This document shows, piece after piece, positions 1-64,000 of a DNA stretch of 64,000 nt. The stretch lies in IMG/VR virus record IMGVR_UViG_3300027983_002388. The stretch is one strand, 5' to 3'. Numbering within the stretch: position 1 is the first letter of the stretch; each line of letters begins with the position of its first letter. A model generated the notes under the pieces. That model was not told the origin of the DNA, ran no database searches, and saw only the letters and a program-made list of their open reading frames with translations. Origin of the DNA: a virus (taxonomy: Duplodnaviria > Caudoviricetes). A program made the position numbers and the translations under genes.

Positions 1-108
1 GACCGACACATCCCAGCCAAGGACGCCTTTTTTGCTTTCTGCGAAAGTAAGAATCGAAAGCCAGTGGTTTTTGAAACAAGGTATGGGACTGGCTTACTTC
101 AAAAATGA
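1..108 (+). CDS. 3' end of an upstream CDS (partial)
   Basis: Frame 1 is open from base 1 to TGA at 106-108 (DRHIPAKDAFFAFCESKNRKPVVFETRYGTGLLQK), ending just before the next gene. Confidence 0.35.
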   Translation, partial: DRHIPAKDAFFAFCESKNRKPVVFETRYGTGLLQK

Positions 109-119
109 AAGGTGATTAA

Positions 120-1283
120 ATGAAAATGAATAAGGATGAGTTAAGAGAATATTTGAATAAGGACATCGAAAGTCTTCGTTCCCTGAATTTCAGTGAGCCG
201 TATATCAAGTCGGTTTCTGAAAATACAAGCAAATGGGCCAATACGGGCCTGTTGGGAGGCATTGGCGATCCACATATTGGTCGCAATGTGGCGACCTTGC
301 TGGAAAACCAGAGGCTGTTTAATGAACAGTGGCCGGGAAATGGGGCAACCCTGATTCCAGAGGGAGCAGAAACCGATATTCCAATGGAACATTGGGCTTC
401 TCAATGGAAAAGGGTTAGTATCCCTGTAATGAGGCGTGTATTTGGTGAGAATTTCATTGGACACCACATAGTGTCTGTGCAGGCCATGAAAAGTGGTCAA
501 GAGAATACTTACTTGATTGGCTTTGATGGTCGCACAATGTCTGGAATGACAGATGCCAACACTCGCCGGTTATCAGTTCAGTGGGATCATCCGATTTGGA
601 AGCAGACTGAAGACGGTGCTAAATACGCTGAATTTAGAGGACAACAATATCACACGGGACTGGACGCAGAAGCCGAAGCGACCTCAGTATTTTCTGAGGC
701 TATTTGTGCTGATTTCAGTCGAGAGATTATTCGAGATTTATCCATAAACGCTGGCAAGTCGGCTGTTGTTGAATACAAGGACGAATCTCATCTTTTATCC
801 ATGGTTGAAGGAATGAGTGCATATATTGCTGCCAAATGTTACAACAAAGAGGCAACCTGGGTTGTTACGAGTCCAACGATTGTGAAGCTGTTGGGAGAAT
901 ATATCGAACCAGCTACAAATCAGTGGGGCAACATCGTAAATATCATTGCCCAAAGAGAAGGCGTCAACAAGATCGGGGTGTTGAATAAAAAGTGGCAATT
1001 GTTCGAGGACTCTACAGCACCAGCGGGGAATATACTGTTGGGGCTTAAAGATCATCGAAATCATTATTTTTCGGGATATGTGTTTGCCCCGTTCTTGCCA
1101 GTGAAGCCGATTCCTTCGTGGAAGACCGACGAACAAGAACAAGCTGGACACGTTTTGGCCCGCTACGGGAAGCGGCTCACCAATCCTGGCTTTTATGGCA
1201 CGATAAAGATTGAGAACTTGCCAGAAGCCACTCCCTTAGAGAAATCGGAAGAGGCCGAAAGCGAGGAACAACATGGGATATGA
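120..1283 (+). CDS. T4 gp23/gp24-like capsid protein paralog
   Basis: Segments resembling gp23: W..TGLL..I.....VATLLENQ, LDAEAE...FSE.I.A...REII, G.LL.G.K......GYVFAPFLP, RYG....NP. Confidence 0.75.
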   Translation: MKMNKDELREYLNKDIESLRSLNFSEPYIKSVSENTSKWANTGLLGGIGDPHIGRNVATLLENQRLFNEQWPGNGATLIPEGAETDIPMEHWASQWKRVSIPVMRRVFGENFIGHHIVSVQAMKSGQENTYLIGFDGRTMSGMTDANTRRLSVQWDHPIWKQTEDGAKYAEFRGQQYHTGLDAEAEATSVFSEAICADFSREIIRDLSINAGKSAVVEYKDESHLLSMVEGMSAYIAAKCYNKEATWVVTSPTIVKLLGEYIEPATNQWGNIVNIIAQREGVNKIGVLNKKWQLFEDSTAPAGNILLGLKDHRNHYFSGYVFAPFLPVKPIPSWKTDEQEQAGHVLARYGKRLTNPGFYGTIKIENLPEATPLEKSEEAESEEQHGI

Positions 1284-2034
1284 AGTAAATTACAAATATC
1301 ACGAACGAATCGAAGGCGATTACAACAAGGAGGAAACCAAGTCCTTCAAGAAGAAAGTCGGCGATCCATTCGAGGATGTTTCATTAGAGAAGTTGGCTGG
1401 TGCTGTTATGGCCCAGCTTGCTCGACGTGACGTTTGGATTGTCGATGTGGAAGTCTTTGAGTTGTCTAAGAAGCCAGTGAGCTTCAAAGAGGCCAAAGGC
1501 GGGATCATCTTGAAAAACAAGAAGTTCAATTTTGATGGTGGCGGTGAAGACGCATCTACCATCATTGTTCAGGACATGATCCAAGCACCACCGCCAGTTC
1601 AATTGCCTCATCAATATGTACAGCTTGCCAATAATGGTCAGCATATGAATATTCAGGGGCAGGCAGCAAACCCCTCTAGGGGAGTGATGCCGCACGAACA
1701 GGGGCAACCTCGTCGCCCCATAGACTGGATGGTATTCTCGCCGGAGCTTCCTCAGATGGCGGAAGTGAAGCAGAAGAACCTCCGATTCACTCCCGAAAAA
1801 AAATATCCAGTGTTCGAGAAGCGAGAAGGCGTTGGTGGGGAAGTGTTTGTGATGATCGACGATACCGGACGGGAACAACTGGTTTCCGACAAATATTTTG
1901 TCCCCGGAAACGTCCAGTTGTTGGCCGATAGAGAGCTTGGTTTCTCTCAAAACCAACAAGAGCGAGAAGGCGGCAAATTATATTGGGGTGGTGCAAACCA
2001 AGAACCCAATATGCCAGAAATCAGACGCCGATAA
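1273..2034 (+). CDS. hypothetical protein
   Basis: 253-aa ORF overlapping the upstream stop and followed by a terminator. Confidence 0.7.
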   Translation: MGYEVNYKYHERIEGDYNKEETKSFKKKVGDPFEDVSLEKLAGAVMAQLARRDVWIVDVEVFELSKKPVSFKEAKGGIILKNKKFNFDGGGEDASTIIVQDMIQAPPPVQLPHQYVQLANNGQHMNIQGQAANPSRGVMPHEQGQPRRPIDWMVFSPELPQMAEVKQKNLRFTPEKKYPVFEKREGVGGEVFVMIDDTGREQLVSDKYFVPGNVQLLADRELGFSQNQQEREGGKLYWGGANQEPNMPEIRRR

Positions 2035-2042
2035 ACAAAAAT

Positions 2043-2069
2043 AAAAGCCCGGAGCAATCCGGGCTTTTT
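2043..2069. terminator. intrinsic terminator, possibly bidirectional
   Basis: AAAAGCCCGGA-GCAA-TCCGGGCTTTT perfect stem with flanking A and T tracts. Confidence 0.8.
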
Positions 2070-2122
2070 CTATTTATCGAACTCCATTATCCTCGTATAC
2101 TTCAAATACCTCGGAGGAAAAT

Positions 2123-2632
2123 ATGGCTAATCAAAAGCAAAAAGAAAAGAAGAAGAAGAATCGTGAACGAATTGCCAAGGTACGGGTCATGTATCGACGT
2201 GAAGTCTTGCGCAAAGAACGTAAGGTCGAAAAAGAAGAACAGCGTAAGTTTGAAGAAGCTCAAACAATTATGCACGGCAAACTGATGCCTGTTATCAGCG
2301 ATCCAGCATTGCTTGCCCAGCGAGAAGCCGCTCATGCTAAAGCCGTTTCAGACAAGCTGAAACAAAATCTTCAGATATTGGAGGCGCTTGAGCAGGAATA
2401 CGAGGCTGAACAAGCTACTCGTGCTGCGATGAATGACAAGCTCGAATCCGAAGGGCATAAGACAATGCGTGAAAAAATGGACGCATTGCACCAGAAGGCT
2501 TTGCACATGACTGGCAAGGCCGAAGCATTGGCTCAAGCGGAGGAAGACTATGCTGCACAGCATACTACATTAGAAGAATCTGCTGCACATCAAAATATTG
2601 AAGAAGAAATTGTTGTAGAGCCGATTATTTAG
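2123..2632 (+). CDS. hypothetical coiled-coil protein
   Basis: GGAGG SD; K/E-rich helical 169-aa ORF. Confidence 0.7.
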   Translation: MANQKQKEKKKKNRERIAKVRVMYRREVLRKERKVEKEEQRKFEEAQTIMHGKLMPVISDPALLAQREAAHAKAVSDKLKQNLQILEALEQEYEAEQATRAAMNDKLESEGHKTMREKMDALHQKALHMTGKAEALAQAEEDYAAQHTTLEESAAHQNIEEEIVVEPII

Positions 2633-2779
2633 AAATCTTTTCAGCAAACATAAAAAAAAAACTAAAGCTATTGAGTCTTCCGCCGATATAGCTTACAACA
2701 TCACTCAACGAACGACGAAGACTGTTAACTGTAACTTTCCAAGACGTTCACAACTATCAAAACGACTAAGGAGCTAACT

Positions 2780-3775
2780 GTGGCAACTGAATTTGAAGGA
2801 CTTGATTTATCGGAGATGCAACACGAGTACGAGCGGGTCAATGCCGAGCCGGGCGCTTTCGGCGGCGATGACTTCCTCGAAAAGTTCGTGCGTCTTCCAG
2901 AGCGTGACGGATATACGATCATGCGTATTCTGCCCCGTAAAAAGGGTGGCGGTAAGCATTATTGTGCAACCCGTGTTCACACGCTTTCTAACCCTACCAC
3001 CAAGAAGAAGAGAACCTATCACTGCCCGAAGGTTCTTGTGAAAACGGACAAGGGTGATCGTTGGCAGGGCGAGTGCATCATCTGTAAGTATTACAGTGAT
3101 CTCTGGCAGAAGTCCGAGAACCTGAGCGGCAAGGCTCAAGAAGACTTGCAGAATCAGGCACGGGCCATCAAGCCGGTCGAACGATACTACTACAACGTGA
3201 TCGTTCGTTCTGATAAAGACTTCAAGACTGGTGAAGTCAAGAAGAATGTCGGACCCAAGATTTACTCTTGCGGTAAGACAGTTCACGCCAAGATCATGCG
3301 GGCTATTGTTGGCGATAAGACCGCTGGCGAAGCAGGTCTTGGTGACATCACTCATCCGATGACTGGTCGTGACTTCCGAGTTGTGAAAAAGGTCGTCAAG
3401 GGTGGTGGCGGTGCTGAATATCCAAACTACGATAACTCGAAGTTTGAAGACGTGGCTCCCGCTGGTTCGCTGGATGAATTGTCAACTTGGATTGAAAACC
3501 TTCATGACGTTCACGCACTTCGGGCGTTGAAGAGTGAAGACGAATTGAAGCACGCTCTCCGTGTCCACTTGGGCATGGTTAAAGAGGGCGAGTCTCAAGA
3601 CGACGACTTGAACGAGTTCCGTAACGCTGGTCACACGGCATCTGCCCCTTCGACCGCATCGGAGTCTGTTCGTGAAGAATTGACCGTTAGCAGCAGCCCC
3701 GCCGCTTCTGAAAGCAAGGGTGGAGAAGAAATTCTCGCTGACGACGATTTCATGAAAGAACTCGAAGGTATGTAA
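2780..3775 (+). CDS. single-stranded DNA-binding protein, T4 gp32-like
   Basis: MRILP, YHCP...CIIC zinc site, YYYNVIV, GRDF, YDNSKF and acidic tail ADDDFMKELEGM; AAGGAG SD before GTG. Confidence 0.85.
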   Translation: MATEFEGLDLSEMQHEYERVNAEPGAFGGDDFLEKFVRLPERDGYTIMRILPRKKGGGKHYCATRVHTLSNPTTKKKRTYHCPKVLVKTDKGDRWQGECIICKYYSDLWQKSENLSGKAQEDLQNQARAIKPVERYYYNVIVRSDKDFKTGEVKKNVGPKIYSCGKTVHAKIMRAIVGDKTAGEAGLGDITHPMTGRDFRVVKKVVKGGGGAEYPNYDNSKFEDVAPAGSLDELSTWIENLHDVHALRALKSEDELKHALRVHLGMVKEGESQDDDLNEFRNAGHTASAPSTASESVREELTVSSSPAASESKGGEEILADDDFMKELEGM

Positions 3776-3791
3776 CCTTCCGTTCCACTGG

Positions 3792-3826
3792 ACCATCCAG
3801 GGCGTAAAAACCCTGGATGGTTTTTT
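3792..3826 (+). terminator. intrinsic terminator
   Basis: ACCATCCAGGG-loop-CCCTGGATGGT followed by a T tract. Confidence 0.8.
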
Positions 3827-3842
3827 CTTGAGTTTTCAATTT

Positions 3843-3867
3843 TAAGAATAGTGCCTTCCACTGGCAC
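3843..3867. promoter_or_regulatory. conserved dyad motif, copy 1 (upstream of recA)
   Basis: TAAGAATAGTGCCTTCCACTGGCAC; matches 49949-49973 at 22 of 25 positions; GTGCC-N7-GGCAC inverted repeat. Confidence 0.6.
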
Positions 3868-3877
3868 AGAGGTTCAA

Positions 3878-5119
3878 ATGGCAAAGAAGAAAGCTGCTGC
3901 GAGCGGTGGTGGTGTTGACGATGATTTTTTCGAGACACTAGCCGAAGAAACAGGCGGTGATGTTCTCGATACAATCGACAGTGTGAAATATTTTGTCGAT
4001 ACCGGCTCACTCGCTATCAATTATATTTGTTCTGGTCAGTTCATTACAGGAGGCATCCCTGGTGGCAAACTGACAGAAATTTACGGTCCCAATTCATCTT
4101 CCAAGTCATTGCTTGGTGCGAACATATTGTTTGGCACACAACGAGCGAAGGGCATTGCGGTTTTGATGGACTGTGAGAACTCTGCAAATAAAGAGTTCAT
4201 TCAACAAGCCTCTCACTGTAACCTCAAGCGTATTGTGCGTCATACTCCACAATCGTTAGAACAGGTTTTCACCAAAATGTACAAGGTGATTGAGAAGGCT
4301 CGTGAAAAGATTCCGATGGAAGTTCCCATCGTGATTGTTTACGATTCAATTGGTGTGTCGCCCTCTGAGCGTGAGTTGAGGGAAGTGGCATTGCCAGAAG
4401 AGTATACTGCTGCTGACTTCAAGCGAATTGTTGGTGGGCATGAACAGCCGGGCGAACGTGCTAAGATTTGTTCTCGTGAGTTCCGCAAACTGAACACCGT
4501 GATGGAGAAGAACAACGCTACGGTTGTCATCCTGAACCAGACTCGTGCCAAGATCGGCGGCTATGCCCCTATGGGACAGCAGGCGTTAACCACGGCTGGT
4601 GGCGGCAACGCACTTCCTTTCTATGCTTCCTGTCGTCTTGAAACGAAGACGCAGATGAAGATCGAAAAGAAGATCACAGCCAAGAAGAAAAAGATTCTCG
4701 GCATCAATGTGAAGCTGAAGAATGTCAAGAACAAGACTCACCGGCCCTTTGTCGAGTCGGAGAACATTCAGTTGTTGTTCGACAAAGGCATCAACCCCCT
4801 CAGCGGTCTGCTAAGTTGTTTGCTGGATGCAGAACGAATTGAGATCAAAGGCGCTGGAAACTTTGTAGTCAAAGAGCCTTGGGCCGGTGGGTCTGAAATC
4901 AAGTTTAAGGCCAGCCTGGAACGCAATGACCTTCCTGCTGAAATCTTGATGCAATGTCCAGGTTTGATCGACGCCATTTCAGCGGAACAGATCAAGGATT
5001 ACCTGGAGCCATTTCAAGAGTCTATCAATTTCCGACCTGAAGACAACGCCGACATTGAATTGAACGATGTATTGAGCGATGATGACGACGAGGATATTGA
5101 TGGGGAACTGGAAGGTTAA
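3878..5119 (+). CDS. recA: RecA/UvsX recombinase
   Basis: VDTGSLAIN, GIPGGKLTEIYGPNSSSKS (Walker A), IVYDS (Walker B), VILNQ, GGNALPFYASCRL; ATG at 3878 after AGAGG. Confidence 0.9.
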   Translation: MAKKKAAASGGGVDDDFFETLAEETGGDVLDTIDSVKYFVDTGSLAINYICSGQFITGGIPGGKLTEIYGPNSSSKSLLGANILFGTQRAKGIAVLMDCENSANKEFIQQASHCNLKRIVRHTPQSLEQVFTKMYKVIEKAREKIPMEVPIVIVYDSIGVSPSERELREVALPEEYTAADFKRIVGGHEQPGERAKICSREFRKLNTVMEKNNATVVILNQTRAKIGGYAPMGQQALTTAGGGNALPFYASCRLETKTQMKIEKKITAKKKKILGINVKLKNVKNKTHRPFVESENIQLLFDKGINPLSGLLSCLLDAERIEIKGAGNFVVKEPWAGGSEIKFKASLERNDLPAEILMQCPGLIDAISAEQIKDYLEPFQESINFRPEDNADIELNDVLSDDDDEDIDGELEG

Positions 5120-6168
5120 GATTCGATAAGAGCCGCCGTAAACGGGCCGGTTTTAAGCTGGTGATGTCGGTGATTGTAGATTGTGACATCATTTGATCCA
5201 CTGGTAGCTTCAAAAACTATCAGTGGATAATTTTGCGCCATGTCTTCCAAATAAAAAGTCAATTTGCCATCACTGGTCGCAGACCATAGGCCGATTGACT
5301 TTTTATGATTGTTGTGAATGAATATTTCTTCAATGATATTATTTGGACTAAGAGTTATCCACTTTTTATGGTCTGGACAAGACCAAATTAGAGACATATC
5401 TTTGTAAGTTGATTCTTGTTCTGGAGTCATAGACTCCAGCCAGTTCATTACGCAAGGGTTTTTATCTCTAGCGACCCAATGGATGTGATTGAAGTGTCCG
5501 TGAAGTTCTGAAAATTTAGTAAGCTCTGGACGCACAGTAAGAAACTTGACAGTTGTTGGATGGATTTTTTCCATGCGAGCGCAGAAGCACAATCCGTGAT
5601 CCCCATATCCTTCAGGTATTTGTTTTCTTAATTTGAAATACTGTTTAGCTTTTTCATTGTTTAGAATTCGTTTCATTGCCGCATTGCTTGTCACGGACAT
5701 CTCGTATTCGTGTGGCGGTGTGTCTTCAGGAAAACGATACCAATGATTAAACCCTAATTTTTCCAGCATATGTCTTTCGACAGGTTGGACATCCCAATTT
5801 AATTCGCCAGTAAGATGATATTCTCTTTCGTGGTCAAAGAACAACTCAAGGTTTTTCATTAGTCCACTAATGTCATTCATGCTGTCTTCATCGACCCGAT
5901 AGTACCATTTAGCTGTATCAGGCTTTGCTATTGCGTCGTAGTAATGGTGGATTCTTTGGGCGACGTGTTTGTAAGGTGTGAGGACAATTTCTACATCGAC
6001 TCCATCTGGCCAACCACCTTCAAACACTTTTACGTCATTATTATGGGCAGCAGCCAAAACGAGTTTGACTTTGTAATTGCCAATATTTCTGATTCCCCAT
6101 TTCTTGAAATCCACAAATCGTTGAACCAATTCGCTTTCAGCAGGAACGAGCATTTCGATATCGTACAT
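5116..6168 (-). CDS. putative glycosyltransferase (GT-A, Fringe/GT31-like)
   Basis: WYYRVDEDS DxD-like motif and downstream GDHGLCFC. Confidence 0.4.
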   Translation of the reverse strand: MYDIEMLVPAESELVQRFVDFKKWGIRNIGNYKVKLVLAAAHNNDVKVFEGGWPDGVDVEIVLTPYKHVAQRIHHYYDAIAKPDTAKWYYRVDEDSMNDISGLMKNLELFFDHEREYHLTGELNWDVQPVERHMLEKLGFNHWYRFPEDTPPHEYEMSVTSNAAMKRILNNEKAKQYFKLRKQIPEGYGDHGLCFCARMEKIHPTTVKFLTVRPELTKFSELHGHFNHIHWVARDKNPCVMNWLESMTPEQESTYKDMSLIWSCPDHKKWITLSPNNIIEEIFIHNNHKKSIGLWSATSDGKLTFYLEDMAQNYPLIVFEATSGSNDVTIYNHRHHQLKTGPFTAALIES

Positions 6169-6630
6169 TTAATTTACCTTATATTGTCCTGCGCCTAATT
6201 TCAAGAATTTGAACCCTTCTTTTTCGAGTTCAGATTTCACACGACGCACATGATTACAGAGTGCAGCGTCGGTCAATTTATATCGTTTGAATTTCTTTTT
6301 CAATTCTTTGAGCGACACGGTGTTCCGATTTTGGAATTGCTCATTAACGTACTTCTTTACCTTGTCGGCAACACGCAGTATTTCAGCACGAGATCGTCCT
6401 TCTGTGGACATTTTCGTTTCGATTATTTCGTATTGTACGTTTGATTTTTTGTAGCCCGGATCGCAGATCGCCGGGGCAAGTTCTTCAAGCTCTAAAACAG
6501 AGCCTTCTTCCAATTTGACTATTGAGATTTCGGCACTGAATGCTTTGGAAAACTCAATGAGTTGAATGAAATTCTTTTCGTGGGTGAAGAACTTTCGTTT
6601 GTCCTTCGTTTCGATGAGTAGGCACTTCAT
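6169..6630 (-). CDS. hypothetical protein, possible C-terminal DNA-binding helices
   Basis: 153-aa ORF with GGAG SD and basic C-terminus. Confidence 0.55.
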   Translation of the reverse strand: MKCLLIETKDKRKFFTHEKNFIQLIEFSKAFSAEISIVKLEEGSVLELEELAPAICDPGYKKSNVQYEIIETKMSTEGRSRAEILRVADKVKKYVNEQFQNRNTVSLKELKKKFKRYKLTDAALCNHVRRVKSELEKEGFKFLKLGAGQYKVN

Positions 6631-6704
6631 AAAAAACTCCTTGTAGTTAAATTATATCTCCGACTCAGCAATCCTGGTGTTTGGATAATATAATTATCGT
6701 ATAA

Positions 6705-7751
6705 TTGAGGATAAAGCGCATGAACTCACCCAAAGAAACATTGAATTTGAACTACTTTCGCAGGTTCGGCGTCGAGATTGAGATTAACTCTTTCGATGGC
6801 CGCAACCGACCCATTGGTCACGAGGACGGTATTCTGCCAGAAGGCATTCAATACATAGGAAACCTTGTTCAGAAGCTCTCTGAAGAGAAGGTTTTAATCC
6901 GCAAGTGGGGTAACGACCACCATAATGATGTGTGGATAGTTAAGCCAGATGGAAGTTGTGGTATAGAGGTCTGTACGCCCGTAATGAAGGGATGGAATGG
7001 GGTGGTGCGTACTTGCAAGGTCATTGATGGCTTTAGCAAAGACCTAAAAATAGTATCAGATACCCGTTGTTCATTTCATATCCACGTTGATGTTTCGGAC
7101 CTAACAGAACCTCAGTTGGCCAGTGTCATTTCCTGGTGGATCAAATGCGAACCCGTTTTTTTAGACTCGGTTCCTGCCCGCAGAAAGAAAAATCAATATT
7201 GCCAGTTCCTTGGTGAAATGGATATATTTGATGATATTGAAGATGGTCTGATGCCTGCCGAACTTTTGCTGAAAAAGGTGGGGCATTGCAAGTATTACAC
7301 CATCAACACTTTCCACTATCAGAACAAAAAGAGAAAGACCATTGAATTCCGCATCATGGACAATGCGTGTTGTTTGGACCCGTGGATGGCAAAGAATTGG
7401 ATCAGGATGGTTTTGCACTTTGTTGAGCGGGCTGCGTCACGAGGGTTGCCAGCCCCATTTGAGATGGGCAATAAATGGTCAGGCTATTGTTGGCTCGATC
7501 CTTTTGATGTGTTTGATTTTCTGGGATTCACACCCGGTCAATATGAAATATCTCCAGGTTTGCGACAAGTTCGATCCTGGTTTGTTTCCAGATTACATTC
7601 TCAATCAAAAAACACGGGGTTGAGGGGAGTGATGAGCGATAAAGGTCGCAGAGTATCTCATGGTCAAATTGACCAATTGTATGCTCTTTTTGCTCCACAA
7701 GAATCGGCTGTTTCGGAAGATGAGATATACAGTGAGAACTTTCGTATTTAG
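6705..7751 (+). CDS. putative amidoligase (COOH-NH2 ligase, Amidoligase_2-like)
   Basis: RFGVEIE, W.VKPDGS, IEVCTP, CSFHIHVD and TIEFR motifs. Confidence 0.75.
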   Translation: MRIKRMNSPKETLNLNYFRRFGVEIEINSFDGRNRPIGHEDGILPEGIQYIGNLVQKLSEEKVLIRKWGNDHHNDVWIVKPDGSCGIEVCTPVMKGWNGVVRTCKVIDGFSKDLKIVSDTRCSFHIHVDVSDLTEPQLASVISWWIKCEPVFLDSVPARRKKNQYCQFLGEMDIFDDIEDGLMPAELLLKKVGHCKYYTINTFHYQNKKRKTIEFRIMDNACCLDPWMAKNWIRMVLHFVERAASRGLPAPFEMGNKWSGYCWLDPFDVFDFLGFTPGQYEISPGLRQVRSWFVSRLHSQSKNTGLRGVMSDKGRRVSHGQIDQLYALFAPQESAVSEDEIYSENFRI

Positions 7752-7794
7752 CGAATATATAAGGCAGGGAATTCCCTGAACGAAGGTTTGCTAT

Positions 7795-8259
7795 ATGTTC
7801 TACAAGGAATCAAAACTCGAAGATATTATCGAAGGCATGAGGGCCTTGGGCGATATGTTAATTCCATATAACTTCCCGAAAGCACCGCCGCCCACAATGG
7901 AGGATGATTTGGCCATTTTCAAACAACGAGAAGCCATTATTGACGGTTATCCCATCATGCTTCACTATCAAAAAGCTGATTACGATAAACATCTAATGGA
8001 AACTCTCCAGATTTACGGCAAGAGCAGTCCCTTTTTACCCTTCAACTTGATCTGCAATTTGGCGAAGAGGTTTTTGGGTCCGCATCATTTATCGTTGGTG
8101 GAGATATTCAAGGACAATCGAAAAATATATATTTGGTCTGCATGTGTTGATCGTCGAGGTCGTCCGATTCCTACTCCATTTGAAATGGAAACTGAGGAGT
8201 GTGAATTTGAAGGCTTGGATTATTTGTATATGCAACCTAGTCAGGTGAACTTTTACTAA
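7795..8259 (+). CDS. hypothetical protein
   Basis: 154-aa ORF abutting the next gene. Confidence 0.65.
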   Translation: MFYKESKLEDIIEGMRALGDMLIPYNFPKAPPPTMEDDLAIFKQREAIIDGYPIMLHYQKADYDKHLMETLQIYGKSSPFLPFNLICNLAKRFLGPHHLSLVEIFKDNRKIYIWSACVDRRGRPIPTPFEMETEECEFEGLDYLYMQPSQVNFY

Positions 8260-9165
8260 ATGTATAAACTATTGCTGATCGGTTGTTTCACCCCTTGGCG
8301 AACATACACGAGTTGCGAATTTTTTAGTAAAGAATTGTCCGATAGATTTTCTAAATTGCCCCATGTGCAGTTTTTCACTCAGCATTTTACTGAGACGACT
8401 TGTCCAGAAGTAGATGTTGTTTTAGTTCATTCTTACACTGGTTTTCCGCCAGTGGCAAACATCCCTCACTTCAAGAAAAATGCCAAGAAGGTTGTTTACT
8501 TCATGGAGCAAGGGATCGAAGCTCCAGGCTTCGATCATTACTACTATTACGACCGATATTTTAAGACTAAGAATAAGGCTCCAGGAACCTTCATTAAGAT
8601 TCCATTGGTCAAGAAATACTATGGTGATAGTTTTTTACCAAAAGAGCCAGGGTCAATTCTTTTAGATCATGACTACCAGCAATTTAGAGACTACAAACAT
8701 CCGGGTTGGGATTGGAATGAAAGGTTGTGGGATTTTTTCTTGAAGCATCAAGATCGCTACGGTCAAATATATCAACTGGAGCGTGGCGACGTGGTTCGAC
8801 CTAGCTTCATTAAAACAATTCCCATGAAGGATGCTCAAGAATATTTGGATTCAACAGCTAAGTTTGAAACTTTCATCTCAACTCATGCGGGAAGTTACAA
8901 TCACACATTGGTTGATATGGCAGTCAGAGGTTCCCGCATCATTGTCCCTTGGAGTCCACTCACACATCAAAAATATTTCGTTCCAGAATGTTTAATTTCT
9001 GATTTAGATATGACTGTCATTCGTGACGTGGATGAATTAACTACAGCGTTAAACGTCAAGTCGGTCTGCGAGTCTAAATTGGATAGAGCCACTGACTTAG
9101 ATGAAGTGGTCACTCTCATGGATAGGGACTTCAAATCGTGGACCAAGAGAATCATCTTGTCTTAA
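8260..9165 (+). CDS. hypothetical protein, possibly GT-B glycosyltransferase-like
   Basis: 301-aa ORF; C-terminal ...LVDMAVRGSRIIVP resembles GT-B C-termini. Confidence 0.5.
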   Translation: MYKLLLIGCFTPWRTYTSCEFFSKELSDRFSKLPHVQFFTQHFTETTCPEVDVVLVHSYTGFPPVANIPHFKKNAKKVVYFMEQGIEAPGFDHYYYYDRYFKTKNKAPGTFIKIPLVKKYYGDSFLPKEPGSILLDHDYQQFRDYKHPGWDWNERLWDFFLKHQDRYGQIYQLERGDVVRPSFIKTIPMKDAQEYLDSTAKFETFISTHAGSYNHTLVDMAVRGSRIIVPWSPLTHQKYFVPECLISDLDMTVIRDVDELTTALNVKSVCESKLDRATDLDEVVTLMDRDFKSWTKRIILS

Positions 9166-9569
9166 ATGGTTTTGGTGTTTCCCAAAGTAATGTGGAATAC
9201 TTTTTGGTAGGAATTCGGGGGCCTCGTATATTCGCTTGACACTGGCAGACCTAGTTCAACTCTGATTTCTTCCAGGCGAGTGCTGAAGGCGTTGATCCAC
9301 CAATACACCCGACCATTATGGATGTAATTGTTGTATTCAAACTCGACCTGTTCACCCTCGTATTTGCCCCAATGTTCCATCTTGATTGAATGCTCGTAAC
9401 GCACAACAGAGATGTGCGGAGCATATCGTTGGGGATTGAGAATGATGTACTTTGGGATCATCTCACGACAAAAAGAGGCGATGCCAGGATCAACCTCAAG
9501 GATGAGCTTGAATCCAACATCGCCTGCATGACTGTATCGAAGTGTTCCGTTACTCTTGTGTAGCAGCAT
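9162..9569 (-). CDS. 2H phosphoesterase
   Basis: Two HxS/T motifs, APHISVV and FHITLG. Confidence 0.7.
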   Translation of the reverse strand: MLLHKSNGTLRYSHAGDVGFKLILEVDPGIASFCREMIPKYIILNPQRYAPHISVVRYEHSIKMEHWGKYEGEQVEFEYNNYIHNGRVYWWINAFSTRLEEIRVELGLPVSSEYTRPPNSYQKVFHITLGNTKTI

Positions 9570-9888
9570 CCCAAAACTCTTCGGCTTTTGACAACGATCT
9601 CATCATGTTTTTTGCGCCCACAGGATTCTTAGAATGCACTGCCCAAGTCAGTCGTGGCAGCGTTCCATGAAACGCTTGTTCTTCAATCCAATTGGCAACA
9701 TCCATGCCTGTGCCAGCGCTTGGCGGTCCAAGATCATGATCCAGAGAGATAAACGTAACTCGACCCTGCTTCAGATGGTAAATTGCCACATCAGCGGTTT
9801 TTACCCACGTTTCGTCACCCTCGGACCCAAAAAGGCTTTGAATTTTTGGGTCACGAGGATCACGTTCATCGTCCAGCCACAACTTCAT
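9550..9888 (-). CDS. cyclic-phosphate-processing receiver-domain protein
   Basis: MKLWLDDERDP, ISLDHDLG, GMDVANWI and VHSKNPVG; GGAGG SD before ATG at 9888. Confidence 0.75.
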   Translation of the reverse strand: MKLWLDDERDPRDPKIQSLFGSEGDETWVKTADVAIYHLKQGRVTFISLDHDLGPPSAGTGMDVANWIEEQAFHGTLPRLTWAVHSKNPVGAKNMMRSLSKAEEFWDAATQE

Positions 9889-11158
9889 CACTAGACCTCC
9901 GATAAGCATCAGCTTCAGCCCCACTCATGGCGTCACTGATGGCTTTTCCTTTCAGGTGCATGAAGTCTTGCGACTTCACAGTTGGTTGGTAGTTCAAGAA
10001 TCGTTGAAGCTCTGCTTCCTTGCCAGAAATTCTAGCGAAATCCAACACGTCTGTCGTTAGAACTTTTTGTCCTGCCGCCTGAAGTTCTGGATTCTCCAAT
10101 TGCTTGTACAAGTCTCGATGTTTCAATAGCTGTGCTACCTGAGCCACGTCAAATCGGTACAACCTGACAAGGAAAGAAGTAGCGTCAGAAACATCATTGG
10201 CGTACTTGAGGCGATTGAGTTGAATTCGGACGGCTTTAGGGTCGTCTTGCTTCAATAGCCAAGCAAGCACAGCTTTGATGTTCTTGACGTTTCCAATGCG
10301 ATCTACATCGTGCATATCGACTTGAAGTCCTGGAAATACTGCGGGCAGCAATCCGGTGGCTTCGTAATTCTTCAGGTAGTTGACTGGACTAGCCGCCTTC
10401 TGAAGACCGCCAGTGAATTCGGCGGCGATACGTTCTGGTGAAACTCCAGCTAAGTCTTTGAATTCTTCAATGGCCGATAGGGTTTCTTTATCCAGATGTT
10501 GCATGATGTATCCAGGATTGAAGCGTGAGAAGAACCGAACAAGTCGGGGGATTCTCAGCTTGTCTTCTCGGAAGCGATCACGAGCGTTTCCAACAGGACG
10601 GGCAACAAGATTCTTAATGTCGTGCAGCCCTTGTCCTTCTCCTTCATCGTTTAGGTTGTAGTCTCTGACTTCCTTCTTGTGAATGTCATAGAACAAAGCG
10701 TTGTAAGTTAGGTCACGACGTTGAGCATCTTTGGCTGGAGTGCTGAAGCTCACAGAGTCAGGACGCCTCCCATCGGTGTATTGTCCATCTTCCCGGAATG
10801 TTGCGATCTCGTATTCCTCTCCATCGACAACAGCGGAAATGACACCGAATGCTTCGCCTTTTGGAAAGGTTTTGATGCCTTGTGATTGAGCAGCCGGACT
10901 GCTCAAGATCGCCATCACCTTGTCGGGCGGCGCTTCGGTTGCAAGGTCTACGTCTTTTGGAGAAAATTTCCCGCCGTGGTGTTGGGAATATAGAAAATCC
11001 CGAATTACCCCACCTACGGCAAACAACGAGGCTCCCTGGCGGGCAAAAAGCTCGCTGAGGGTATACACCGCTGCGGGAAGCGGAATATCTGCCTTGATGC
11101 TGTGAAATTTTTCTTCCACGGTTTCTAAAAACCCCCGGAATTTAAGTTGTGCGACCAT
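9866..11158 (-). CDS. cca: CCA-adding tRNA nucleotidyltransferase (class II, PolA/CCA family)
   Basis: AVGGVIRD, KDVDLAT, EIATFR.D, DAQRRDLTYNAL and RFREDKLRIPRLVRF. Confidence 0.85.
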   Translation of the reverse strand: MVAQLKFRGFLETVEEKFHSIKADIPLPAAVYTLSELFARQGASLFAVGGVIRDFLYSQHHGGKFSPKDVDLATEAPPDKVMAILSSPAAQSQGIKTFPKGEAFGVISAVVDGEEYEIATFREDGQYTDGRRPDSVSFSTPAKDAQRRDLTYNALFYDIHKKEVRDYNLNDEGEGQGLHDIKNLVARPVGNARDRFREDKLRIPRLVRFFSRFNPGYIMQHLDKETLSAIEEFKDLAGVSPERIAAEFTGGLQKAASPVNYLKNYEATGLLPAVFPGLQVDMHDVDRIGNVKNIKAVLAWLLKQDDPKAVRIQLNRLKYANDVSDATSFLVRLYRFDVAQVAQLLKHRDLYKQLENPELQAAGQKVLTTDVLDFARISGKEAELQRFLNYQPTVKSQDFMHLKGKAISDAMSGAEADAYRRSSDEVVAGR

Positions 11159-11287
11159 GTTTTCTCCCAGAGTATACCATATTTTGATGTTCTTGTAAAG
11201 CGTTGGATATTCCTTTCGTCATGGGAATATATACCTTCGTAGCGTTGGTCTATTCGACGCAATCACCTTTCAAACGAGGGTCCACAT

Positions 11288-11587
11288 ATGACAAAGAACA
11301 AAATTCAGTCGCTTATTGTCGAGCATCTTCTCAAGCACGGTCAGATCGAGCTTGTTCTCCCGGACGGCGTAACACTCGAAATCGGACTTACCCAGGAAAA
11401 CCAGGACGGTAAATTGACAATTCAGGATGATTATTGCTGGGTTATTGCATCCCAAGGTGGACGAGCCACCAGTATCGACTCATACAATATGGGCCTTCGT
11501 TTCACAGACAAAGAAAATATCTTGGTATTTGAAGATAAATTCGTTGACCAAGACGGAGAGCAAGTTCGTCGGCTAGATGTTGTTTAA
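11288..11587 (+). CDS. hypothetical protein
   Basis: 99-aa ORF with GAGGG SD. Confidence 0.6.
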   Translation: MTKNKIQSLIVEHLLKHGQIELVLPDGVTLEIGLTQENQDGKLTIQDDYCWVIASQGGRATSIDSYNMGLRFTDKENILVFEDKFVDQDGEQVRRLDVV

Positions 11588-11609
11588 GATAATCAAAAAA
11601 TATTTCGCC

Positions 11610-11963
11610 TTAAACACAATGGAGATTGCCCAGCGTATTGATGTGCGTTATACTTCCATTGTTGGATAGGTGAAGCTCCATAGTTCCTTCGGCCATTTTA
11701 TTCGTGGCCATAGGAACATTGAACTCAACCCACAGGGTAAAACCTGTGGGAGTCCAGTAACATCGGGAGAGCGTAATTGATACGCCTTTGGGTTTTATTT
11801 CGCTCGATGATATAATTGCAAGGCGGTTGATATTTGCCTTTACGGTCTGTAATACGAAGGCCAACAGCCTTGAACTATCCAAGAAGTGTGTCCAGTTTGC
11901 GACCAGGAGTTCTTCCAGTTTGTCTTCTCTGAAGATGTTCTTCAGCACACTTACCAATTCCAT
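11610..11963 (-). CDS. hypothetical protein
   Basis: 117-aa ORF. Confidence 0.55.
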   Translation of the reverse strand: MELVSVLKNIFREDKLEELLVANWTHFLDSSRLLAFVLQTVKANINRLAIISSSEIKPKGVSITLSRCYWTPTGFTLWVEFNVPMATNKMAEGTMELHLSNNGSITHINTLGNLHCV

Positions 11964-11965
11964 GT

Positions 11966-12235
11966 TTGGAGTTTCCCGTGAAAAAGCCAGATTTTTATTT
12001 AAAAGAGTATTGCCAGCGTCTTTCGGACGACAACCTCAAGTTCCTTACCGGACGGTTGAACCAAAGATTGGGTGGCGATGTGGCAGAAGTTCTTGATTTC
12101 TTGAGCAATGTGCGAGAGATTGACCGATGGCTTGCATCGGCAGAAACCAGTAACGATCTTTACGATATGATCGACCTTGTGAAAGCATCAACGGTGAAAG
12201 AATATGATCGACGTTGCAACGGCCACGCAGCCTGA
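11966..12235 (+). CDS. hypothetical protein
   Basis: 89-aa ORF; start uncertain because it abuts a divergent start. Confidence 0.55.
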   Translation: MEFPVKKPDFYLKEYCQRLSDDNLKFLTGRLNQRLGGDVAEVLDFLSNVREIDRWLASAETSNDLYDMIDLVKASTVKEYDRRCNGHAA

Positions 12236-12431
12236 GCCTCGGCTCAAATACTGCGAACAAATTCCCCCAAAAAAATCTCGATTCTGGTTAGGGTTCCTAT
12301 TTGGAGTCCCGTTGTATCCATTGGTTATTCCGTGGGTGCTATTCGGTCTACCGGATAAGTACGCTGAAGCGTATCTTCGGTTGTATGCGGAATACATCAG
12401 ATTCGTGATGCACACTTTAGGTGTTTCATGA
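12204..12431 (+). CDS. small hydrophobic hypothetical protein
   Basis: Fills the gap between neighbours with an ATGA overlap; hydrophobic core. Confidence 0.4.
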   Translation: MIDVATATQPEPRLKYCEQIPPKKSRFWLGFLFGVPLYPLVIPWVLFGLPDKYAEAYLRLYAEYIRFVMHTLGVS

Positions 12432-12976
12432 AAAAATTGTTTATGGCAATTACGATATTGTTGATTTCGGCAATAGCGGTCATTGCCGCTGATATTCCCA
12501 AAGATTGTCGAGTTGCAAATATTCCACCAGGATATTGTTGCTGGGCAAGTCTTGAAACTTTGGGAAAAGTCCACAAAATTTCCAGCTTAGATGGACTGCT
12601 GGACGCCAGGACCAGAGAGGACGATACGATCATTATCGTTCAAGGTTCCGGCGTTTCATTTCGACAAGTTGAGCCGAAAAATTACGGCTACGATCACGCT
12701 ATTCGCAAAAAGCTCACTGATCTCAAGGTGAAGTTTTGGATGAATACCACTGGTAATGCCGACCGCTCTCTGTTAAAGTATGCGAACTCGCATGGATGCT
12801 TGGTGGGACTCAAGGCAGGCGCTAGAGGTCAACTTGGCCACGGCATTGTTTTGACTCATTACGATGATAAGATCATTCGGTTTTATGACTCCAACCAACC
12901 GGATGATACTTGGGAAGGATCGAGAGAGTGGTTCGATTTTTGGTGGAGTGGCCTAATCGTTGTAGTTGAGAAATGA
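12428..12976 (+). CDS. secreted or membrane papain-fold peptidase (C39-like)
   Basis: N-terminal signal peptide; GYCCWAS (Cys), GHGIVL (His), FYDSN (Asp). Confidence 0.65.
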   Translation: MKKLFMAITILLISAIAVIAADIPKDCRVANIPPGYCCWASLETLGKVHKISSLDGLLDARTREDDTIIIVQGSGVSFRQVEPKNYGYDHAIRKKLTDLKVKFWMNTTGNADRSLLKYANSHGCLVGLKAGARGQLGHGIVLTHYDDKIIRFYDSNQPDDTWEGSREWFDFWWSGLIVVVEK

Positions 12977-13365
12977 AATTTCACATCAAGAAGAATGCCC
13001 ACTTTGAGGCTCGTATATACATTGGCAATCGTGTCAAGTATAACGGGCCTCAATTTTCTTTTGCCGAGCTTAGAGAAGCCATTGGATATTTCCAATCAAA
13101 CAATGGAATTGAGGCGTCCAATCCCGTTCGTATAACCCCCACAACATTTGTTTGGGAAAAGTACGATGAAGAGGGATGGGAAATCGCTGTAATTGATTAC
13201 CCAAGGGTCAGCAAGCCGCATAGTGTTTTGCGTGAGTTTGCATACAACTTGGCAGTTCATTTGTTTGAGAGGTTTGAACAGAACCGAATGTCTATTGTTT
13301 TTCCCGACGAGATAGTTATGCTGGAGGCCGATGACGCAGAAGAAAACAAGTACAACCAAAAGTAA
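12973..13365 (+). CDS. hypothetical protein
   Basis: 130-aa ORF with an ATGA overlap. Confidence 0.6.
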   Translation: MKFHIKKNAHFEARIYIGNRVKYNGPQFSFAELREAIGYFQSNNGIEASNPVRITPTTFVWEKYDEEGWEIAVIDYPRVSKPHSVLREFAYNLAVHLFERFEQNRMSIVFPDEIVMLEADDAEENKYNQK

Positions 13366-16300
13366 TCGCAAGGAGAAAAAAGTGCCTGTAGTAATCAAAG
13401 CTGAGGATCAGCCTGTTGTTGTAGCTACATCTGATTATCCTTACGCCAAATGGAAGTTTGAGACGTTCAATCCGGTTCAAAGTCGGATTATGGATTTTTA
13501 TGACAAGGATGTAAACGGTCTTATCGCCGCTATGACTTCAGCAGGCAAGACAGTCGTAGCTGAAATGTTTCTTGCGCAAGAAATTCGTAAACGTGGTGGC
13601 AAGGGCATGTTCCTTGCTCCTTTGCGTGCATTGGCTCGTGAGAAAATCACCGATTGGAAAAACGAGAATTATCACTTCGCCGACCAGAAAATTTCTATCT
13701 GCACAGGTGATTATAGGCTCACAAAAGAGCGTGCCAAAGAATTGAATGATGCCAATCTCATCATCATGACTTCGGAAATGTTAAATCACCGCAGTCGCAA
13801 TCATAAGGCCGAACAAAATAATTGGCTTCTTGATGTTGGCACGTTAATTATTGATGAATGTTTGTCTCCAAATGCAATAATTGAAACAGATCAAGGTCCA
13901 ATTTCTATTGGAGACATCATTGACAAAAATCTGGATGTTAAAGTTGCATCCATGAATCACTCAACCAAACAAATTGTATTCAAAAAAATAGTTGCTCGTC
14001 AGAAAAAGTTGTTAAAAAGAAGATGGCACACCATATATTATGACGGTGGGCATATTTCTGCGACATCAAATCATTTGGTGTGGTGTGAAAATCGTGGTTA
14101 TATTCCCTCTAAAGACATTCAAGAGGGAGATGTTATTTATGTACGAGGAATTAACGAAGAGAGAAAAACAAGTAATATTGGGAACTTTACTGGGAGACGG
14201 TTCGATAGCTCGACTTCCGCACGGAAAGTCAGCAAGATTGAGGGTTCAACAGTGTTCGGCTCAAAAGGCTTTAGTCGAATGGAAGTACAACGAGTTGAAG
14301 CGATTGGTTGGCACCCCTCCACAAATCAAACCGAACCAAGGGTACGGAAAGGAAGTGTGCAGATTCAACACATTGTCAAGCAAAATGTTGTTGGCAATAC
14401 ATTCGATGTGTTATCCACGAGGGAAGAAAATAGTAAATTCTCAGTGGTTGGACGAGATCACCGATCCGGTGGCATTGGCGGTGTGGTACATGGACGACGG
14501 AAGCCAGGGTCCAAGTATGATGGCAATTCACACCGAGGGCTTTCCCAAATCAGAAGTGGAATTGTTAGCGCATTGGTTGGAAACGAAATGGTCGGTGGCT
14601 TGCGAAGCCTATCCGACAAAACAATATTGGCAACTCAGATTTCCAGCGAAGGGTCGGGATCGTTTTCAAGAACTGGTTCGTCACGAAATAATTTCAGACA
14701 TGAATTACAAGGTGCTGCCAAAAATGGAGCAGATATTTTGTTCGATGTGTGGTCAGAAATTCATCGCAGATCGCCGCAGTCTTCATCAAGTCAGGAAGGT
14801 CATGCTTTGTGGGGCCAAGGAGTGTCGGTTGAATTGGGACAGGATGTACAGCCGGACGGAGACATGGATTCAGAGGAATCTTGGTGTTGCGACTTAGAAG
14901 TTGAATCTGATTGTTTTGAAGATTGCAATTTTTTTGCAGATGGAGTTCTTGTCCATAATAGTCACTTGTTGACTGTTCCAGGTCGTGGAGATCACCTGGA
15001 AGTTGGACTCATGAAGTTCACAGAGATCAATCCCAAGGCTCGTCTCGTGTTGCTTTCAGCAACGATGCCTAATGTAGAAGAGATTGCCGACTGGATTAGT
15101 TATTCTTTGACCAAGCGTGAAACTTTCATGTTGCGGTCCAAGTATCGACCAGTGCCTTTGACTCTTCACTATGAGTCTTATTACGACGTAGGCAGATACG
15201 ATCAAGTCGAAGAAGAGAAGGTCAATAAAGCCCTTGAAATTATTGAATGGTATCCAGACGACAAGTTCCTTGTCTTCGCCCATACAAAGCGTACTGGCGA
15301 ATTGATGAAGCAAAATTTGCGATCATTGGGCATTGAAGCTCAATTTCACAATGCTGATTTGCAAGCTGATGAGCGTGCTAAGGTGGAAGATCGTTTCAAA
15401 ACTGATCCTAAGCTACGGGTCATTGTGGCTACATCGACTTTGGCATGGGGCTTAAACCTTCCTGCTCGACGTGTGATTATTTTGGGCGTCAATCGAGGAA
15501 TTGGCGAGGTTGAAACTCACGATATTCTTCAGATGGTCGGTCGATCTGGTCGGCTGGGAATTGATCCGATGGGTGATGCGTACATCCTCGTTCCTGAAAG
15601 TGAAGAGGCAAAATATCGTCAGAAATTCAGCAAGCCGAATCGTATTGAATCCCAGCTTTTAGAAAAAGTTGGTGACAAATACAAGGTGTTAGCTTTCCAT
15701 CTTGTTAGTGAAATTCATCACGGCACTGTGTCAACAACCGATGATGTTCATGCTTGGTATAAGCGGTCGTTGGCTTATTTCCAAAACAAGGCTCTGGATG
15801 AAACTGTTGTAGACCAGACTTTAGACTTACTGCGGAAATGCAGTGCGGTTTGGAAAGAAGATGCTGTTGAAGGTGAGACGGATGAAAAATGGATTTGCCG
15901 ACCTATTGGGAAAGTTTCCAGCATGTTTTACTTCAGTCCATTTGATGTCTCGGACTTGTATTTTAACTTCAAGAATTTATTCCAAGACAATAAAGAGGAC
16001 GACGATTACTTCGTGTCAACGGCTCTGGGAAATATTGATGGTCAGAGAATGAATATAGTTTCTCGTATTGAGAAAGAAGAGATGAGTCTTTATGCCGCAA
16101 AGGTGCGGACCTTGATGCCAGGGAAGTTCTTCAATGATGCCTCTTTGAAGGCTAGTTTTTGCTACTTCAATTTGTTAAATGGCGTGAACAGCCAAGCCTG
16201 TGCCACAACGCAAAGGAATCTTCAGTTCGATTTCAATCGGCTGTCACAGGTTCTTCAGTCGCTCGATACATTTGGCGGCAATTGGCAACGTGAAAGTTAC

Positions 16301-16546
16301 TTCAAGATTCTTGAGGGGCGTATTACCAATGGGGTTCCAGTTCACTTAGTTGATCTTTGTCGTTTGGCAAACATTGGCAAAGCACGAGCTACGAAGCTCT
16401 ATGAAGCTGGATTTAAGACTGTTGAATCGGTTGCTGATATGGACTTTGAGAACTTCAAGAAGATTGTCAACAGTACGGGTAAATCCATGAAGGTAGACGC
16501 AGCTAAGGAAGTGTTTGAATCTGCCAAGGTGTTCGCTTTGCTTTAA
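13331..16546 (+). CDS. Ski2/Hel308-like SF2 DExH helicase precursor containing an intein
   Basis: AMTSAGKT (motif I), APLRALA, DE/SH split by the intein, LSAT, ATSTLAWGLNLPA, QMVGRSGR and C-terminal HhH (LANIGKARATKL). Confidence 0.9.
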   Translation: MTQKKTSTTKSNRKEKKVPVVIKAEDQPVVVATSDYPYAKWKFETFNPVQSRIMDFYDKDVNGLIAAMTSAGKTVVAEMFLAQEIRKRGGKGMFLAPLRALAREKITDWKNENYHFADQKISICTGDYRLTKERAKELNDANLIIMTSEMLNHRSRNHKAEQNNWLLDVGTLIIDECLSPNAIIETDQGPISIGDIIDKNLDVKVASMNHSTKQIVFKKIVARQKKLLKRRWHTIYYDGGHISATSNHLVWCENRGYIPSKDIQEGDVIYVRGINEERKTSNIGNFTGRRFDSSTSARKVSKIEGSTVFGSKGFSRMEVQRVEAIGWHPSTNQTEPRVRKGSVQIQHIVKQNVVGNTFDVLSTREENSKFSVVGRDHRSGGIGGVVHGRRKPGSKYDGNSHRGLSQIRSGIVSALVGNEMVGGLRSLSDKTILATQISSEGSGSFSRTGSSRNNFRHELQGAAKNGADILFDVWSEIHRRSPQSSSSQEGHALWGQGVSVELGQDVQPDGDMDSEESWCCDLEVESDCFEDCNFFADGVLVHNSHLLTVPGRGDHLEVGLMKFTEINPKARLVLLSATMPNVEEIADWISYSLTKRETFMLRSKYRPVPLTLHYESYYDVGRYDQVEEEKVNKALEIIEWYPDDKFLVFAHTKRTGELMKQNLRSLGIEAQFHNADLQADERAKVEDRFKTDPKLRVIVATSTLAWGLNLPARRVIILGVNRGIGEVETHDILQMVGRSGRLGIDPMGDAYILVPESEEAKYRQKFSKPNRIESQLLEKVGDKYKVLAFHLVSEIHHGTVSTTDDVHAWYKRSLAYFQNKALDETVVDQTLDLLRKCSAVWKEDAVEGETDEKWICRPIGKVSSMFYFSPFDVSDLYFNFKNLFQDNKEDDDYFVSTALGNIDGQRMNIVSRIEKEEMSLYAAKVRTLMPGKFFNDASLKASFCYFNLLNGVNSQACATTQRNLQFDFNRLSQVLQSLDTFGGNWQRESYFKILEGRITNGVPVHLVDLCRLANIGKARATKLYEAGFKTVESVADMDFENFKKIVNSTGKSMKVDAAKEVFESAKVFALL
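13859..14959 (+). mobile_element. intein in helicase motif II (367 aa)
   Basis: Starts CLSPNAII after IIDE; block B ATSNHLVW; ends NFFADGVLVHN before Ser; splicing restores DESH. Confidence 0.9.
14139..14897 (+). CDS. LAGLIDADG homing endonuclease in the +1 frame inside the helicase intein
   Basis: ILGTLLGDGS and ALAVWYMDDGS motifs; C-terminal CxxC...C...C; SD GAGGGAG at 14123-14129 before ATG 14139. Confidence 0.85.
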   Translation: MYEELTKREKQVILGTLLGDGSIARLPHGKSARLRVQQCSAQKALVEWKYNELKRLVGTPPQIKPNQGYGKEVCRFNTLSSKMLLAIHSMCYPRGKKIVNSQWLDEITDPVALAVWYMDDGSQGPSMMAIHTEGFPKSEVELLAHWLETKWSVACEAYPTKQYWQLRFPAKGRDRFQELVRHEIISDMNYKVLPKMEQIFCSMCGQKFIADRRSLHQVRKVMLCGAKECRLNWDRMYSRTETWIQRNLGVAT

Positions 16547-17253
16547 CGGCGAATTTTGCGAGTCTTGGTGATTCTTTCTAATAGCTTCTGTTTGCTGATG
16601 TAGGTTTTCTGGACGCCAGTTCTCACTGAGCGTTGCTTGAACGCAGCAAATGAAGCCGAGCCACTGCACTCACCTAATAGACTTCCAGTGCTGCTCACCA
16701 AACAGCATGAGCAGCAATGCGCAGATGGCGGTGTAATAGACACTCCTACGCCACCACAATCTCCCACAGATACGCTGGTTCCTCCTCCGTTTATGGAGCA
16801 ACCGAAGGGAGCGCCGCAAGCATCGCTGCATCCTGACAGTGACACTGTTCCAGCACCAATTGCCGTAAAAGAAAATCCTGATCCATACAGACAGCAGCCT
16901 GATGTTGACAGGGTGATAGTAATAGTTGAGCATGGAATAGAGCAAGTCGGGACTGAAGTGTCTGGCACTGATCCAGTGGTTGCTTGCGCATAAACATATC
17001 CATCACTGTCTTCTATATCAAACAGATATGCTTGATAATCAAAGTCTGGAAAATCAACATCTAATTCAGGCGCACGAAGGGGAGCAGGCACAGCAATAGG
17101 CGCACAATCACATCCGGGCGGATAAACACTTGAGCTTGTTCCACACAAATACACATAGGTCCAGCTTGTGTAGCATGGACATGGTGGGCAACACTTGCAG
17201 TTGCAGCCGCAATAGCTGCCAGTTCCCAAGCAATATGGAGGATTACATGCCAT
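16543..17253 (-). CDS. cysteine-rich hypothetical protein
   Basis: 236 aa with dense Cys clusters and an S/T/G-rich middle; other frames here look spurious. Confidence 0.55.
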   Translation of the reverse strand: MACNPPYCLGTGSYCGCNCKCCPPCPCYTSWTYVYLCGTSSSVYPPGCDCAPIAVPAPLRAPELDVDFPDFDYQAYLFDIEDSDGYVYAQATTGSVPDTSVPTCSIPCSTITITLSTSGCCLYGSGFSFTAIGAGTVSLSGCSDACGAPFGCSINGGGTSVSVGDCGGVGVSITPPSAHCCSCCLVSSTGSLLGECSGSASFAAFKQRSVRTGVQKTYISKQKLLERITKTRKIRR

Positions 17254-17523
17254 TTATTCTTTGCCAAAAAATCCCGTAGGATATTCCATTTTTACAGTGC
17301 CATTGCCTTTTGTTGGTTTGCCATCGTCATCCTCGACCCACCAACGCACCTGTTCGACAGGTATGTTGAGTTCATCCATGTGGCACTTATCTTTTGGAAA
17401 CACTGGCATGTGATATTCCGTGCCTTCTACTAGAATCGCTACTTTACATTCGCCTTTTTGGTTATTGTATAGCATACAATTTCTGCATATCGGTTCCACT
17501 TGTTTTTTCTTTGCCATTTTCAT
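17254..17523 (-). CDS. small Cys/His hypothetical protein
   Basis: CRNC...C...CHM pattern. Confidence 0.55.
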   Translation of the reverse strand: MKMAKKKQVEPICRNCMLYNNQKGECKVAILVEGTEYHMPVFPKDKCHMDELNIPVEQVRWWVEDDDGKPTKGNGTVKMEYPTGFFGKE

Positions 17524-17600
17524 ATTCCTTGATGAAGGGCCTTGAGATATAATTCGGCTTACCTTATTACAGTAACAACTGCTCTAAATGGAGGCCGACT

Positions 17601-18290
17601 ATGCAGGTATTAGGTGTCGCTGCTCAACTTGCCAACGGCAAAGACGTTCTTTGTGACTATTTGGTGAAGGTTCTCAATAGATCATATGCCGAGAATGATC
17701 CCAATCGTTGGCATCGTAGTGCATTTGCAAATGCCGTTAAGGATGTCTTTGAAAGTAGTTTCGGCGTTGATCGGGATTTCACTGAAAAATGGAAGAGAAA
17801 CCCTGAATCTCCTCCAGACATGCTACAGAGCGTGAGAAAAAGTCTCCAATTTATTGGAGATGGATTTCGCAAGATTAGAGACGGCATCTGGATTGAAATT
17901 GCCCTACGAGACGAGAGTAAGAAACTGGTTATTTCCGACAGCCGGTACATAAATGAAGCTAAGGCTGTAAAAACCAAAGACGGATTTATGGTTGTTTTGT
18001 ATCGTCCTGGCTTCTTGAATGATGATCCTAATCCTTCTGAGGCTCAGATTAAACCTATCGTAGAGTTCTGTGCCAATCACTTGGAAGAAGGCCCCATTCC
18101 ATCCTATCAAACTCTGGTTCTTGCTTTCGGAGAAAAGGCAGTTCCCGAAGGAATGAAGTATTACGATTACTATCTTATCAATGACGGGGCTTTGGAAGAT
18201 TTGTATTCCAAAGTGGACCGATTACTGGTTCCAATCATTGAGAGAAAATATGAACAGAGTCACAAGTCCGGGCGACCGGGTGAATGTTAA
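17601..18290 (+). CDS. deoxynucleoside monophosphate kinase (T4 gp1-like)
   Basis: N-terminal P-loop variant G.AAQLANGKD, AFANAVKD and VISDSRYINE. Confidence 0.7.
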   Translation: MQVLGVAAQLANGKDVLCDYLVKVLNRSYAENDPNRWHRSAFANAVKDVFESSFGVDRDFTEKWKRNPESPPDMLQSVRKSLQFIGDGFRKIRDGIWIEIALRDESKKLVISDSRYINEAKAVKTKDGFMVVLYRPGFLNDDPNPSEAQIKPIVEFCANHLEEGPIPSYQTLVLAFGEKAVPEGMKYYDYYLINDGALEDLYSKVDRLLVPIIERKYEQSHKSGRPGEC

Positions 18291-18618
18291 AAAAGGTTGG
18301 GGTTCCGAAGATTGGATTTGGAACGATGACAATTATTGTGGGAAAATTCTAGCCTTTGAAAAAGGCAAGAAATGTTCTTACCACTATCACAAAATTAAGG
18401 ATGAAGTCCTTTTTTTATATAGTGGTAAGATCATTATGAAGTATGGCGATGACGATGATTTTGATGCTGCAACGGTCCTGGTTATGGAACCAGGAATGGC
18501 ATTCCACGTCACACCTGGGCTTCGCCATCAGATGATTGCTGAAGAGGATTCTCTAATGTATGAGTTCTCGACTCATCATGAGGATTCGGATTCATACAGG
18601 ATCGTGGTCGGCGACTAG
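18250..18618 (+). CDS. cupin-fold protein (sugar isomerase-like)
   Basis: KGWGSE, SYHYHKIKDE, PGLRHQM and EFST. Confidence 0.75.
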   Translation: MNRVTSPGDRVNVKKGWGSEDWIWNDDNYCGKILAFEKGKKCSYHYHKIKDEVLFLYSGKIIMKYGDDDDFDAATVLVMEPGMAFHVTPGLRHQMIAEEDSLMYEFSTHHEDSDSYRIVVGD

Positions 18619-18623
18619 GACTT

Positions 18624-19313
18624 CTATTCGCTCAAGGGTTTTTGGTTTTGGTTCTTGATCTTTTGTTTGAGTTTGCCCATTCCCACTTCTGTTAACACCA
18701 TAAACGTGTATCCCCTCGATTGGCAGTGTTGGTTGCAGGCTGTCCATTTTGCAGTATTCCTCGGCAAATGAGTTTGATTTGCAGGCTTGATTTCCCATAT
18801 TTCGATATGTCCATCATCGAAAAGAATACTCAAGTCCGGGTTGTAATCGTGAACGTCGCCTTCAAAGCTATATTGAACTTTGAATGGTTCTACGGCGTAT
18901 GAAATAACTTCGGGCATGGCTTCAAGGTATTCGTACACATCGCATTCCATGCCGCTGCGATAGTGCATTTCTTTTCCACCATTCTTAGTGGAAATCAGAT
19001 AGCCTTCTCTGAATTTAGGCTTTCTTTGCTTTAGCTTGCCGTCTTTCTTATTGCTTTGATCTTTCCAGATCATTGCTTTCATTTGGCCAACCTTGGGTAT
19101 TTGTGCTTCAGATGGGTGTTTGGCCTTAAAGTGGCTTCTCAAATCCCTAACAGGCGCACCGCAACGACCAAGAGGGCAAATTACAAACTCACGACCTTCT
19201 TCGTGCGACTCTATAATGTGCTTCTTGTATTCTTCAAAGTCGGTATAGCCTTTGCCACACACGAAACATTGAAATTTTCTCTTATGATCGTCTTTTGGAA
19301 ACGGCAGTGGCAT
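18624..19313 (-). CDS. TnsA/gp4-like PD-(D/E)XK endonuclease with N-terminal zinc fingers
   Basis: YRSGME, YNPDL, WEIKP, KW.A...C..RGY.F..LTE; CxxC..H..H fingers at the N-terminus. Confidence 0.7.
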   Translation of the reverse strand: MPLPFPKDDHKRKFQCFVCGKGYTDFEEYKKHIIESHEEGREFVICPLGRCGAPVRDLRSHFKAKHPSEAQIPKVGQMKAMIWKDQSNKKDGKLKQRKPKFREGYLISTKNGGKEMHYRSGMECDVYEYLEAMPEVISYAVEPFKVQYSFEGDVHDYNPDLSILFDDGHIEIWEIKPANQTHLPRNTAKWTACNQHCQSRGYTFMVLTEVGMGKLKQKIKNQNQKPLSE

Positions 19314-19746
19314 TTTTTTCCTTTTTCTTCGGCTGCTTAGGATTATGGTGCATGATTATTTTTACTACGTCGTCTCTGTCGCACACATGAATATTGGGAA
19401 TATCCGCATTGCCAAACATATTTTCAACTGAGTCTTCGGGGGAACCGAACATGGATTTCAATAGATTGATGCCGATAAATTTGGCCTCATCCCGAAATCC
19501 AGGCATCATTGGATCATCATCTTCGGGTTCGTCGTTTTTGAGCTTGGCGAAAACCAAGCGACTTTCTTCTGGTGCGCCGAATAAATCGTCGCCTTTTTTG
19601 AAGAATAGAATCATTCCGTGGCGATCCATTAGATCATGAATTGATTTCTCAGCTTCTTGTAAAACTAAGTTTTTGTCCCATAAATCCATAAGCTCCCGGA
19701 ATTGTGAAAAGCCCGGTGATGGAGTATTGAAATAGTTATTGCTCAT
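19282..19746 (-). CDS. hypothetical protein
   Basis: 154-aa ORF. Confidence 0.6.
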   Translation of the reverse strand: MSNNYFNTPSPGFSQFRELMDLWDKNLVLQEAEKSIHDLMDRHGMILFFKKGDDLFGAPEESRLVFAKLKNDEPEDDDPMMPGFRDEAKFIGINLLKSMFGSPEDSVENMFGNADIPNIHVCDRDDVVKIIMHHNPKQPKKKEKNATAVSKRRS

Positions 19747-19774
19747 TTAGTTCCCCCGGTTGATATATACGAAT

Positions 19775-20296
19775 ATGACACGCACTTTACACGGCTTCCG
19801 AAAGTTTGTACTTGAAGACATGGACCCAACTCCAGATAAGTCTCGTAGTGTTGCTATGGGTTCAGGGGATGAAGATAAAGGAACTGAAGATTATTTCGGT
19901 GCCTTGGGCGACGAACAGGGAATTGAATGGAAAGACCTGACAAGGATATTCGAGGACGAACCTTGGGTTTCATCCCACTTTGGATTGGGAACTCCCAATA
20001 AAGAAGTTCTGTACAAGCTGTCGGCATGGGAAATAGTCAAGGGATCGCTCACGCCAAGAGGAGCAGACATACGATTGAAACCCCAGAAGGGAAATCGTAG
20101 TTATCTCTCAGGGAATAAGTTGAATAAATCTAAATACGAAGACACCAACCGTTATCACCTGGGTCGTCAAGAACTCATTAAGTTTCTGACCACAGGTTGG
20201 ACGCCAGCAGCCCAAGGAGCGGGCGGTGGCATGGGAGCCGACCCAATGGGCGGCATGGGTGGTGGAATGCCAGGAGCAGCACCAGCCCCAATGTAA
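19775..20296 (+). CDS. hypothetical protein with G/M-rich tail
   Basis: ORF ending GGGMGADPMGGMGGGMPGAAPAPM. Confidence 0.6.
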   Translation: MTRTLHGFRKFVLEDMDPTPDKSRSVAMGSGDEDKGTEDYFGALGDEQGIEWKDLTRIFEDEPWVSSHFGLGTPNKEVLYKLSAWEIVKGSLTPRGADIRLKPQKGNRSYLSGNKLNKSKYEDTNRYHLGRQELIKFLTTGWTPAAQGAGGGMGADPMGGMGGGMPGAAPAPM

Positions 20297-20307
20297 AAAG
20301 GAGAAAT

Positions 20308-20496
20308 ATGAAATTCAGAGATTGGTTGCAATTACAAGAAGTCGGGACTGGCAGTAACGCCGTCGCCGTATTTTCCCGCCCTGTTGGTATTGGCATGGTT
20401 CAAAGAGAACCAGTAGATATGATCGGCTTCCGTGACGAAGATCACAAGAAAAAACACAAGAAACACAAAAAACAGGACGATCTTGACCACAAATAA
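20308..20496 (+). CDS. small hypothetical protein
   Basis: AAGGAG SD; begins MKFRDWLQLQE. Confidence 0.6.
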   Translation: MKFRDWLQLQEVGTGSNAVAVFSRPVGIGMVQREPVDMIGFRDEDHKKKHKKHKKQDDLDHK

Positions 20497-20511
20497 TGGT
20501 CTAGGTATGAT
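20483..20511 (+). promoter_or_regulatory. sigma70-like promoter
   Basis: TTGACC-N17-TATGAT. Confidence 0.65.
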
Positions 20512-20517
20512 GCTGTC

Positions 20518-20680
20518 TCGATTCGATATTATGCAGAGCAGAAATCGGCGATTCAGTGATCTAACTTGGTGACACACCACCAGCGGCCCCTGGAACGCCG
20601 AATGAAGTCTACACAGTAAGTCGATGGCTTCGAGGAGATTACCAGAAAAACACCACAGCTTCCTTTCTAGGGGCTGTTTT
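20518..20680 (+). ncRNA. candidate small RNA or attenuator leader
   Basis: Non-coding stretch between the promoter and a terminator hairpin (20655-20680), with nested stems; family unknown. Confidence 0.35.
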
Positions 20681-20695
20681 CATTTGGAGATGAGT

Positions 20696-21307
20696 ATGAA
20701 GTTCGCAGTGGTCACAGCTTGCGACGAAGGCTATGCCGACCTCCAGGAGCTTACCAGTCCTACCATCACTGCTTATTGTGACTTACACGGCTATGATTGT
20801 TATGTCCATCGAATTGTTGAAAAAGAACGACCAGCAGCTTGGTATAAGATCAAAGAAGTTTTGAAGGCATTTGAAACCGGCGTGGAATTCGTACTTTGGA
20901 TTGACACCGACGCCATAGTTGTCAATAATAAATTCAGGCTAGAAGACATTGCGGAAGATGGGAAGGACTTCTATTTCGCCTGCAATTGGGCCGCAATGAA
21001 CAGTGGCGTATTCATGATGCGAAACACGCAATTGAATAAGGATTTCCTCAACCTCGTTTGGCAGCACGATCAATTCATCAATGATGGTTGGTGGGAGCAA
21101 CGAGCCATCATTCACTTGCTGGAACTGCAAGTTTATCCCGAAGAAAAGATCAAAGAAATTCCTGCTGTCGATTTTAATTCGGAAGAATATTTCAGCTTTT
21201 CTTTCATTCATCACCTGCCGCAAGTCTCTAAAGTTGAACGCATGAAGATATTTCGCAAAATACTATCAAAGGGCATAAATGGCAAAATCAAACAAGACAA
21301 AACATGA
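20696..21307 (+). CDS. glycosyltransferase, GT34 (GMA12/MNN10)-like
   Basis: AWYKIK, LWIDTDA, MNSGVFMMRN and WEQRAI. Confidence 0.75.
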   Translation: MKFAVVTACDEGYADLQELTSPTITAYCDLHGYDCYVHRIVEKERPAAWYKIKEVLKAFETGVEFVLWIDTDAIVVNNKFRLEDIAEDGKDFYFACNWAAMNSGVFMMRNTQLNKDFLNLVWQHDQFINDGWWEQRAIIHLLELQVYPEEKIKEIPAVDFNSEEYFSFSFIHHLPQVSKVERMKIFRKILSKGINGKIKQDKT

Positions 21308-21404
21308 AGACATAGTTTTGGCAAATTTAGATTTGTTGAAGACGCTGCCTAATTTAGATTTTTATGGATTTTCACTGGTCAATACTACTTGAAAGATAAT
21401 ACAG

Positions 21405-22316
21405 ATGTATGATGTGATGAACAATATTCCTGACCGAATGATTAAGTGTCTGGATAAAGGTTTTGTTGAACTTGTGGATGTAATGCCCCGTCTAGTTCCA
21501 GAAGAAACTAAAACGGCAGATTTTGCCATTGTTCAGGCGGCAAGAGTCTCCTATGGAAACGGCACAAAAACCGTCAATGAAGATCGTGGGCTTATTAGAT
21601 ATTTACTTCGCCACTCTCACACGACGCCAATAGAAATGGTGGAATTCAAGTTCCATGCAAAGATGCCAATTTTTGTTGCCAGACAGTGGATTCGACATCG
21701 GATGAGTTCAACCAACGAATATAGTGGTAGATATTCGGTCATGAAGGATGAATTTTACATTCCTGATATAGACAATATCCGGCAGCAGTCCAAGACGAAT
21801 AAGCAGGGCGGCGATCAGCAAATGTCTACGATGGATGCCCAGGGTTTCCTGGATGTTCTTAATGAAACGTGTGACAATGCCTATGCTACTTATCAGGAGT
21901 ACATCGAAAAAGGCGTGGCTCGTGAGGAAGCAAGAATGATTTTGCCAGTTAACAACTATACCGAGTGGTATTGGAAAATTGACCTTCACAATCTGTTTCA
22001 TTTCCTTGCTTTGCGATGCGATAAGCACGCTCAGATGGAAATTCGAGTATTCGCTGATGCAATGCTCGAATTGATCGAGCCAATAGTTCCTGTTACGGTA
22101 GAAGCCTGGAATGACTATCACGATCATCGTGGTGCGATTAAGCTCACCAGATTAGAAATCGAAGCATTGAAAAAATCACTTTCTGTTCAACCTGCGGAAG
22201 TTGCTGCTGAAGGATGTGTTCAATTTTTTCAAATTGACTCAGATAACAAACGTGAACAAGCAGAATGGATGGATAAGGCAATTAAATTGGGATTTATTGA
22301 AGTCTTGAAACCTTGA
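21405..22316 (+). CDS. thyX: FAD-dependent thymidylate synthase
   Basis: RH.HTTPIE, PIFVARQWIRHR..S.NEYSGRY and EIRVFA. Confidence 0.92.
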   Translation: MYDVMNNIPDRMIKCLDKGFVELVDVMPRLVPEETKTADFAIVQAARVSYGNGTKTVNEDRGLIRYLLRHSHTTPIEMVEFKFHAKMPIFVARQWIRHRMSSTNEYSGRYSVMKDEFYIPDIDNIRQQSKTNKQGGDQQMSTMDAQGFLDVLNETCDNAYATYQEYIEKGVAREEARMILPVNNYTEWYWKIDLHNLFHFLALRCDKHAQMEIRVFADAMLELIEPIVPVTVEAWNDYHDHRGAIKLTRLEIEALKKSLSVQPAEVAAEGCVQFFQIDSDNKREQAEWMDKAIKLGFIEVLKP

Positions 22317-22331
22317 TTTTTTGAAGCCTTG

Positions 22332-22362
22332 AAAGCCCACAACAAAGTTGTGGGCTTTTTTT
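22332..22362 (+). terminator. intrinsic terminator
   Basis: AAAGCCCACAAC-AAA-GTTGTGGGCTTT plus T tract. Confidence 0.8.
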
Positions 22363-22383
22363 GTTGACATACTTACTTATGTT

Positions 22384-23811
22384 ATGAGCATATTAGAAAA
22401 ATTCTTGAAGTTAGAAGCGATTAGTCCAGCAGTGAAAGTTGGCGTTATTGGGGACGCCATGATCGATGAGTATTTCAATGTACGAGTCAAAAAGATTTCC
22501 CCGGAATTTCCCATTCCCGTCATGCACTCCAACACGGATAAATCCCAGGACTTTCCAGGTGGTGCAGCAAACGTCGTTTATCAATTCAAAAACTTTAATG
22601 CCAATGTCAATTTGATTTCCTTTACTGATGAGTCGGCAGATACAGCTTTGAGGATAAAAGGAATCAATACTGCCATGTGCGTGAATATACTCACTCGTAT
22701 TCCTCGAAAACGTAGATTTTATAGTGATGATTTTCCCACCTATAGGTGGGACGTAGAGGAGCCACACTATGGGTTGGGGTCTGATTTAGATAAGAAATGC
22801 TTTGAGCTTTACGAGAAGGCGCAACAGACAGCGGATCATTTTGATGTTCTAATATTTTCAGATTATGACAAAGGTGTATTTTCTAAATATACAGATTTAT
22901 TGATTCCTGAGTGTCCAATCACCATTGTTGATCCTAAATCTGGAGATTTGGATCGTTGGCGAGGTTGTACTATTTTCAAGCCAAATAAAGAAGAAGCACT
23001 TTCATTGTCCGGTTGCAGCAACGTCAATGAGGCTGGAGCCTATTTATTGAATAGGCTTAATTGTAAGGCTGTAATAATCACTCAAGCAGGACAGGGCGTT
23101 ACTGTATTTGATGATCTTGGCACCTACGAGATTCGTCCAACTCAAGCACTCCTACCAGCCGAATCGGTAATTGGTGCTGGCGATTGCTTTACTGCATTTT
23201 TGGCCATGTCATTAGGCTACAAGATAAAAATTCGAGAAGCTGCGGAGATTGCTTGGCGTGCAGGATCGTTGTACGTTAAGAATAGACACAACAAGCCATT
23301 ATATCGAAGCGATATTTTGCATATATTTGACCCGACCGCAGGTAAAATTATTGACACACATCCAGAATTGGTATTTCAAAATAGAAAATACAAACTGGTA
23401 TTCACGAATGGCTGTTTCGATATTCTTCATGCGGGTCATTTGGAAACGCTTCGATATGCACGAAGTCTGGGCGATAAGTTGGTTGTTGCTGTGAACACAG
23501 ATGAAAGTGTCGCCAAGTTCAAGCCAGGACGCCCATTTGTTTCTCTCGATGATCGTATGCGACTTTTAGCTGGATTGGAATTTGTAGATTTTGTCATCCC
23601 ATTTGGTGAACCAACGCCTTTGGAAATTATCAAGCGAATTAAGCCAGATGTATTGGTAAAAGGCGGTGAATATAAAAAAGAAGATATTGTTGGTTACGGA
23701 ATAGTGAACGAAGTAGTGACTGTTCCAATGATTGCTGGCCTATCCACAACCAATCTATTTAAAAAAATAAAGACCCAGATTGAATCTGAGTCTTTAACAA
23801 AAGATGATTAG
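22384..23811 (+). CDS. hldE: bifunctional heptose-7-phosphate kinase / heptose-1-phosphate adenylyltransferase
   Basis: PfkB domain (IGDAMIDEY, GGAANV, SDYDKG, GAGDCF) fused to VFTNGCFDILHAGH cytidylyltransferase-like domain. Confidence 0.88.
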   Translation: MSILEKFLKLEAISPAVKVGVIGDAMIDEYFNVRVKKISPEFPIPVMHSNTDKSQDFPGGAANVVYQFKNFNANVNLISFTDESADTALRIKGINTAMCVNILTRIPRKRRFYSDDFPTYRWDVEEPHYGLGSDLDKKCFELYEKAQQTADHFDVLIFSDYDKGVFSKYTDLLIPECPITIVDPKSGDLDRWRGCTIFKPNKEEALSLSGCSNVNEAGAYLLNRLNCKAVIITQAGQGVTVFDDLGTYEIRPTQALLPAESVIGAGDCFTAFLAMSLGYKIKIREAAEIAWRAGSLYVKNRHNKPLYRSDILHIFDPTAGKIIDTHPELVFQNRKYKLVFTNGCFDILHAGHLETLRYARSLGDKLVVAVNTDESVAKFKPGRPFVSLDDRMRLLAGLEFVDFVIPFGEPTPLEIIKRIKPDVLVKGGEYKKEDIVGYGIVNEVVTVPMIAGLSTTNLFKKIKTQIESESLTKDD

Positions 23812-23827
23812 CCGAGTAAGTGCAAAG

Positions 23828-24145
23828 TTACTTATCACATTTTGCACAGGTGCGGGCATCGCAGCACTTTTTATCGGGACCACAGTTGCATTCAAGACAA
23901 TTGCAACCTTCGGCTCCGCAGGCACATCTGACGCCGCACTTGCATTTATCACAGCACTTGCCATCACATTTGCAGCAGCAGTCCTTGCAACAAAGACACC
24001 CGCAATCACAAGATGTGCAGGCACGCCCGCAATCACAAGACTTGCATTCGTGCTTTTTACAAGGGAAACCAAGACCAAGACAGATCAAGCCAGCGGCTAA
24101 TATACCAGCCAGCGATCCAAGAAACGCTCCAATAAAACACTTCAT
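23828..24145 (-). CDS. membrane-anchored, metallothionein-like Cys-rich protein
   Basis: Hydrophobic N-terminus, then about 30 Cys in 105 aa in CxC and CC patterns; GGAG SD. Confidence 0.6.
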   Translation of the reverse strand: MKCFIGAFLGSLAGILAAGLICLGLGFPCKKHECKSCDCGRACTSCDCGCLCCKDCCCKCDGKCCDKCKCGVRCACGAEGCNCLECNCGPDKKCCDARTCAKCDK

Positions 24146-24203
24146 GGGTAATACTCCTAAGTTGATGTTTATCCTTCAGTAGATATGATTCTATGGAGGA
24201 AAT

Positions 24204-24482
24204 ATGGCACGGCGAAAACTGACGATAAACAAGATTGCAAAGAAACATTGCGACGGCAAGTGTTACTTTTGTCCGTGTGATACTTACGACCTCTTAGACG
24301 TTCACCGTATCATCGAAGGATCGCAGGGCGGAAAGTATACGGACTTTAATACGATCACCGTATGTAGCTTGTGTCATCGTAAAATCCATGCTGGTTTGAT
24401 TCGCATTGATCGTAAGTATTTTTCTACCGCTGGCAGGTGGATGCTTCATCATTGGATTGGCGATGAAGAAAAATGGTCTTAA
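24204..24482 (+). CDS. small HNH endonuclease
   Basis: CYFC..., DVHRI..G..GG....N...VCSLCHRKIH. Confidence 0.75.
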   Translation: MARRKLTINKIAKKHCDGKCYFCPCDTYDLLDVHRIIEGSQGGKYTDFNTITVCSLCHRKIHAGLIRIDRKYFSTAGRWMLHHWIGDEEKWS

Positions 24483-24751
24483 CGTGCGCCAAGTTGTTTT
24501 GCGGCATCTGGACCACCGAGGTAAGCACCTACAGCGCCAGCAGCAGTTGGGTCTTTCTGGACCAGTTTTTCTACATTGGCATCTTGTGTTAGGGCTTGCT
24601 TAATCACTGGCACTGGAGTCAATCCAGGAAGAACTTTAGGGTTCTTTTTTGCAACCATATTCCCAACATCGGCTATTTTGTTGCTGATTGAGGGCGATGA
24701 TTCATCAAACGCTCTATCTCGTTCTGCTGCGAATTCTTTGAATGTCTTCAT
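24479..24751 (-). CDS. putative internal head protein
   Basis: N-terminus MKTFKEFAAE resembles the T4 capsid-targeting sequence MKTYQEFIAE. Confidence 0.55.
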   Translation of the reverse strand: MKTFKEFAAERDRAFDESSPSISNKIADVGNMVAKKNPKVLPGLTPVPVIKQALTQDANVEKLVQKDPTAAGAVGAYLGGPDAAKQLGAR

Positions 24752-24806
24752 ATTTCTATTTACTCCTCAGCAATCAATTTTGGCTGAACATCATACATAG
24801 TGTAGT

Positions 24807-25001
24807 ATGATGACATTCCTTCAATATTTGAACGAGCAAGAGAAGCGTGTAAAGCTCTACGGCATGGGTACGGGACATTCTCCCGGCAAGATGTTTAGTG
24901 TTGTGAATCCAGCTAAACCAGCCAAGCCGATTTTTACGGGCCTAAATGTCAATACCATCCATCCAGTCCCAAGAAATGGAAAACCAGTTAAGGGATTGTG
25001 A
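24807..25001 (+). CDS. small hypothetical protein
   Basis: Begins MMTFLQYLNEQE. Confidence 0.5.
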   Translation: MMTFLQYLNEQEKRVKLYGMGTGHSPGKMFSVVNPAKPAKPIFTGLNVNTIHPVPRNGKPVKGL

Positions 25002-25033
25002 TGAAGCGTGCGAGTCGTTAACTCTATTATGGC

Positions 25034-25615
25034 ATGACAATATCATCGACCGGAGACGGTCTGAATATTTTGATCGCTTGCGATTATCTGCCGCACCATA
25101 ATTGGATGTCTTTTTTGTGTTGGTATTCACTAACCAAAAATCTACCCGATGCGAAGGTTTTCGTTGCATCTCACCGCAGGTTGATGAAGCACGATCTATT
25201 TATTTGGACCCGCAAATGTAAAATTCCCTTTATCCTTCACAAAGAATCTGACGAAGCGGGCCAAATTCAAGCCGCACTCGATTACGGTGTATCCAAACCA
25301 CTGTTGGTCGTATCACCAGATTCTCTTTGTGTGAGAGATTTTGATGAGGCGGGATTTTCACCAGAATCACTCTCTGAAATAGGGAAGCTAGATGCGGAGC
25401 TATCTTGTGATTGCAAAGAGGCTCGTTCGTGTCCTTTCGTGACATATTCAAATGGCTGGGGTAAGTTTGTTACATCCTCATGGATAAATAAGATGAGTAG
25501 CCCCTTTTTGTTTGGTGTTAAGTATAGCCAAGGCGATTTAACGGCTAACGAACTGAGGATTGGGCGGCTTTGGAGCGCAGCAACTCCCTTATTTTTAACC
25601 GTATCAAGAGGATAA
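25034..25615 (+). CDS. hypothetical protein
   Basis: 193-aa ORF. Confidence 0.6.
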   Translation: MTISSTGDGLNILIACDYLPHHNWMSFLCWYSLTKNLPDAKVFVASHRRLMKHDLFIWTRKCKIPFILHKESDEAGQIQAALDYGVSKPLLVVSPDSLCVRDFDEAGFSPESLSEIGKLDAELSCDCKEARSCPFVTYSNGWGKFVTSSWINKMSSPFLFGVKYSQGDLTANELRIGRLWSAATPLFLTVSRG

Positions 25616-25616
25616 T

Positions 25617-25913
25617 ATGAGAAGGTTCAATTACGACGACAACGAAGAATATCGTGAGGACGTAGACAAATTCTTTAGTGAAGAAGGCGAAGGCGACCTC
25701 AGCGATGAGCAATACAAAGCCATCATGGAAGAAGAAAGGGCAATTCAACAATTGCAAATTCGGTTTGTCCATCGTGACTTGAATCACCGTATTCTTAGAA
25801 CTGCCATTCGTGCCTGTGAAAAATCAATTTGGTGGCGGTTTTGCCGACATACTACTAAATTAAAAATGATAGATGCGACTTACAAGCAACTTAGAAAGCT
25901 AGAGGAAGAATAA
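25617..25913 (+). CDS. hypothetical protein
   Basis: GAGG SD; 98 aa. Confidence 0.6.
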   Translation: MRRFNYDDNEEYREDVDKFFSEEGEGDLSDEQYKAIMEEERAIQQLQIRFVHRDLNHRILRTAIRACEKSIWWRFCRHTTKLKMIDATYKQLRKLEEE

Positions 25914-26248
25914 TGCCACGTTACGATTTTGAATGCAAGAAGTGCAAGAAGGTGTACGAAGAGTTGGTCCCCTACGATGAAACCAATAAATACAAAGGGG
26001 TTCAGTGTCCTGATTGTGGATGTAAGCGTAAAGAAAAGCTGGTTTCAGCTTGTAGTTTTATGTTTTCAAATCCTGAAGGTACTGACCGTTGGAATAGTTC
26101 ATCGTCGGGACATGACTATCGGTTCCACCATAATTTGCCCAAGGTTATTGCTGAAAGACAAGCAGCAGAGGAACATGGTGGCAATGCCGAACCATACAAC
26201 TCAATAAACGACCTTGAAAGCAATGACTCGTGGGGCGAAGCGAAATAA
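25913..26248 (+). CDS. FmdB-like zinc-ribbon protein
   Basis: MPRYDFECKKC...VQCPDCG. Confidence 0.7.
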   Translation: MPRYDFECKKCKKVYEELVPYDETNKYKGVQCPDCGCKRKEKLVSACSFMFSNPEGTDRWNSSSSGHDYRFHHNLPKVIAERQAAEEHGGNAEPYNSINDLESNDSWGEAK

Positions 26249-26257
26249 AAAGAAAAG

Positions 26258-26289
26258 AAAAAGTCCAGGATTATCGTCCTGGACTTTTT
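26258..26289. terminator. intrinsic terminator, possibly bidirectional
   Basis: AAAAAGTCCAGGA-N6-TCCTGGACTTTTT. Confidence 0.8.
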
Positions 26290-26438
26290 CTTTGTCATAT
26301 CCTCTCTTATAATCCAAGAAGACACCTGTTGAATATCTTGAACATTTTTCAAGATTAGTATTTTGGGTCTTGAACGAGAAATATTCAGCGGCTATATTCC
26401 ATCTTGCTCGTACCGGATATATGCTCCTTGGAGGAAAA

Positions 26439-28517
26439 ATGACAACAACCCTGAAGAAAGCAATTGGCAACTTTAACCGAAATCAATTCCGTGCGTTGCA
26501 CGCCGAAATGACTTTCGGGGAGTATCTGGAGCTTTGTTACAAGCAGCCGTTTCTGCTTCGCAACGCTTGGCAGACACTTTATGACATGATTATGGAGAAG
26601 GGTTCCGGTACGACTGAAGAGTACCGAAAAACCTATACCAACTATTACTTCTTCGATGATCCAGATTATCCAATCATTGGTTTAACGCCAATGAAGGACG
26701 CCCTGGTCAAGTTCATCAAGGGAGCCGCTGGTGGCTACGGAACAGAACGCCGTATTCTTTTGCTGCACGGTCCTGTTGGTAGCTCGAAGTCAACGCTGTG
26801 TCGCTTGCTCAAGCGAAGCATGGAGAAGTTCTCCCGCACAGACCAAGGAGCATGGTACTCCTACAAGTGGGTCAATCTACCAACTGGTGTAGATGGTGTG
26901 TACACAGAAGCAGAATGTCCTTGCCCGATGCACGAGCAGCCTCTCAAGTTGCTTCCAGTCGAAGTTCGTCAACCTATTATTGATGAATTGAATCGTATTT
27001 TTGAGGAGATTTCTCCTGAAGAACGGCAGCAAGACCTTTATACGCTGCGTTGTGCAGATGAGTTGAATCCGCTGTGTAATAAGTTCATGACTTATTTCTT
27101 GAAGAAGTATGATGGCGACCTGGAGCAAGTGCTTGAGAAGCACATCAGGGTTGTTCGTAAGGTCTACAGCGAAGCGGATCGTTGCGGTATTGCAACCTTC
27201 CAGCCGAAGGACGAGAAGAATCAGGACAGCACCGAACTTACTGGTGACATCAACTTCCGTCAGATCGGCAACTTTGGTTCCGACTCCGATCCACGAGCCT
27301 TCTCCTTTGATGGTGAATTCTGTGTCGGAAATCGTGGCATCATCGAGTTTATCGAAGCCCTGAAGCTCGATACTGCGTTCTTGTACGACCTCTTGGGTGC
27401 CTCGCAAGAGCAAAGCATCAAGCCGAAGAAGTTCTCTCAGGTCAGTATTGATGAAGCGATCATAGCTCACACAAACGACCCAGAATTCCAGAAACTCAAG
27501 AGTAATCAGTACATGGAAGCATTCCGTGACCGTACCACCAAGATCGACGTTCCTTACACCCTCAAGTGGTCTGAAGAACTCCGCATTTTGGAGAAGGATT
27601 ATGGTCCTGGCAAGGTGAAGCAGCATATTGCTCCTCACACATTGGAAATTGCTGCTCTGTGGAGTGTATTGACCCGTTTGGCCGACGACAAGGATGGCAA
27701 AATTTCTTTGATCGAGAAGGCCGAACTGTATGACAACAAGCTATTGGCTGGTTGGACAGAAGATGCCGTCAAGGAAATGAAGGATAAGTATCCTGATGAG
27801 GGTATGCAGGGCGGTGTGTCCGTGCGATACCTTCAGGATAAGATTTCCAATTGCTTGGCCAATAACCATGACTATGTGAATATGTTCATGGTGTTGAATG
27901 AACTCCGGGATGGGCTGGAACATTCTTCTCTATTGTCCAACAAGGAACAGGTCGGTCGTTACATCTCCTGCATCGACTTGGCTCTCAAGAAGCTGACCGA
28001 AATCTTGAAGGCTGAGGTACAGAAGGCTCTTGTGGGCGACGAAGACGCAATCATTCGGCTTTGCACGAACTATATCGACAACGTGATGGCATTCATCAAT
28101 AAGTCGAAGATGAAAGACCCAATCACGGGTCAAGACCGCAAGCCGGATGAGCGACTGATGCGACAGATTGAAGAGAAGATTCAAATCCCGGATACGGGCT
28201 GTGAAGACTTCCGCCGTCAGATCGCAGCGTTCATCGGTGATTTGGCTCACAAGGGCAAGCAGTTCCGCTGGGACAGCAATCCTAAGCTCCGCAAGGCTCT
28301 CGAAGCCAAGCTGTTCGAGGACGTTAAGGACACCATCAAGCTGAGTGCCTTGAACGTCAGTGGTGCAACAGTTGTGGATAAGGACATTCAGGAAAAGATC
28401 GACGCTATCAAGACCCGGCTCATCAAGCAATACGGGTATAACGAGCGGTCGGCAACTGATGTTCTGGACTTCGTGGGCGGCATCTTCGCCCGTGGCGATT
28501 TGGCCGAAGATGACTAA
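26439..28517 (+). CDS. prkA: PrkA/YeaG family AAA+ protein
   Basis: LLLHGPVGSSKST, FQPKDEKNQDSTELTG, GNRGIIEFIE and IIAHTN.PE; GGAGG SD before ATG 26439. Confidence 0.92.
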   Translation: MTTTLKKAIGNFNRNQFRALHAEMTFGEYLELCYKQPFLLRNAWQTLYDMIMEKGSGTTEEYRKTYTNYYFFDDPDYPIIGLTPMKDALVKFIKGAAGGYGTERRILLLHGPVGSSKSTLCRLLKRSMEKFSRTDQGAWYSYKWVNLPTGVDGVYTEAECPCPMHEQPLKLLPVEVRQPIIDELNRIFEEISPEERQQDLYTLRCADELNPLCNKFMTYFLKKYDGDLEQVLEKHIRVVRKVYSEADRCGIATFQPKDEKNQDSTELTGDINFRQIGNFGSDSDPRAFSFDGEFCVGNRGIIEFIEALKLDTAFLYDLLGASQEQSIKPKKFSQVSIDEAIIAHTNDPEFQKLKSNQYMEAFRDRTTKIDVPYTLKWSEELRILEKDYGPGKVKQHIAPHTLEIAALWSVLTRLADDKDGKISLIEKAELYDNKLLAGWTEDAVKEMKDKYPDEGMQGGVSVRYLQDKISNCLANNHDYVNMFMVLNELRDGLEHSSLLSNKEQVGRYISCIDLALKKLTEILKAEVQKALVGDEDAIIRLCTNYIDNVMAFINKSKMKDPITGQDRKPDERLMRQIEEKIQIPDTGCEDFRRQIAAFIGDLAHKGKQFRWDSNPKLRKALEAKLFEDVKDTIKLSALNVSGATVVDKDIQEKIDAIKTRLIKQYGYNERSATDVLDFVGGIFARGDLAEDD

Positions 28518-28536
28518 TCTCGTCTGAGGGTTTAAT

Positions 28537-28562
28537 GGGATGGATTCACAAGAGTCCATCCC
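28537..28562 (+). terminator. stem-loop after prkA (terminator or mRNA stabiliser)
   Basis: GGGATGGATTC-ACAA-GAGTCCATCCC followed by a pyrimidine run. Confidence 0.55.
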
Positions 28563-28607
28563 CTTCTCTCATTTCATTTTTAACTCATTTAATTTTTAGG
28601 CAATCTC

Positions 28608-28808
28608 ATGAATAATCATTGGCTAGAATCAAAGAGAAACAAAGATAGCGACAATTTTGGTATCGCTGGCAACATAAAGTTTATCATCGATGGCAAAGAA
28701 ATGATAGCAATGAATAAGGATGGTTTTTATATTGAAGGACGTTTGGTCAAGAACGATTTGAAAATATACGAAGCGTTTAAGAGTTTTATTGGACGATCTC
28801 ATGAATAA
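28608..28808 (+). CDS. small hypothetical protein
   Basis: 66 aa, begins MNNHWLE. Confidence 0.55.
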   Translation: MNNHWLESKRNKDSDNFGIAGNIKFIIDGKEMIAMNKDGFYIEGRLVKNDLKIYEAFKSFIGRSHE

Positions 28809-29016
28809 CCATTGGCTTGATTGCGCCAAGAAAAAACAATTGTTCAAAGAGATAGACGAAATCGGTCTTGAAGTATGGGGCGAAGATGGCACCTTGGGTG
28901 ACTTGTTTGCTTCTCTCAATGATGAACAAATAGACTTCTTGATGAATATGCTTGTTCGAGATTTCATGACTGACCCAGACGATATGTCATTCGGCGTAGA
29001 ACTGATCGCACCCTAA
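28801..29016 (+). CDS. small hypothetical protein
   Basis: 71 aa, begins MNNHWLD; shares its start region with the previous ORF. Confidence 0.55.
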   Translation: MNNHWLDCAKKKQLFKEIDEIGLEVWGEDGTLGDLFASLNDEQIDFLMNMLVRDFMTDPDDMSFGVELIAP

Positions 29017-29026
29017 AGGATTCAGT

Positions 29027-29209
29027 ATGCAACAGCTTGAGATTAAAGAAATCACAGCCGAAGAGGAACGACGCTTCTTGGTTAATCGGCGGGCCAGTCG
29101 GGAAACTATCATTCGGCAGTTTTCTAATGCTGACCCGGACACGTTGTCCGAAGAACAAAAAGATGAAGTCCTGATCCAGATCAGAGACTTCAATTACGGT
29201 AACAAATAA
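29027..29209 (+). CDS. small hypothetical protein
   Basis: AAGGA SD; 60 aa. Confidence 0.5.
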   Translation: MQQLEIKEITAEEERRFLVNRRASRETIIRQFSNADPDTLSEEQKDEVLIQIRDFNYGNK

Positions 29210-29246
29210 TTACCCGAACAAGTCTATCCGAATCTTGGAGGGATAA

Positions 29247-30470
29247 ATGCCACGCAGAATTGAAGAAGACCACAAAGATTTCAGAGATGTAGTATCTGGC
29301 CGTATTCGGAGAGCTTTGAAGAAGTTCATCAAGAGCGGCCAGATCGTCCGAAATCGTGGTAAAAATGGCAAGATAGCAATCACCATTCCTAAGATCGACA
29401 TCCCGCATATTGTTTATGGCAGTAGCGATGATGGTGTTGGTCGTGGACCTGGAAAAGATGGTGACGTTATTGGTCGTGATCCAAAGCCAGGAAAAGGCAA
29501 TGGGGCTGGAGAAGGCGAAACCGAAGGCATCACCATTAACCTGGACCTTGAAGAAGTTCTCAAGTTCATGAAGGAAGAACTTCAACTTCCGAACCTGAAG
29601 AAGAAGCCAAACGAAATCTATGACGAAATCAAGATTAAATACAACAACATTTCGTTGATTGGACCTGAATCTTTACGTCACAATAGACGCACGCTGATGC
29701 AGACTCTCAAGCGTCAGGCTGCTGAAGGCACTCTCAATAATCTCAAGTATGTTCCTGGTCTTCCTGACCCGGTGAGAGTATTGCAGCCCATCAAAGAAGA
29801 CAAGCGATACCGTCAGTTCAATGAGATTAAGATTCCATCCAGCAATGCGTTGGTGATCTTTGCTCGTGACGGCTCTGGCAGCATGGACGACGCCAAGTGC
29901 GATATTATCAGTGATATGTCTTGGTGGATTGATACTTGGATTCGTCGCTTTTATGACCGAGTTGATCGTCTGTATGTGTGGCACGACTCGATGGCTATGG
30001 AAGTCGATGAAGAAAAATTCTATAAGTATCGGTTTGGTGGCGGCACCACATGCTCCTCAGCATTGAAATTCATCACCAAACAGTTTGAGAATCGTTACCC
30101 GCCGAACAAGTGGAACATTTATGTGTTTTACTTTACTGACGGTGAAAATTGGGGTGATGATAATGAGACTTTCATCAAGACTCTTCAGGACGAGTTCACT
30201 CCTGAAGTGGTGAACTTCACCGGCATCACCCAGATATTGTCATATACTTATGATGGGTCGGTAAAACATCAGGTTGACGAGGCAATCAAAGCTGGTCGTC
30301 TCGACAAGGAATATGTAAGAACTGTTTCTATCGGGCCGACGACTGAAGGTAAATCGACAGCAGGATATTACAGTCCACCAACTTTGAGCGAAGACGAACG
30401 GAACGAGCAAATCATGGATGCGATCAAAAAGTTGCTCGGCAATCCAGCCACAATTAGAGAGGAAGCATAA
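29247..30470 (+). CDS. yeaH: YeaH/YhbH (DUF444) VWA-domain protein
   Basis: G.G.G.G.G.G glycine-rich region, MIDAS-like DGSGS, GGGT and FTDGEN. Confidence 0.88.
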   Translation: MPRRIEEDHKDFRDVVSGRIRRALKKFIKSGQIVRNRGKNGKIAITIPKIDIPHIVYGSSDDGVGRGPGKDGDVIGRDPKPGKGNGAGEGETEGITINLDLEEVLKFMKEELQLPNLKKKPNEIYDEIKIKYNNISLIGPESLRHNRRTLMQTLKRQAAEGTLNNLKYVPGLPDPVRVLQPIKEDKRYRQFNEIKIPSSNALVIFARDGSGSMDDAKCDIISDMSWWIDTWIRRFYDRVDRLYVWHDSMAMEVDEEKFYKYRFGGGTTCSSALKFITKQFENRYPPNKWNIYVFYFTDGENWGDDNETFIKTLQDEFTPEVVNFTGITQILSYTYDGSVKHQVDEAIKAGRLDKEYVRTVSIGPTTEGKSTAGYYSPPTLSEDERNEQIMDAIKKLLGNPATIREEA

Positions 30471-32062
30471 TGGGATTCATGCACGGTGCGCCAATGCTAC
30501 TTGGCAACAATACGGTTCCTGGCGTGCAATTGTCGCCAGAACTGAAGATGTATATTCCAAAGATTCTTCAGGCTTGCCGAGATTGGGGTCTGGACTTCTA
30601 TCCAACTGTAGTTCAGTTGTTGACTTACGACGAGATCAGTGAAATTGCCGCCTATGGTGGTTTTCCTGTGCGTTTCCCGCACTGGTCTTTCGGTATGGAA
30701 TATGAAGAACTTCAGCGAGGATATGAGTTTGGGATGCACAAGATTTACGAGATGGTAATCAATACCAACCCGTGCTACATCTACAATCTCAGTTCCAATA
30801 CTCTGCTCGATCACTTGACCGTTGTTGCCCACGCTACAGGACACAATGACTTTTTCAAGAACAATATTCACTTCAGCGCTACCGATACGAACATGCTGAA
30901 TAAGATGGCCAATCACGGCACTCGCATTCGTAAGTACATGGCTCGTTGGGGCAAGGAACGTGTTATTGAGTTTTTGGATTGGGTTATGAGGCTTGAAACT
31001 TTGATCGACGGAGCAGAAGCCTGGACTGATCGAGTCGTTTCTGAAAAGAACATTCGGGACGAGAGAACATACCGTCATCCAAGACGATTGACGGTAAACA
31101 AAGACCGTATGTACATGGAGCCTTTCTTAAACACAAAGGATTTCCGTGATCGAGAAAACGAGCGTATCTCTAAGCAAGATGTCGCTGATGAAATTGGCGT
31201 CTTTAAGGAGCCTACCAAAAACATCCTTGCTTATTTAAGAGATAACGCACCACTGAAACCGTGGCAGGCCGATATTGTGTCGATGTTATATGAAGAAGCA
31301 ATTTACTTCTTCCCGCAACGTCAGACCAAGACCATAAATGAAGGATGGGCGTCGATGACTGACTCGGTGATTATGGCCGAGCAGGGTTTCGTAGCACTTG
31401 GACAGAAGAGTCACGATTGCGGCATTATCGAATACGCCGATCACAAGATGGGTGTATTGGGCGGCAAGTATTCTATGAACCCATATAAGCTGGGATATTA
31501 CCTGCTTAGGGATATTCGTAGCCGCTGGGACAAGGGACAGTTCGGACCTGAATGGGATGAATGTACCGACATCCGAATCAAAGAAAAGTGGGATACGAAA
31601 GCCGGATTGGGTAAAGAGAAGATTTTCGAGGTTCGCAAATATTACGACGACTTCACTTTGCTCCATGAGTTCTTTACTGAAGACTTTTGCCGTGAACAAG
31701 AATACTTCCACTGGAAACACTTCCCGAATGGTGAATTCAAAATTGACAATCGTGAGTTCAAAGACATCAAGCGTCTTCTGCTCCGAAGGCATTTGAATGG
31801 CGGCTTGCCGGATATTCGCCTGACAGAGCCGAACTATCGTGGCAAGGGAGCTATGTTCCTTCAGCACAACTTTGATGGTCGTGATATTTACGAGCCATAT
31901 GTCTTTGATGTATTGACCGCACTGCGGGCAGTGTGGGGAGAAGATGTCTATCTGGCATCTGAAGATGAAGATGGCAATGAGAAAGTTTATTGCTGTTACG
32001 GGACCGACAGCACAAAGGACGTGGAGCTTGTGTCTCGTAAGGAGCACATCAAGCGTGGATGA
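30470..32062 (+). CDS. spoVR: SpoVR/YcgB family protein
   Basis: GGFPVRFPHWSFG, YEMVINTNPC, VVAHATGHNDFFKNN, TKTINEGWAS and NPYKLG. Confidence 0.92.
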   Translation: MGFMHGAPMLLGNNTVPGVQLSPELKMYIPKILQACRDWGLDFYPTVVQLLTYDEISEIAAYGGFPVRFPHWSFGMEYEELQRGYEFGMHKIYEMVINTNPCYIYNLSSNTLLDHLTVVAHATGHNDFFKNNIHFSATDTNMLNKMANHGTRIRKYMARWGKERVIEFLDWVMRLETLIDGAEAWTDRVVSEKNIRDERTYRHPRRLTVNKDRMYMEPFLNTKDFRDRENERISKQDVADEIGVFKEPTKNILAYLRDNAPLKPWQADIVSMLYEEAIYFFPQRQTKTINEGWASMTDSVIMAEQGFVALGQKSHDCGIIEYADHKMGVLGGKYSMNPYKLGYYLLRDIRSRWDKGQFGPEWDECTDIRIKEKWDTKAGLGKEKIFEVRKYYDDFTLLHEFFTEDFCREQEYFHWKHFPNGEFKIDNREFKDIKRLLLRRHLNGGLPDIRLTEPNYRGKGAMFLQHNFDGRDIYEPYVFDVLTALRAVWGEDVYLASEDEDGNEKVYCCYGTDSTKDVELVSRKEHIKRG

Positions 32063-32240
32063 GTCAAAAGTATTGACTGTATATGAGGAAGAAAGTTCTT
32101 ATGAATTTATGTCTAGGCTCCAATTCGTCTTGATCGAGCTTGGAATAAAGGTCAGAGTAGTCGAAGAACATCCAGATTGTGCGATATATGCACTGTCACA
32201 CGCTGAGAGAATAGATGGCAAAGAAAAAGAGTTCAATTGA
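32055..32240 (+). CDS. small hypothetical protein
   Basis: GTG start after GGAG; bridges spoVR and clpP with overlaps. Confidence 0.35.
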   Translation: MDESKVLTVYEEESSYEFMSRLQFVLIELGIKVRVVEEHPDCAIYALSHAERIDGKEKEFN

Positions 32241-32892
32241 TTTCCTGGAGTTGGTGAATCAGGTTCATAATTATGACTTGAATCCATTCAATCGTGAAAT
32301 CTATTTACACAGCCATTATTCTGGACACGATGAAGAGAGTGGCATCGAATATCGGATGGCCACTCAGTTCATCAAGAATTTGAATTTGCTGGATCAGGAT
32401 GCCGAAGAAAATATCCTGATTCATCTGCATAGTCCAGGTGGTGATTGGATTCACGGCATGGCTATTTTTGACGCAATTTTAGTGGCTCGGTCTTCGGTGA
32501 ATATCTTGGCTTATGGGGAAGTATCTTCGATGAGCAGTGTGCTGTTACAAGCGGCATGTAAGCGAGTCATGATGCCATCTTGTGAGTTCATGATTCATCG
32601 TGGGTTTTTGAGTTTGGAAGGCGTGGCGACCACAGTTCAATCGAATGCGGCGTGGAACAAAAAGACCGACATGAGAATGCTTCGACTATATGCGGGCAGA
32701 GCCGTGGACGGTCCTTTTTTTCGTCAAAATGACATGAACGAAAATCAGGTGGTTAAATTTATCGACCAAAAAATACGCAAACTTGGCGATTGGAATCTCA
32801 GTGCAGAAGAAGCTGTCTATTACGGATTAGCAGACGGCGTATTCGGACAGCCTGGATATGAATCGCTAGACAAAATAAGGAAATGTTCATGA
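32215..32892 (+). CDS. clpP: ClpP-like protease
   Basis: LHSPGG, GEVSSMS (Ser), FMIHR (His) and DWNLSAEEA..YGLAD (Asp). Confidence 0.85.
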   Translation: MAKKKSSIDFLELVNQVHNYDLNPFNREIYLHSHYSGHDEESGIEYRMATQFIKNLNLLDQDAEENILIHLHSPGGDWIHGMAIFDAILVARSSVNILAYGEVSSMSSVLLQAACKRVMMPSCEFMIHRGFLSLEGVATTVQSNAAWNKKTDMRMLRLYAGRAVDGPFFRQNDMNENQVVKFIDQKIRKLGDWNLSAEEAVYYGLADGVFGQPGYESLDKIRKCS

Positions 32893-33500
32893 CGACAATT
32901 GACTCCCAGGCACCCGGCGCTCGTGTAAGTTACGGTAAAGAAAAAGAAGAACAGGTCATTAGATGCCTAAATGACAATTATGCCGATCACGGTTATAATC
33001 TCGTTCCAGGCAGCTTCTTTGAAGATTGCCAAGAGAAAACAGATTGTTGGCAAGTGACCAAGAGCGGCAAAAGATACCGTAGTGCCATTAAAGCCAGGGT
33101 GTCGAAGAATGATATTCTTGTTGCCATGCGTGATCCTTTCTATGGCATCAATCATCCAGAAACAGTTATTGGGAGAGATGTACTGGTAGAGTATTTTCAG
33201 TATATCACATTATCCAAAGATGGTTCTGTTATTCGAGTTGCTAACGGCAAGATCATCCATCAGATGTGCAACGTCTTGTGGGAAGAGTTTTTGGAAAAAG
33301 TGGGCGATGTCGATATGACTAAACACCCATATAATAAAGCAAGGCCAGCCAAGCTCATGTCTTCGGAAACATATCCAGGTTGCGAGCTATGGCTACACTA
33401 CGACCGCTGGAAAGGCCAGCCGAAAATGCTGGGGTTTATTCCTCCAGACATTTTGAAAGTCGGCAAAGAGATCAAGTACCACAATTTTATTCAGGAATGA
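32883..33500 (+). CDS. hypothetical protein, possible nuclease fold
   Basis: 205-aa ORF; D...K.R pattern is only weak evidence. Confidence 0.55.
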   Translation: MFMTTIDSQAPGARVSYGKEKEEQVIRCLNDNYADHGYNLVPGSFFEDCQEKTDCWQVTKSGKRYRSAIKARVSKNDILVAMRDPFYGINHPETVIGRDVLVEYFQYITLSKDGSVIRVANGKIIHQMCNVLWEEFLEKVGDVDMTKHPYNKARPAKLMSSETYPGCELWLHYDRWKGQPKMLGFIPPDILKVGKEIKYHNFIQE

Positions 33501-33504
33501 TATT

Positions 33505-33729
33505 ATGGCTGACGAAATGAATTGGCTGTTAACCGACGAGTTCGTTGCGTTCTCAGCAAAGATCAAAGATATTCATGAACGCAAGAAGACAAAGAAGTCT
33601 GAACTTAAAGCGTTCTATGACAAAATTCAGGTGGACATCAAGGCTCTTGAAGAGGAAGCCAAGGATGCTGAAGATGAATTCCAGAATTGGAAAAAAGGAC
33701 AAGAAGTCGAAGACAAAACTGATGAATAA
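33505..33729 (+). CDS. small coiled-coil protein
   Basis: AGGA SD; K/E-rich. Confidence 0.55.
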   Translation: MADEMNWLLTDEFVAFSAKIKDIHERKKTKKSELKAFYDKIQVDIKALEEEAKDAEDEFQNWKKGQEVEDKTDE

Positions 33730-33743
33730 TAGGCTGGAAATAG

Positions 33744-33795
33744 GACTCCGGTTTGGTTATACTGTTGCTTAACACAAAGAACCCAACCCGGAGTT
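33744..33795 (+). promoter_or_regulatory. hairpin sequestering the dnaE-N Shine-Dalgarno, with a -10-like element at the stem-loop junction
   Basis: GACTCCGGTTTGG pairs with CCAACCCGGAGTT (one mismatch); GGAG at 33790-33793; TATACT at 33758-33763. Confidence 0.5.
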
Positions 33796-33798
33796 AAT

Positions 33799-36393
33799 AT
33801 GACGCTAGAAATTTGCGGATTTGAACATTTACACCTTCATACGGATTTCAGCACCCTCGATGGCTACGGCATGGTTGAGGAATATGCGACTCGTGCGCCA
33901 CTCATCAATCAAAAGTTTTTGACCATCTCAGATCACGGCATGTTGGGGGCCATCCCTCGTCAAATCAAAGCCTGTGACAAGATGAATGACAAAAAGGGAA
34001 AAGATACCCTATCTCCCATCTTCGCCTGTGAATTGTACGTCAACAGGCTTCAGCCCGAATCCAACGGTCTGGGTGACATGCAGAAGTTCATGGCTGATCT
34101 AAATGAAGATGAACAAAAGGAATGCCGTGCAGGATCGCATCTTTTGGCTATTGCCTACAACGAAATAGGCTATAAGAATCTGGTCCGTCTATCATCCTGG
34201 GCGTGGACCAAGGGATTCTATCGTCATCCTCGTGTCAACTACGAACAGCTTCAGAAGTACAAGGAAGGACTGTTCTTCACGTCTTGTTGCTACAACAGTG
34301 AAGTTGGACGGGCTTTTGACCAACACGGTGAAGACGCCGCTTTCGCTATGATCGAGCGATATATTGAGATGTTCGGCAAGGAACACTACTTGCTGGAAAT
34401 CATGTTGCTCGATTTTGAAAAACAAAAACCATATGACGCCTTCATTATCAAGGCTAAAGAAAAGTATGGTTTGAAATTGATCCTCACCAATGACTGTTTA
34501 GTCGATGGAACTTTAATTTGGACACATTTAGGTTTTCAACTTATTGAAAACTTAAATGTTGGAGACATGGTTCTTACACATAATAATAGATATCGTCCTA
34601 TTGAAGTTAAAGTCAGTCGTAAACTAAATCATGATGAAAGAGTTTTTGAAGTCAAAGCAACTGCTGGCACTTTTTCTTTTCAATCAACTGGAAATCACAA
34701 AATTTATGTAAAACAAGGGGTCGATTTTAATTGGATTAAAACATCGAATTTAAAAAAAGGCGATTGTTTGGTTTATCCTGATTTTTCAAAATGTTCATTT
34801 TTTTCCAATCAAGATTTAGATTACATTGATCTTAGTGAATTCATCGAAGATGAAGATTTGTATTCTGAAGTAACATATTCTAATAGACATAATTTGCGAT
34901 GTGGCTTGCGTGAGAAGGACGGATATTATTTATCCCAAAGAGGATTTAGCGGCAATTCCACAGTTAAAATCCCGAAGTTATTTCCTGTAGATAAAGAATT
35001 TTGTCGAGTATTAGGATGGTACATTGCTGAAGGTTGGAGTGACACAAATTCGTACCAAGTTGGTTTTGCTCTTTCTATTCATGAACAAGATGTTGCTGAT
35101 TTTTTAATTGCTTATTTTTCCAAATTTGGCATCAAAGTGAAGCAATATTCTGTTTCTGAAAATGGGATTGCCATTAGATTTTCTAGCAAGGTATTCAATA
35201 GGGTTTTATCTAAAATATGTGGCAAAAAGGCTCTTAACAAACATTTGCCTTATATTAGTGGAACTTGGATTGGTAAATTCAGTGAAAGTCAATTCAAGCA
35301 AATTATAGCTTGTCACCAGTTTGGTGATGGAAGTTATTTGAATGGAGTTTTTGCTTTTCACAGCACAAGCAAGAAATTGATTTTTGAGATAGCTTCTGTG
35401 TTAAACGCAATGGGATTTCCGTCAATTCCATCGGTTGATAAGAAAAAAAATGTTAATTGGAATCAATGTTGGCATTTGAATTATTCTGGCGACGCCGGGA
35501 AAAAGCTAAGCAATTTTCTTTGTGGTGTATCACAGGATACAGGCAATTCTTCTTTGTGGACTTACGAGAATGAACATTGGTTGATTAAAATTCAAGAGGT
35601 CAATGAAATTGTTTACCAAGGAAATGTTCATGATTTTCAAGTTAAAGAAGATCATTCATTCACGGCAAACATGGCTGTAGTTTCTAATTGTCACTACTGC
35701 CAAGCAGAAGACAGTCATTTTCAGCGGCTTATGTTGATGGTTCAAACGGGACGTACTCTGGAAGAGATCAAGAGTGCTATTGCCCAGGATCAGATGCAAG
35801 ACTTCTTTGAGCTTCAGGACGCCAACCTTTGGATGAAGTCTGAAGAAGACCTGAATGCCAAGTGGGAGAAAGACTATAAGGATATTGTGCCTTATGAGCT
35901 TTTCTGTGAAGCCAAGCGAACGACTGTCGAAATCTGCAATAAAGCCAAGGGTGTTCAGCTTGATCGCTCGCTTAAATTGCCAGTCATTCCAGATGCCGAT
36001 GAAACTCTCAAAGAACTCGTCATGCGTGGCTTCAAGTGGCGTGGTTTGCCACAAACCAGAGAATATACAGATCGCATCAAAGAAGAATACAGTCTCATTA
36101 CCCGCAAGGGCTTCTCCAGTTACTTCTTGATTCAAAAGATGATGACAGATGAAGCACGACGGGTGTGTGTAGAGCTTCTGGGGTTTGGTGATGGTTCACA
36201 AGCTGTCGGTCCAGGTCGAGGCTCGGCGGTGGGCGCATTGACGTGTTATTGTTTGGGCATCACGAATGTAGACCCTATCTATGAAGGGCTGTTGTTCAGT
36301 CGATTCATGAGCGAAGCTCGTGGTGGTCGAAGTATTGTTCTTGAGTTCAGAAACATGGACCCGCTCCCTCCAGAGGATGCGTTTGCAGCTTAA
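33799..36393 (+). CDS. dnaE: DNA polymerase III alpha, N-terminal part (PHP domain to GPGRGS/FSRF) with intein
   Basis: HLHLHTDFSTLDG, ISDHG, ACELY, TND/CHY, KGFSSYFL, GPGRGSA and LLFSRF; stops before PDID. Confidence 0.9.
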   Translation: MTLEICGFEHLHLHTDFSTLDGYGMVEEYATRAPLINQKFLTISDHGMLGAIPRQIKACDKMNDKKGKDTLSPIFACELYVNRLQPESNGLGDMQKFMADLNEDEQKECRAGSHLLAIAYNEIGYKNLVRLSSWAWTKGFYRHPRVNYEQLQKYKEGLFFTSCCYNSEVGRAFDQHGEDAAFAMIERYIEMFGKEHYLLEIMLLDFEKQKPYDAFIIKAKEKYGLKLILTNDCLVDGTLIWTHLGFQLIENLNVGDMVLTHNNRYRPIEVKVSRKLNHDERVFEVKATAGTFSFQSTGNHKIYVKQGVDFNWIKTSNLKKGDCLVYPDFSKCSFFSNQDLDYIDLSEFIEDEDLYSEVTYSNRHNLRCGLREKDGYYLSQRGFSGNSTVKIPKLFPVDKEFCRVLGWYIAEGWSDTNSYQVGFALSIHEQDVADFLIAYFSKFGIKVKQYSVSENGIAIRFSSKVFNRVLSKICGKKALNKHLPYISGTWIGKFSESQFKQIIACHQFGDGSYLNGVFAFHSTSKKLIFEIASVLNAMGFPSIPSVDKKKNVNWNQCWHLNYSGDAGKKLSNFLCGVSQDTGNSSLWTYENEHWLIKIQEVNEIVYQGNVHDFQVKEDHSFTANMAVVSNCHYCQAEDSHFQRLMLMVQTGRTLEEIKSAIAQDQMQDFFELQDANLWMKSEEDLNAKWEKDYKDIVPYELFCEAKRTTVEICNKAKGVQLDRSLKLPVIPDADETLKELVMRGFKWRGLPQTREYTDRIKEEYSLITRKGFSSYFLIQKMMTDEARRVCVELLGFGDGSQAVGPGRGSAVGALTCYCLGITNVDPIYEGLLFSRFMSEARGGRSIVLEFRNMDPLPPEDAFAA
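34495..35688 (+). mobile_element. intein with in-frame LAGLIDADG endonuclease (398 aa)
   Basis: CLVDGTLI start after TND; STGNH block B; LGWYIAEGW and HQFGDGS motifs; ends HSFTANMAVVSN before Cys; visibly more AT-rich than its flanks. Confidence 0.9.
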
Positions 36394-37166
36394 ATTTTGT
36401 CTATCGCATCCAGAACTTTCCTGAGCGGCACTTGGTTATTTTCGATGTAAAAGAATTGGTATTGCTTTGGATCGCAACACGGTAGCGATGAGTATTCCAT
36501 TTTCAATATCTCTGGCTCATCGCATTGTTCTGCAATTACTTCTCTGTGCCAATTGTGTTTTGCTAATGGTTTTTCATCAGGCATCGCAAGTATCATTCTT
36601 GGATGCTTGATGCCTCCGGCGTAGTGAGTCGTTCCTGTGTCTGTGCCAAGAAATATCTTGCTTCTGCGGACGTAGTTGAACGTATCGTAGATATTTTTGC
36701 TGTAGATGACACCAGGATGCTCGATGTTGATAATGTGCTTTTTGCGGGCGTCGATAACCATGCAGACCTTTTCATGGCGACCGCATAGTTCTTGGAATGT
36801 TTCAAGAGCGGACTCTGGGGATATTTCTCGTTCTATGTTATATCCAACTGCCAATACTGGAATGAACACTACATCTAAATCGGTTTCTTCTTCTCTGTAG
36901 TGATTCTTGAGATCGGTCCAGATGCCCTTTTCTCGCAGCAACGGGTTCCAGAACCACATATTGTAAGGCTCGAAAATTGGGTATTCAAAATGATTTGCTG
37001 AGGCAAAAACCACTAGGTTGTCTGGGAATAGTTCAATTGCTGAAACAAAGGGATTTGAGTCTTTGTAATGGACATCGTGTCCTTTGAGATTCAAATATTT
37101 GATTAAAGCGGTAGTTTGAATTTCATCGCCAATACGATATTCTGGATGGTCGTGGTAGTAAATCAT
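36390..37166 (-). CDS. GT9-like glycosyltransferase (heptosyltransferase-like)
   Basis: IFLGTDTGTTHYAG resembles the GT9 G.DSG..H.A motif. Confidence 0.6.
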   Translation of the reverse strand: MIYYHDHPEYRIGDEIQTTALIKYLNLKGHDVHYKDSNPFVSAIELFPDNLVVFASANHFEYPIFEPYNMWFWNPLLREKGIWTDLKNHYREEETDLDVVFIPVLAVGYNIEREISPESALETFQELCGRHEKVCMVIDARKKHIINIEHPGVIYSKNIYDTFNYVRRSKIFLGTDTGTTHYAGGIKHPRMILAMPDEKPLAKHNWHREVIAEQCDEPEILKMEYSSLPCCDPKQYQFFYIENNQVPLRKVLDAIDKI

Positions 37167-37178
37167 CTATTGTCCAAT

Positions 37179-37211
37179 AAAAAAGGCAGGTGAGAAATCT
37201 CACCTGCCTTT
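37179..37211 (-). terminator. intrinsic terminator
   Basis: AAAGGCAGGTGAG-AAAT-CTCACCTGCCTTT; T tract on the minus strand. Confidence 0.8.
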
Positions 37212-37234
37212 AATTATAGTCTGTTATTTACAGC

Positions 37235-38317
37235 TTACATCCCGCCGCCCATTAGTGCAGGATGACCCTTCATTGCAGCCATCAGATTGTGATGTGCGCT
37301 CTTCTTTTTTGGAGGAGCAATCTTGCCAATCTTATCGTGAGGAGGAGCCGGAGGTCCACCCATGTCATCGCCACCCATGTCGTCATCATCGTCGAGTCCT
37401 AGATCATCGTCGCCTAGATCATCGTCTTCATCACCCATGTCGTCGCCCATGTCTTCATCATCCATGTCGTCATCGTCGTGCATGTCATCTGGATGTGGCA
37501 TTTCTTCGTCATCGCCCATTCCCATATCATCGTCGTCCATGCCCATCATTCCAGGATGAGGAATTGGCTTCTTTTTCTTCATTTTGTGCATTGGCGGTCC
37601 ACCAATATCGCCGCCACCATTTTCATCTCCCATTGGAGGAGCAACCATTTCATTCATAGCCTTGGCGAGTCTTCGAGCGTACATTTCATCACGCTCCATC
37701 AGAATGGCTAGAGCCTTGAAGGTTTCAGGATGATCGACCATTTCCTTGACCAATTTGCCAAACAAGCCATTTCTCTTCATTTCACGAACCAAAGCGGAGA
37801 CGTACTTCTGGTTGCATTTGCAGACAGCGATAGTTTCTTTGATTGAGTTATGAGGAGATTCTTGGCAGGCACATTCATCAAGACCCTTGAGCGCTTCTGT
37901 CCGAACTGTTTTTGTGAATTCAGCTAGAGACATACCTTTAGTGCGATCAACCCATTCCTGAGTTTTGGTCTTAGGCCAAGTGGCTTGTTTTTTGCCACCA
38001 GGGACACCGTTTTCGTCTTTGCTGACGCCGTTTTTTCCACCATACCAACCATAGCCCGGTTCGTATTTGAGTTTAGAATCGCCCTTATGAGCAAAGCCAT
38101 CGCCCAATTTGCCTTTATTGGGGTCTTTAGCGTCAGTCCCACCCTTGTAAGGTTTGACTTCGCCATCTTGACCCTTACCGCCAGCGTCTTTGTGTTTCTT
38201 CTCTTTAGCAGGTTTGGTTTCGATACTTCCCTCGAAGTCGGCAATCTGCTTGACAGTGCTGGAAGTTTTCAACTTCTTGTTGCGATCTAAATATTCTTGA
38301 AATTTCATGTGTGCCAT
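37235..38317 (-). CDS. hypothetical protein with acidic D/M/G-rich tail
   Basis: 360 aa, begins MAHMKFQEYL; low-complexity DDDMG repeats. Confidence 0.7.
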   Translation of the reverse strand: MAHMKFQEYLDRNKKLKTSSTVKQIADFEGSIETKPAKEKKHKDAGGKGQDGEVKPYKGGTDAKDPNKGKLGDGFAHKGDSKLKYEPGYGWYGGKNGVSKDENGVPGGKKQATWPKTKTQEWVDRTKGMSLAEFTKTVRTEALKGLDECACQESPHNSIKETIAVCKCNQKYVSALVREMKRNGLFGKLVKEMVDHPETFKALAILMERDEMYARRLAKAMNEMVAPPMGDENGGGDIGGPPMHKMKKKKPIPHPGMMGMDDDDMGMGDDEEMPHPDDMHDDDDMDDEDMGDDMGDEDDDLGDDDLGLDDDDDMGGDDMGGPPAPPHDKIGKIAPPKKKSAHHNLMAAMKGHPALMGGGM

Positions 38318-38467
38318 AAGATTGTCTCCGTTTTCTTATCTAGTGTGCTGTTGGTGTATTTAACACCAAACTTCTTTCGTTGGGTAAAGGTATTTTGCTT
38401 TCAGAGGATCATAAAAACTCAACTCGAAGGTATATATTAAGAGCAAGAGTAAAACAGGATGGTGAAT

Positions 38468-38722
38468 ATGCGTTTCCGAAAGTTCGATGATTTTTTGAAA
38501 GAGCGAGAGGTCAGTGAGTCCTACAGTGGCTCGTTGAATCGCACCGCTTTGGACTACGACAAGAAACTTGCGCAGTTCAATGCTCGTTTTGATGACCCAA
38601 AGCAGGGTGATGAGATCGTCAGGGCTGCGGGATACAAAAGCGTGGGAGCCTTCGTTACTGACCCAGATCAGAAGAAATGGTCGAGACTGAAGATTCCTGG
38701 TCAGCAAAATTACGTCCGATGA
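38468..38722 (+). CDS. small hypothetical protein
   Basis: Begins MRFRKFDDFLKERE. Confidence 0.55.
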   Translation: MRFRKFDDFLKEREVSESYSGSLNRTALDYDKKLAQFNARFDDPKQGDEIVRAAGYKSVGAFVTDPDQKKWSRLKIPGQQNYVR

Positions 38723-38724
38723 GC

Positions 38725-38753
38725 TTTACAAAGGTGAATCGGAGTGGTAGAAT
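38725..38753 (+). promoter_or_regulatory. sigma70-like promoter for the tmRNA
   Basis: TTTACA-N17-TAGAAT with extended -10 TG. Confidence 0.7.
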
Positions 38754-38899
38754 GATTGTACCTGACCGAAGGATGCTTGGTCCGAAAGGCCCTTTTCTTA
38801 GCGTACAGGCCCGCTTCCGAAGGTGAAATGATCGAAACGCTGGTTAACCAATCTCCAGATTTCGGCTTTCACTGAATTGGTTGTGAAAAATTGGTACAA

Positions 38900-39275
38900 G
38901 GGGCCGTCCCGGTTTCGACGGCGGTGGATGAGGTTAGAGTGGCACGCAGACGTTGATCGAAAGGCGTCTCAAAAATTCGATCAAGCCTTAACTGGCGAAA
39001 CTGTTAAGTTCCCAAGTGCTGCTCCGGCAGCACTTGCTGCCTAAGCAATTAGGCACTGACTGAGAAAGCGCCGCAAGTAGCGTTCAAAAGTCAGCCGCAA
39101 AATCTTGCTGGTCTGAAGGTGGGCGACTTACCTGAAGACGAGAAAATAGGTCGATAAGGCTGATGGACCTTTGCTCGGAGTGGTCCCGAAAGCCCGACAA
39201 ATGAACAAAGAGACAAGCGTGTAGAGGCTTTAATTTTGTTATCGCCACACAGGGGTTCGACTCCCCTCGGCTCCA
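38900..39275 (+). ncRNA. ssrA: tmRNA; tag peptide (A)GETVKFPSAAPAALAA
   Basis: 5' GGGGCCG pairs with 3' CGGCTCC with G3.U70; T-arm GGGGTTCGACTCCCC; resume codon GGC 38994 after TAACT; tag ends LAA-TAA at 39044; CCA not encoded. Confidence 0.92.
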
Positions 39276-39289
39276 TTAAAATTCGCATG

Positions 39290-39323
39290 ACCTCCACTAC
39301 TATAATGGTAGTGGAGGTTTTTT
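39290..39323 (+). terminator. tmRNA terminator
   Basis: ACCTCCACTAC-TATAATG-GTAGTGGAGGT plus T tract. Confidence 0.8.
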
Positions 39324-39458
39324 ATGCTTGTGTATTGTTGTGTGTGCAGAAAAGAGTTTGAAAGACTCAATCTTGAAGACCTAAAGCAACAATGGGATTC
39401 CCAGAAGGGAAGAAGTTCTTCGAGAATTTGCAAAAGCCGTTATGAAACGCTGAGATGA
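39324..39458 (+). CDS. possible 44-aa peptide
   Basis: GGAGG (inside the terminator stem) 6 nt before ATG; MLVYCCVCRKEF... Confidence 0.3.
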   Translation: MLVYCCVCRKEFERLNLEDLKQQWDSQKGRSSSRICKSRYETLR

Positions 39459-39472
39459 TCTTTTTTTTTGCT

Positions 39473-39501
39473 AATAGCCCGCTCTTTGAGCGGGCTATTT
39501 T
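39473..39501. terminator. intrinsic terminator, possibly bidirectional
   Basis: AATAGCCCGCTC-TTT-GAGCGGGCTATT with flanking T tracts. Confidence 0.75.
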
Positions 39502-39551
39502 CATTTCATGGGCTTGTTTTTCATACATACCACTACATCAAGGAGGCATGT

Positions 39552-40205
39552 ATGTCATTTAACAATATTGATCGTGGAGGATATGTTCCACCATCTGTAA
39601 AAAAGCAACAAGACCATCAGCGGGCTAAGTTGGCGAAAGACTTCAAAAATAGAACTGTATTTTTGGAAACAAAAATAGAGTCAGGAGCCGTTAATAAAAC
39701 AGTTGCCAAAAAGAATTCTTTGTTGACTCCCAAGAAGCCTGATATGGTTTGGAAAGAAGGTGCTTATTTGGCATCTTCTGCTGTGGAACAGCAAGAGCAT
39801 GATAGAAAGAAAATAGGCGACGTGCCGGTGGTCATTAAGAAACCGGCAAATATACAACCAATGATCTTTGAAGAAAAACCCGTGGTTTATTCTGATAAGG
39901 TGCAAAACTTGATCTTGCCGACCAAGGTGGCTCGCAAGATTGTCAAGTCTGTAGTTTTGTTGACTGGCAGTAAGCCAGAGTATGAAATTGGACAACAGTA
40001 TCTAGCAGATTGTGGAATGGATACAAGTTGGGTTTTCAAATGCCCTCCAGAGAAGGAACTCCCAATTTGTGTTGATAATGAATCAGATGGTGCATGGGTT
40101 CCGTTTATAGTCCTGTACCGTGTTGATTATTTTGAATGTAAGTATGTGAAAGAACACGGTCTGGGCAGAGAGTTCAGTCAAGGCCACGGAGTAGCATACA
40201 ACTAA
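39552..40205 (+). CDS. hypothetical protein
   Basis: AGGAGG SD before ATG 39552. Confidence 0.6.
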   Translation: MSFNNIDRGGYVPPSVKKQQDHQRAKLAKDFKNRTVFLETKIESGAVNKTVAKKNSLLTPKKPDMVWKEGAYLASSAVEQQEHDRKKIGDVPVVIKKPANIQPMIFEEKPVVYSDKVQNLILPTKVARKIVKSVVLLTGSKPEYEIGQQYLADCGMDTSWVFKCPPEKELPICVDNESDGAWVPFIVLYRVDYFECKYVKEHGLGREFSQGHGVAYN

Positions 40206-40215
40206 TGGGAAATAA

Positions 40216-42303
40216 ATGCCAAATACGATAAGAACCGAAGCTGAACTGTTAGCCCTGTTTATTGACAATAATCAGGGTCTAATTAACGCACAAGACATGC
40301 GTGACTTCGTGGTTTCTTCTCGTGTTGGACAAAACTATCCAGGACCACGAGGCCATCAAGGATCGCCTGGAACAGTTGGTGGTCAAGGACCGCAAGGTCG
40401 AATTGGACCACAAGGCGCTCAAGGCGAAGGATCGACAGTTCAAGGGCCGACAGGAGTTCAAGGGCCGACAGGAGTTCAGGGACATCAAGGAGTTCAAGGC
40501 GCAGGTTTTCAGGGAGTTGTTGGCGAACAAGGTCCACAAGGACTAGCAGGAGTTCAAGGAGTTCAAGGAAATCAAGGAGTTCAAGGCGCAGGTTTTCAGG
40601 GAGTTGTTGGCGAACAAGGTCCACAAGGACTAGCAGGAGTTCAAGGAGTTCAAGGCGCAGGTTTTCAGGGAGTTGTTGGCGAACAAGGTCCACAAGGACT
40701 AGCAGGAGTTCAAGGAGTTCAAGGAAATCAAGGGTTCATTGGTTTTCAAGGACTGGCGGGCGTTGATGGGAATCAAGGAAGCCAAGGACTTACTGGCTCT
40801 CAAGGTGATGTTGGTTTTCAAGGACTGGCGGGCATTGATGGAAACCAAGGAAACCAAGGACTTACTGGCTCTCAAGGTGATGTTGGTTTTCAAGGACTGG
40901 CGGGCATTGATGGAAACCAAGGAAACCAAGGACTTACTGGCTCTCAAGGCGATGTTGGTTCTCAAGGACTGGCGGGCATTGATGGAAACCAAGGAAACCA
41001 AGGAAACCAAGGACTTACTGGCTCTCAAGGCGATGTTGGTTTTCAAGGACTGGCGGGCATTGATGGAAACCAAGGAAACCAAGGAAACCAAGGACTTACT
41101 GGCTCTCAAGGTGATGTTGGTTTTCAAGGACTGGCGGGCATTGATGGAAACCAAGGACTTACCGGCTTTCAAGGCGATGTTGGTTTTCAAGGACTGGCGG
41201 GCATTGATGGAAACCAAGGACTTACCGGCTTTCAAGGCGATGTTGGTTTTCAAGGACTGGCGGGCGTTGATGGGAATCAAGGAAACCAAGGACTTACCGG
41301 CTTTCAAGGACTGGCGGGCATTGATGGAAACCAAGGAAACCAAGGACTTACCGGCTTTCAAGGCGATGTTGGTTTTCAGGGCAATCAAGGCGATGTTGGT
41401 TTTCAGGGCAATCAAGGCGATGTTGGTCTTCAGGGCAATCAAGGCGATGTTGGTCTTCAGGGCAATCAAGGCGATGTTGGTCTTCAGGGCAATCAAGGTT
41501 TTCAAGGCAGTGATGCTTCCGTTTCTTATACAAACGCTGCGACCACCCCTTCTACGATTGGTGGCATCCCTTCAGGATCAACATTTAACTCTCGAACTAT
41601 GCAACAAATGTGGGATTCTCTCTTGTATCCATATCAATCTCCTGCTTTTTCTTCATTTACGATGTCTGGTCAAACCACCAGTGTAGAAGTCGGCGTCACT
41701 ATATCAGGGACTAAAACATTTACATGGGCAACAACTAATTCCAGCAATATAAACGTCAATACAATATTGATTTCAGATGTTACAAATAGTGTGACTTTGG
41801 TGTCTGGTTCAGCAAATGATGGAACGGAAGCAATTGCTTTGCCTACGGCCATTCAAAAGACGAGTCAGGCATCTCATCAATGGAGTATTAGAGGCACCAA
41901 CAGCAATTCAGTGAATTTCTTGGCGACATTCACTGTGTCATGGTTCTGGCAAAGATATTATGGACCAAGTACAAACACTACTCTCACCGAGGCTGATATA
42001 GAAGCCTTGACGAATAGTGGATTGGCAAGCGGATACAGTGGAACTTTTGCATATGCCGGAGGCGGTTATAAGTTCTTTTGTTTTCCCACTTCATTCGGCT
42101 CTCCAGCATCCTTTAAAGATGCGGCTACTAACTTAAATGTGGCTATGGCAAGTAGTTCAGATGATGCTTTTTTTTCAAATACAGCCAATAGTTTGTCTTA
42201 CGGTCTGGTATCTGTCACGAATGCTTTTAGTCAAACGACTAATTATCGTGTTTACCGTTCTAAGAACATTCTTGGCGGGGCCATCTCGATAATAGTGGCG
42301 TAA
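40216..42303 (+). CDS. collagen-like fibre protein
   Basis: Long G-X-Y tract (GDVGFQGLAGIDGNQ units) followed by a beta-rich C-terminal domain. Confidence 0.8.
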   Translation: MPNTIRTEAELLALFIDNNQGLINAQDMRDFVVSSRVGQNYPGPRGHQGSPGTVGGQGPQGRIGPQGAQGEGSTVQGPTGVQGPTGVQGHQGVQGAGFQGVVGEQGPQGLAGVQGVQGNQGVQGAGFQGVVGEQGPQGLAGVQGVQGAGFQGVVGEQGPQGLAGVQGVQGNQGFIGFQGLAGVDGNQGSQGLTGSQGDVGFQGLAGIDGNQGNQGLTGSQGDVGFQGLAGIDGNQGNQGLTGSQGDVGSQGLAGIDGNQGNQGNQGLTGSQGDVGFQGLAGIDGNQGNQGNQGLTGSQGDVGFQGLAGIDGNQGLTGFQGDVGFQGLAGIDGNQGLTGFQGDVGFQGLAGVDGNQGNQGLTGFQGLAGIDGNQGNQGLTGFQGDVGFQGNQGDVGFQGNQGDVGLQGNQGDVGLQGNQGDVGLQGNQGFQGSDASVSYTNAATTPSTIGGIPSGSTFNSRTMQQMWDSLLYPYQSPAFSSFTMSGQTTSVEVGVTISGTKTFTWATTNSSNINVNTILISDVTNSVTLVSGSANDGTEAIALPTAIQKTSQASHQWSIRGTNSNSVNFLATFTVSWFWQRYYGPSTNTTLTEADIEALTNSGLASGYSGTFAYAGGGYKFFCFPTSFGSPASFKDAATNLNVAMASSSDDAFFSNTANSLSYGLVSVTNAFSQTTNYRVYRSKNILGGAISIIVA

Positions 42304-42315
42304 GGATAAAATGTA

Positions 42316-42810
42316 ATGCCAGCGATTCCAGGCTCAGTAAGCGTAACGGGCATTTTAGCCCCAACAGATACGACTGACACATATGCTGTAACCGATCCGG
42401 GCTACGGTATTGATGGCTTACGTTCTGTTGCGGACCTAACTGCCCGAAATGCCATTCCTGATGATCGTCGCCGATTTGGCATGTTGGTGTTCACTCAATC
42501 CGATCAGATGTATTGGACGCTGAAAGTTGGACCCTGGGCAGGAACCAATGCCGACTGGACCGCACTTACGCTTTCTGCCAGTACAACAGTCGCCTATAGA
42601 CGAACATTTACAGATGTAGACTTATCGGCGGGCATTTTGTCAGTCACTCATAGTCTTAATCAAAAGTACGTCAGCGTAACAATTTACGACGATAATGATA
42701 AACAAATAATACCAAGCGAGGTATTTCTCCAAAATACAACACAGCTTCAGATTGATTTCACTGGATTTGGCACGATTTCAGGAACCTGGAATATTGTTGT
42801 GATTGGTTGA
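42316..42810 (+). CDS. fibre-associated protein with the shared C-terminal module, no collagen
   Basis: SVADLTARNAI region plus FT...L....THSL...IYD....IP...IDFTG....GTW module. Confidence 0.65.
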   Translation: MPAIPGSVSVTGILAPTDTTDTYAVTDPGYGIDGLRSVADLTARNAIPDDRRRFGMLVFTQSDQMYWTLKVGPWAGTNADWTALTLSASTTVAYRRTFTDVDLSAGILSVTHSLNQKYVSVTIYDDNDKQIIPSEVFLQNTTQLQIDFTGFGTISGTWNIVVIG

Positions 42811-42860
42811 TGAATACAATTTTGAATTTGTGCTTTTTGAACAGTCAAGTAGTACATACG

Positions 42861-42898
42861 ACTACACAACTACACAACTACACACAACTACACACAAC
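42861..42898. repeat. intergenic tandem repeat
   Basis: ACTACACA x2, ACTACACACA x2, then AC. Confidence 0.85.
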
Positions 42899-42952
42899 CT
42901 ATGTAGATGTGAAAAGGGCGAGGCAGTCCGACAATGTTAAAGAGGTAATAGA

Positions 42953-44347
42953 ATGCCAAATATGATCCACGGTCTGATAGACGCAAAATACATTGAGTAC
43001 ATTCTCCACGGTTCGGACTCGACAGTTTACGACGTTGGCACTGGTGCATCCGTTGCGCTTAGTATTGCCAGCTATTCAGTCGGCGGCAATACTCTCAAAG
43101 ATGGTGTCTTCATTTATGTTGGCGGCTCTGGCGGTTCTTGCAATATCACCAGCATCACAGGTGCCGAAGCCGGTCAGTATTTGATTCTGAAAAGAGGAAC
43201 AAGCTCGACCAGAACAATTACGCTCAATGAATCCGGTGGCAGCATTAAGCTAAATGGCACAGCAACCACTTATGATCTGGCAGATGGACCAGCTTGTTTA
43301 TTATACAACGGTACAAATTGGACAGAAGTTTACAGAAAGTCCGGTTCTCAGGGACCACAGGGCAACCAGGGCAATCAAGGATCGCAAGGAAATCAGGGCA
43401 ATCAAGGAAATCAGGGAAATCAAGGAAATCAGGGAAATCAAGGCGTTCAAGGTCCACAAGGTCCGAATCCGGGTGAAGTTGGAGGAGGACAACAAGGATA
43501 CCAAGGGAATCAGGGTAATCAAGGAACACAGGGATTCCAAGGTAATCAGGGAAATCAAGGCAATCAAGGTCATCAAGGTTTTGCAGGAAATCAGGGCGTA
43601 CAAGGAACTCAAGGCGTACAAGGAAACCAGGGCGCACAAGGTCGTCAAGGCAACCAGGGGAACCAAGGTTTTGTAGGAAACCAGGGAAACCAAGGCGCAC
43701 AAGGAAACCAGGGCAATCAAGGAAATCAAGGTTTCGTTGGTAATCAGGGAGTACAGGGCGCACAAGGTCGTCAAGGCAACCAGGGGAACCAAGGTTTTGT
43801 AGGAAACCAAGGTTTTGTAGGAAACCAGGGAAATCAGGGCAACCAAGGTACTCAGGGTTTCCAAGGCTCACAAGGCAACCAGGGCAACCAAGGTACTCAA
43901 GGCTTACAAGGCAACCAAGGAAACCAAGGCAACCAAGGTACTCAAGGCTTCCAAGGCAACCAAGGAAACCAAGGCAACCAAGGAACGCAAGGTTTCCAAG
44001 GCAACCAAGGAAACCAGGGCAACCAAGGCAATATAGGTTTCCAAGGAAGTTCGCCACAGGGGCAACAAGGCAATCAGGGCAACCAAGGATCGCAGGGCAA
44101 CCAAGGGTTCGTCGGAGCGTTTTTATCGAAGGCGACTGGCACTTTTACGAGTGCAAACTTGACAGCAAACGTATTGACGATCACCCACAATTTATCCATA
44201 TCTGTTCCTTTGATTATTCAGATTTATGACAACGGCACAAATATGGTAATTCCTACTGAATACACATATGTCAACAGCAACTCGTGTACAGTTGATTTTA
44301 CCGGCTTTACGGTAACTGGCACTTGGTCTTGGATTTTGGTGTACTAA
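42953..44347 (+). CDS. collagen-like fibre protein (GNQ repeats)
   Basis: Beta-rich N-domain, (QGN) G-X-Y tract and shared C-terminal module. Confidence 0.8.
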   Translation: MPNMIHGLIDAKYIEYILHGSDSTVYDVGTGASVALSIASYSVGGNTLKDGVFIYVGGSGGSCNITSITGAEAGQYLILKRGTSSTRTITLNESGGSIKLNGTATTYDLADGPACLLYNGTNWTEVYRKSGSQGPQGNQGNQGSQGNQGNQGNQGNQGNQGNQGVQGPQGPNPGEVGGGQQGYQGNQGNQGTQGFQGNQGNQGNQGHQGFAGNQGVQGTQGVQGNQGAQGRQGNQGNQGFVGNQGNQGAQGNQGNQGNQGFVGNQGVQGAQGRQGNQGNQGFVGNQGFVGNQGNQGNQGTQGFQGSQGNQGNQGTQGLQGNQGNQGNQGTQGFQGNQGNQGNQGTQGFQGNQGNQGNQGNIGFQGSSPQGQQGNQGNQGSQGNQGFVGAFLSKATGTFTSANLTANVLTITHNLSISVPLIIQIYDNGTNMVIPTEYTYVNSNSCTVDFTGFTVTGTWSWILVY

Positions 44348-44362
44348 GGAGCAAGATAAACA

Positions 44363-45676
44363 ATGAAAACAGGTAAAATAACATCGGCTACGTTTGTCAA
44401 CCCTTCTTGGGGTACAACAACGATTGCCAGCAATATCATTAGCTCCTTGGTTGGATCGCACTATACCGTTACGCCTAGTGGTGGTGTCGGGACATCAGAT
44501 ACACTTACAACGATCAACTATACTTCTCTCCAAGATGGGCAGTTATTGGTTCTTCGAGCTAACGGCACATCATCTTCGATTACTTTGACATCGGCAGGCA
44601 ATATTGCCACATTGTCTCCGATAGTCATGACTGAATTTGTTAGTGTTTATTTGATTTACAATAGCACAGCAACCAAATGGTATGTTGCAGGTCGTCAAGG
44701 TTATCAAGGAAATCAAGGCAATCAGGGCAATCAAGGATCACAAGGAAATCAGGGCAATCAAGGATCACAAGGAAATCAGGGCAATCAAGGAAATCAAGGT
44801 TTTCAAGGTTTTCAGGGCGATAGAGGTTTCCAAGGAAACCAGGGTTTAGTGGGAAATCAGGGCGTACAAGGAACTCAAGGAGCACAAGGAAATCAGGGCA
44901 ACCAAGGTGTACAAGGAAATCAAGGCAACCAAGGTTTTGTAGGAAACCAAGGAAATCAAGGTCGCCAGGGAAATCAGGGCAACCAAGGAACACAAGGTTT
45001 CCAAGGCAACCAAGGTTTCGTTGGAAATCAAGGCAACCAGGGATCACAAGGTAATCAGGGCGTTCAAGGATCACAAGGCAACCAAGGTTTCCAGGGAAAT
45101 CAGGGCAACCAAGGTACGCAAGGCTTCCAAGGCTCACAAGGTTTCCAGGGAAACCAAGGCAATCAAGGCTTTGCAGGTAATCAAGGTGTACAAGGAACTC
45201 AGGGCAATCAAGGATTTGTCGGAAATCAGGGCGTACAAGGCACTCAAGGCGCACAAGGCTTTGCAGGCAATCAAGGTGTACAAGGAACTCAGGGCAATCA
45301 AGGATTTGTCGGAAATCAGGGCGTACAAGGCACACAGGGCGCACAAGGAAACCAGGGCGCACAAGGAACTCAAGGATTCCAAGGCAACCTGGGAAATCAG
45401 GGAAATCAAGGCTTTGTTGGAAATCAGGGTAATCAAGGCGCACAGGGTACTGCGATGACTTCAACTTCCTTTACGTTTACCAATGCAAGTCTGTCGGTAG
45501 GAGTTTACACCGCTAATCACAACTCTGGTCGTCAGTATTGGAGCGTAGAAGTGTTCGACAACACCAGCAAGAGAATTTTGCCGGACTTTATTACTTGCAC
45601 AAATACAAACAATTTGGCAATTGATTTGACGACCTACGGAGTAATCACAGGTACATGGACAGCGAGGTTATCATAA
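44363..45676 (+). CDS. collagen-like fibre protein (GNQ repeats)
   Basis: Same three-part architecture; AAGGAG SD. Confidence 0.8.
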   Translation: MKTGKITSATFVNPSWGTTTIASNIISSLVGSHYTVTPSGGVGTSDTLTTINYTSLQDGQLLVLRANGTSSSITLTSAGNIATLSPIVMTEFVSVYLIYNSTATKWYVAGRQGYQGNQGNQGNQGSQGNQGNQGSQGNQGNQGNQGFQGFQGDRGFQGNQGLVGNQGVQGTQGAQGNQGNQGVQGNQGNQGFVGNQGNQGRQGNQGNQGTQGFQGNQGFVGNQGNQGSQGNQGVQGSQGNQGFQGNQGNQGTQGFQGSQGFQGNQGNQGFAGNQGVQGTQGNQGFVGNQGVQGTQGAQGFAGNQGVQGTQGNQGFVGNQGVQGTQGAQGNQGAQGTQGFQGNLGNQGNQGFVGNQGNQGAQGTAMTSTSFTFTNASLSVGVYTANHNSGRQYWSVEVFDNTSKRILPDFITCTNTNNLAIDLTTYGVITGTWTARLS

Positions 45677-45677
45677 T

Positions 45678-46997
45678 ATGAAAATAGGATCATTTCAATT
45701 CGCAGGAACACGTCTAAGAGACGCCTCTACGATTAACCTTACAAATATAAGTACCAGCTTAACTATTGCTGGTTCTTATCATTTGATTACGGTGTCCACT
45801 GGTGCGTGTACTTTAACGAGTATCAATGGTCCTGCTATCGCCGGTACTACTGTTCAATTTATTTTGACTACGGGTTCACAGAACTGTACGTTCAATACTG
45901 GCGGCAACATCACAGATACCGTCACCCTTGCTGCTGGTGGTATGGTTTCTTATATGTACGACGGAACTGCATGGATCATTCTCCATACAGATGGACCACA
46001 AGGCTCTCAAGGCAATCAAGGAGTTCAAGGCTCGCAGGGCAACCAAGGTTTCATTGGAAGGCAAGGCAACCAAGGCCATCAAGGAAATCAAGGAAATCAG
46101 GGATTTCAGGGCGCACAAGGATTCCAAGGCAATCAGGGACGACAAGGCAATCAAGGCAACCAAGGTTTTACAGGAAATCAGGGCAATCAGGGACTACAAG
46201 GCAATCAGGGAAATCAAGGAACTCAAGGTTTTCAAGGTAATCAAGGAAATCAGGGCAACCAAGGCAACCAAGGTTTTGCAGGAAATCAAGGCGTCCAAGG
46301 AACTCAGGGCGCACAAGGAAACCAAGGATTTGTTGGCAACCAAGGAAATCAGGGCAACCAAGGAAACCAAGGCACTCAAGGATTCCAAGGCAATCAAGGC
46401 TTTGCAGGAAACCAAGGCGTACAAGGAACTCAGGGCGCACAAGGAACTCAGGGCGCACAAGGCGTACAAGGAAACCAGGGCAATCAAGGGTTTGTTGGAA
46501 ACCAGGGCAACCAAGGAAACCAGGGAAATCAAGGATTTGTCGGAAACCAGGGTGTACAAGGAAATCAGGGCAATCAAGGATTTGTTGGAAACCAGGGCAA
46601 CCAAGGAAACCAGGGCAATCAAGGATTTGTTGGAAACCAGGGCAACCAAGGCGTTCAAGGTTCACAAGGCTTCCAAGGAAACCAAGGCGCACAAGGAAAC
46701 CAGGGCAATCAAGGAAATCAAGGTTTTGTTGGCAACCAAGGCACGTTTGGTTGGAATTTAGCTGGGTCGATTACTACGTTTACCAATGCCAGTTTATCTT
46801 CTGGTATGTTTTGGGATATACACGAAACGTTCGCTTATACACATAGCCGGTCAGCCGACTGTGCCTTCGTTGTATATGATAACAATAGCATAGAAATCAT
46901 CCCAGCAGCGATTACCCGAACTTCTACGACTCAGGTGACGATAGATTTACAGGGTTACACACCGCTAACGGGGACATGGACATTGGTAGTATTGTAA
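45678..46997 (+). CDS. collagen-like fibre protein (GNQ repeats)
   Basis: Same three-part architecture. Confidence 0.8.
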   Translation: MKIGSFQFAGTRLRDASTINLTNISTSLTIAGSYHLITVSTGACTLTSINGPAIAGTTVQFILTTGSQNCTFNTGGNITDTVTLAAGGMVSYMYDGTAWIILHTDGPQGSQGNQGVQGSQGNQGFIGRQGNQGHQGNQGNQGFQGAQGFQGNQGRQGNQGNQGFTGNQGNQGLQGNQGNQGTQGFQGNQGNQGNQGNQGFAGNQGVQGTQGAQGNQGFVGNQGNQGNQGNQGTQGFQGNQGFAGNQGVQGTQGAQGTQGAQGVQGNQGNQGFVGNQGNQGNQGNQGFVGNQGVQGNQGNQGFVGNQGNQGNQGNQGFVGNQGNQGVQGSQGFQGNQGAQGNQGNQGNQGFVGNQGTFGWNLAGSITTFTNASLSSGMFWDIHETFAYTHSRSADCAFVVYDNNSIEIIPAAITRTSTTQVTIDLQGYTPLTGTWTLVVL

Positions 46998-46998
46998 A

Positions 46999-48222
46999 AT
47001 GAAAATCTCGATCTTTACACCAACGCATAAGCCGGTCTATCTCGACCGGCTTTTTCGTTCTCTTCAAGAACAGACATATTCAAATTGGGAATGGATAATT
47101 GTTCCCAACAATGGGGCAGAGGTAGAGCCAATTGATGATGAACGTGTCAAAATATTTCCTTGCAATGATTCTGACAATATCGGATTTCTGAAGCGATATG
47201 CCGCTGGTAAAGCCACAGGCGAAGTCGTCGTGGAAGTCGATCACGACGACGAGCTTTTCCCAACTGCTATCGAAGAGTGTGCCAAAGCCTTCGAGGACAC
47301 AACTGTTGATTTTGCTTATTCAAATTGTTGCGACGTTCGAGAGAATTATGTTCCTCGGTGTTTCGGCCCAGATTGGGGTTGGATTAACCGAGTTTGCAAG
47401 TTCAAAGAACACGATTTGATCGAAACAGTATCATTTCCTCCCAATCCGGCTTCGATCAGCAAAATATGGTATTCTCCCAATCATTTTCGAGCATGGCGTA
47501 AAGAATTTTACGACCGCATTGGTGGACATGACGCCTCGCTGGACGTGCTTGACGATCAGGATATTTTATGCCGCACATATATTCAGGGAAACATGAAGCA
47601 CATCGACAAGCCTCTTTATGTTTATCATCTACACCAGGAAAACACTTGTTACGGAGAAAAGAACGCCAAGATTCAAGAAGGCACTTTGATTCTTCACGAC
47701 AAGTACATCTACCAACTCGTTGAGCGATGGAGCGATTTGAATGGTTTGCGCAAAATCGACTTATGTGGTGGTCATAGCAAGCCCGAAGGTTATGAAAGCA
47801 CTGATCTTGAACGTGGCGATATTCTGGCTGACCTGGATGGTCGCTGGCCATTTGAAGATGGTTCTGTTGGCGTGTTTCGTGCGCATGACGCCATTGAGCA
47901 TCTGAAGAACCCCATCAACACAATGAAGGAAGCATATCGCTGTCTGGCACCAGATGGTTGGTTCTTAACTCAAACGCCATCTACCGATGGTCGTGGAGCT
48001 TTTCAAGACCCGACGCATGTTAGTTTCTGGAATAGCAACAGTTTTTGGTATTACACTCGTGCAGAGCAGGCGAAGTACATCAATACGCCGGTTCGTTTTC
48101 AAATGAATCGCATCAAAAACTTTTTTCCAAGTGATTGGCATCAACTTCACAACATCATTTATGTTAAAGCTGATTTGATGAAACTCACCGACACACGGGT
48201 TCCAGGTGCGGTAGAAATCTGA
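46999..48222 (+). CDS. GT2 glycosyltransferase fused to a SAM-methyltransferase-like domain
   Basis: ISIFTPT, WEWII, EVDHDD and DDQD; then IDLCGG, HDAIEHL and AFQDPTH. Confidence 0.8.
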   Translation: MKISIFTPTHKPVYLDRLFRSLQEQTYSNWEWIIVPNNGAEVEPIDDERVKIFPCNDSDNIGFLKRYAAGKATGEVVVEVDHDDELFPTAIEECAKAFEDTTVDFAYSNCCDVRENYVPRCFGPDWGWINRVCKFKEHDLIETVSFPPNPASISKIWYSPNHFRAWRKEFYDRIGGHDASLDVLDDQDILCRTYIQGNMKHIDKPLYVYHLHQENTCYGEKNAKIQEGTLILHDKYIYQLVERWSDLNGLRKIDLCGGHSKPEGYESTDLERGDILADLDGRWPFEDGSVGVFRAHDAIEHLKNPINTMKEAYRCLAPDGWFLTQTPSTDGRGAFQDPTHVSFWNSNSFWYYTRAEQAKYINTPVRFQMNRIKNFFPSDWHQLHNIIYVKADLMKLTDTRVPGAVEI

Positions 48223-48316
48223 TTGTAAAGCAAAACAAATGCTTATTGCACGTCTTGGCCTTTATCTAATCTTTGACTTGGCCTATAATCCTTGAACCTC
48301 AGACAAGGAGTTATGA

Positions 48317-49393
48317 ATGTCACAAACCGACAGCCAAGAGTTGAACGAAATTTTGAAGAATGCTCCCGAACCTACGTCTTACGATTCAGACGACGACGGG
48401 AGCTTTGTCATTTGCGGAGAGTCAGCCACGCCAGCCCCGCCATCATTTGATCGTGGCATGGGTGGATATTGCCAATGGTCCACATCGGACGGCAAGCGAT
48501 ATATCCCTTCCAGCAAGACAGCCAAGAAGCTCACACCGGGCGTTTACGATATTCTCCACAGCAACACAATCGGTCTTTATTTTGAGCAGATTCCTGTGCT
48601 TACGACCGGATTGATTCGGTTTCCAGAAACCAATTCTGACAAGGTTGTATCTGAAATTCAGAAGTTCTGGAAAAAAGAAAATATCTTCCGCAGTTACAAT
48701 CTGACCTATAAGCGTGGAATCATTCTTTGGGGTCCACCAGGATCGGGCAAATCTTGTACGATTCAGTTGATTATGCGTGACGTTGTGGAGCGTGGCGGCG
48801 TCGTCATCAAGTTTACTCATCCAACTTTATTTCTCGAAGGCATTCGCAAGTTTCGAGAAATCCAACCAGACACACCAGTTGTCGTGTTGATGGAGGATAT
48901 TGATAGCATCTTGGAGATGTACTCTGAGAGCGAAGTCCTCAATATTCTTGATGGTGTCAATCAAATCGAGAAGGTTGTCTTTTTGGCGACCACCAACTAT
49001 CCAGAGAAGTTGGGCGCTCGCATTGTCAATCGACCTTCGAGATTCGACAAGCGATTCAAGATCGGCCATCCCAATGCCGAGAGTCGTCGTATTTATTTCG
49101 AGTACATTATTGGTAAAGACAAGGTGAAGTCCCTCAAGATCAACTTGAATAAATGGGTTGAAGATACTGCTGAGTTCAGCATCGCTCACTTGAAGGAATT
49201 GTTTACTGCCGTCGTTATTCTCGGCGATGAATATGATGACGCAATTGAATCTCTATCTTTGATGAAAGAGGGCAAGCCAGATTCATCTAAGGACGAAGCC
49301 CGAAAAGCAATGGGCTTTGGCACCAACAAGAAGTCTCGACGACATCTACCATCAGATTATAAATTCATGAAAGAATTAGAGGAGATGGAATGA
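48317..49393 (+). CDS. AAA+ ATPase
   Basis: GPPGSGKS, VLMEDID, ATTNYPE and RPSRFD. Confidence 0.88.
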   Translation: MSQTDSQELNEILKNAPEPTSYDSDDDGSFVICGESATPAPPSFDRGMGGYCQWSTSDGKRYIPSSKTAKKLTPGVYDILHSNTIGLYFEQIPVLTTGLIRFPETNSDKVVSEIQKFWKKENIFRSYNLTYKRGIILWGPPGSGKSCTIQLIMRDVVERGGVVIKFTHPTLFLEGIRKFREIQPDTPVVVLMEDIDSILEMYSESEVLNILDGVNQIEKVVFLATTNYPEKLGARIVNRPSRFDKRFKIGHPNAESRRIYFEYIIGKDKVKSLKINLNKWVEDTAEFSIAHLKELFTAVVILGDEYDDAIESLSLMKEGKPDSSKDEARKAMGFGTNKKSRRHLPSDYKFMKELEEME

Positions 49394-49932
49394 GTGAGCC
49401 AATTCTGATCTCGACTGAATATATTCTGGTCATTGATACAGATGGATTCTCCGATGCCTTTGCCAAGAAGCTCTGTGCGTATTGCACGGGTTTTGTGGAC
49501 GAAACCGAGAGCGACTTGGAATTCTCTGATCTATATTTTCTGGAAGAAGGCATTGAAGACGACGAGTCCCCAAGAGGGAAGGTTGCTGATGAAAAGAATC
49601 CATTTTATGGCTTTGTTGGTCAGCGGCTTGATGAAGATCAAATTTATTCGCCATGTTGCGTATGGTTGAATAAAGCGTATGGCTATAACGCCAATGGCGA
49701 ATACGCTCTCCTGACAGAAAAGAACTTCGATGAGTACAATTTTCCTGCTCCTTTGAGTGTTGGTATTTTTTTTGATGCCGCTCCTGAATCGGAACATATA
49801 TTGAAGATCAAGGAACGGTCTGTGAAATTCTTCGAGACTGTCTGGCCAAAGATCAAAGACGGCATTAAGGTCGGTGTCAAAGATTTCCGTTTGGTGATTC
49901 ACACCAAATATGGAGAAGAAAAGGAAATTTAG
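49390..49932 (+). CDS. hypothetical acidic protein
   Basis: 180 aa with an ATGA overlap. Confidence 0.6.
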   Translation: MSEPILISTEYILVIDTDGFSDAFAKKLCAYCTGFVDETESDLEFSDLYFLEEGIEDDESPRGKVADEKNPFYGFVGQRLDEDQIYSPCCVWLNKAYGYNANGEYALLTEKNFDEYNFPAPLSVGIFFDAAPESEHILKIKERSVKFFETVWPKIKDGIKVGVKDFRLVIHTKYGEEKEI

Positions 49933-49948
49933 CTTCCACTAATACGGT

Positions 49949-49973
49949 TAAGAAATGTGCCTTCCATTGGCAC
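49949..49973. promoter_or_regulatory. conserved dyad motif, copy 2 (upstream of dnaE-C)
   Basis: TAAGAAATGTGCCTTCCATTGGCAC; 22 of 25 identical to 3843-3867. Confidence 0.6.
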
Positions 49974-50004
49974 GCACATACCTCACAGCGGGTAGGAAGT
50001 TGTT

Positions 50005-53000
50005 ATGTCACAAGAATTATTGTTCGATGCTTGTCAGAAAAGTCTTCAATTGCGGGGACTAGATTCTGATCCAAAATACAAGAAGCGGTTGAAGTGGGAA
50101 ATAGAAGAAATTGCTGCTCGTAGCAAATCCAGTTATTTCTGGAGCCTATACAACAACCGAACTCGTTATCCTCAAAATCAAAATAACCTGTTGATCTGTT
50201 GGCTTTTGGGGATCGCTCCCGATCACAACATTGACCAAGAGCCAAAATGCGAATACGGTGAATATCCCGACATTGACGTGGATTATTTGCCTATTGTGCG
50301 TGACTATCTGAAAACAGTGTGGGCCAAAGATACTTTTGGTTCTGAGTATGTCTGCAATATCGGCAATTACACTACGTTCGGCATCAAGTCCGCTTTGATT
50401 GACATGGCTCGTGTCCACGGGGAAAGCCGAGAAGAGGTTCAGGCTCTTACCAAGAATCTCGACGCCAAGGACGATGAAGGCAAAGTTATGACATGGGACG
50501 CAGCGATGAAGCTGTATCCTGAGTTAAAGAAGTATTGTGAATTGGACGACAATCACAAGCGTATTGCCGACGCAGCCAAACGATTGCTTCACCGCAATAG
50601 AGGCATGGGCGTTCACGCTGGCGGTTTGATTATTGCCAATGCTCCTTTGTCCGATCTGGTGCCTTTGGTCAAGAGAAAAGACAGTCCTCAAGCGTCTGCT
50701 TGGGTAGAAGGTCTTCACGGTCAGGACTTAGGCCCTATGGGTCTGGTCAAGTTTGACTTGTTGGTTATTGCTAATCTGCTTCAGATTGCTCGTTGTTGCG
50801 AGATGGTCAAGAAGCGTCATGGTCTGAATGGCATTTGCAATAAGCCGGGCGAACCAGACTGGACTGATGTTGCTGCTTGGCGTGACGACCCTACGTCGTT
50901 GGCTATGGCGAATATCGGTGACTTGAAGTGTATTTTCCAGTTCGATTCAGAAGGTATGCGTGGACTCGTTCGTGCGGGTGGCGTGGATCGCTTTGAAGAC
51001 TTGGTGGCATATACGGCATTGTTCCGTCCAGGTCCGCTCGGCATGAAGATGCAGGAGCGATACGTTGAGCGTAAGCGTGGTCGTGAAAAATACACGTTAC
51101 ATCCGTTGGTACATCCTATTCTTGATAAGACTTATGGAGTTTTGACTTATCAAGAACAAATCATGCGTATTCTCAACGTGGTTGGCGAGATTCCGTTAAA
51201 GGATTGCGAGTTGGTTCGCAAGGCTATCAGCAAGAAAAAGGTTGAAGGCTTCATCAAATACAAAGAGATGTTCGTTCTCAACGGTCAGAAGAACCTGGGC
51301 TGTAATGAGACGGAAATCAATCACTTGTGGAATCAGATTGAAGCGTTTGCCGAATATGGTTTCAATCTAAGTATGACCATTGGAACATTAGTACCTGTAA
51401 GGGTTTGCGGCGAAACTAAGACCAAGCGGATCGAGGAATTCGTTCCTGGCGACGTAGTATTGTGCGTCAATCAGGCTGGCGACACGGTGGAGACGCAAGT
51501 GGTTGCCTTGCACGATCATGGCGTGTTGCCCGGATACGAGGTCGCATTCGACGACGGATACAAAGTGACGTGTACTCTCGACCATAAATTTTTGACTCAA
51601 AAAGGTCAGAAATCTCTTCGGGAAATTATCAGAACTAACTCTTCTATTTTGTGTGACCCAAAACACAAAATGGAGAGTGAAAATGCCGAAGAAAAATACG
51701 GATGGTTGGAAGGCTCGATGCGGGATGAGCTTGCCGTCACGGGCTGCGATGTGGACACACACGAAGGAGTGTGCGACTTGTCAAGAGAAGTCGTTTACGA
51801 CGGGGGAATGGGAGGAATGGCTGCTGGACACGCTGAAATCCGTGACACCGGGCGTCTGGTGTGTCGGCGGATTGTACGGGTCATGCCCGTGGGTGAGCGA
51901 CAGATGTACGATCTTGAAGTCGCCAATTCCACTCACAACTTCCTCTTGCCCAATGGCGTTGTGACGAGTAACAGCCACGCTGTTGCTTACACCTATATTT
52001 CGGCGTGGCTGTTGTATCTGAAGGCTCATTTTCCACATGAGTTTTATGTTTCGATGCTGAGTTGCGAAACTCTCAGTGAGAAGATCAAAGAATACAAGAT
52101 GGAAGCCAAGATTCACGGTGTCGATATGAACCGCCTGGACATCAACAAGTCGGATGTAAACTTTGACCTTCAAGGCGATATTGTTTATTTCGGACTCAGC
52201 AACATCAAAGGTTTAGGTGAGGCTCCAGCCAAGCGGATTGTTGCTTCTCAACCATACAAGTCTTTTGAGGATTTTGTGACTCGGTTCGGCACAGACGCCA
52301 GTGTGTTGAAGCCCATCTTGGGGCTGAGATGTTTCCGTGATCGTGACCCTGTGTCTTTGTGGAAGTTCGCTGAACATTTCAAGGACTGCGCCAGTAAGAT
52401 CGAAGAGAAGAAGAAACGTTATCATGTGGCAATGATTAAGTACGATGCAGAGTTCAAGAAACTCTTGCCGTTGGAGATTCGCACGCTGTCTCAATTGGAA
52501 AATGGATTGGAAAATGGATTGGAAAACGTATTCGACAGTGAAGGATGGAAACTTCAGTGCTACAAGGACGAACAGATTGAAGTCGATAAGGAAATTCAAT
52601 GCAAAAAGGACTCTCCAGGTGCTACTGAGCGAATAGTGGTCGAGGATATTGAGGTCGAAGGAACCGGATTGTATCTCCAACGTGAAATCATTCAGTATTA
52701 TCATATCGGCAAAGTCAAAAAGACGTGGAATTTATGGAAAGAATTGAGGAAGTTGTGGCAGCGTAGAAAAAAGAGCATCGAGCGATATAAGAATATCGAG
52801 CGAAGTAGTTTGCCTACGTTGCTCGATTTTGACGCCAATGCTTGGGATATTAACGAAGAATTGATGAAAGAATTCCGTGATTCTGTTGCTTGTGAAGAAA
52901 AGTATTACGGATTTGCTTGGATTCACGATCTGGAACGTAGCCCGGATTACAAGGGAAATCTTACTTTTACTGATCTAAAGAACAGCATGGACGCAGTTTG

Positions 53001-53421
53001 TGGGCCGGTGGAGCTTCGTGTCAAGAAGGTGATTAAAACAGCAAGTAAAAAACGGAAAGAATTCATTTACTACCAAGTTTTAGCAGAAGATGTGACTGGA
53101 CAGGAAAACAGGATCAACGTCTGGCCCGATGATTGGGAGTGGTGGCACAGGGAGTTCGGCTGGGAAGAAGTCGGTGAGAAATCGAAATTCACTGCCGGTA
53201 ACTTACTTAGAGTACGGCTCCAGCCTCCAACTGGCGGCTTCAATACTTTTACTCTGGAAAGCAATCAGGTTGGAAAGTGGCGAAGTCAAAAGCGTTATCA
53301 CGATAAAGCTGACGATCCACGAGTGATGGTTATGCAGAAGGGTCAGAAAGAAGAGGAAAAATTTCTGAGTGATGACGAGGCGATGGAGCAGTTCACCAAC
53401 TGCATTATGGGACAACAATGA
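50005..53421 (+). CDS. dnaE: DNA polymerase III alpha, C-terminal part (catalytic palm, fingers, HhH/OB) with intein
   Basis: YPDIDVD, GVHAGG, LVKFDLL, IFQFDS, ALFRPGP, LTYQEQ, RKAISKK, YGFNL/SHAVAY and GLSNIKGLG. Confidence 0.92.
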   Translation: MSQELLFDACQKSLQLRGLDSDPKYKKRLKWEIEEIAARSKSSYFWSLYNNRTRYPQNQNNLLICWLLGIAPDHNIDQEPKCEYGEYPDIDVDYLPIVRDYLKTVWAKDTFGSEYVCNIGNYTTFGIKSALIDMARVHGESREEVQALTKNLDAKDDEGKVMTWDAAMKLYPELKKYCELDDNHKRIADAAKRLLHRNRGMGVHAGGLIIANAPLSDLVPLVKRKDSPQASAWVEGLHGQDLGPMGLVKFDLLVIANLLQIARCCEMVKKRHGLNGICNKPGEPDWTDVAAWRDDPTSLAMANIGDLKCIFQFDSEGMRGLVRAGGVDRFEDLVAYTALFRPGPLGMKMQERYVERKRGREKYTLHPLVHPILDKTYGVLTYQEQIMRILNVVGEIPLKDCELVRKAISKKKVEGFIKYKEMFVLNGQKNLGCNETEINHLWNQIEAFAEYGFNLSMTIGTLVPVRVCGETKTKRIEEFVPGDVVLCVNQAGDTVETQVVALHDHGVLPGYEVAFDDGYKVTCTLDHKFLTQKGQKSLREIIRTNSSILCDPKHKMESENAEEKYGWLEGSMRDELAVTGCDVDTHEGVCDLSREVVYDGGMGGMAAGHAEIRDTGRLVCRRIVRVMPVGERQMYDLEVANSTHNFLLPNGVVTSNSHAVAYTYISAWLLYLKAHFPHEFYVSMLSCETLSEKIKEYKMEAKIHGVDMNRLDINKSDVNFDLQGDIVYFGLSNIKGLGEAPAKRIVASQPYKSFEDFVTRFGTDASVLKPILGLRCFRDRDPVSLWKFAEHFKDCASKIEEKKKRYHVAMIKYDAEFKKLLPLEIRTLSQLENGLENGLENVFDSEGWKLQCYKDEQIEVDKEIQCKKDSPGATERIVVEDIEVEGTGLYLQREIIQYYHIGKVKKTWNLWKELRKLWQRRKKSIERYKNIERSSLPTLLDFDANAWDINEELMKEFRDSVACEEKYYGFAWIHDLERSPDYKGNLTFTDLKNSMDAVCGPVELRVKKVIKTASKKRKEFIYYQVLAEDVTGQENRINVWPDDWEWWHREFGWEEVGEKSKFTAGNLLRVRLQPPTGGFNTFTLESNQVGKWRSQKRYHDKADDPRVMVMQKGQKEEEKFLSDDEAMEQFTNCIMGQQ
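51370..51972 (+). mobile_element. intein without in-frame endonuclease (201 aa, Ser1)
   Basis: SMTIGTLV after YGFNL; TCTLDHKF block B; MYDLEV...HNFLLPNGVVTSN before Ser; splicing restores YGFNLSHAVAY. Confidence 0.88.
51683..51964 (+). CDS. +1-frame ORF nested in the dnaE-C intein (possible remnant of a nested gene)
   Basis: GGAG at 51672-51675, 7 nt before ATG; 93 aa with C..S...R...W.H.K.C..C pattern. Confidence 0.4.
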   Translation: MPKKNTDGWKARCGMSLPSRAAMWTHTKECATCQEKSFTTGEWEEWLLDTLKSVTPGVWCVGGLYGSCPWVSDRCTILKSPIPLTTSSCPMAL

Positions 53422-53927
53422 ACGATACAAACGCAGAGTTAATTATTGATGAGTCTAATTTCTCGCAATACTTTAGGGATTGTCGAATCTCCAAGCCTGA
53501 GCGTGGAGATATTATGGCTCGGTATTCTGCACGAGCGGAATTCCTTGATGGCCAAATGAAGCGAGATATTATTGACTTGGTACATAACCGGGACAAGGCT
53601 TTTGCTGCGACCCAGGTTATGAAGAAATTGGGTTGCGCCACCCAATTAGATTCAGTCAGAATTTGCAAAGAGATTTGCAGAGACTTGGCTGCTGGAATGA
53701 CCCTGAAAGAAGTGGAACAGAAAGTCTATACATATGACATTGAACTGTTCTACTATACCAAGAAAGAATACATCCCTATTGACGATCCGCATTGGATGCC
53801 TATCGGCATAGCTAATCTGGATCAATTCTTGGATAAATCAGGCGCTCGGCTTACTATCAAATCGAAAATCATCGATAAAGAAAAGGAGCCGGAAACAGAG
53901 GAAATTGATGACGAGCAAATTCGGTGA
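53418..53927 (+). CDS. hypothetical protein
   Basis: 169 aa with an ATGA overlap. Confidence 0.6.
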   Translation: MNDTNAELIIDESNFSQYFRDCRISKPERGDIMARYSARAEFLDGQMKRDIIDLVHNRDKAFAATQVMKKLGCATQLDSVRICKEICRDLAAGMTLKEVEQKVYTYDIELFYYTKKEYIPIDDPHWMPIGIANLDQFLDKSGARLTIKSKIIDKEKEPETEEIDDEQIR

Positions 53928-54468
53928 TGTTGTATATATCGACACGCCATATAGACCCGAAGCTGGCAGCTTTTGCAAGCCCAAGGATATTGTTGGTGAT
54001 AGATATAAAGTTGGACAGTGGTATTATTGTCGAGACTTATTTCACCGCCAACTATACAATCTGAGTTTGTTTTTCTTTTCTCATGATTCAGCCAAGGGGC
54101 ATTGCGTTGCCGACTTTATGCGTAAAGTCGAAGAGAAGTTGAATGTCGAGCCACGTTCGACATTTGGACCAACTCAGAGAAAGACAATTATGTGGATAGA
54201 ACCGTCTCGATGGTGGACGGTTCGAGCAATGAGGCGATCATTGTTCACTATATTGTTGCGGGCTGGATGTCAATATTCACCCAATAAGGACAATTTTGAA
54301 GAGGCACTTTTCAGTGATCCTTATACTATGAGTACCAAATATGCTGTGAAAAGATTTTTTGCAGGCAATACAGCATACACTGGAAGAAAGCGTGGTTGGC
54401 ACAAGCAATTTTGTGAAGGCAAGCCTACCGATCAAGAAGTGGACTCTTTGTTAGTTGCACCTTATTGA
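53905..54468 (+). CDS. hypothetical protein
   Basis: 187 aa; GAGG SD. Confidence 0.6.
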   Translation: MMTSKFGDVVYIDTPYRPEAGSFCKPKDIVGDRYKVGQWYYCRDLFHRQLYNLSLFFFSHDSAKGHCVADFMRKVEEKLNVEPRSTFGPTQRKTIMWIEPSRWWTVRAMRRSLFTILLRAGCQYSPNKDNFEEALFSDPYTMSTKYAVKRFFAGNTAYTGRKRGWHKQFCEGKPTDQEVDSLLVAPY

Positions 54469-54972
54469 TGGCTTGCGTGCGAACCATACGCCATTTTGAT
54501 CTTCTTTGAATTCTTTTGCGCCTAATTTTTCGATGATTGTTCTTGTTGCTTGTGTGGCCGGGCTATATCCAGCAATGATTCCTCCTGGTTTGATTTTTGG
54601 ATACCAATTATTTATGTCTTTGATTTCTCCGTTGTCTATGAACACAGCAAAAAATGCTTGATTTCCTACGTTGTAGGAAGCGATTTCTGATGTCATGGTC
54701 ATTATGCTGATATATTCGACGACCCCAGCCCTGGTCGCATTCTCGATGAACTGCTGGATTCCCTTACTAAAAGTATCCACGCAAATGATTTTAACGCATT
54801 TGCCGGACATTTTTGCTCTGGACGCCAAATAACATGACGATTTTCCCAGCCAAGTTCCGATCTCGATAATCGTATCGTTTTTGCTGGCTTCTCTTATTAT
54901 TTGGTCGTAGATGCGGGAATGACCAAACCATCCCTCGATGTCCTGCCAGCCGAATTTGTTGTTTAAGTCCAT
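54451..54972 (-). CDS. class I SAM-dependent methyltransferase (Methyltransf_24-like)
   Basis: IIEIGTWLGKS, CVDTF, VFID and PGGII. Confidence 0.7.
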   Translation of the reverse strand: MDLNNKFGWQDIEGWFGHSRIYDQIIREASKNDTIIEIGTWLGKSSCYLASRAKMSGKCVKIICVDTFSKGIQQFIENATRAGVVEYISIMTMTSEIASYNVGNQAFFAVFIDNGEIKDINNWYPKIKPGGIIAGYSPATQATRTIIEKLGAKEFKEDQNGVWFARKPSIRCN

Positions 54973-55048
54973 GTGTTTCTTTCATATTTTGTTGAGTAGC
55001 TCTATATAAGAGAGGGGAGATTGCCCTAAATTGGAGAGGAAACAAAAT

Positions 55049-55630
55049 ATGAGCGACATGATGGACGACATCAACAAATACGCTGCGATATGGGATGCTG
55101 CCCAAGAAAAGGGAATTTTCAAGGATGCCCCCAAGCCACCGCAGCCTCGTAGCCAGGACGAAGAAGATTCGTTCTTTGGTGCGGATTTCTTTGGACAGAA
55201 CCGATCTGCCGAATACGATATTGACGAGCCAATCAACGAAGTAGATTCAAAGTATTGGGCCAAAGTATCTCGCATGGCTGATCCTATTGGTAAATACGTT
55301 GATCCTTTGAATGAGGAATCTGTTCCTTCCAAAGAAAACACAAAGAAAGCTGCCGAGAAAATGGCGGGTTCGCACAATCCTCTATATCCAACCAGTGTTG
55401 GAAAAGACCAGGATATGAATGTGACCCAAAATTGGGGAACGGGCGGCAAAGAACATTTTCAGCTTGAAGATTTGAAGGTTCGTCTGGAAAAATTGGAAAG
55501 CAAGCTGAATGGCTTTGAAGCCAAAGGCGAATCTGGAAAAGGCACACAGGACAAAATCGACAGCCTCAAGAAGCAAATTGATGAATTAAGCGATTCTCTC
55601 AATGGCGACCGATTTAGTTCAGATGGCTAA
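55049..55630 (+). CDS. hypothetical protein
   Basis: GAGGA SD; coiled-coil C-terminus. Confidence 0.6.
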   Translation: MSDMMDDINKYAAIWDAAQEKGIFKDAPKPPQPRSQDEEDSFFGADFFGQNRSAEYDIDEPINEVDSKYWAKVSRMADPIGKYVDPLNEESVPSKENTKKAAEKMAGSHNPLYPTSVGKDQDMNVTQNWGTGGKEHFQLEDLKVRLEKLESKLNGFEAKGESGKGTQDKIDSLKKQIDELSDSLNGDRFSSDG

Positions 55631-56186
55631 TTTGATGATCGCATATCAATTTACACCATTTGATGAATTGGTCTTCTTTAAGACAATTCTTCATCATATT
55701 TACATCTTTATGAACCCATTGGATATTTCCTGTTTTGTAAGGTATGTTCGAGTCAATTCTGTCTAATGATGCGGTGTTTTTTTCACTTGCTTTATTTTGG
55801 ATGGCTTTTGGAGCAAATGTAATTTCAACGCCACTGATTGCACACTTGCCTTTTTGCTTTTGGAATAAACGCCATGCTTCTTCTATGGTGATTTCAAAAG
55901 CAATTTTTCTTTTGCTTGCTGATCTTTTGGCCGTTGACCAAAATTGACCTGATATGCAACCATGTCCAGTCCACAATGGATGGCTTTTGTTTGTCATTTT
56001 ATTTTTTAGACAACCACATGATTTTTTGTGACCATTTTTAAGATACATCGCCAATGTGACAATTTCTTCCCCGCAATCACATGCACATTTACACACCGTT
56101 TCTTTGGATTTTCTGTTTATTTTTTCTGTCCAAGTTTGTGTTACGGTCAAAAGCCCGAACTTATCCCCAGCTTTGCATTTTTCCAT
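55614..56186 (-). CDS. free-standing HNH-type homing endonuclease
   Basis: CKCACDCG...SCGC N-domain; CAISG...SLDRIDS..Y..GNIQWV...VNMMK. Confidence 0.8.
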   Translation of the reverse strand: MEKCKAGDKFGLLTVTQTWTEKINRKSKETVCKCACDCGEEIVTLAMYLKNGHKKSCGCLKNKMTNKSHPLWTGHGCISGQFWSTAKRSASKRKIAFEITIEEAWRLFQKQKGKCAISGVEITFAPKAIQNKASEKNTASLDRIDSNIPYKTGNIQWVHKDVNMMKNCLKEDQFIKWCKLICDHQISHLN

Positions 56187-56266
56187 TTTATTGCCCTTGT
56201 CTATAAAAGCGATTCGTGATACATATCTTGTATCATTTAATGAATCATTTTATTTAGGAGAATGCG

Positions 56267-56815
56267 ATGGCTGTGAATCCTTGGAAGGCTCCTTCCGAAA
56301 TTGTCGAACTGCTCAATCAAATTAAAGACAAGCATCACGCAAGGCTTACTAATGCGTCCATTGGAATTGCTATGGATGATAGTAAGCCTTTTTTGCGTAA
56401 TAAGCTCAATCTTGGAAAGGTGTCGAAATTCAGTCCGTTGGCAAGGCTCTGGCAAGGCCAACAGCATGATTTTTGTTTATCAATCCCGATGGACTTGTGG
56501 CACTCTGTCCTCAAGGGAAATCAACGTGAAGCGTATCTTGATTTACAACTGTCTCGGTGTGGGGTAGAATATCTCCCGGAAGAAATCGAGGAGAACGGCA
56601 AGAAGAAGCCTATCAAGGATGAATGGGGTCGTGTACAGTACACACAAGAGCCAAAACTTGATGATGAAGGGAACCCGAAGTGGAAAGTTGTTCCCCTTGA
56701 TCTTGAGGTTTTCGCCGATAATGTGCGTAGATATGGATTATGGTATGACGATTTAATGGAGTTGAAAGACGCCATTATCGCAGCGCCAGATGCCGGAGGG
56801 GTGAATGGATCGTAG
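56267..56815 (+). CDS. phage metallopeptidase-like protein lacking HExxH
   Basis: W..L...QREAYLDLQLSRC and DLEVF...VRRYGLW fit the family pattern, but HELxH is absent. Confidence 0.5.
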   Translation: MAVNPWKAPSEIVELLNQIKDKHHARLTNASIGIAMDDSKPFLRNKLNLGKVSKFSPLARLWQGQQHDFCLSIPMDLWHSVLKGNQREAYLDLQLSRCGVEYLPEEIEENGKKKPIKDEWGRVQYTQEPKLDDEGNPKWKVVPLDLEVFADNVRRYGLWYDDLMELKDAIIAAPDAGGVNGS

Positions 56816-57242
56816 GCGAATAATAGAACTGGTTATCGTGGGCCTGTGGCTGACTATAGCTGTAGTGCTGTTTATTCACTACCAAAAGGACACCAATAAG
56901 GCTGTTCCTATTCCTGACAAGTTGGTTGCCCCAACTGTGCCAGAATCAGAAAAGGGCAAGCGATTTGATGTTAGCAGGGTAATTGTTTTGCGTGGAGATT
57001 CTTTCGACATGACTATGAAGGATGAGGGGAGTACCCGAATCTTGGGCAAGTTGCCCGTTATGGCCACTGAGAATGCGAAAGAAAAAGTGCTGGACCTGTT
57101 GAACCACAGTACGAATCCGAAAGTTGTTTTGCGTGAGAAGCAGCCGGATGGCCGCTGGACTATTGATTTCTTTTTCACGAATAATGAAAAAGAGCAAAAC
57201 TTGGTCGAGTGGTTGAGTTCCAATAATCTGGTATACAAATGA
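56805..57242 (+). CDS. membrane-anchored hypothetical protein
   Basis: N-terminal transmembrane helix; GGAGG SD. Confidence 0.6.
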   Translation: MDRRRIIELVIVGLWLTIAVVLFIHYQKDTNKAVPIPDKLVAPTVPESEKGKRFDVSRVIVLRGDSFDMTMKDEGSTRILGKLPVMATENAKEKVLDLLNHSTNPKVVLREKQPDGRWTIDFFFTNNEKEQNLVEWLSSNNLVYK

Positions 57243-58429
57243 ACGAACAAGAGGTTGTAGTGACCGAACAAAGGCGTCGTCGGCCCTCAGATGATCTGGC
57301 AATAGAAGCAGCAGAAGAGGATAGTAGTAGACAGGAGCCTCCCAAGCGTGGGCGAGAAAGTGTTCTCGCCAAAACCCAAAGGCTCTTGGCAGACAGGATC
57401 AAAACTGCTCTGACCGAAAAGGGTGTGGCTAAGGTTGCCATTTTTACGCATCCATGTCCCGATCCTGACGCTATCGGATCGCAGATGGGCTTTGCTTGGT
57501 TGCTTCATAAAGCATACGAAGGCATAGAAGTTGATTGCTTTTATGACGGGCATATTTCTCACCCTCAAAATCAGAGAATGTGCAATTTGCTGGACCCGGA
57601 GTTAAAGCTCTATACAGATTGCCAACCAGAAGAATACGACCTGCGGGTTTCTGTTGACACAATTCCAGCCCATGCTTGCTGTCCCGATAACACAAATTTT
57701 GATTTGGTTATCGACCACCATAGAGAAATACCAAACGGTGGCTTCAAAGGGTTATTTTTGAATCTCAAAGGCGGCAGTTGTTGTGCCACCATCTATCAAC
57801 TCATCAAGGCTCACGGCCTGAGCTTCGAGGAAGACAATGATGCTGATTCCAAGGTGGCCACGGCTTTGCTGGTAGGTATTATCACCGATACAGAATATCA
57901 AACCTCGGACGACACCACGGATATAGAACATGAAGCCTATCGTGAGTTGTTTGAGTTTCGCAATTCAGCACATTTGAAAGAAATCACTCGATATAAACAG
58001 CCCCGTGAATGGGTTCAGGCTCGTGCGTGTGTGGCCCAGAAGGCGCATGATCGAATCAAAGACGGTGTATTGATTCATGGGATTGGATTCATCACTGGTG
58101 GTAATCGTGACTTGATCGCCGCAGTAGCAGACGAAATGTTATCTTGGGAGAATGTCGAAACTGCTGTGGCTTTTGCAGTGGTCGATGGTGAGCGAATTGA
58201 AGGTTCGGTTCGCAGCATGAATTCCGCCCTTGCTGTTCCTGGACTTTGTAAAGAATTGGGACATGCTCTTGGAGGTTCGGGTGGCGGTAAATTAGGCAAA
58301 GGTGCATACGCCTACGCTTTGGGTAGTTGTGCCAACGACGGTGAAATGGACGAGAGCATTAAAGAGAAGTTGTGGGAGTTCATCAACGAAAGAGAACTCA
58401 AAAGATTGCACAAGATCATCAAGAAGTAA
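57239..58429 (+). CDS. DHH/DHHA1 phosphoesterase (NrnA/GdpP-like)
   Basis: THPCPDPDAIGS, VDT, IDHH, GIITDT, GSVRS and GGG. Confidence 0.85.
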   Translation: MNEQEVVVTEQRRRRPSDDLAIEAAEEDSSRQEPPKRGRESVLAKTQRLLADRIKTALTEKGVAKVAIFTHPCPDPDAIGSQMGFAWLLHKAYEGIEVDCFYDGHISHPQNQRMCNLLDPELKLYTDCQPEEYDLRVSVDTIPAHACCPDNTNFDLVIDHHREIPNGGFKGLFLNLKGGSCCATIYQLIKAHGLSFEEDNDADSKVATALLVGIITDTEYQTSDDTTDIEHEAYRELFEFRNSAHLKEITRYKQPREWVQARACVAQKAHDRIKDGVLIHGIGFITGGNRDLIAAVADEMLSWENVETAVAFAVVDGERIEGSVRSMNSALAVPGLCKELGHALGGSGGGKLGKGAYAYALGSCANDGEMDESIKEKLWEFINERELKRLHKIIKK

Positions 58430-58432
58430 GCA

Positions 58433-58624
58433 ATGAGAACTTATAGTGAAGTTCAAATTTTATTGAATACATTTATGGTTGGATTTTTGTTCAATGCCTT
58501 AGTGCGGCGATTGAGTGACACTCCAAGACCGCTAGATACGATCTATCCAGCCATAGCAATGGGATTGTGCTTATTCATGTACGTTCCTTTGTTTCTTATT
58601 CGTTATCAAACATTCAAAAAGTAA
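58433..58624 (+). CDS. small membrane protein
   Basis: Two hydrophobic segments. Confidence 0.5.
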   Translation: MRTYSEVQILLNTFMVGFLFNALVRRLSDTPRPLDTIYPAIAMGLCLFMYVPLFLIRYQTFKK

Positions 58625-58628
58625 AAAT

Positions 58629-58925
58629 ATGAATTTCGAGGAATATTACCAGCACTATCTCAGCTTGCATCAAAACAAGATATGTCGTCGGTTGCACGTT
58701 CTAGGGCAACTGGCAACTATTTCGTTTTTGGCCTTCATTATTTACATGGGAAGCTGGTTCTGGTTTTTGTTGCCGCTGTTGCCGTTTGTAGTTTATCCGT
58801 TTGCCTGGGGCGGTCATTTCTTTTTTGAACACAATAAGCCAGCCGCATTCAAAAACCCTATTTGGGCAAAGCTATGTGACTGGCGCATGTTGTTTGATAT
58901 TCTGAGAGGTAAGATTTCCCTATAA
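58629..58925 (+). CDS. DUF962/Mpo1-like membrane protein
   Basis: YL.LH...CRRLH..G and Y.FAW.GHFFFE.NKPA.F. Confidence 0.8.
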   Translation: MNFEEYYQHYLSLHQNKICRRLHVLGQLATISFLAFIIYMGSWFWFLLPLLPFVVYPFAWGGHFFFEHNKPAAFKNPIWAKLCDWRMLFDILRGKISL

Positions 58926-59720
58926 AACGGGAATCTTCTCTAACTGACGTTCCTCGGCCCAAGCCTTAGAAAACTTTGGATGAGGATGCGGGATTACATC
59001 AAGCATTTCTCTGGTTTTCATGACTTCCCATTCAAAGCGTGGATTTTCTTTCTTTGACATTTCCACGACTCTGTGATCGGGCTGGCTTCCTGGTCCCCAA
59101 AACCAACTTTGCATACTGATTGTTTTGTCGATCATGTTTGCATCACGTCGAACGAATCCGTAGTGATAGATGATGATTTCATCTACTTGACGACTTGTGT
59201 ATCTTGGGTCGCATTGTAACACTTCGGCGTCACCATACGCAGGGCAGTCCAGAGTGGCTAGTCTTATGACTTCATCGCTGACAGGTTTGTGTTCCTGGGC
59301 TATATCATATCGCAAATAATGATTGCAGTCGCCCCAAAGGTTACAACGACGAATCATATACGAACGATTTGTTGGATGTTGGATGGCCTTTCTGATTGCC
59401 GCAAAACTTCGTTCGTGAATTACCTCATCAGCTTGAAGCATGAAGTGCCAGTCTGTATTGAGGTATGACTTGGCAATATCAGCCAAGATTCTGAGTCGCT
59501 CGAATTTTTCGTGACACTCCCAATTGGCTCCAGAAATCACTCGTAGCTTCGGCTGGCGAGCTTGAACTTGGGCGAGAAGGTCGAGTGTGCCATCTGTGCT
59601 GCTTGCGTCTACGACAACTACGTCGTCACATACAGCACAAAGGCTATCGAGGGCTTCGGCAACGCAATAGTCAAATTGAATAGCGTTGCGGATAAACATT
59701 GAACCGCCGAGCGTGGGCAT
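58920..59720 (-). CDS. GT2-like glycosyltransferase
   Basis: VVVDASSTDGT, WHFMLQADE and IYHYGFVR. Confidence 0.75.
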   Translation of the reverse strand: MPTLGGSMFIRNAIQFDYCVAEALDSLCAVCDDVVVVDASSTDGTLDLLAQVQARQPKLRVISGANWECHEKFERLRILADIAKSYLNTDWHFMLQADEVIHERSFAAIRKAIQHPTNRSYMIRRCNLWGDCNHYLRYDIAQEHKPVSDEVIRLATLDCPAYGDAEVLQCDPRYTSRQVDEIIIYHYGFVRRDANMIDKTISMQSWFWGPGSQPDHRVVEMSKKENPRFEWEVMKTREMLDVIPHPHPKFSKAWAEERQLEKIPVL

Positions 59721-59737
59721 TTGTTTTCTCTCTCTGC

Positions 59738-60361
59738 TTATTTTTTGAGTAGGCTTATGAATAATCCGTTCCACCATCCTTGGTCTAGCTCCTTTTCAAA
59801 CAGTGTCTTCAGGTTTAATTCCTGTATTGCTTGGCGAGTTCCCCTTTGAGGATCAGGCCAATTCCAATCATCAACTAAAAACAGAAAAGTATCATCCAAC
59901 ATTGGATAAAAATAGGTTAGTGCTTTGAGTTGAGATTCATAGCTGTGGCACCCATCATAAAGAAAGAAGTTGACAGGTTTAGGCAGTTGTTCTTTTGTTA
60001 AAGAAAAACAATCTTGTTCGTAAAATTTGTAGCTATTTGGTGTCAGGAGATTGTCGGTGTATTTAATGAATTCTTTTTTTGTCTCGCCGTCCTGGGCAAA
60101 TTCCGACCAATTGTCTACAGCAATAGAAGAAAGCAGCTTATTTTTGAAATTAGTTGCAACGAAGGTCGCTCCTTTATGGACGCCAACTTCCAGATAATGT
60201 GATCCTGGAAGCTCGCCAAGATTATTCAATAAATGTCTTATTTTAGGACTGGTGAAACCAGGAGCTTCAAAAGCCTCTTTGGTGAGTTTGGATTGTTCCG
60301 TTTCTGCCTTCTGGATGGCTTCTTCGATAAACTTTACGACGGAATCTTCTAGTCTTTGCAT
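59738..60361 (-). CDS. class I SAM-dependent methyltransferase (Methyltransf_24-like)
   Basis: YLEVGVHKGAT, FLYDGCHSYESQ and LVDDWNW. Confidence 0.75.
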   Translation of the reverse strand: MQRLEDSVVKFIEEAIQKAETEQSKLTKEAFEAPGFTSPKIRHLLNNLGELPGSHYLEVGVHKGATFVATNFKNKLLSSIAVDNWSEFAQDGETKKEFIKYTDNLLTPNSYKFYEQDCFSLTKEQLPKPVNFFLYDGCHSYESQLKALTYFYPMLDDTFLFLVDDWNWPDPQRGTRQAIQELNLKTLFEKELDQGWWNGLFISLLKK

Positions 60362-60412
60362 GGGATTATATACCTCGCTTTTAGCTTTTTCTCTCGGCTA
60401 CTCTAATACAGT

Positions 60413-60598
60413 ATGGACAAAAACTTTATCATTAGATGCCCTAAGTGTCGCTGGGCTAGAATGTCTACAGGTATTTCGGAAGACCTCAAAGACCTCAAGG
60501 AAATTGTGACCTGTTCAAATTGCGGTAAGCCTCGGACATTCCGTTGCCCCCAATGTGGACAAATTGCCAAGCAAACCAGAATAAAGAGCAATAGTTAA
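60413..60598 (+). CDS. zinc-ribbon protein
   Basis: CPKC, CSNC and CPQC. Confidence 0.65.
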   Translation: MDKNFIIRCPKCRWARMSTGISEDLKDLKEIVTCSNCGKPRTFRCPQCGQIAKQTRIKSNS

Positions 60599-61764
60599 TG
60601 AAACTCGTTAAGGCTCATTGTCGTAATCCCGGTGATGGAAAACCTGTTGCTAAAGAAGAGTTGATCCCAGAGATCAAGTTTCATAAGCACAAGTTCAACA
60701 ACCGTCCTCAGCCTAAAGACAATCGCCGAATTCTATTCATTACTTGTTTTAGTGAATTTGGTTGTGAGTCCTTGGGGTTGATGTATTGCATACCCAAGAT
60801 TATTCAACAGAACCCAGGCACTTACGTCATTTGTGTAGGTTGGTTTGGCAGAGAGTATCTCTATCGGCATTTGGCCGATGAATATTGGGAGATGCACGAA
60901 GAGTTTCAGTGGCTTCGAGAGCATACCCAGGCTTTTCAGCATACATCCAAGAATTTGTCCAAGCTCGAAGAATCGCTAAAGGACATGGGACAGGTTTATA
61001 AAGGTGCCAGCATGGGGCAGATTTGTCTCGGCAATACCTGTCTCGATTGTCGTCATTTTTGGGGTGACGAAAGTGAATCTGCCAAATGTAAAAAGTGTGG
61101 CTCAGACAATATTGATCGTGCGTTGTTGGCAAATATTCCATATTACAAGAAGTTCGCCGTCCACATACCACAACCTAGTTCCAAGATACAAGTTCAAGCA
61201 AGATCGTATTTGAAGCCAAATTCAGTAGGGGTATTTGCTCGTGGGCGAGTTTGTTATGGCCGCAATTTGCGACCTGAGTTCTATGAGCAATTGATCGCTA
61301 ATTTAGAAGAACATGGATACAACCCTATTTGGCTTGGAGAAAAACAAAGTGTGTTGCCATGTCCTGTTCCTCATATCACTGACTTCAGCCGCCTGCCAGA
61401 GTCACGCAATTTGGAATTGACCTTGGCAATCATTAGTCAGCTAAAGTTTACAGTCCAGTTTTGGACGGCAAGCACGAGGTTGTCATCTATGATGAATGTG
61501 CCGTGGATATTGTTTGAGTCGCCCGATCAGATTGTTGGTATGGGACAGGAAGGCAAGCGAATTGCCTTGAGCACAAATAATGACAAGAAGAAGCTGGTGC
61601 TTTCGCAATATCACAACGTAGTGGAAAAGGAAGATGAAGCTCTGGCACTGGTTAACTTGGCTATATCAGAGATGAATCAAAACAATTGGGATGACATTAT
61701 TGGTTTGGTCGATCAACCGGAAATCATCAAAATGATGCTACTCAGACAGAGTATGTGGAGATAA
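60598..61764 (+). CDS. GT-B/GT9-like glycosyltransferase with zinc-ribbon insertion
   Basis: C-terminal LELTLAIIS...ASTRLSSMMNVPWI resembles GT9; CLDC/CKKC insert. Confidence 0.5.
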   Translation: MKLVKAHCRNPGDGKPVAKEELIPEIKFHKHKFNNRPQPKDNRRILFITCFSEFGCESLGLMYCIPKIIQQNPGTYVICVGWFGREYLYRHLADEYWEMHEEFQWLREHTQAFQHTSKNLSKLEESLKDMGQVYKGASMGQICLGNTCLDCRHFWGDESESAKCKKCGSDNIDRALLANIPYYKKFAVHIPQPSSKIQVQARSYLKPNSVGVFARGRVCYGRNLRPEFYEQLIANLEEHGYNPIWLGEKQSVLPCPVPHITDFSRLPESRNLELTLAIISQLKFTVQFWTASTRLSSMMNVPWILFESPDQIVGMGQEGKRIALSTNNDKKKLVLSQYHNVVEKEDEALALVNLAISEMNQNNWDDIIGLVDQPEIIKMMLLRQSMWR

Positions 61765-62909
61765 ATATGAGTTCCGTTGTAGAATTTCTAAAGCGGTCTG
61801 CCGAACGTAACGGATTTATTCGTGAGCGGTTCGAGGAACGTAAAATACCCACAGATCATAGCAACCTGATCGTCATGCCATTCTTTGGCGATCTGAGAAG
61901 CACTATGGTCATGTCCAGCTTATTGCTTCAGCGATATAGACAAGAGGTTAAAAACTCTAAGTATTTCATTCTTGCATCATGGCCTGGGTTCCAGGGATTG
62001 TTCCCCTATGTTGATGAATATTGGGCTGTCAACGATGATTCGATCATCAAGAAATTTTATGAACAGTCTGATGGATTCAGGAACAAGTCTGACTTAACAA
62101 CGATCTACACTCGCAATCTCAATGAGTTCTTTCGTGACGTTGTTGATTACAAAGAACTCGTGCCATATTACCAGAATGGTTTTACGAACGGCTTCTTTGA
62201 AAAGTTCAGTACGACGAAGCGGTTTTTGCCATTTGTACCTTCATCTACAGCATTAGGCAAAGACTTCAATCGAGACTTGTCAACGAAGGCAGGCTACAAA
62301 GTATTCATTCATCCTTCGATTTTTGCCAAGCAATGGCATGTAGGTAAAAGTCAAAATATTCGCACTAAGCGAGAGTTTTGGACTGAATTGGTCGAGAAGC
62401 TGCTGGCAAACAATTATGTCCCTGTAATTTGGCAAAATTATCTTTCCTATGATATTTCGCAAGAATTCGTAGGTCGATGCCTATTTATAGGAGAGACAGA
62501 TGTGGTGCGTGTTTTGGCGGCAATGCGAACCACGGGTTGTGTGTTGGACGTATTCAATGGTTTGTCACGTCTGGCGATATTAGCCCGATGTCCATTTGTA
62601 GCCGTCGATGAGCGTTCTAGGTATACGAACCTCAAGGAATACGAGATTGACGATTTGTGTGCCTCGGATATTCCGAAGGAATATATTTTCACTTTTTCCA
62701 CTATAATATCAGACGGCAACCCATACAACTGGAGCCTGGATATTTTCCAGTCTATATTGAAAAAGTTGGATAACTTCCTTCCCGAATTGAATAGGGACGA
62801 GTGGCCTTCGACTGGCGAAACCACTGAGATCGTACCGTATAAAGAGTATGTGCGAACCAACGAGCGTATCAAGCTCGGCACACGACTTTTGAAAATAACT
62901 AGAGATTGA
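61755..62909 (+). CDS. GT-B/GT9-like glycosyltransferase
   Basis: VLDVFNGLSRLAILARCPFV resembles the GT9 C-terminal motif; appears paralogous to the upstream gene. Confidence 0.5.
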   Translation: MEINMSSVVEFLKRSAERNGFIRERFEERKIPTDHSNLIVMPFFGDLRSTMVMSSLLLQRYRQEVKNSKYFILASWPGFQGLFPYVDEYWAVNDDSIIKKFYEQSDGFRNKSDLTTIYTRNLNEFFRDVVDYKELVPYYQNGFTNGFFEKFSTTKRFLPFVPSSTALGKDFNRDLSTKAGYKVFIHPSIFAKQWHVGKSQNIRTKREFWTELVEKLLANNYVPVIWQNYLSYDISQEFVGRCLFIGETDVVRVLAAMRTTGCVLDVFNGLSRLAILARCPFVAVDERSRYTNLKEYEIDDLCASDIPKEYIFTFSTIISDGNPYNWSLDIFQSILKKLDNFLPELNRDEWPSTGETTEIVPYKEYVRTNERIKLGTRLLKITRD

Positions 62910-62924
62910 TTAAGGAGCCTAAAA

Positions 62925-63200
62925 ATGGCGTGCAAAGTTGAACTGCGTGACCTGCCAAATAACGCAAGCTGGCAGGAAAGAGATATTGCCTTCAAGAAGA
63001 TGTTTTCAATTTTCAAGAAACAAGTAGCTGAGGCAGGCATATTGCAACAGTGTAAGAAGCACGAATTTTACGAGAGTCCTGGCGAAAAGAAACGTCGCAA
63101 GAAGAAGGAATCTCACAATGCTCGTCTCAAGGCAACGCTCAGGGAGAATTTCCCAGAGCGTAAGCCTAAGAAAGAATTCAAAAACAAAGGTGATAAATGA
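62925..63200 (+). CDS. rpsU: ribosomal protein bS21 homolog
   Basis: F..FKKQV..AGI....KKHEFYESPGEKKRRK. Confidence 0.8.
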   Translation: MACKVELRDLPNNASWQERDIAFKKMFSIFKKQVAEAGILQQCKKHEFYESPGEKKRRKKKESHNARLKATLRENFPERKPKKEFKNKGDK

Positions 63201-63481
63201 CAGCCAAAAAATCTAATATCATGAGCTTGTCGGTCGATCTTGAAATTCAAGATCGGCTGAAGCAGGTTGCAAAGAAAAGAAACGTCAGCGTATCTAAGCT
63301 GGTGCGTGATATGGTTGAAAAGAACCTATCTGCAACAGAAGAAGATGTAGATACGGTTATTTTCAAGATTCCCAATAGCGCTAAGGTCACAGAGATCGAA
63401 CTACGCAAGTGGTTGGCACCAAGGATTGAAAATATCGTTAGAGCCTTGGCAATGGACATTGCCAAGCCAGAAACCGTCTGA
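63197..63481 (+). CDS. ribbon-helix-helix (CopG-like) DNA-binding protein
   Basis: MSLSVD....RLKQVAKKRNVSVSKLVRDMVE. Confidence 0.7.
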   Translation: MTAKKSNIMSLSVDLEIQDRLKQVAKKRNVSVSKLVRDMVEKNLSATEEDVDTVIFKIPNSAKVTEIELRKWLAPRIENIVRALAMDIAKPETV

Positions 63482-63493
63482 TATAATTTTTCA

Positions 63494-64000
63494 ATGAAGC
63501 CAAAATCCGAACCTCTTGCGATAGTTCCTATAGCAGACATTCCACAGGCTGTGGATGTTCCTGTCGATAATCTACTAGCCATATTTCGTTCCATCACGCA
63601 GATGGAACAACTTTGCACGGCCCAACAAGGAATTGGATTATCGGCAGTTCAAGTAGGCATTCCTTGGAAGCTCTTTATCGTTCAAAGAGGCATCGGCTAC
63701 GAATATTACATCAATTGTGAGTATAATGGCATTGGTGAAAAGCAGATGTCCATTGAAGGCTGTTTGTCCTTGAGGGATTCTCAGGGTGAATTGCGACGGT
63801 TCGAGGTTGAACGATATTCCTCGATTCTTGTGAAGGGAAAACAATTGAAAATATCCGAGTCTTCCTCTTTGGTTTTGGAAGACGTGAATCGGGTAGAGCA
63901 TGATCTATATGCAGTTGTTTTCCAACATGAGATAGATCATTTTTTTAGACGGGAAAAAATGATCGACGTAATTGGAGCGGAAATTGAGTTTTCAACATGA
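63494..64000 (+). CDS. def: peptide deformylase
   Basis: GIGLSAVQVG, EGCLS and QHEIDH motifs. Confidence 0.9.
   Translation: MKPKSEPLAIVPIADIPQAVDVPVDNLLAIFRSITQMEQLCTAQQGIGLSAVQVGIPWKLFIVQRGIGYEYYINCEYNGIGEKQMSIEGCLSLRDSQGELRRFEVERYSSILVKGKQLKISESSSLVLEDVNRVEHDLYAVVFQHEIDHFFRREKMIDVIGAEIEFST

Follow-up and report, generated by a model that had tools for sequence, protein, structure and literature searches.

A candidate mobile intein in motif II of a phage Hel308-like helicase gene, overprinted with an I-SceI-like LAGLIDADG endonuclease gene

Introduction

A nuclease encoded outside the frame of its intein has been reported for the cyanobacterial DnaX intein (Gorbalenya 1998, as cited in later work). 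The dnaX architecture consists of two HINT halves and a disordered linker, with a same-strand overprinted LAGLIDADG ORF, Shine-Dalgarno (SD)-like motifs and frame-dependent selection (Phillips, DeSimone and Gogarten, bioRxiv 10.64898/2026.09.14.751524). Non-canonical inteins of actinobacteriophages carry antisense LAGLIDADG, antisense VSR-like or sense frame-3 EndoVII-like nucleases, and the genes that harbour them, in GC-rich phages, encode terminase, polymerase, capsid and thymidylate synthase; they were proposed to have arisen when a free-standing homing endonuclease gene (HEG) invaded an intein, and evidence for continued transfer was presented (Gosselin, Arsenault and Gogarten, bioRxiv 10.1101/2025.01.02.630785). 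Fractured genes, with a free-standing HEG between the halves of a split intein, have also been described (Dassa et al. 2009, PMC2677866), as has the ShiLan insertion of actinophage methylases, in which an HNH endonuclease is encoded out of frame (Arsenault et al. 2025, PMC11855218).

The DNA analysed here (the window) is a stretch of 64,000 nucleotides from a tailed phage, IMG/VR record IMGVR_UViG_3300027983_002388. The window genome has a GC content of approximately 44%. An initial annotation, made from the sequence alone, had described a helicase frame open through an intein (C1 to HN, then Ser), a S/G/R-rich stretch in that frame without a recognisable motif, and a complete two-motif LAGLIDADG protein with a Cys cluster in the +1 frame (14139-14897), with GAGGGAG doubling as the intein codons E-G-D and the HEG stop lying in block F. 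Each of these was borne out by the coordinates, composition and profile searches reported below. The novelty of the arrangement was overstated: the initial annotation could not tell whether it had been reported, and reports exist in Gorbalenya 1998 (as cited), Gosselin et al. 2025 and Phillips et al. 2026. The kind of arrangement is thus not new, and it is real and conserved. What is new here is the host gene, which encodes a Hel308-like helicase of a phage and is interrupted within motif II, together with the use of the +1 frame, endonuclease relatives that are free-standing or in-frame, and a cultured intein-plus/minus system (phage FoX3 versus FoX1, FoX2 and FoX5).

Results

The helicase gene and its intein

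The host gene is a single ORF whose product matches the Pfam families DEAD, Helicase_C and HHH_5 and also phrog_6819. Its features are as follows (all on the + strand; a slash marks the insertion point).

13331..16546, + strand, Hel308/Hjm-like SF2 helicase gene, 1071 codons, intein read through without a stop
13331..13858, + strand, N-extein, ending in motif II (..LIIDE), placed by alignment with intein-less alleles
13859..14959, + strand, class 1 intein, 367 codons; Cys1 at 13859, His-Asn at 14954-14959, then Ser+1
13859..14146, + strand, N-terminal splicing (HINT) half, residues 1-96; 60-84% identity among relatives
13859-13897, + strand, block A, within the N-terminal splicing half
14060-14083, + strand, block B (ATSNHLVW), within the N-terminal splicing half
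14147..14869, + strand, helicase-frame linker, residues 97-337; open, otherwise unconstrained, predicted disordered
14870..14959, + strand, C-terminal splicing half; block F at 14891-14944, block G (VLVHN) at 14945-14959
14960..16546, + strand, C-extein, beginning with the Ser of motif II (DE/SH)

The intein separates DE from SH in motif II and is absent from 57 sampled orthologues; the intein-less alleles that were aligned read IIDE/SHLL across the site. Among these orthologues are intein-less ones of approximately 675 amino acids that are 90-92% identical in the exteins. A megablast search of GenBank phages with the helicase gene returned no match.

The catalytic set of the window intein comprises C1, T69, H72, D345, H366, N367 and Ser+1. 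T69, H72, D345, H366 and N367 were invariant in 7/7 relatives and Cys1 in all six that cover that position, while the +1 residue was Ser or Cys. The intein profile matched the Spl DnaX mini-intein (7cfv) over both halves (E 6.5e-9) and also the NrdJ-1 intein; the Pfam Intein_splicing match of frame 0 was weak (24 bits, under the 35.8-bit cut-off). Both splicing halves were modelled as beta-rich (pLDDT 52-87). By insertion, residues and homology the element is a class 1 HINT intein, and splicing is predicted. Its efficiency may be lowered, given that the block F His varies among relatives and that block F of the window and of the relative L011 carries a 4-residue insertion.

The linker (residues 97-337) is composed of 14.5% Ser, 13.3% Gly and 8.7% Arg. 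It had no domain match in Pfam or PHROG, its model had no secondary structure (pLDDT approximately 25), and no endonuclease was found by Pfam in frame 0. A canonical bifunctional intein was rejected on the lack of an endonuclease match and the predicted disorder of this frame, and a fractured gene or split intein was rejected because the helicase frame of the window contains no stop (the relative L008 contains one).

The overprinted endonuclease gene

The +1 frame of the same DNA contains the HEG and the following elements.

14123..14129, + strand, SD-like GAGGGAG, 9 nt ahead of the HEG ATG, also read as the intein codons E-G-D
14139..14897, + strand, HEG, +1 frame, 252 amino acids; I-SceI-like two-motif LAGLIDADG core and C-terminal Cys4 cluster
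14175..14204, + strand, LAGLIDADG motif 1, ILGTLLGDGS (residues 13-22), with Asp20; G19 and D20 at least 90% conserved in 50 homologues
14472..14504, + strand, LAGLIDADG motif 2, ALAVWYMDDGS (residues 112-122), with Asp119/Asp120; W116, D119, D120 and G121 invariant in 50 homologues
14739..14825, + strand, Cys cluster CSMCG...LCGAKEC (CxxC...CxxxxC, residues 201-229), conserved in the window, L001 and L003

A Pfam search of 14139-14897, the check that the initial annotation had proposed, returned PF03161 (LAGLIDADG_2) with 112 bits (cut-off 25) and E 3.8e-32 over profile positions 1-164 of 168; the protein also matches phrog_11023. The structure model (pLDDT 92.8) was matched by Foldseek to I-WcaI (6x1j, E 5e-15, TM 0.70/0.77) and I-SceI (1r7m, TM 0.69/0.78). 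The fold is therefore nearer to these intron-type or free-standing enzymes (TM 0.70-0.78) than to the intein nucleases PI-PfuI and Tli VMA (TM 0.45-0.49). On its profile, its two acidic-ended helices and its pseudo-dimeric alpha-beta-beta-alpha-beta-beta-alpha fold the HEG product is a LAGLIDADG endonuclease, with cleavage predicted from sequence and model. The Cys cluster is a probable zinc ribbon, for which Pfam gave marginal Zn-ribbon hints only.

The geometry of the HEG was fixed in 6/6 full-length loci, with the ATG exactly 93 codons + 1 nt past Cys1 and the stop in block F; in the window the TAG (14895-14897) sits within the D-L-E codons of that block. The ATG was conserved in all relatives, and a HEG-frame stop was present 1-6 codons upstream of it in L001, L002, L003 and L013, and also in L011 (two codons before it in L003). 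An SD-like core was found at 24 of the 53 gene starts in the window against a background of 9%. At the HEG, an SD-like GGNGA is formed by the Gly-Asp codons of the intein; the variants in relatives were GGAG (three times), GGGGGA, GGTGA and GGCGA, and across the six loci that Gly codon ended in A, T, A, C, G and A. As the strength of the SD-like element varies among loci, selection for a dedicated ribosome-binding site is not clear. The conserved ATG, the nearby upstream stops and the SD-like GGNGA nevertheless point to a nuclease that would be translated independently, from the internal ATG.

It had been expected that gene callers would miss the HEG. This held for the window, L011-L013 and the GenBank record of Xanthomonas phage FoX3, where the helicase only was called, and failed for L008 and the dnaX gene of Leptolyngbya, where the HEG only was called and the host gene was truncated or uncalled. 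Since callers give one of the two genes, such nucleases are under-annotated.

Stop avoidance and selection in the two frames

In the window, none of the 66 HEG codons that precede a codon starting with AA, AG or GA ends in T, compared to 50 of 185 elsewhere. The helicase frame accordingly has no stop at any of these 66 junctions, and stops at such junctions were likewise absent from L001, L003, L011, L012 and L013 (0/66 to 0/81). Given the HEG protein and the codon usage of the window, the probability of an open helicase frame was 1e-10 to 1.5e-12, and where it was computed among the window and L001-L003 the probability of openness was 1e-12 to 1e-14. At approximately 44% GC and a probability of 1e-12, openness is no by-product of composition (the corresponding value for Leptolyngbya is 1.7e-6). 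The initial annotation had put the chance of a stop-free second frame near 5e-6, from (61/64)^253, and had taken both frames to be selected in a dual-coding intein; chance is excluded more firmly by the present values, and selection on both frames is upheld by the 66 stop-free junctions, the purifying selection on the HEG and the agreement of the relatives.

The linker was stop-free in 7 distinct sequences, namely the window and six further metagenomic relatives (HEG identity 47-77%), while L008 had one stop. In controls from the same HEG family, the corresponding frame contained 26 and 36 stops in the free-standing L009 and L005, and 25 and 20 in the in-frame L004 and KLEP7. In the HEG frame, pS was approximately 0.75 (saturated) and pN 0.18-0.31. 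The frame-0 linker gave an omega of 0.9-1.7, with an amino acid identity of 31-37% in that comparison; among relatives at large its identity was 26-54% versus 54-79% for the HEG. These substitution patterns place the HEG frame under purifying selection, and the helicase-frame linker is unconstrained apart from its openness. Two further checks that had been proposed, on homologues and on indels, came out in favour of dual coding: both frames are open in relatives with frame-specific pN/pS and stop avoidance, and no indels were found over the element in the contigs of four independent metagenome studies (assembled contigs, not raw reads).

Other long alternate-frame ORFs, at 40.2-48.2 kb of the window, were considered as dual-coding genes and rejected; they are domain-free, lie within collagen-repeat genes and reflect composition.

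Relatives and distribution

The six alleles that bear the intein are interspersed with the 57 that lack it, a pattern that requires at least 5 gains or losses, and the allele nearest to that of the window is intein-less (92% identical). Between L001 and L011 the splicing domain is 84% and the HEG 79% identical, compared to 65% for the exteins. Divergence between the intein sequences is 20-45%, and the transfers sampled are therefore not recent ones.

Among cultured phages, FoX3 has a helicase intein of 942 nt with an unannotated overprinted LAGLIDADG gene, and FoX1, FoX2, FoX5, Murka and M29, which are 97-99.5% identical, are without the intein. In-frame relatives of the HEG family were found in the helicase intein of L004 and in the RNA-ligase intein of Pseudaeromonas phage KLEP7. 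In a scan of genome contigs the relatives recovered were all distant ones from MAGs, with no more than 37% identity and without host assignment, and a scan of metagenome contigs gave only further copies of the L001 type.

Discussion

The open frames, the frame-dependent selection, the conserved arrangement with its conserved splicing and nuclease residues and the sporadic distribution are best explained if motif II of the phage Hel308-like helicase houses a non-canonical, mobile intein that is overprinted with a separately made I-SceI-like nuclease, and we consider this explanation likely. Translation of the helicase frame would give a precursor with two class 1 HINT halves joined by a disordered linker of approximately 240 residues whose sequence can vary freely, and self-excision of the intein would restore the DESH motif. 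The +1-frame nuclease would most likely arise by separate initiation at the conserved ATG (14139) behind the SD-like GGNGA. In a mixed infection it could then cut intein-less helicase alleles at IIDE/SHLL, and repair of the break would copy the intein together with its nuclease into the cut allele. Splicing, independent translation, cleavage and homing are thus the predicted steps of this scheme.

Two compensating sequencing or assembly indels might have shifted a canonical in-frame LAGLIDADG intein into the arrangement seen, and the HEG does lie exactly where an in-frame endonuclease domain sits, in a family with known in-frame members (L004, KLEP7). A frame shifted by error would be expected to contain roughly 20-36 stops, as in the controls, whereas all 7 distinct sequences, which come from independent samples, are stop-free; the contigs, from four studies, are gap-free, and the HEG-frame upstream stop and conserved ATG also argue against an artefact, the probability of which is negligible. 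Programmed ribosomal frameshifting would fuse N-extein, IntN and HEG; were a second shift to follow, a canonical bifunctional intein would result. Such frameshifting would suit a HEG start located inside an actively translated ORF, where elongating ribosomes compete with internal initiation, and a SD-like element that is weak in some relatives. It is nonetheless improbable, as the HEG-frame stops just before the ATG (two codons in L003, 4-6 in L001, L002, L011 and L013) leave almost no room for a shift, the ATG is conserved throughout, a slippery heptamer is not evident in TTATTTATG, and the bifunctional form needs a return shift ahead of the block F TAG.

The HEG could also be a silent relic, carried by a mini-intein with a long linker that is inherited vertically and repeatedly lost; the variable SD-like element and the 20-45% divergence of the sampled inteins, with no recent transfer among them, would fit such a history. 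A relic would be expected to lose the HEG frame long before the helicase frame, yet no full-length relative, even at 47% identity, has a broken HEG ORF, pN stays at 0.18-0.31 although synonymous sites have reached saturation, the catalytic Asp and motif residues are invariant, and intein and extein similarities disagree, so that we regard a relic as unlikely. There is a very slight chance that the linker is itself a functional domain, which would make this a case of true dual coding of two functional polypeptides. Although its frame is strictly open over approximately 250 codons, its identity of 26-54% compared to 54-79% for the HEG, its omega near 1, and a model at pLDDT approximately 25 without secondary structure or any Pfam or PHROG match all speak against a function; the frame has to stay open for translation to arrive at the C-terminal splicing half and the C-extein, and that accounts for openness on its own.

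Returning to the overprinted mobile intein, the rare architecture with a separately encoded nuclease gains a second setting, the helicases of environmental phages, in which it is well represented, and the base composition of the window genome makes selection for dual coding unmistakable. Free-standing and in-frame nuclease relatives and phage-borne copies, which the dnaX study reported as not found, are supplied here, and FoX3 versus FoX1, FoX2, FoX5, Murka and M29 forms a cultured test system. The findings are relevant to an old question, that of how homing nucleases came to be linked with splicing domains. A tentative possibility, which we put forward as rather less than probable, is that overprinting is a recurring bridge between free-standing HEGs and bifunctional inteins, with one lineage hopping between the Walker-B DE/xH sites of unrelated P-loop NTPases (DnaX, Hel308-like and other SF2 helicases), overprinted at least twice (+1 and +2), of GC-rich origin and later exported to AT-richer phages. 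GC-rich genomes would leave a second frame open almost free of cost (P approximately 0.1 in L010), and in AT-richer phages selection would have to hold approximately 70 codon junctions stop-free. If this were true, the free-standing L009, the overprinted loci, the single-stop L008 and the in-frame L004 would be snapshots of the path.

Comparison with known systems

The element resembles the ShiLan insertion in having an alternate-frame nuclease hidden in an insertion that the host frame reads through, but the ShiLan insertion has no splicing domain, stays as a loop of the host protein and encodes an HNH nuclease. With the fractured genes of Dassa et al. it shares a nuclease gene with its own start between N- and C-terminal splicing halves in environmental phage-like DNA; those genes have two host ORFs and splice in trans, whereas here selection maintains an unbroken host frame. 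As in canonical bifunctional inteins of the PI-SceI and PI-PfuI type, the nuclease lies between blocks B and F, but in those inteins it is part of the intein polypeptide and here it would be a separate product. The actinophage non-canonical inteins are likewise phage inteins with an endonuclease outside the intein frame, although a sense-strand LAGLIDADG gene in a helicase is absent among those of Gosselin et al. In the relative L004 an SF2 helicase is interrupted at the same DE/C site, the HINT half is homologous (hhalign probability 97%) and the HEG belongs to the same family (34% identity).

It is with the cyanobacterial DnaX intein that the whole architecture is shared. In Leptolyngbya PCC 6406 the dnaX ORF (1821..5225) is open and the endonuclease ORF (2501..3496) lies inside it. 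Both parts are homologous to those of the window element, 7cfv being the best solved-structure match of the splicing domain and the endonucleases being 39% identical (E 2e-21), and both inteins are inserted at a Walker-B/motif II site of one kind, DE/(C/S)H. The two differ in host (here a phage Hel308-like helicase), in the frame of the endonuclease (+1 here, +2 in dnaX) and in the position of its extra Cys-rich part (C-terminal here, N-terminal in dnaX). Given the different host gene and frame, the window intein is related but not orthologous to the dnaX intein, with the out-of-frame nuclease ORF, open host frame, frame-dependent selection and disordered linker that define the dnaX type.

An intein in the helicase gene and its overprinted nuclease

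The following features were identified:

13331..16546, + strand: SF2 helicase gene of 1071 codons with DEAD, Helicase_C and HHH_5 domains
13859-14959, + strand: intein of 367 codons, seen by orthologue alignment to split motif II at DE/SH
ATG 14139 to TAG 14895-14897, + strand, +1 frame: overprinted nuclease of 252 residues (open frame and Pfam match)

The helicase matches a PHROG family annotated as 'Holliday junction branch migration helicase'. Most members of the helicase family (~675 aa) have an uninterrupted IIDE/SHLL, including alleles 90-92% identical to the window exteins. The insertion is an intein, as the initial annotation had proposed, because it has the splicing blocks, invariant residues and a profile match to a solved intein. 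It begins with Cys and contains block B (ATSNHLVW), block F (DLEVE...NFFADG) and block G (VLVHN), followed by Ser; T69, H72, D345, H366 and N367 were invariant in seven relatives (28-51% identity overall), and Cys1 was found in 6/6 relatives spanning that position. The top solved structure for the insertion profile was the Spirulina DnaX mini-intein 7cfv (E 6.5e-9), with the N- and C-terminal halves matched separately. The customary block F His is absent from the window and three related loci (L011, L012 and L013), and block F has a 4-residue insertion in the window (14906-14926) and L011 (ESDCFEDC and ESDSFENS, compared to EDNHN in other relatives). Inteins occur at three sites in the helicase family (alignment A2: P0156, P0240, P0147, P0186, P0239, P0129, P0149), namely GK/T (with an in-frame LAGLIDADG_3), DE/SH (the window's) and AWG/LNL (mini-inteins and full inteins); one member, P0241 (1488 aa), seems to carry two inteins.

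The +1 frame contains 40 stops across the helicase gene but none between 14013 and 14895. The two-motif LAGLIDADG protein predicted there was confirmed by Pfam (LAGLIDADG_2, 112 bits, cut-off 25), with almost the entire profile covered, and both motifs keep their acidic residues in 50 homologues. The closest folds to its AlphaFold model (pLDDT 92.8) were the monomeric two-motif I-WcaI and I-SceI (TM 0.70/0.78), while PI-PfuI and Tli VMA, nucleases of the intein type, gave a TM of just 0.45-0.49. In the helicase frame, the same segment encodes a Ser/Gly/Arg-rich sequence that, as first described, lacks a recognisable motif: no family match was found in the Pfam search, and the linker (intein residues 97-337) is predicted to be unstructured (pLDDT ~25), with the splicing halves on either side modelled as beta structure. 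Three close nuclease homologues (P0004-P0006, JGI) bear the source name 'recombination protein RecA', probably an annotation transferred from intein-containing RecA entries.

Chance, artefact and selection

For a nuclease in the +1 frame, a stop appears in the helicase frame only if a T-ending nuclease codon is followed by one starting AA, AG or GA. T-ending codons were found at 0/66 such junctions in the window nuclease and at 50/185 codons elsewhere. The helicase frame is indeed open through the intein (0 stops), the probability of this by chance being 1e-10 to 1.5e-12 when conditioned on the nuclease protein and local codon usage. Two compensating indels could also have given the appearance of a second frame, but this was rejected because an accidentally shifted frame would be expected to hold ~20-36 stops, as seen in the equivalent frame of free-standing relatives (26 in L009, 36 in L005) and of in-frame relatives in other inteins (25 in the helicase intein L004, 20 in the RNA-ligase intein of Pseudaeromonas phage KLEP7). 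Near-identical sequence is present in metagenomes of at least 9 studies, including freshwater, estuary, soil, glacier and microbial mat, and alignment of assembled contigs from 4 of these revealed substitutions only and no gaps over the region. The window has further long alternate-frame ORFs (270-315 codons, both strands) at 40216-48222; these lie in collagen-repeat genes (Pfam Collagen, E 1e-40 to 1e-57) and were rejected as dual coding, being a composition effect.

The same arrangement was found in the same helicase family in six more distinct loci (L001, L003, L010, L011, L012 and L013; L002 and L017, near-identical copies of L001, were grouped with it), with a nuclease identity to the window of 47-77%. 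Both frames are open in all six. In each of the five that are full-length, the nuclease begins at an ATG exactly 93 codons and 1 nt downstream of Cys1. Its stop falls within the block F codons, as noted initially for the window. The nuclease frame is constrained (pN 0.18-0.31, pS ~0.75, synonymous differences being saturated), while the helicase-frame linker shows 26-54% identity among relatives and an omega of 0.9-1.7. Selection therefore acts to preserve the nuclease protein and the splicing halves, and to keep the linker simply open. The initial observation is confirmed, and the dual-coding interpretation of this segment is supported.

Proposed expression of the nuclease

The nuclease could in principle be reached by ribosomal frameshifting from the helicase frame, but there is essentially no room for this, since in L001-L003 and L013 a stop in the nuclease frame lies 1-6 codons ahead of the ATG (two codons ahead in L003). 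The ATG itself is kept in all relatives and is always preceded, at 9-10 nt, by an SD-like GGNGA formed by intein Gly-Asp codons (GGN GAY), the third base of the Gly codon differing between relatives. In the window this element is a strong GAGGGAG, confirming the double use of these codons described in the initial annotation; an SD core is found at ~45% of window gene starts compared to a 9% background. Given the conserved ATG, the upstream stops and the SD-like element, the most economical reading of the sequences is internal initiation, in which translation would start at the ATG inside the helicase ORF. The independent translation originally proposed is therefore plausible.

Distribution and proposed mobility

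In the extein tree, six intein-bearing alleles are dispersed among 57 intein-less alleles, requiring at least 5 intein gains or losses, each forced by well-supported branches. L001 and L011 are incongruent, sharing 84% identity in the splicing halves and 79% in the nuclease but just 65% in the exteins. A divergent helicase contig from the same freshwater sample is shorter by exactly the intein length (1101 nt; 1357 nt skipped and 256 nt in between in the alignment to window 13605-14963), which places an intein-less allele in one sample with the phage that bears the intein. This scattered, incongruent distribution is the pattern expected for a homing element, although no sampled transfer is a recent one. 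DnaE is split into two genes in the window (33799-36393 and 50005-53421), the N part having a ~400-aa intein that LAGLIDADG_3 matches weakly in frame (22 bits) and the C part a mini-intein; one genome thus carries canonical, mini and overprinted inteins.

Possible origin and variant forms

Placed naively into a 44%-GC genome, a gene for this nuclease would introduce ~20-30 host-frame stops. In the GC-rich L010, one in ten synonymous versions keeps the host frame open (P 0.10), compared to 1.7e-6 for Leptolyngbya dnaX and 1e-12 to 1e-14 for low-GC members; speculatively, overprinting may therefore originate where it is cheap and then be held by selection following transfer. L008 (1594-2897, JGI 3300036985) has the same intein and nuclease, with one linker stop in the helicase frame (2253-2255), a possible restart yielding a 35-residue IntC-like piece, and a truncated helicase whose C part stops after motif V, directly ahead of a UDG gene; either decay of this copy or a fractured gene with a split intein could account for it. 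The free-standing nuclease of L009 (1887-3505, Logan SRR22868752; 53% identity, 26 stops in the -1 frame) directly follows a UvrD-like ORF ending ..FDLVFL, just short of the expected motif II position, and may mark another Walker-B-site insertion.

Comparison with known systems

The gp40 helicase of Xanthomonas phage FoX3 (L006, MT161383.1 26902-29268) has an intein at DE/CHH. It differs from the window helicase in belonging to another SF2 family, in its intein site and in having its LAGLIDADG ORF, which is unannotated, in the +2 frame, a third variant. This frame is open at L006 2285-3085; there, no stop occurs in the helicase frame (P of remaining open 6e-5), against 11 in the third frame. 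The siblings FoX1, FoX2, FoX5, Murka and M29 match FoX3 at 97-99.5% identity across the exteins but have no 942-nt intein, providing a ready cultured plus/minus pair for homing tests.

The out-of-frame nuclease architecture is already known. As cited in later papers, Gorbalenya (1998) placed the Synechocystis DnaX intein, with its nuclease in an alternate frame, among 'non-canonical inteins'. Gosselin et al. (bioRxiv 2025, 10.1101/2025.01.02.630785) described actinophage inteins whose nucleases are antisense LAGLIDADG, antisense VSR-like or sense frame-3 EndoVII-like, and Phillips et al. (bioRxiv, September 2026, 10.64898/2026.09.14.751524) described a disordered linker, an overprinted +2-frame LAGLIDADG, SD motifs and frame-dependent dN/dS in cyanobacterial dnaX. 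The dnaX arrangement was checked and is present in Leptolyngbya PCC 6406, the nuclease of which is homologous to the window nuclease (39% identity, E 2e-21). Because the nucleases are homologous and the architecture is common to both, down to the disordered linker, SD motifs and frame-dependent selection, the window element is a relative of the dnaX intein that resides in a phage helicase. The two are set apart by host gene (a phage helicase, not dnaX), by nuclease frame (+1, not +2) and by where the Cys-rich extension of the nuclease is placed. To this rare kind are added a new host gene, a new frame, a cultured plus/minus pair, and nuclease relatives in all three genomic states (free-standing, in-frame and overprinted).
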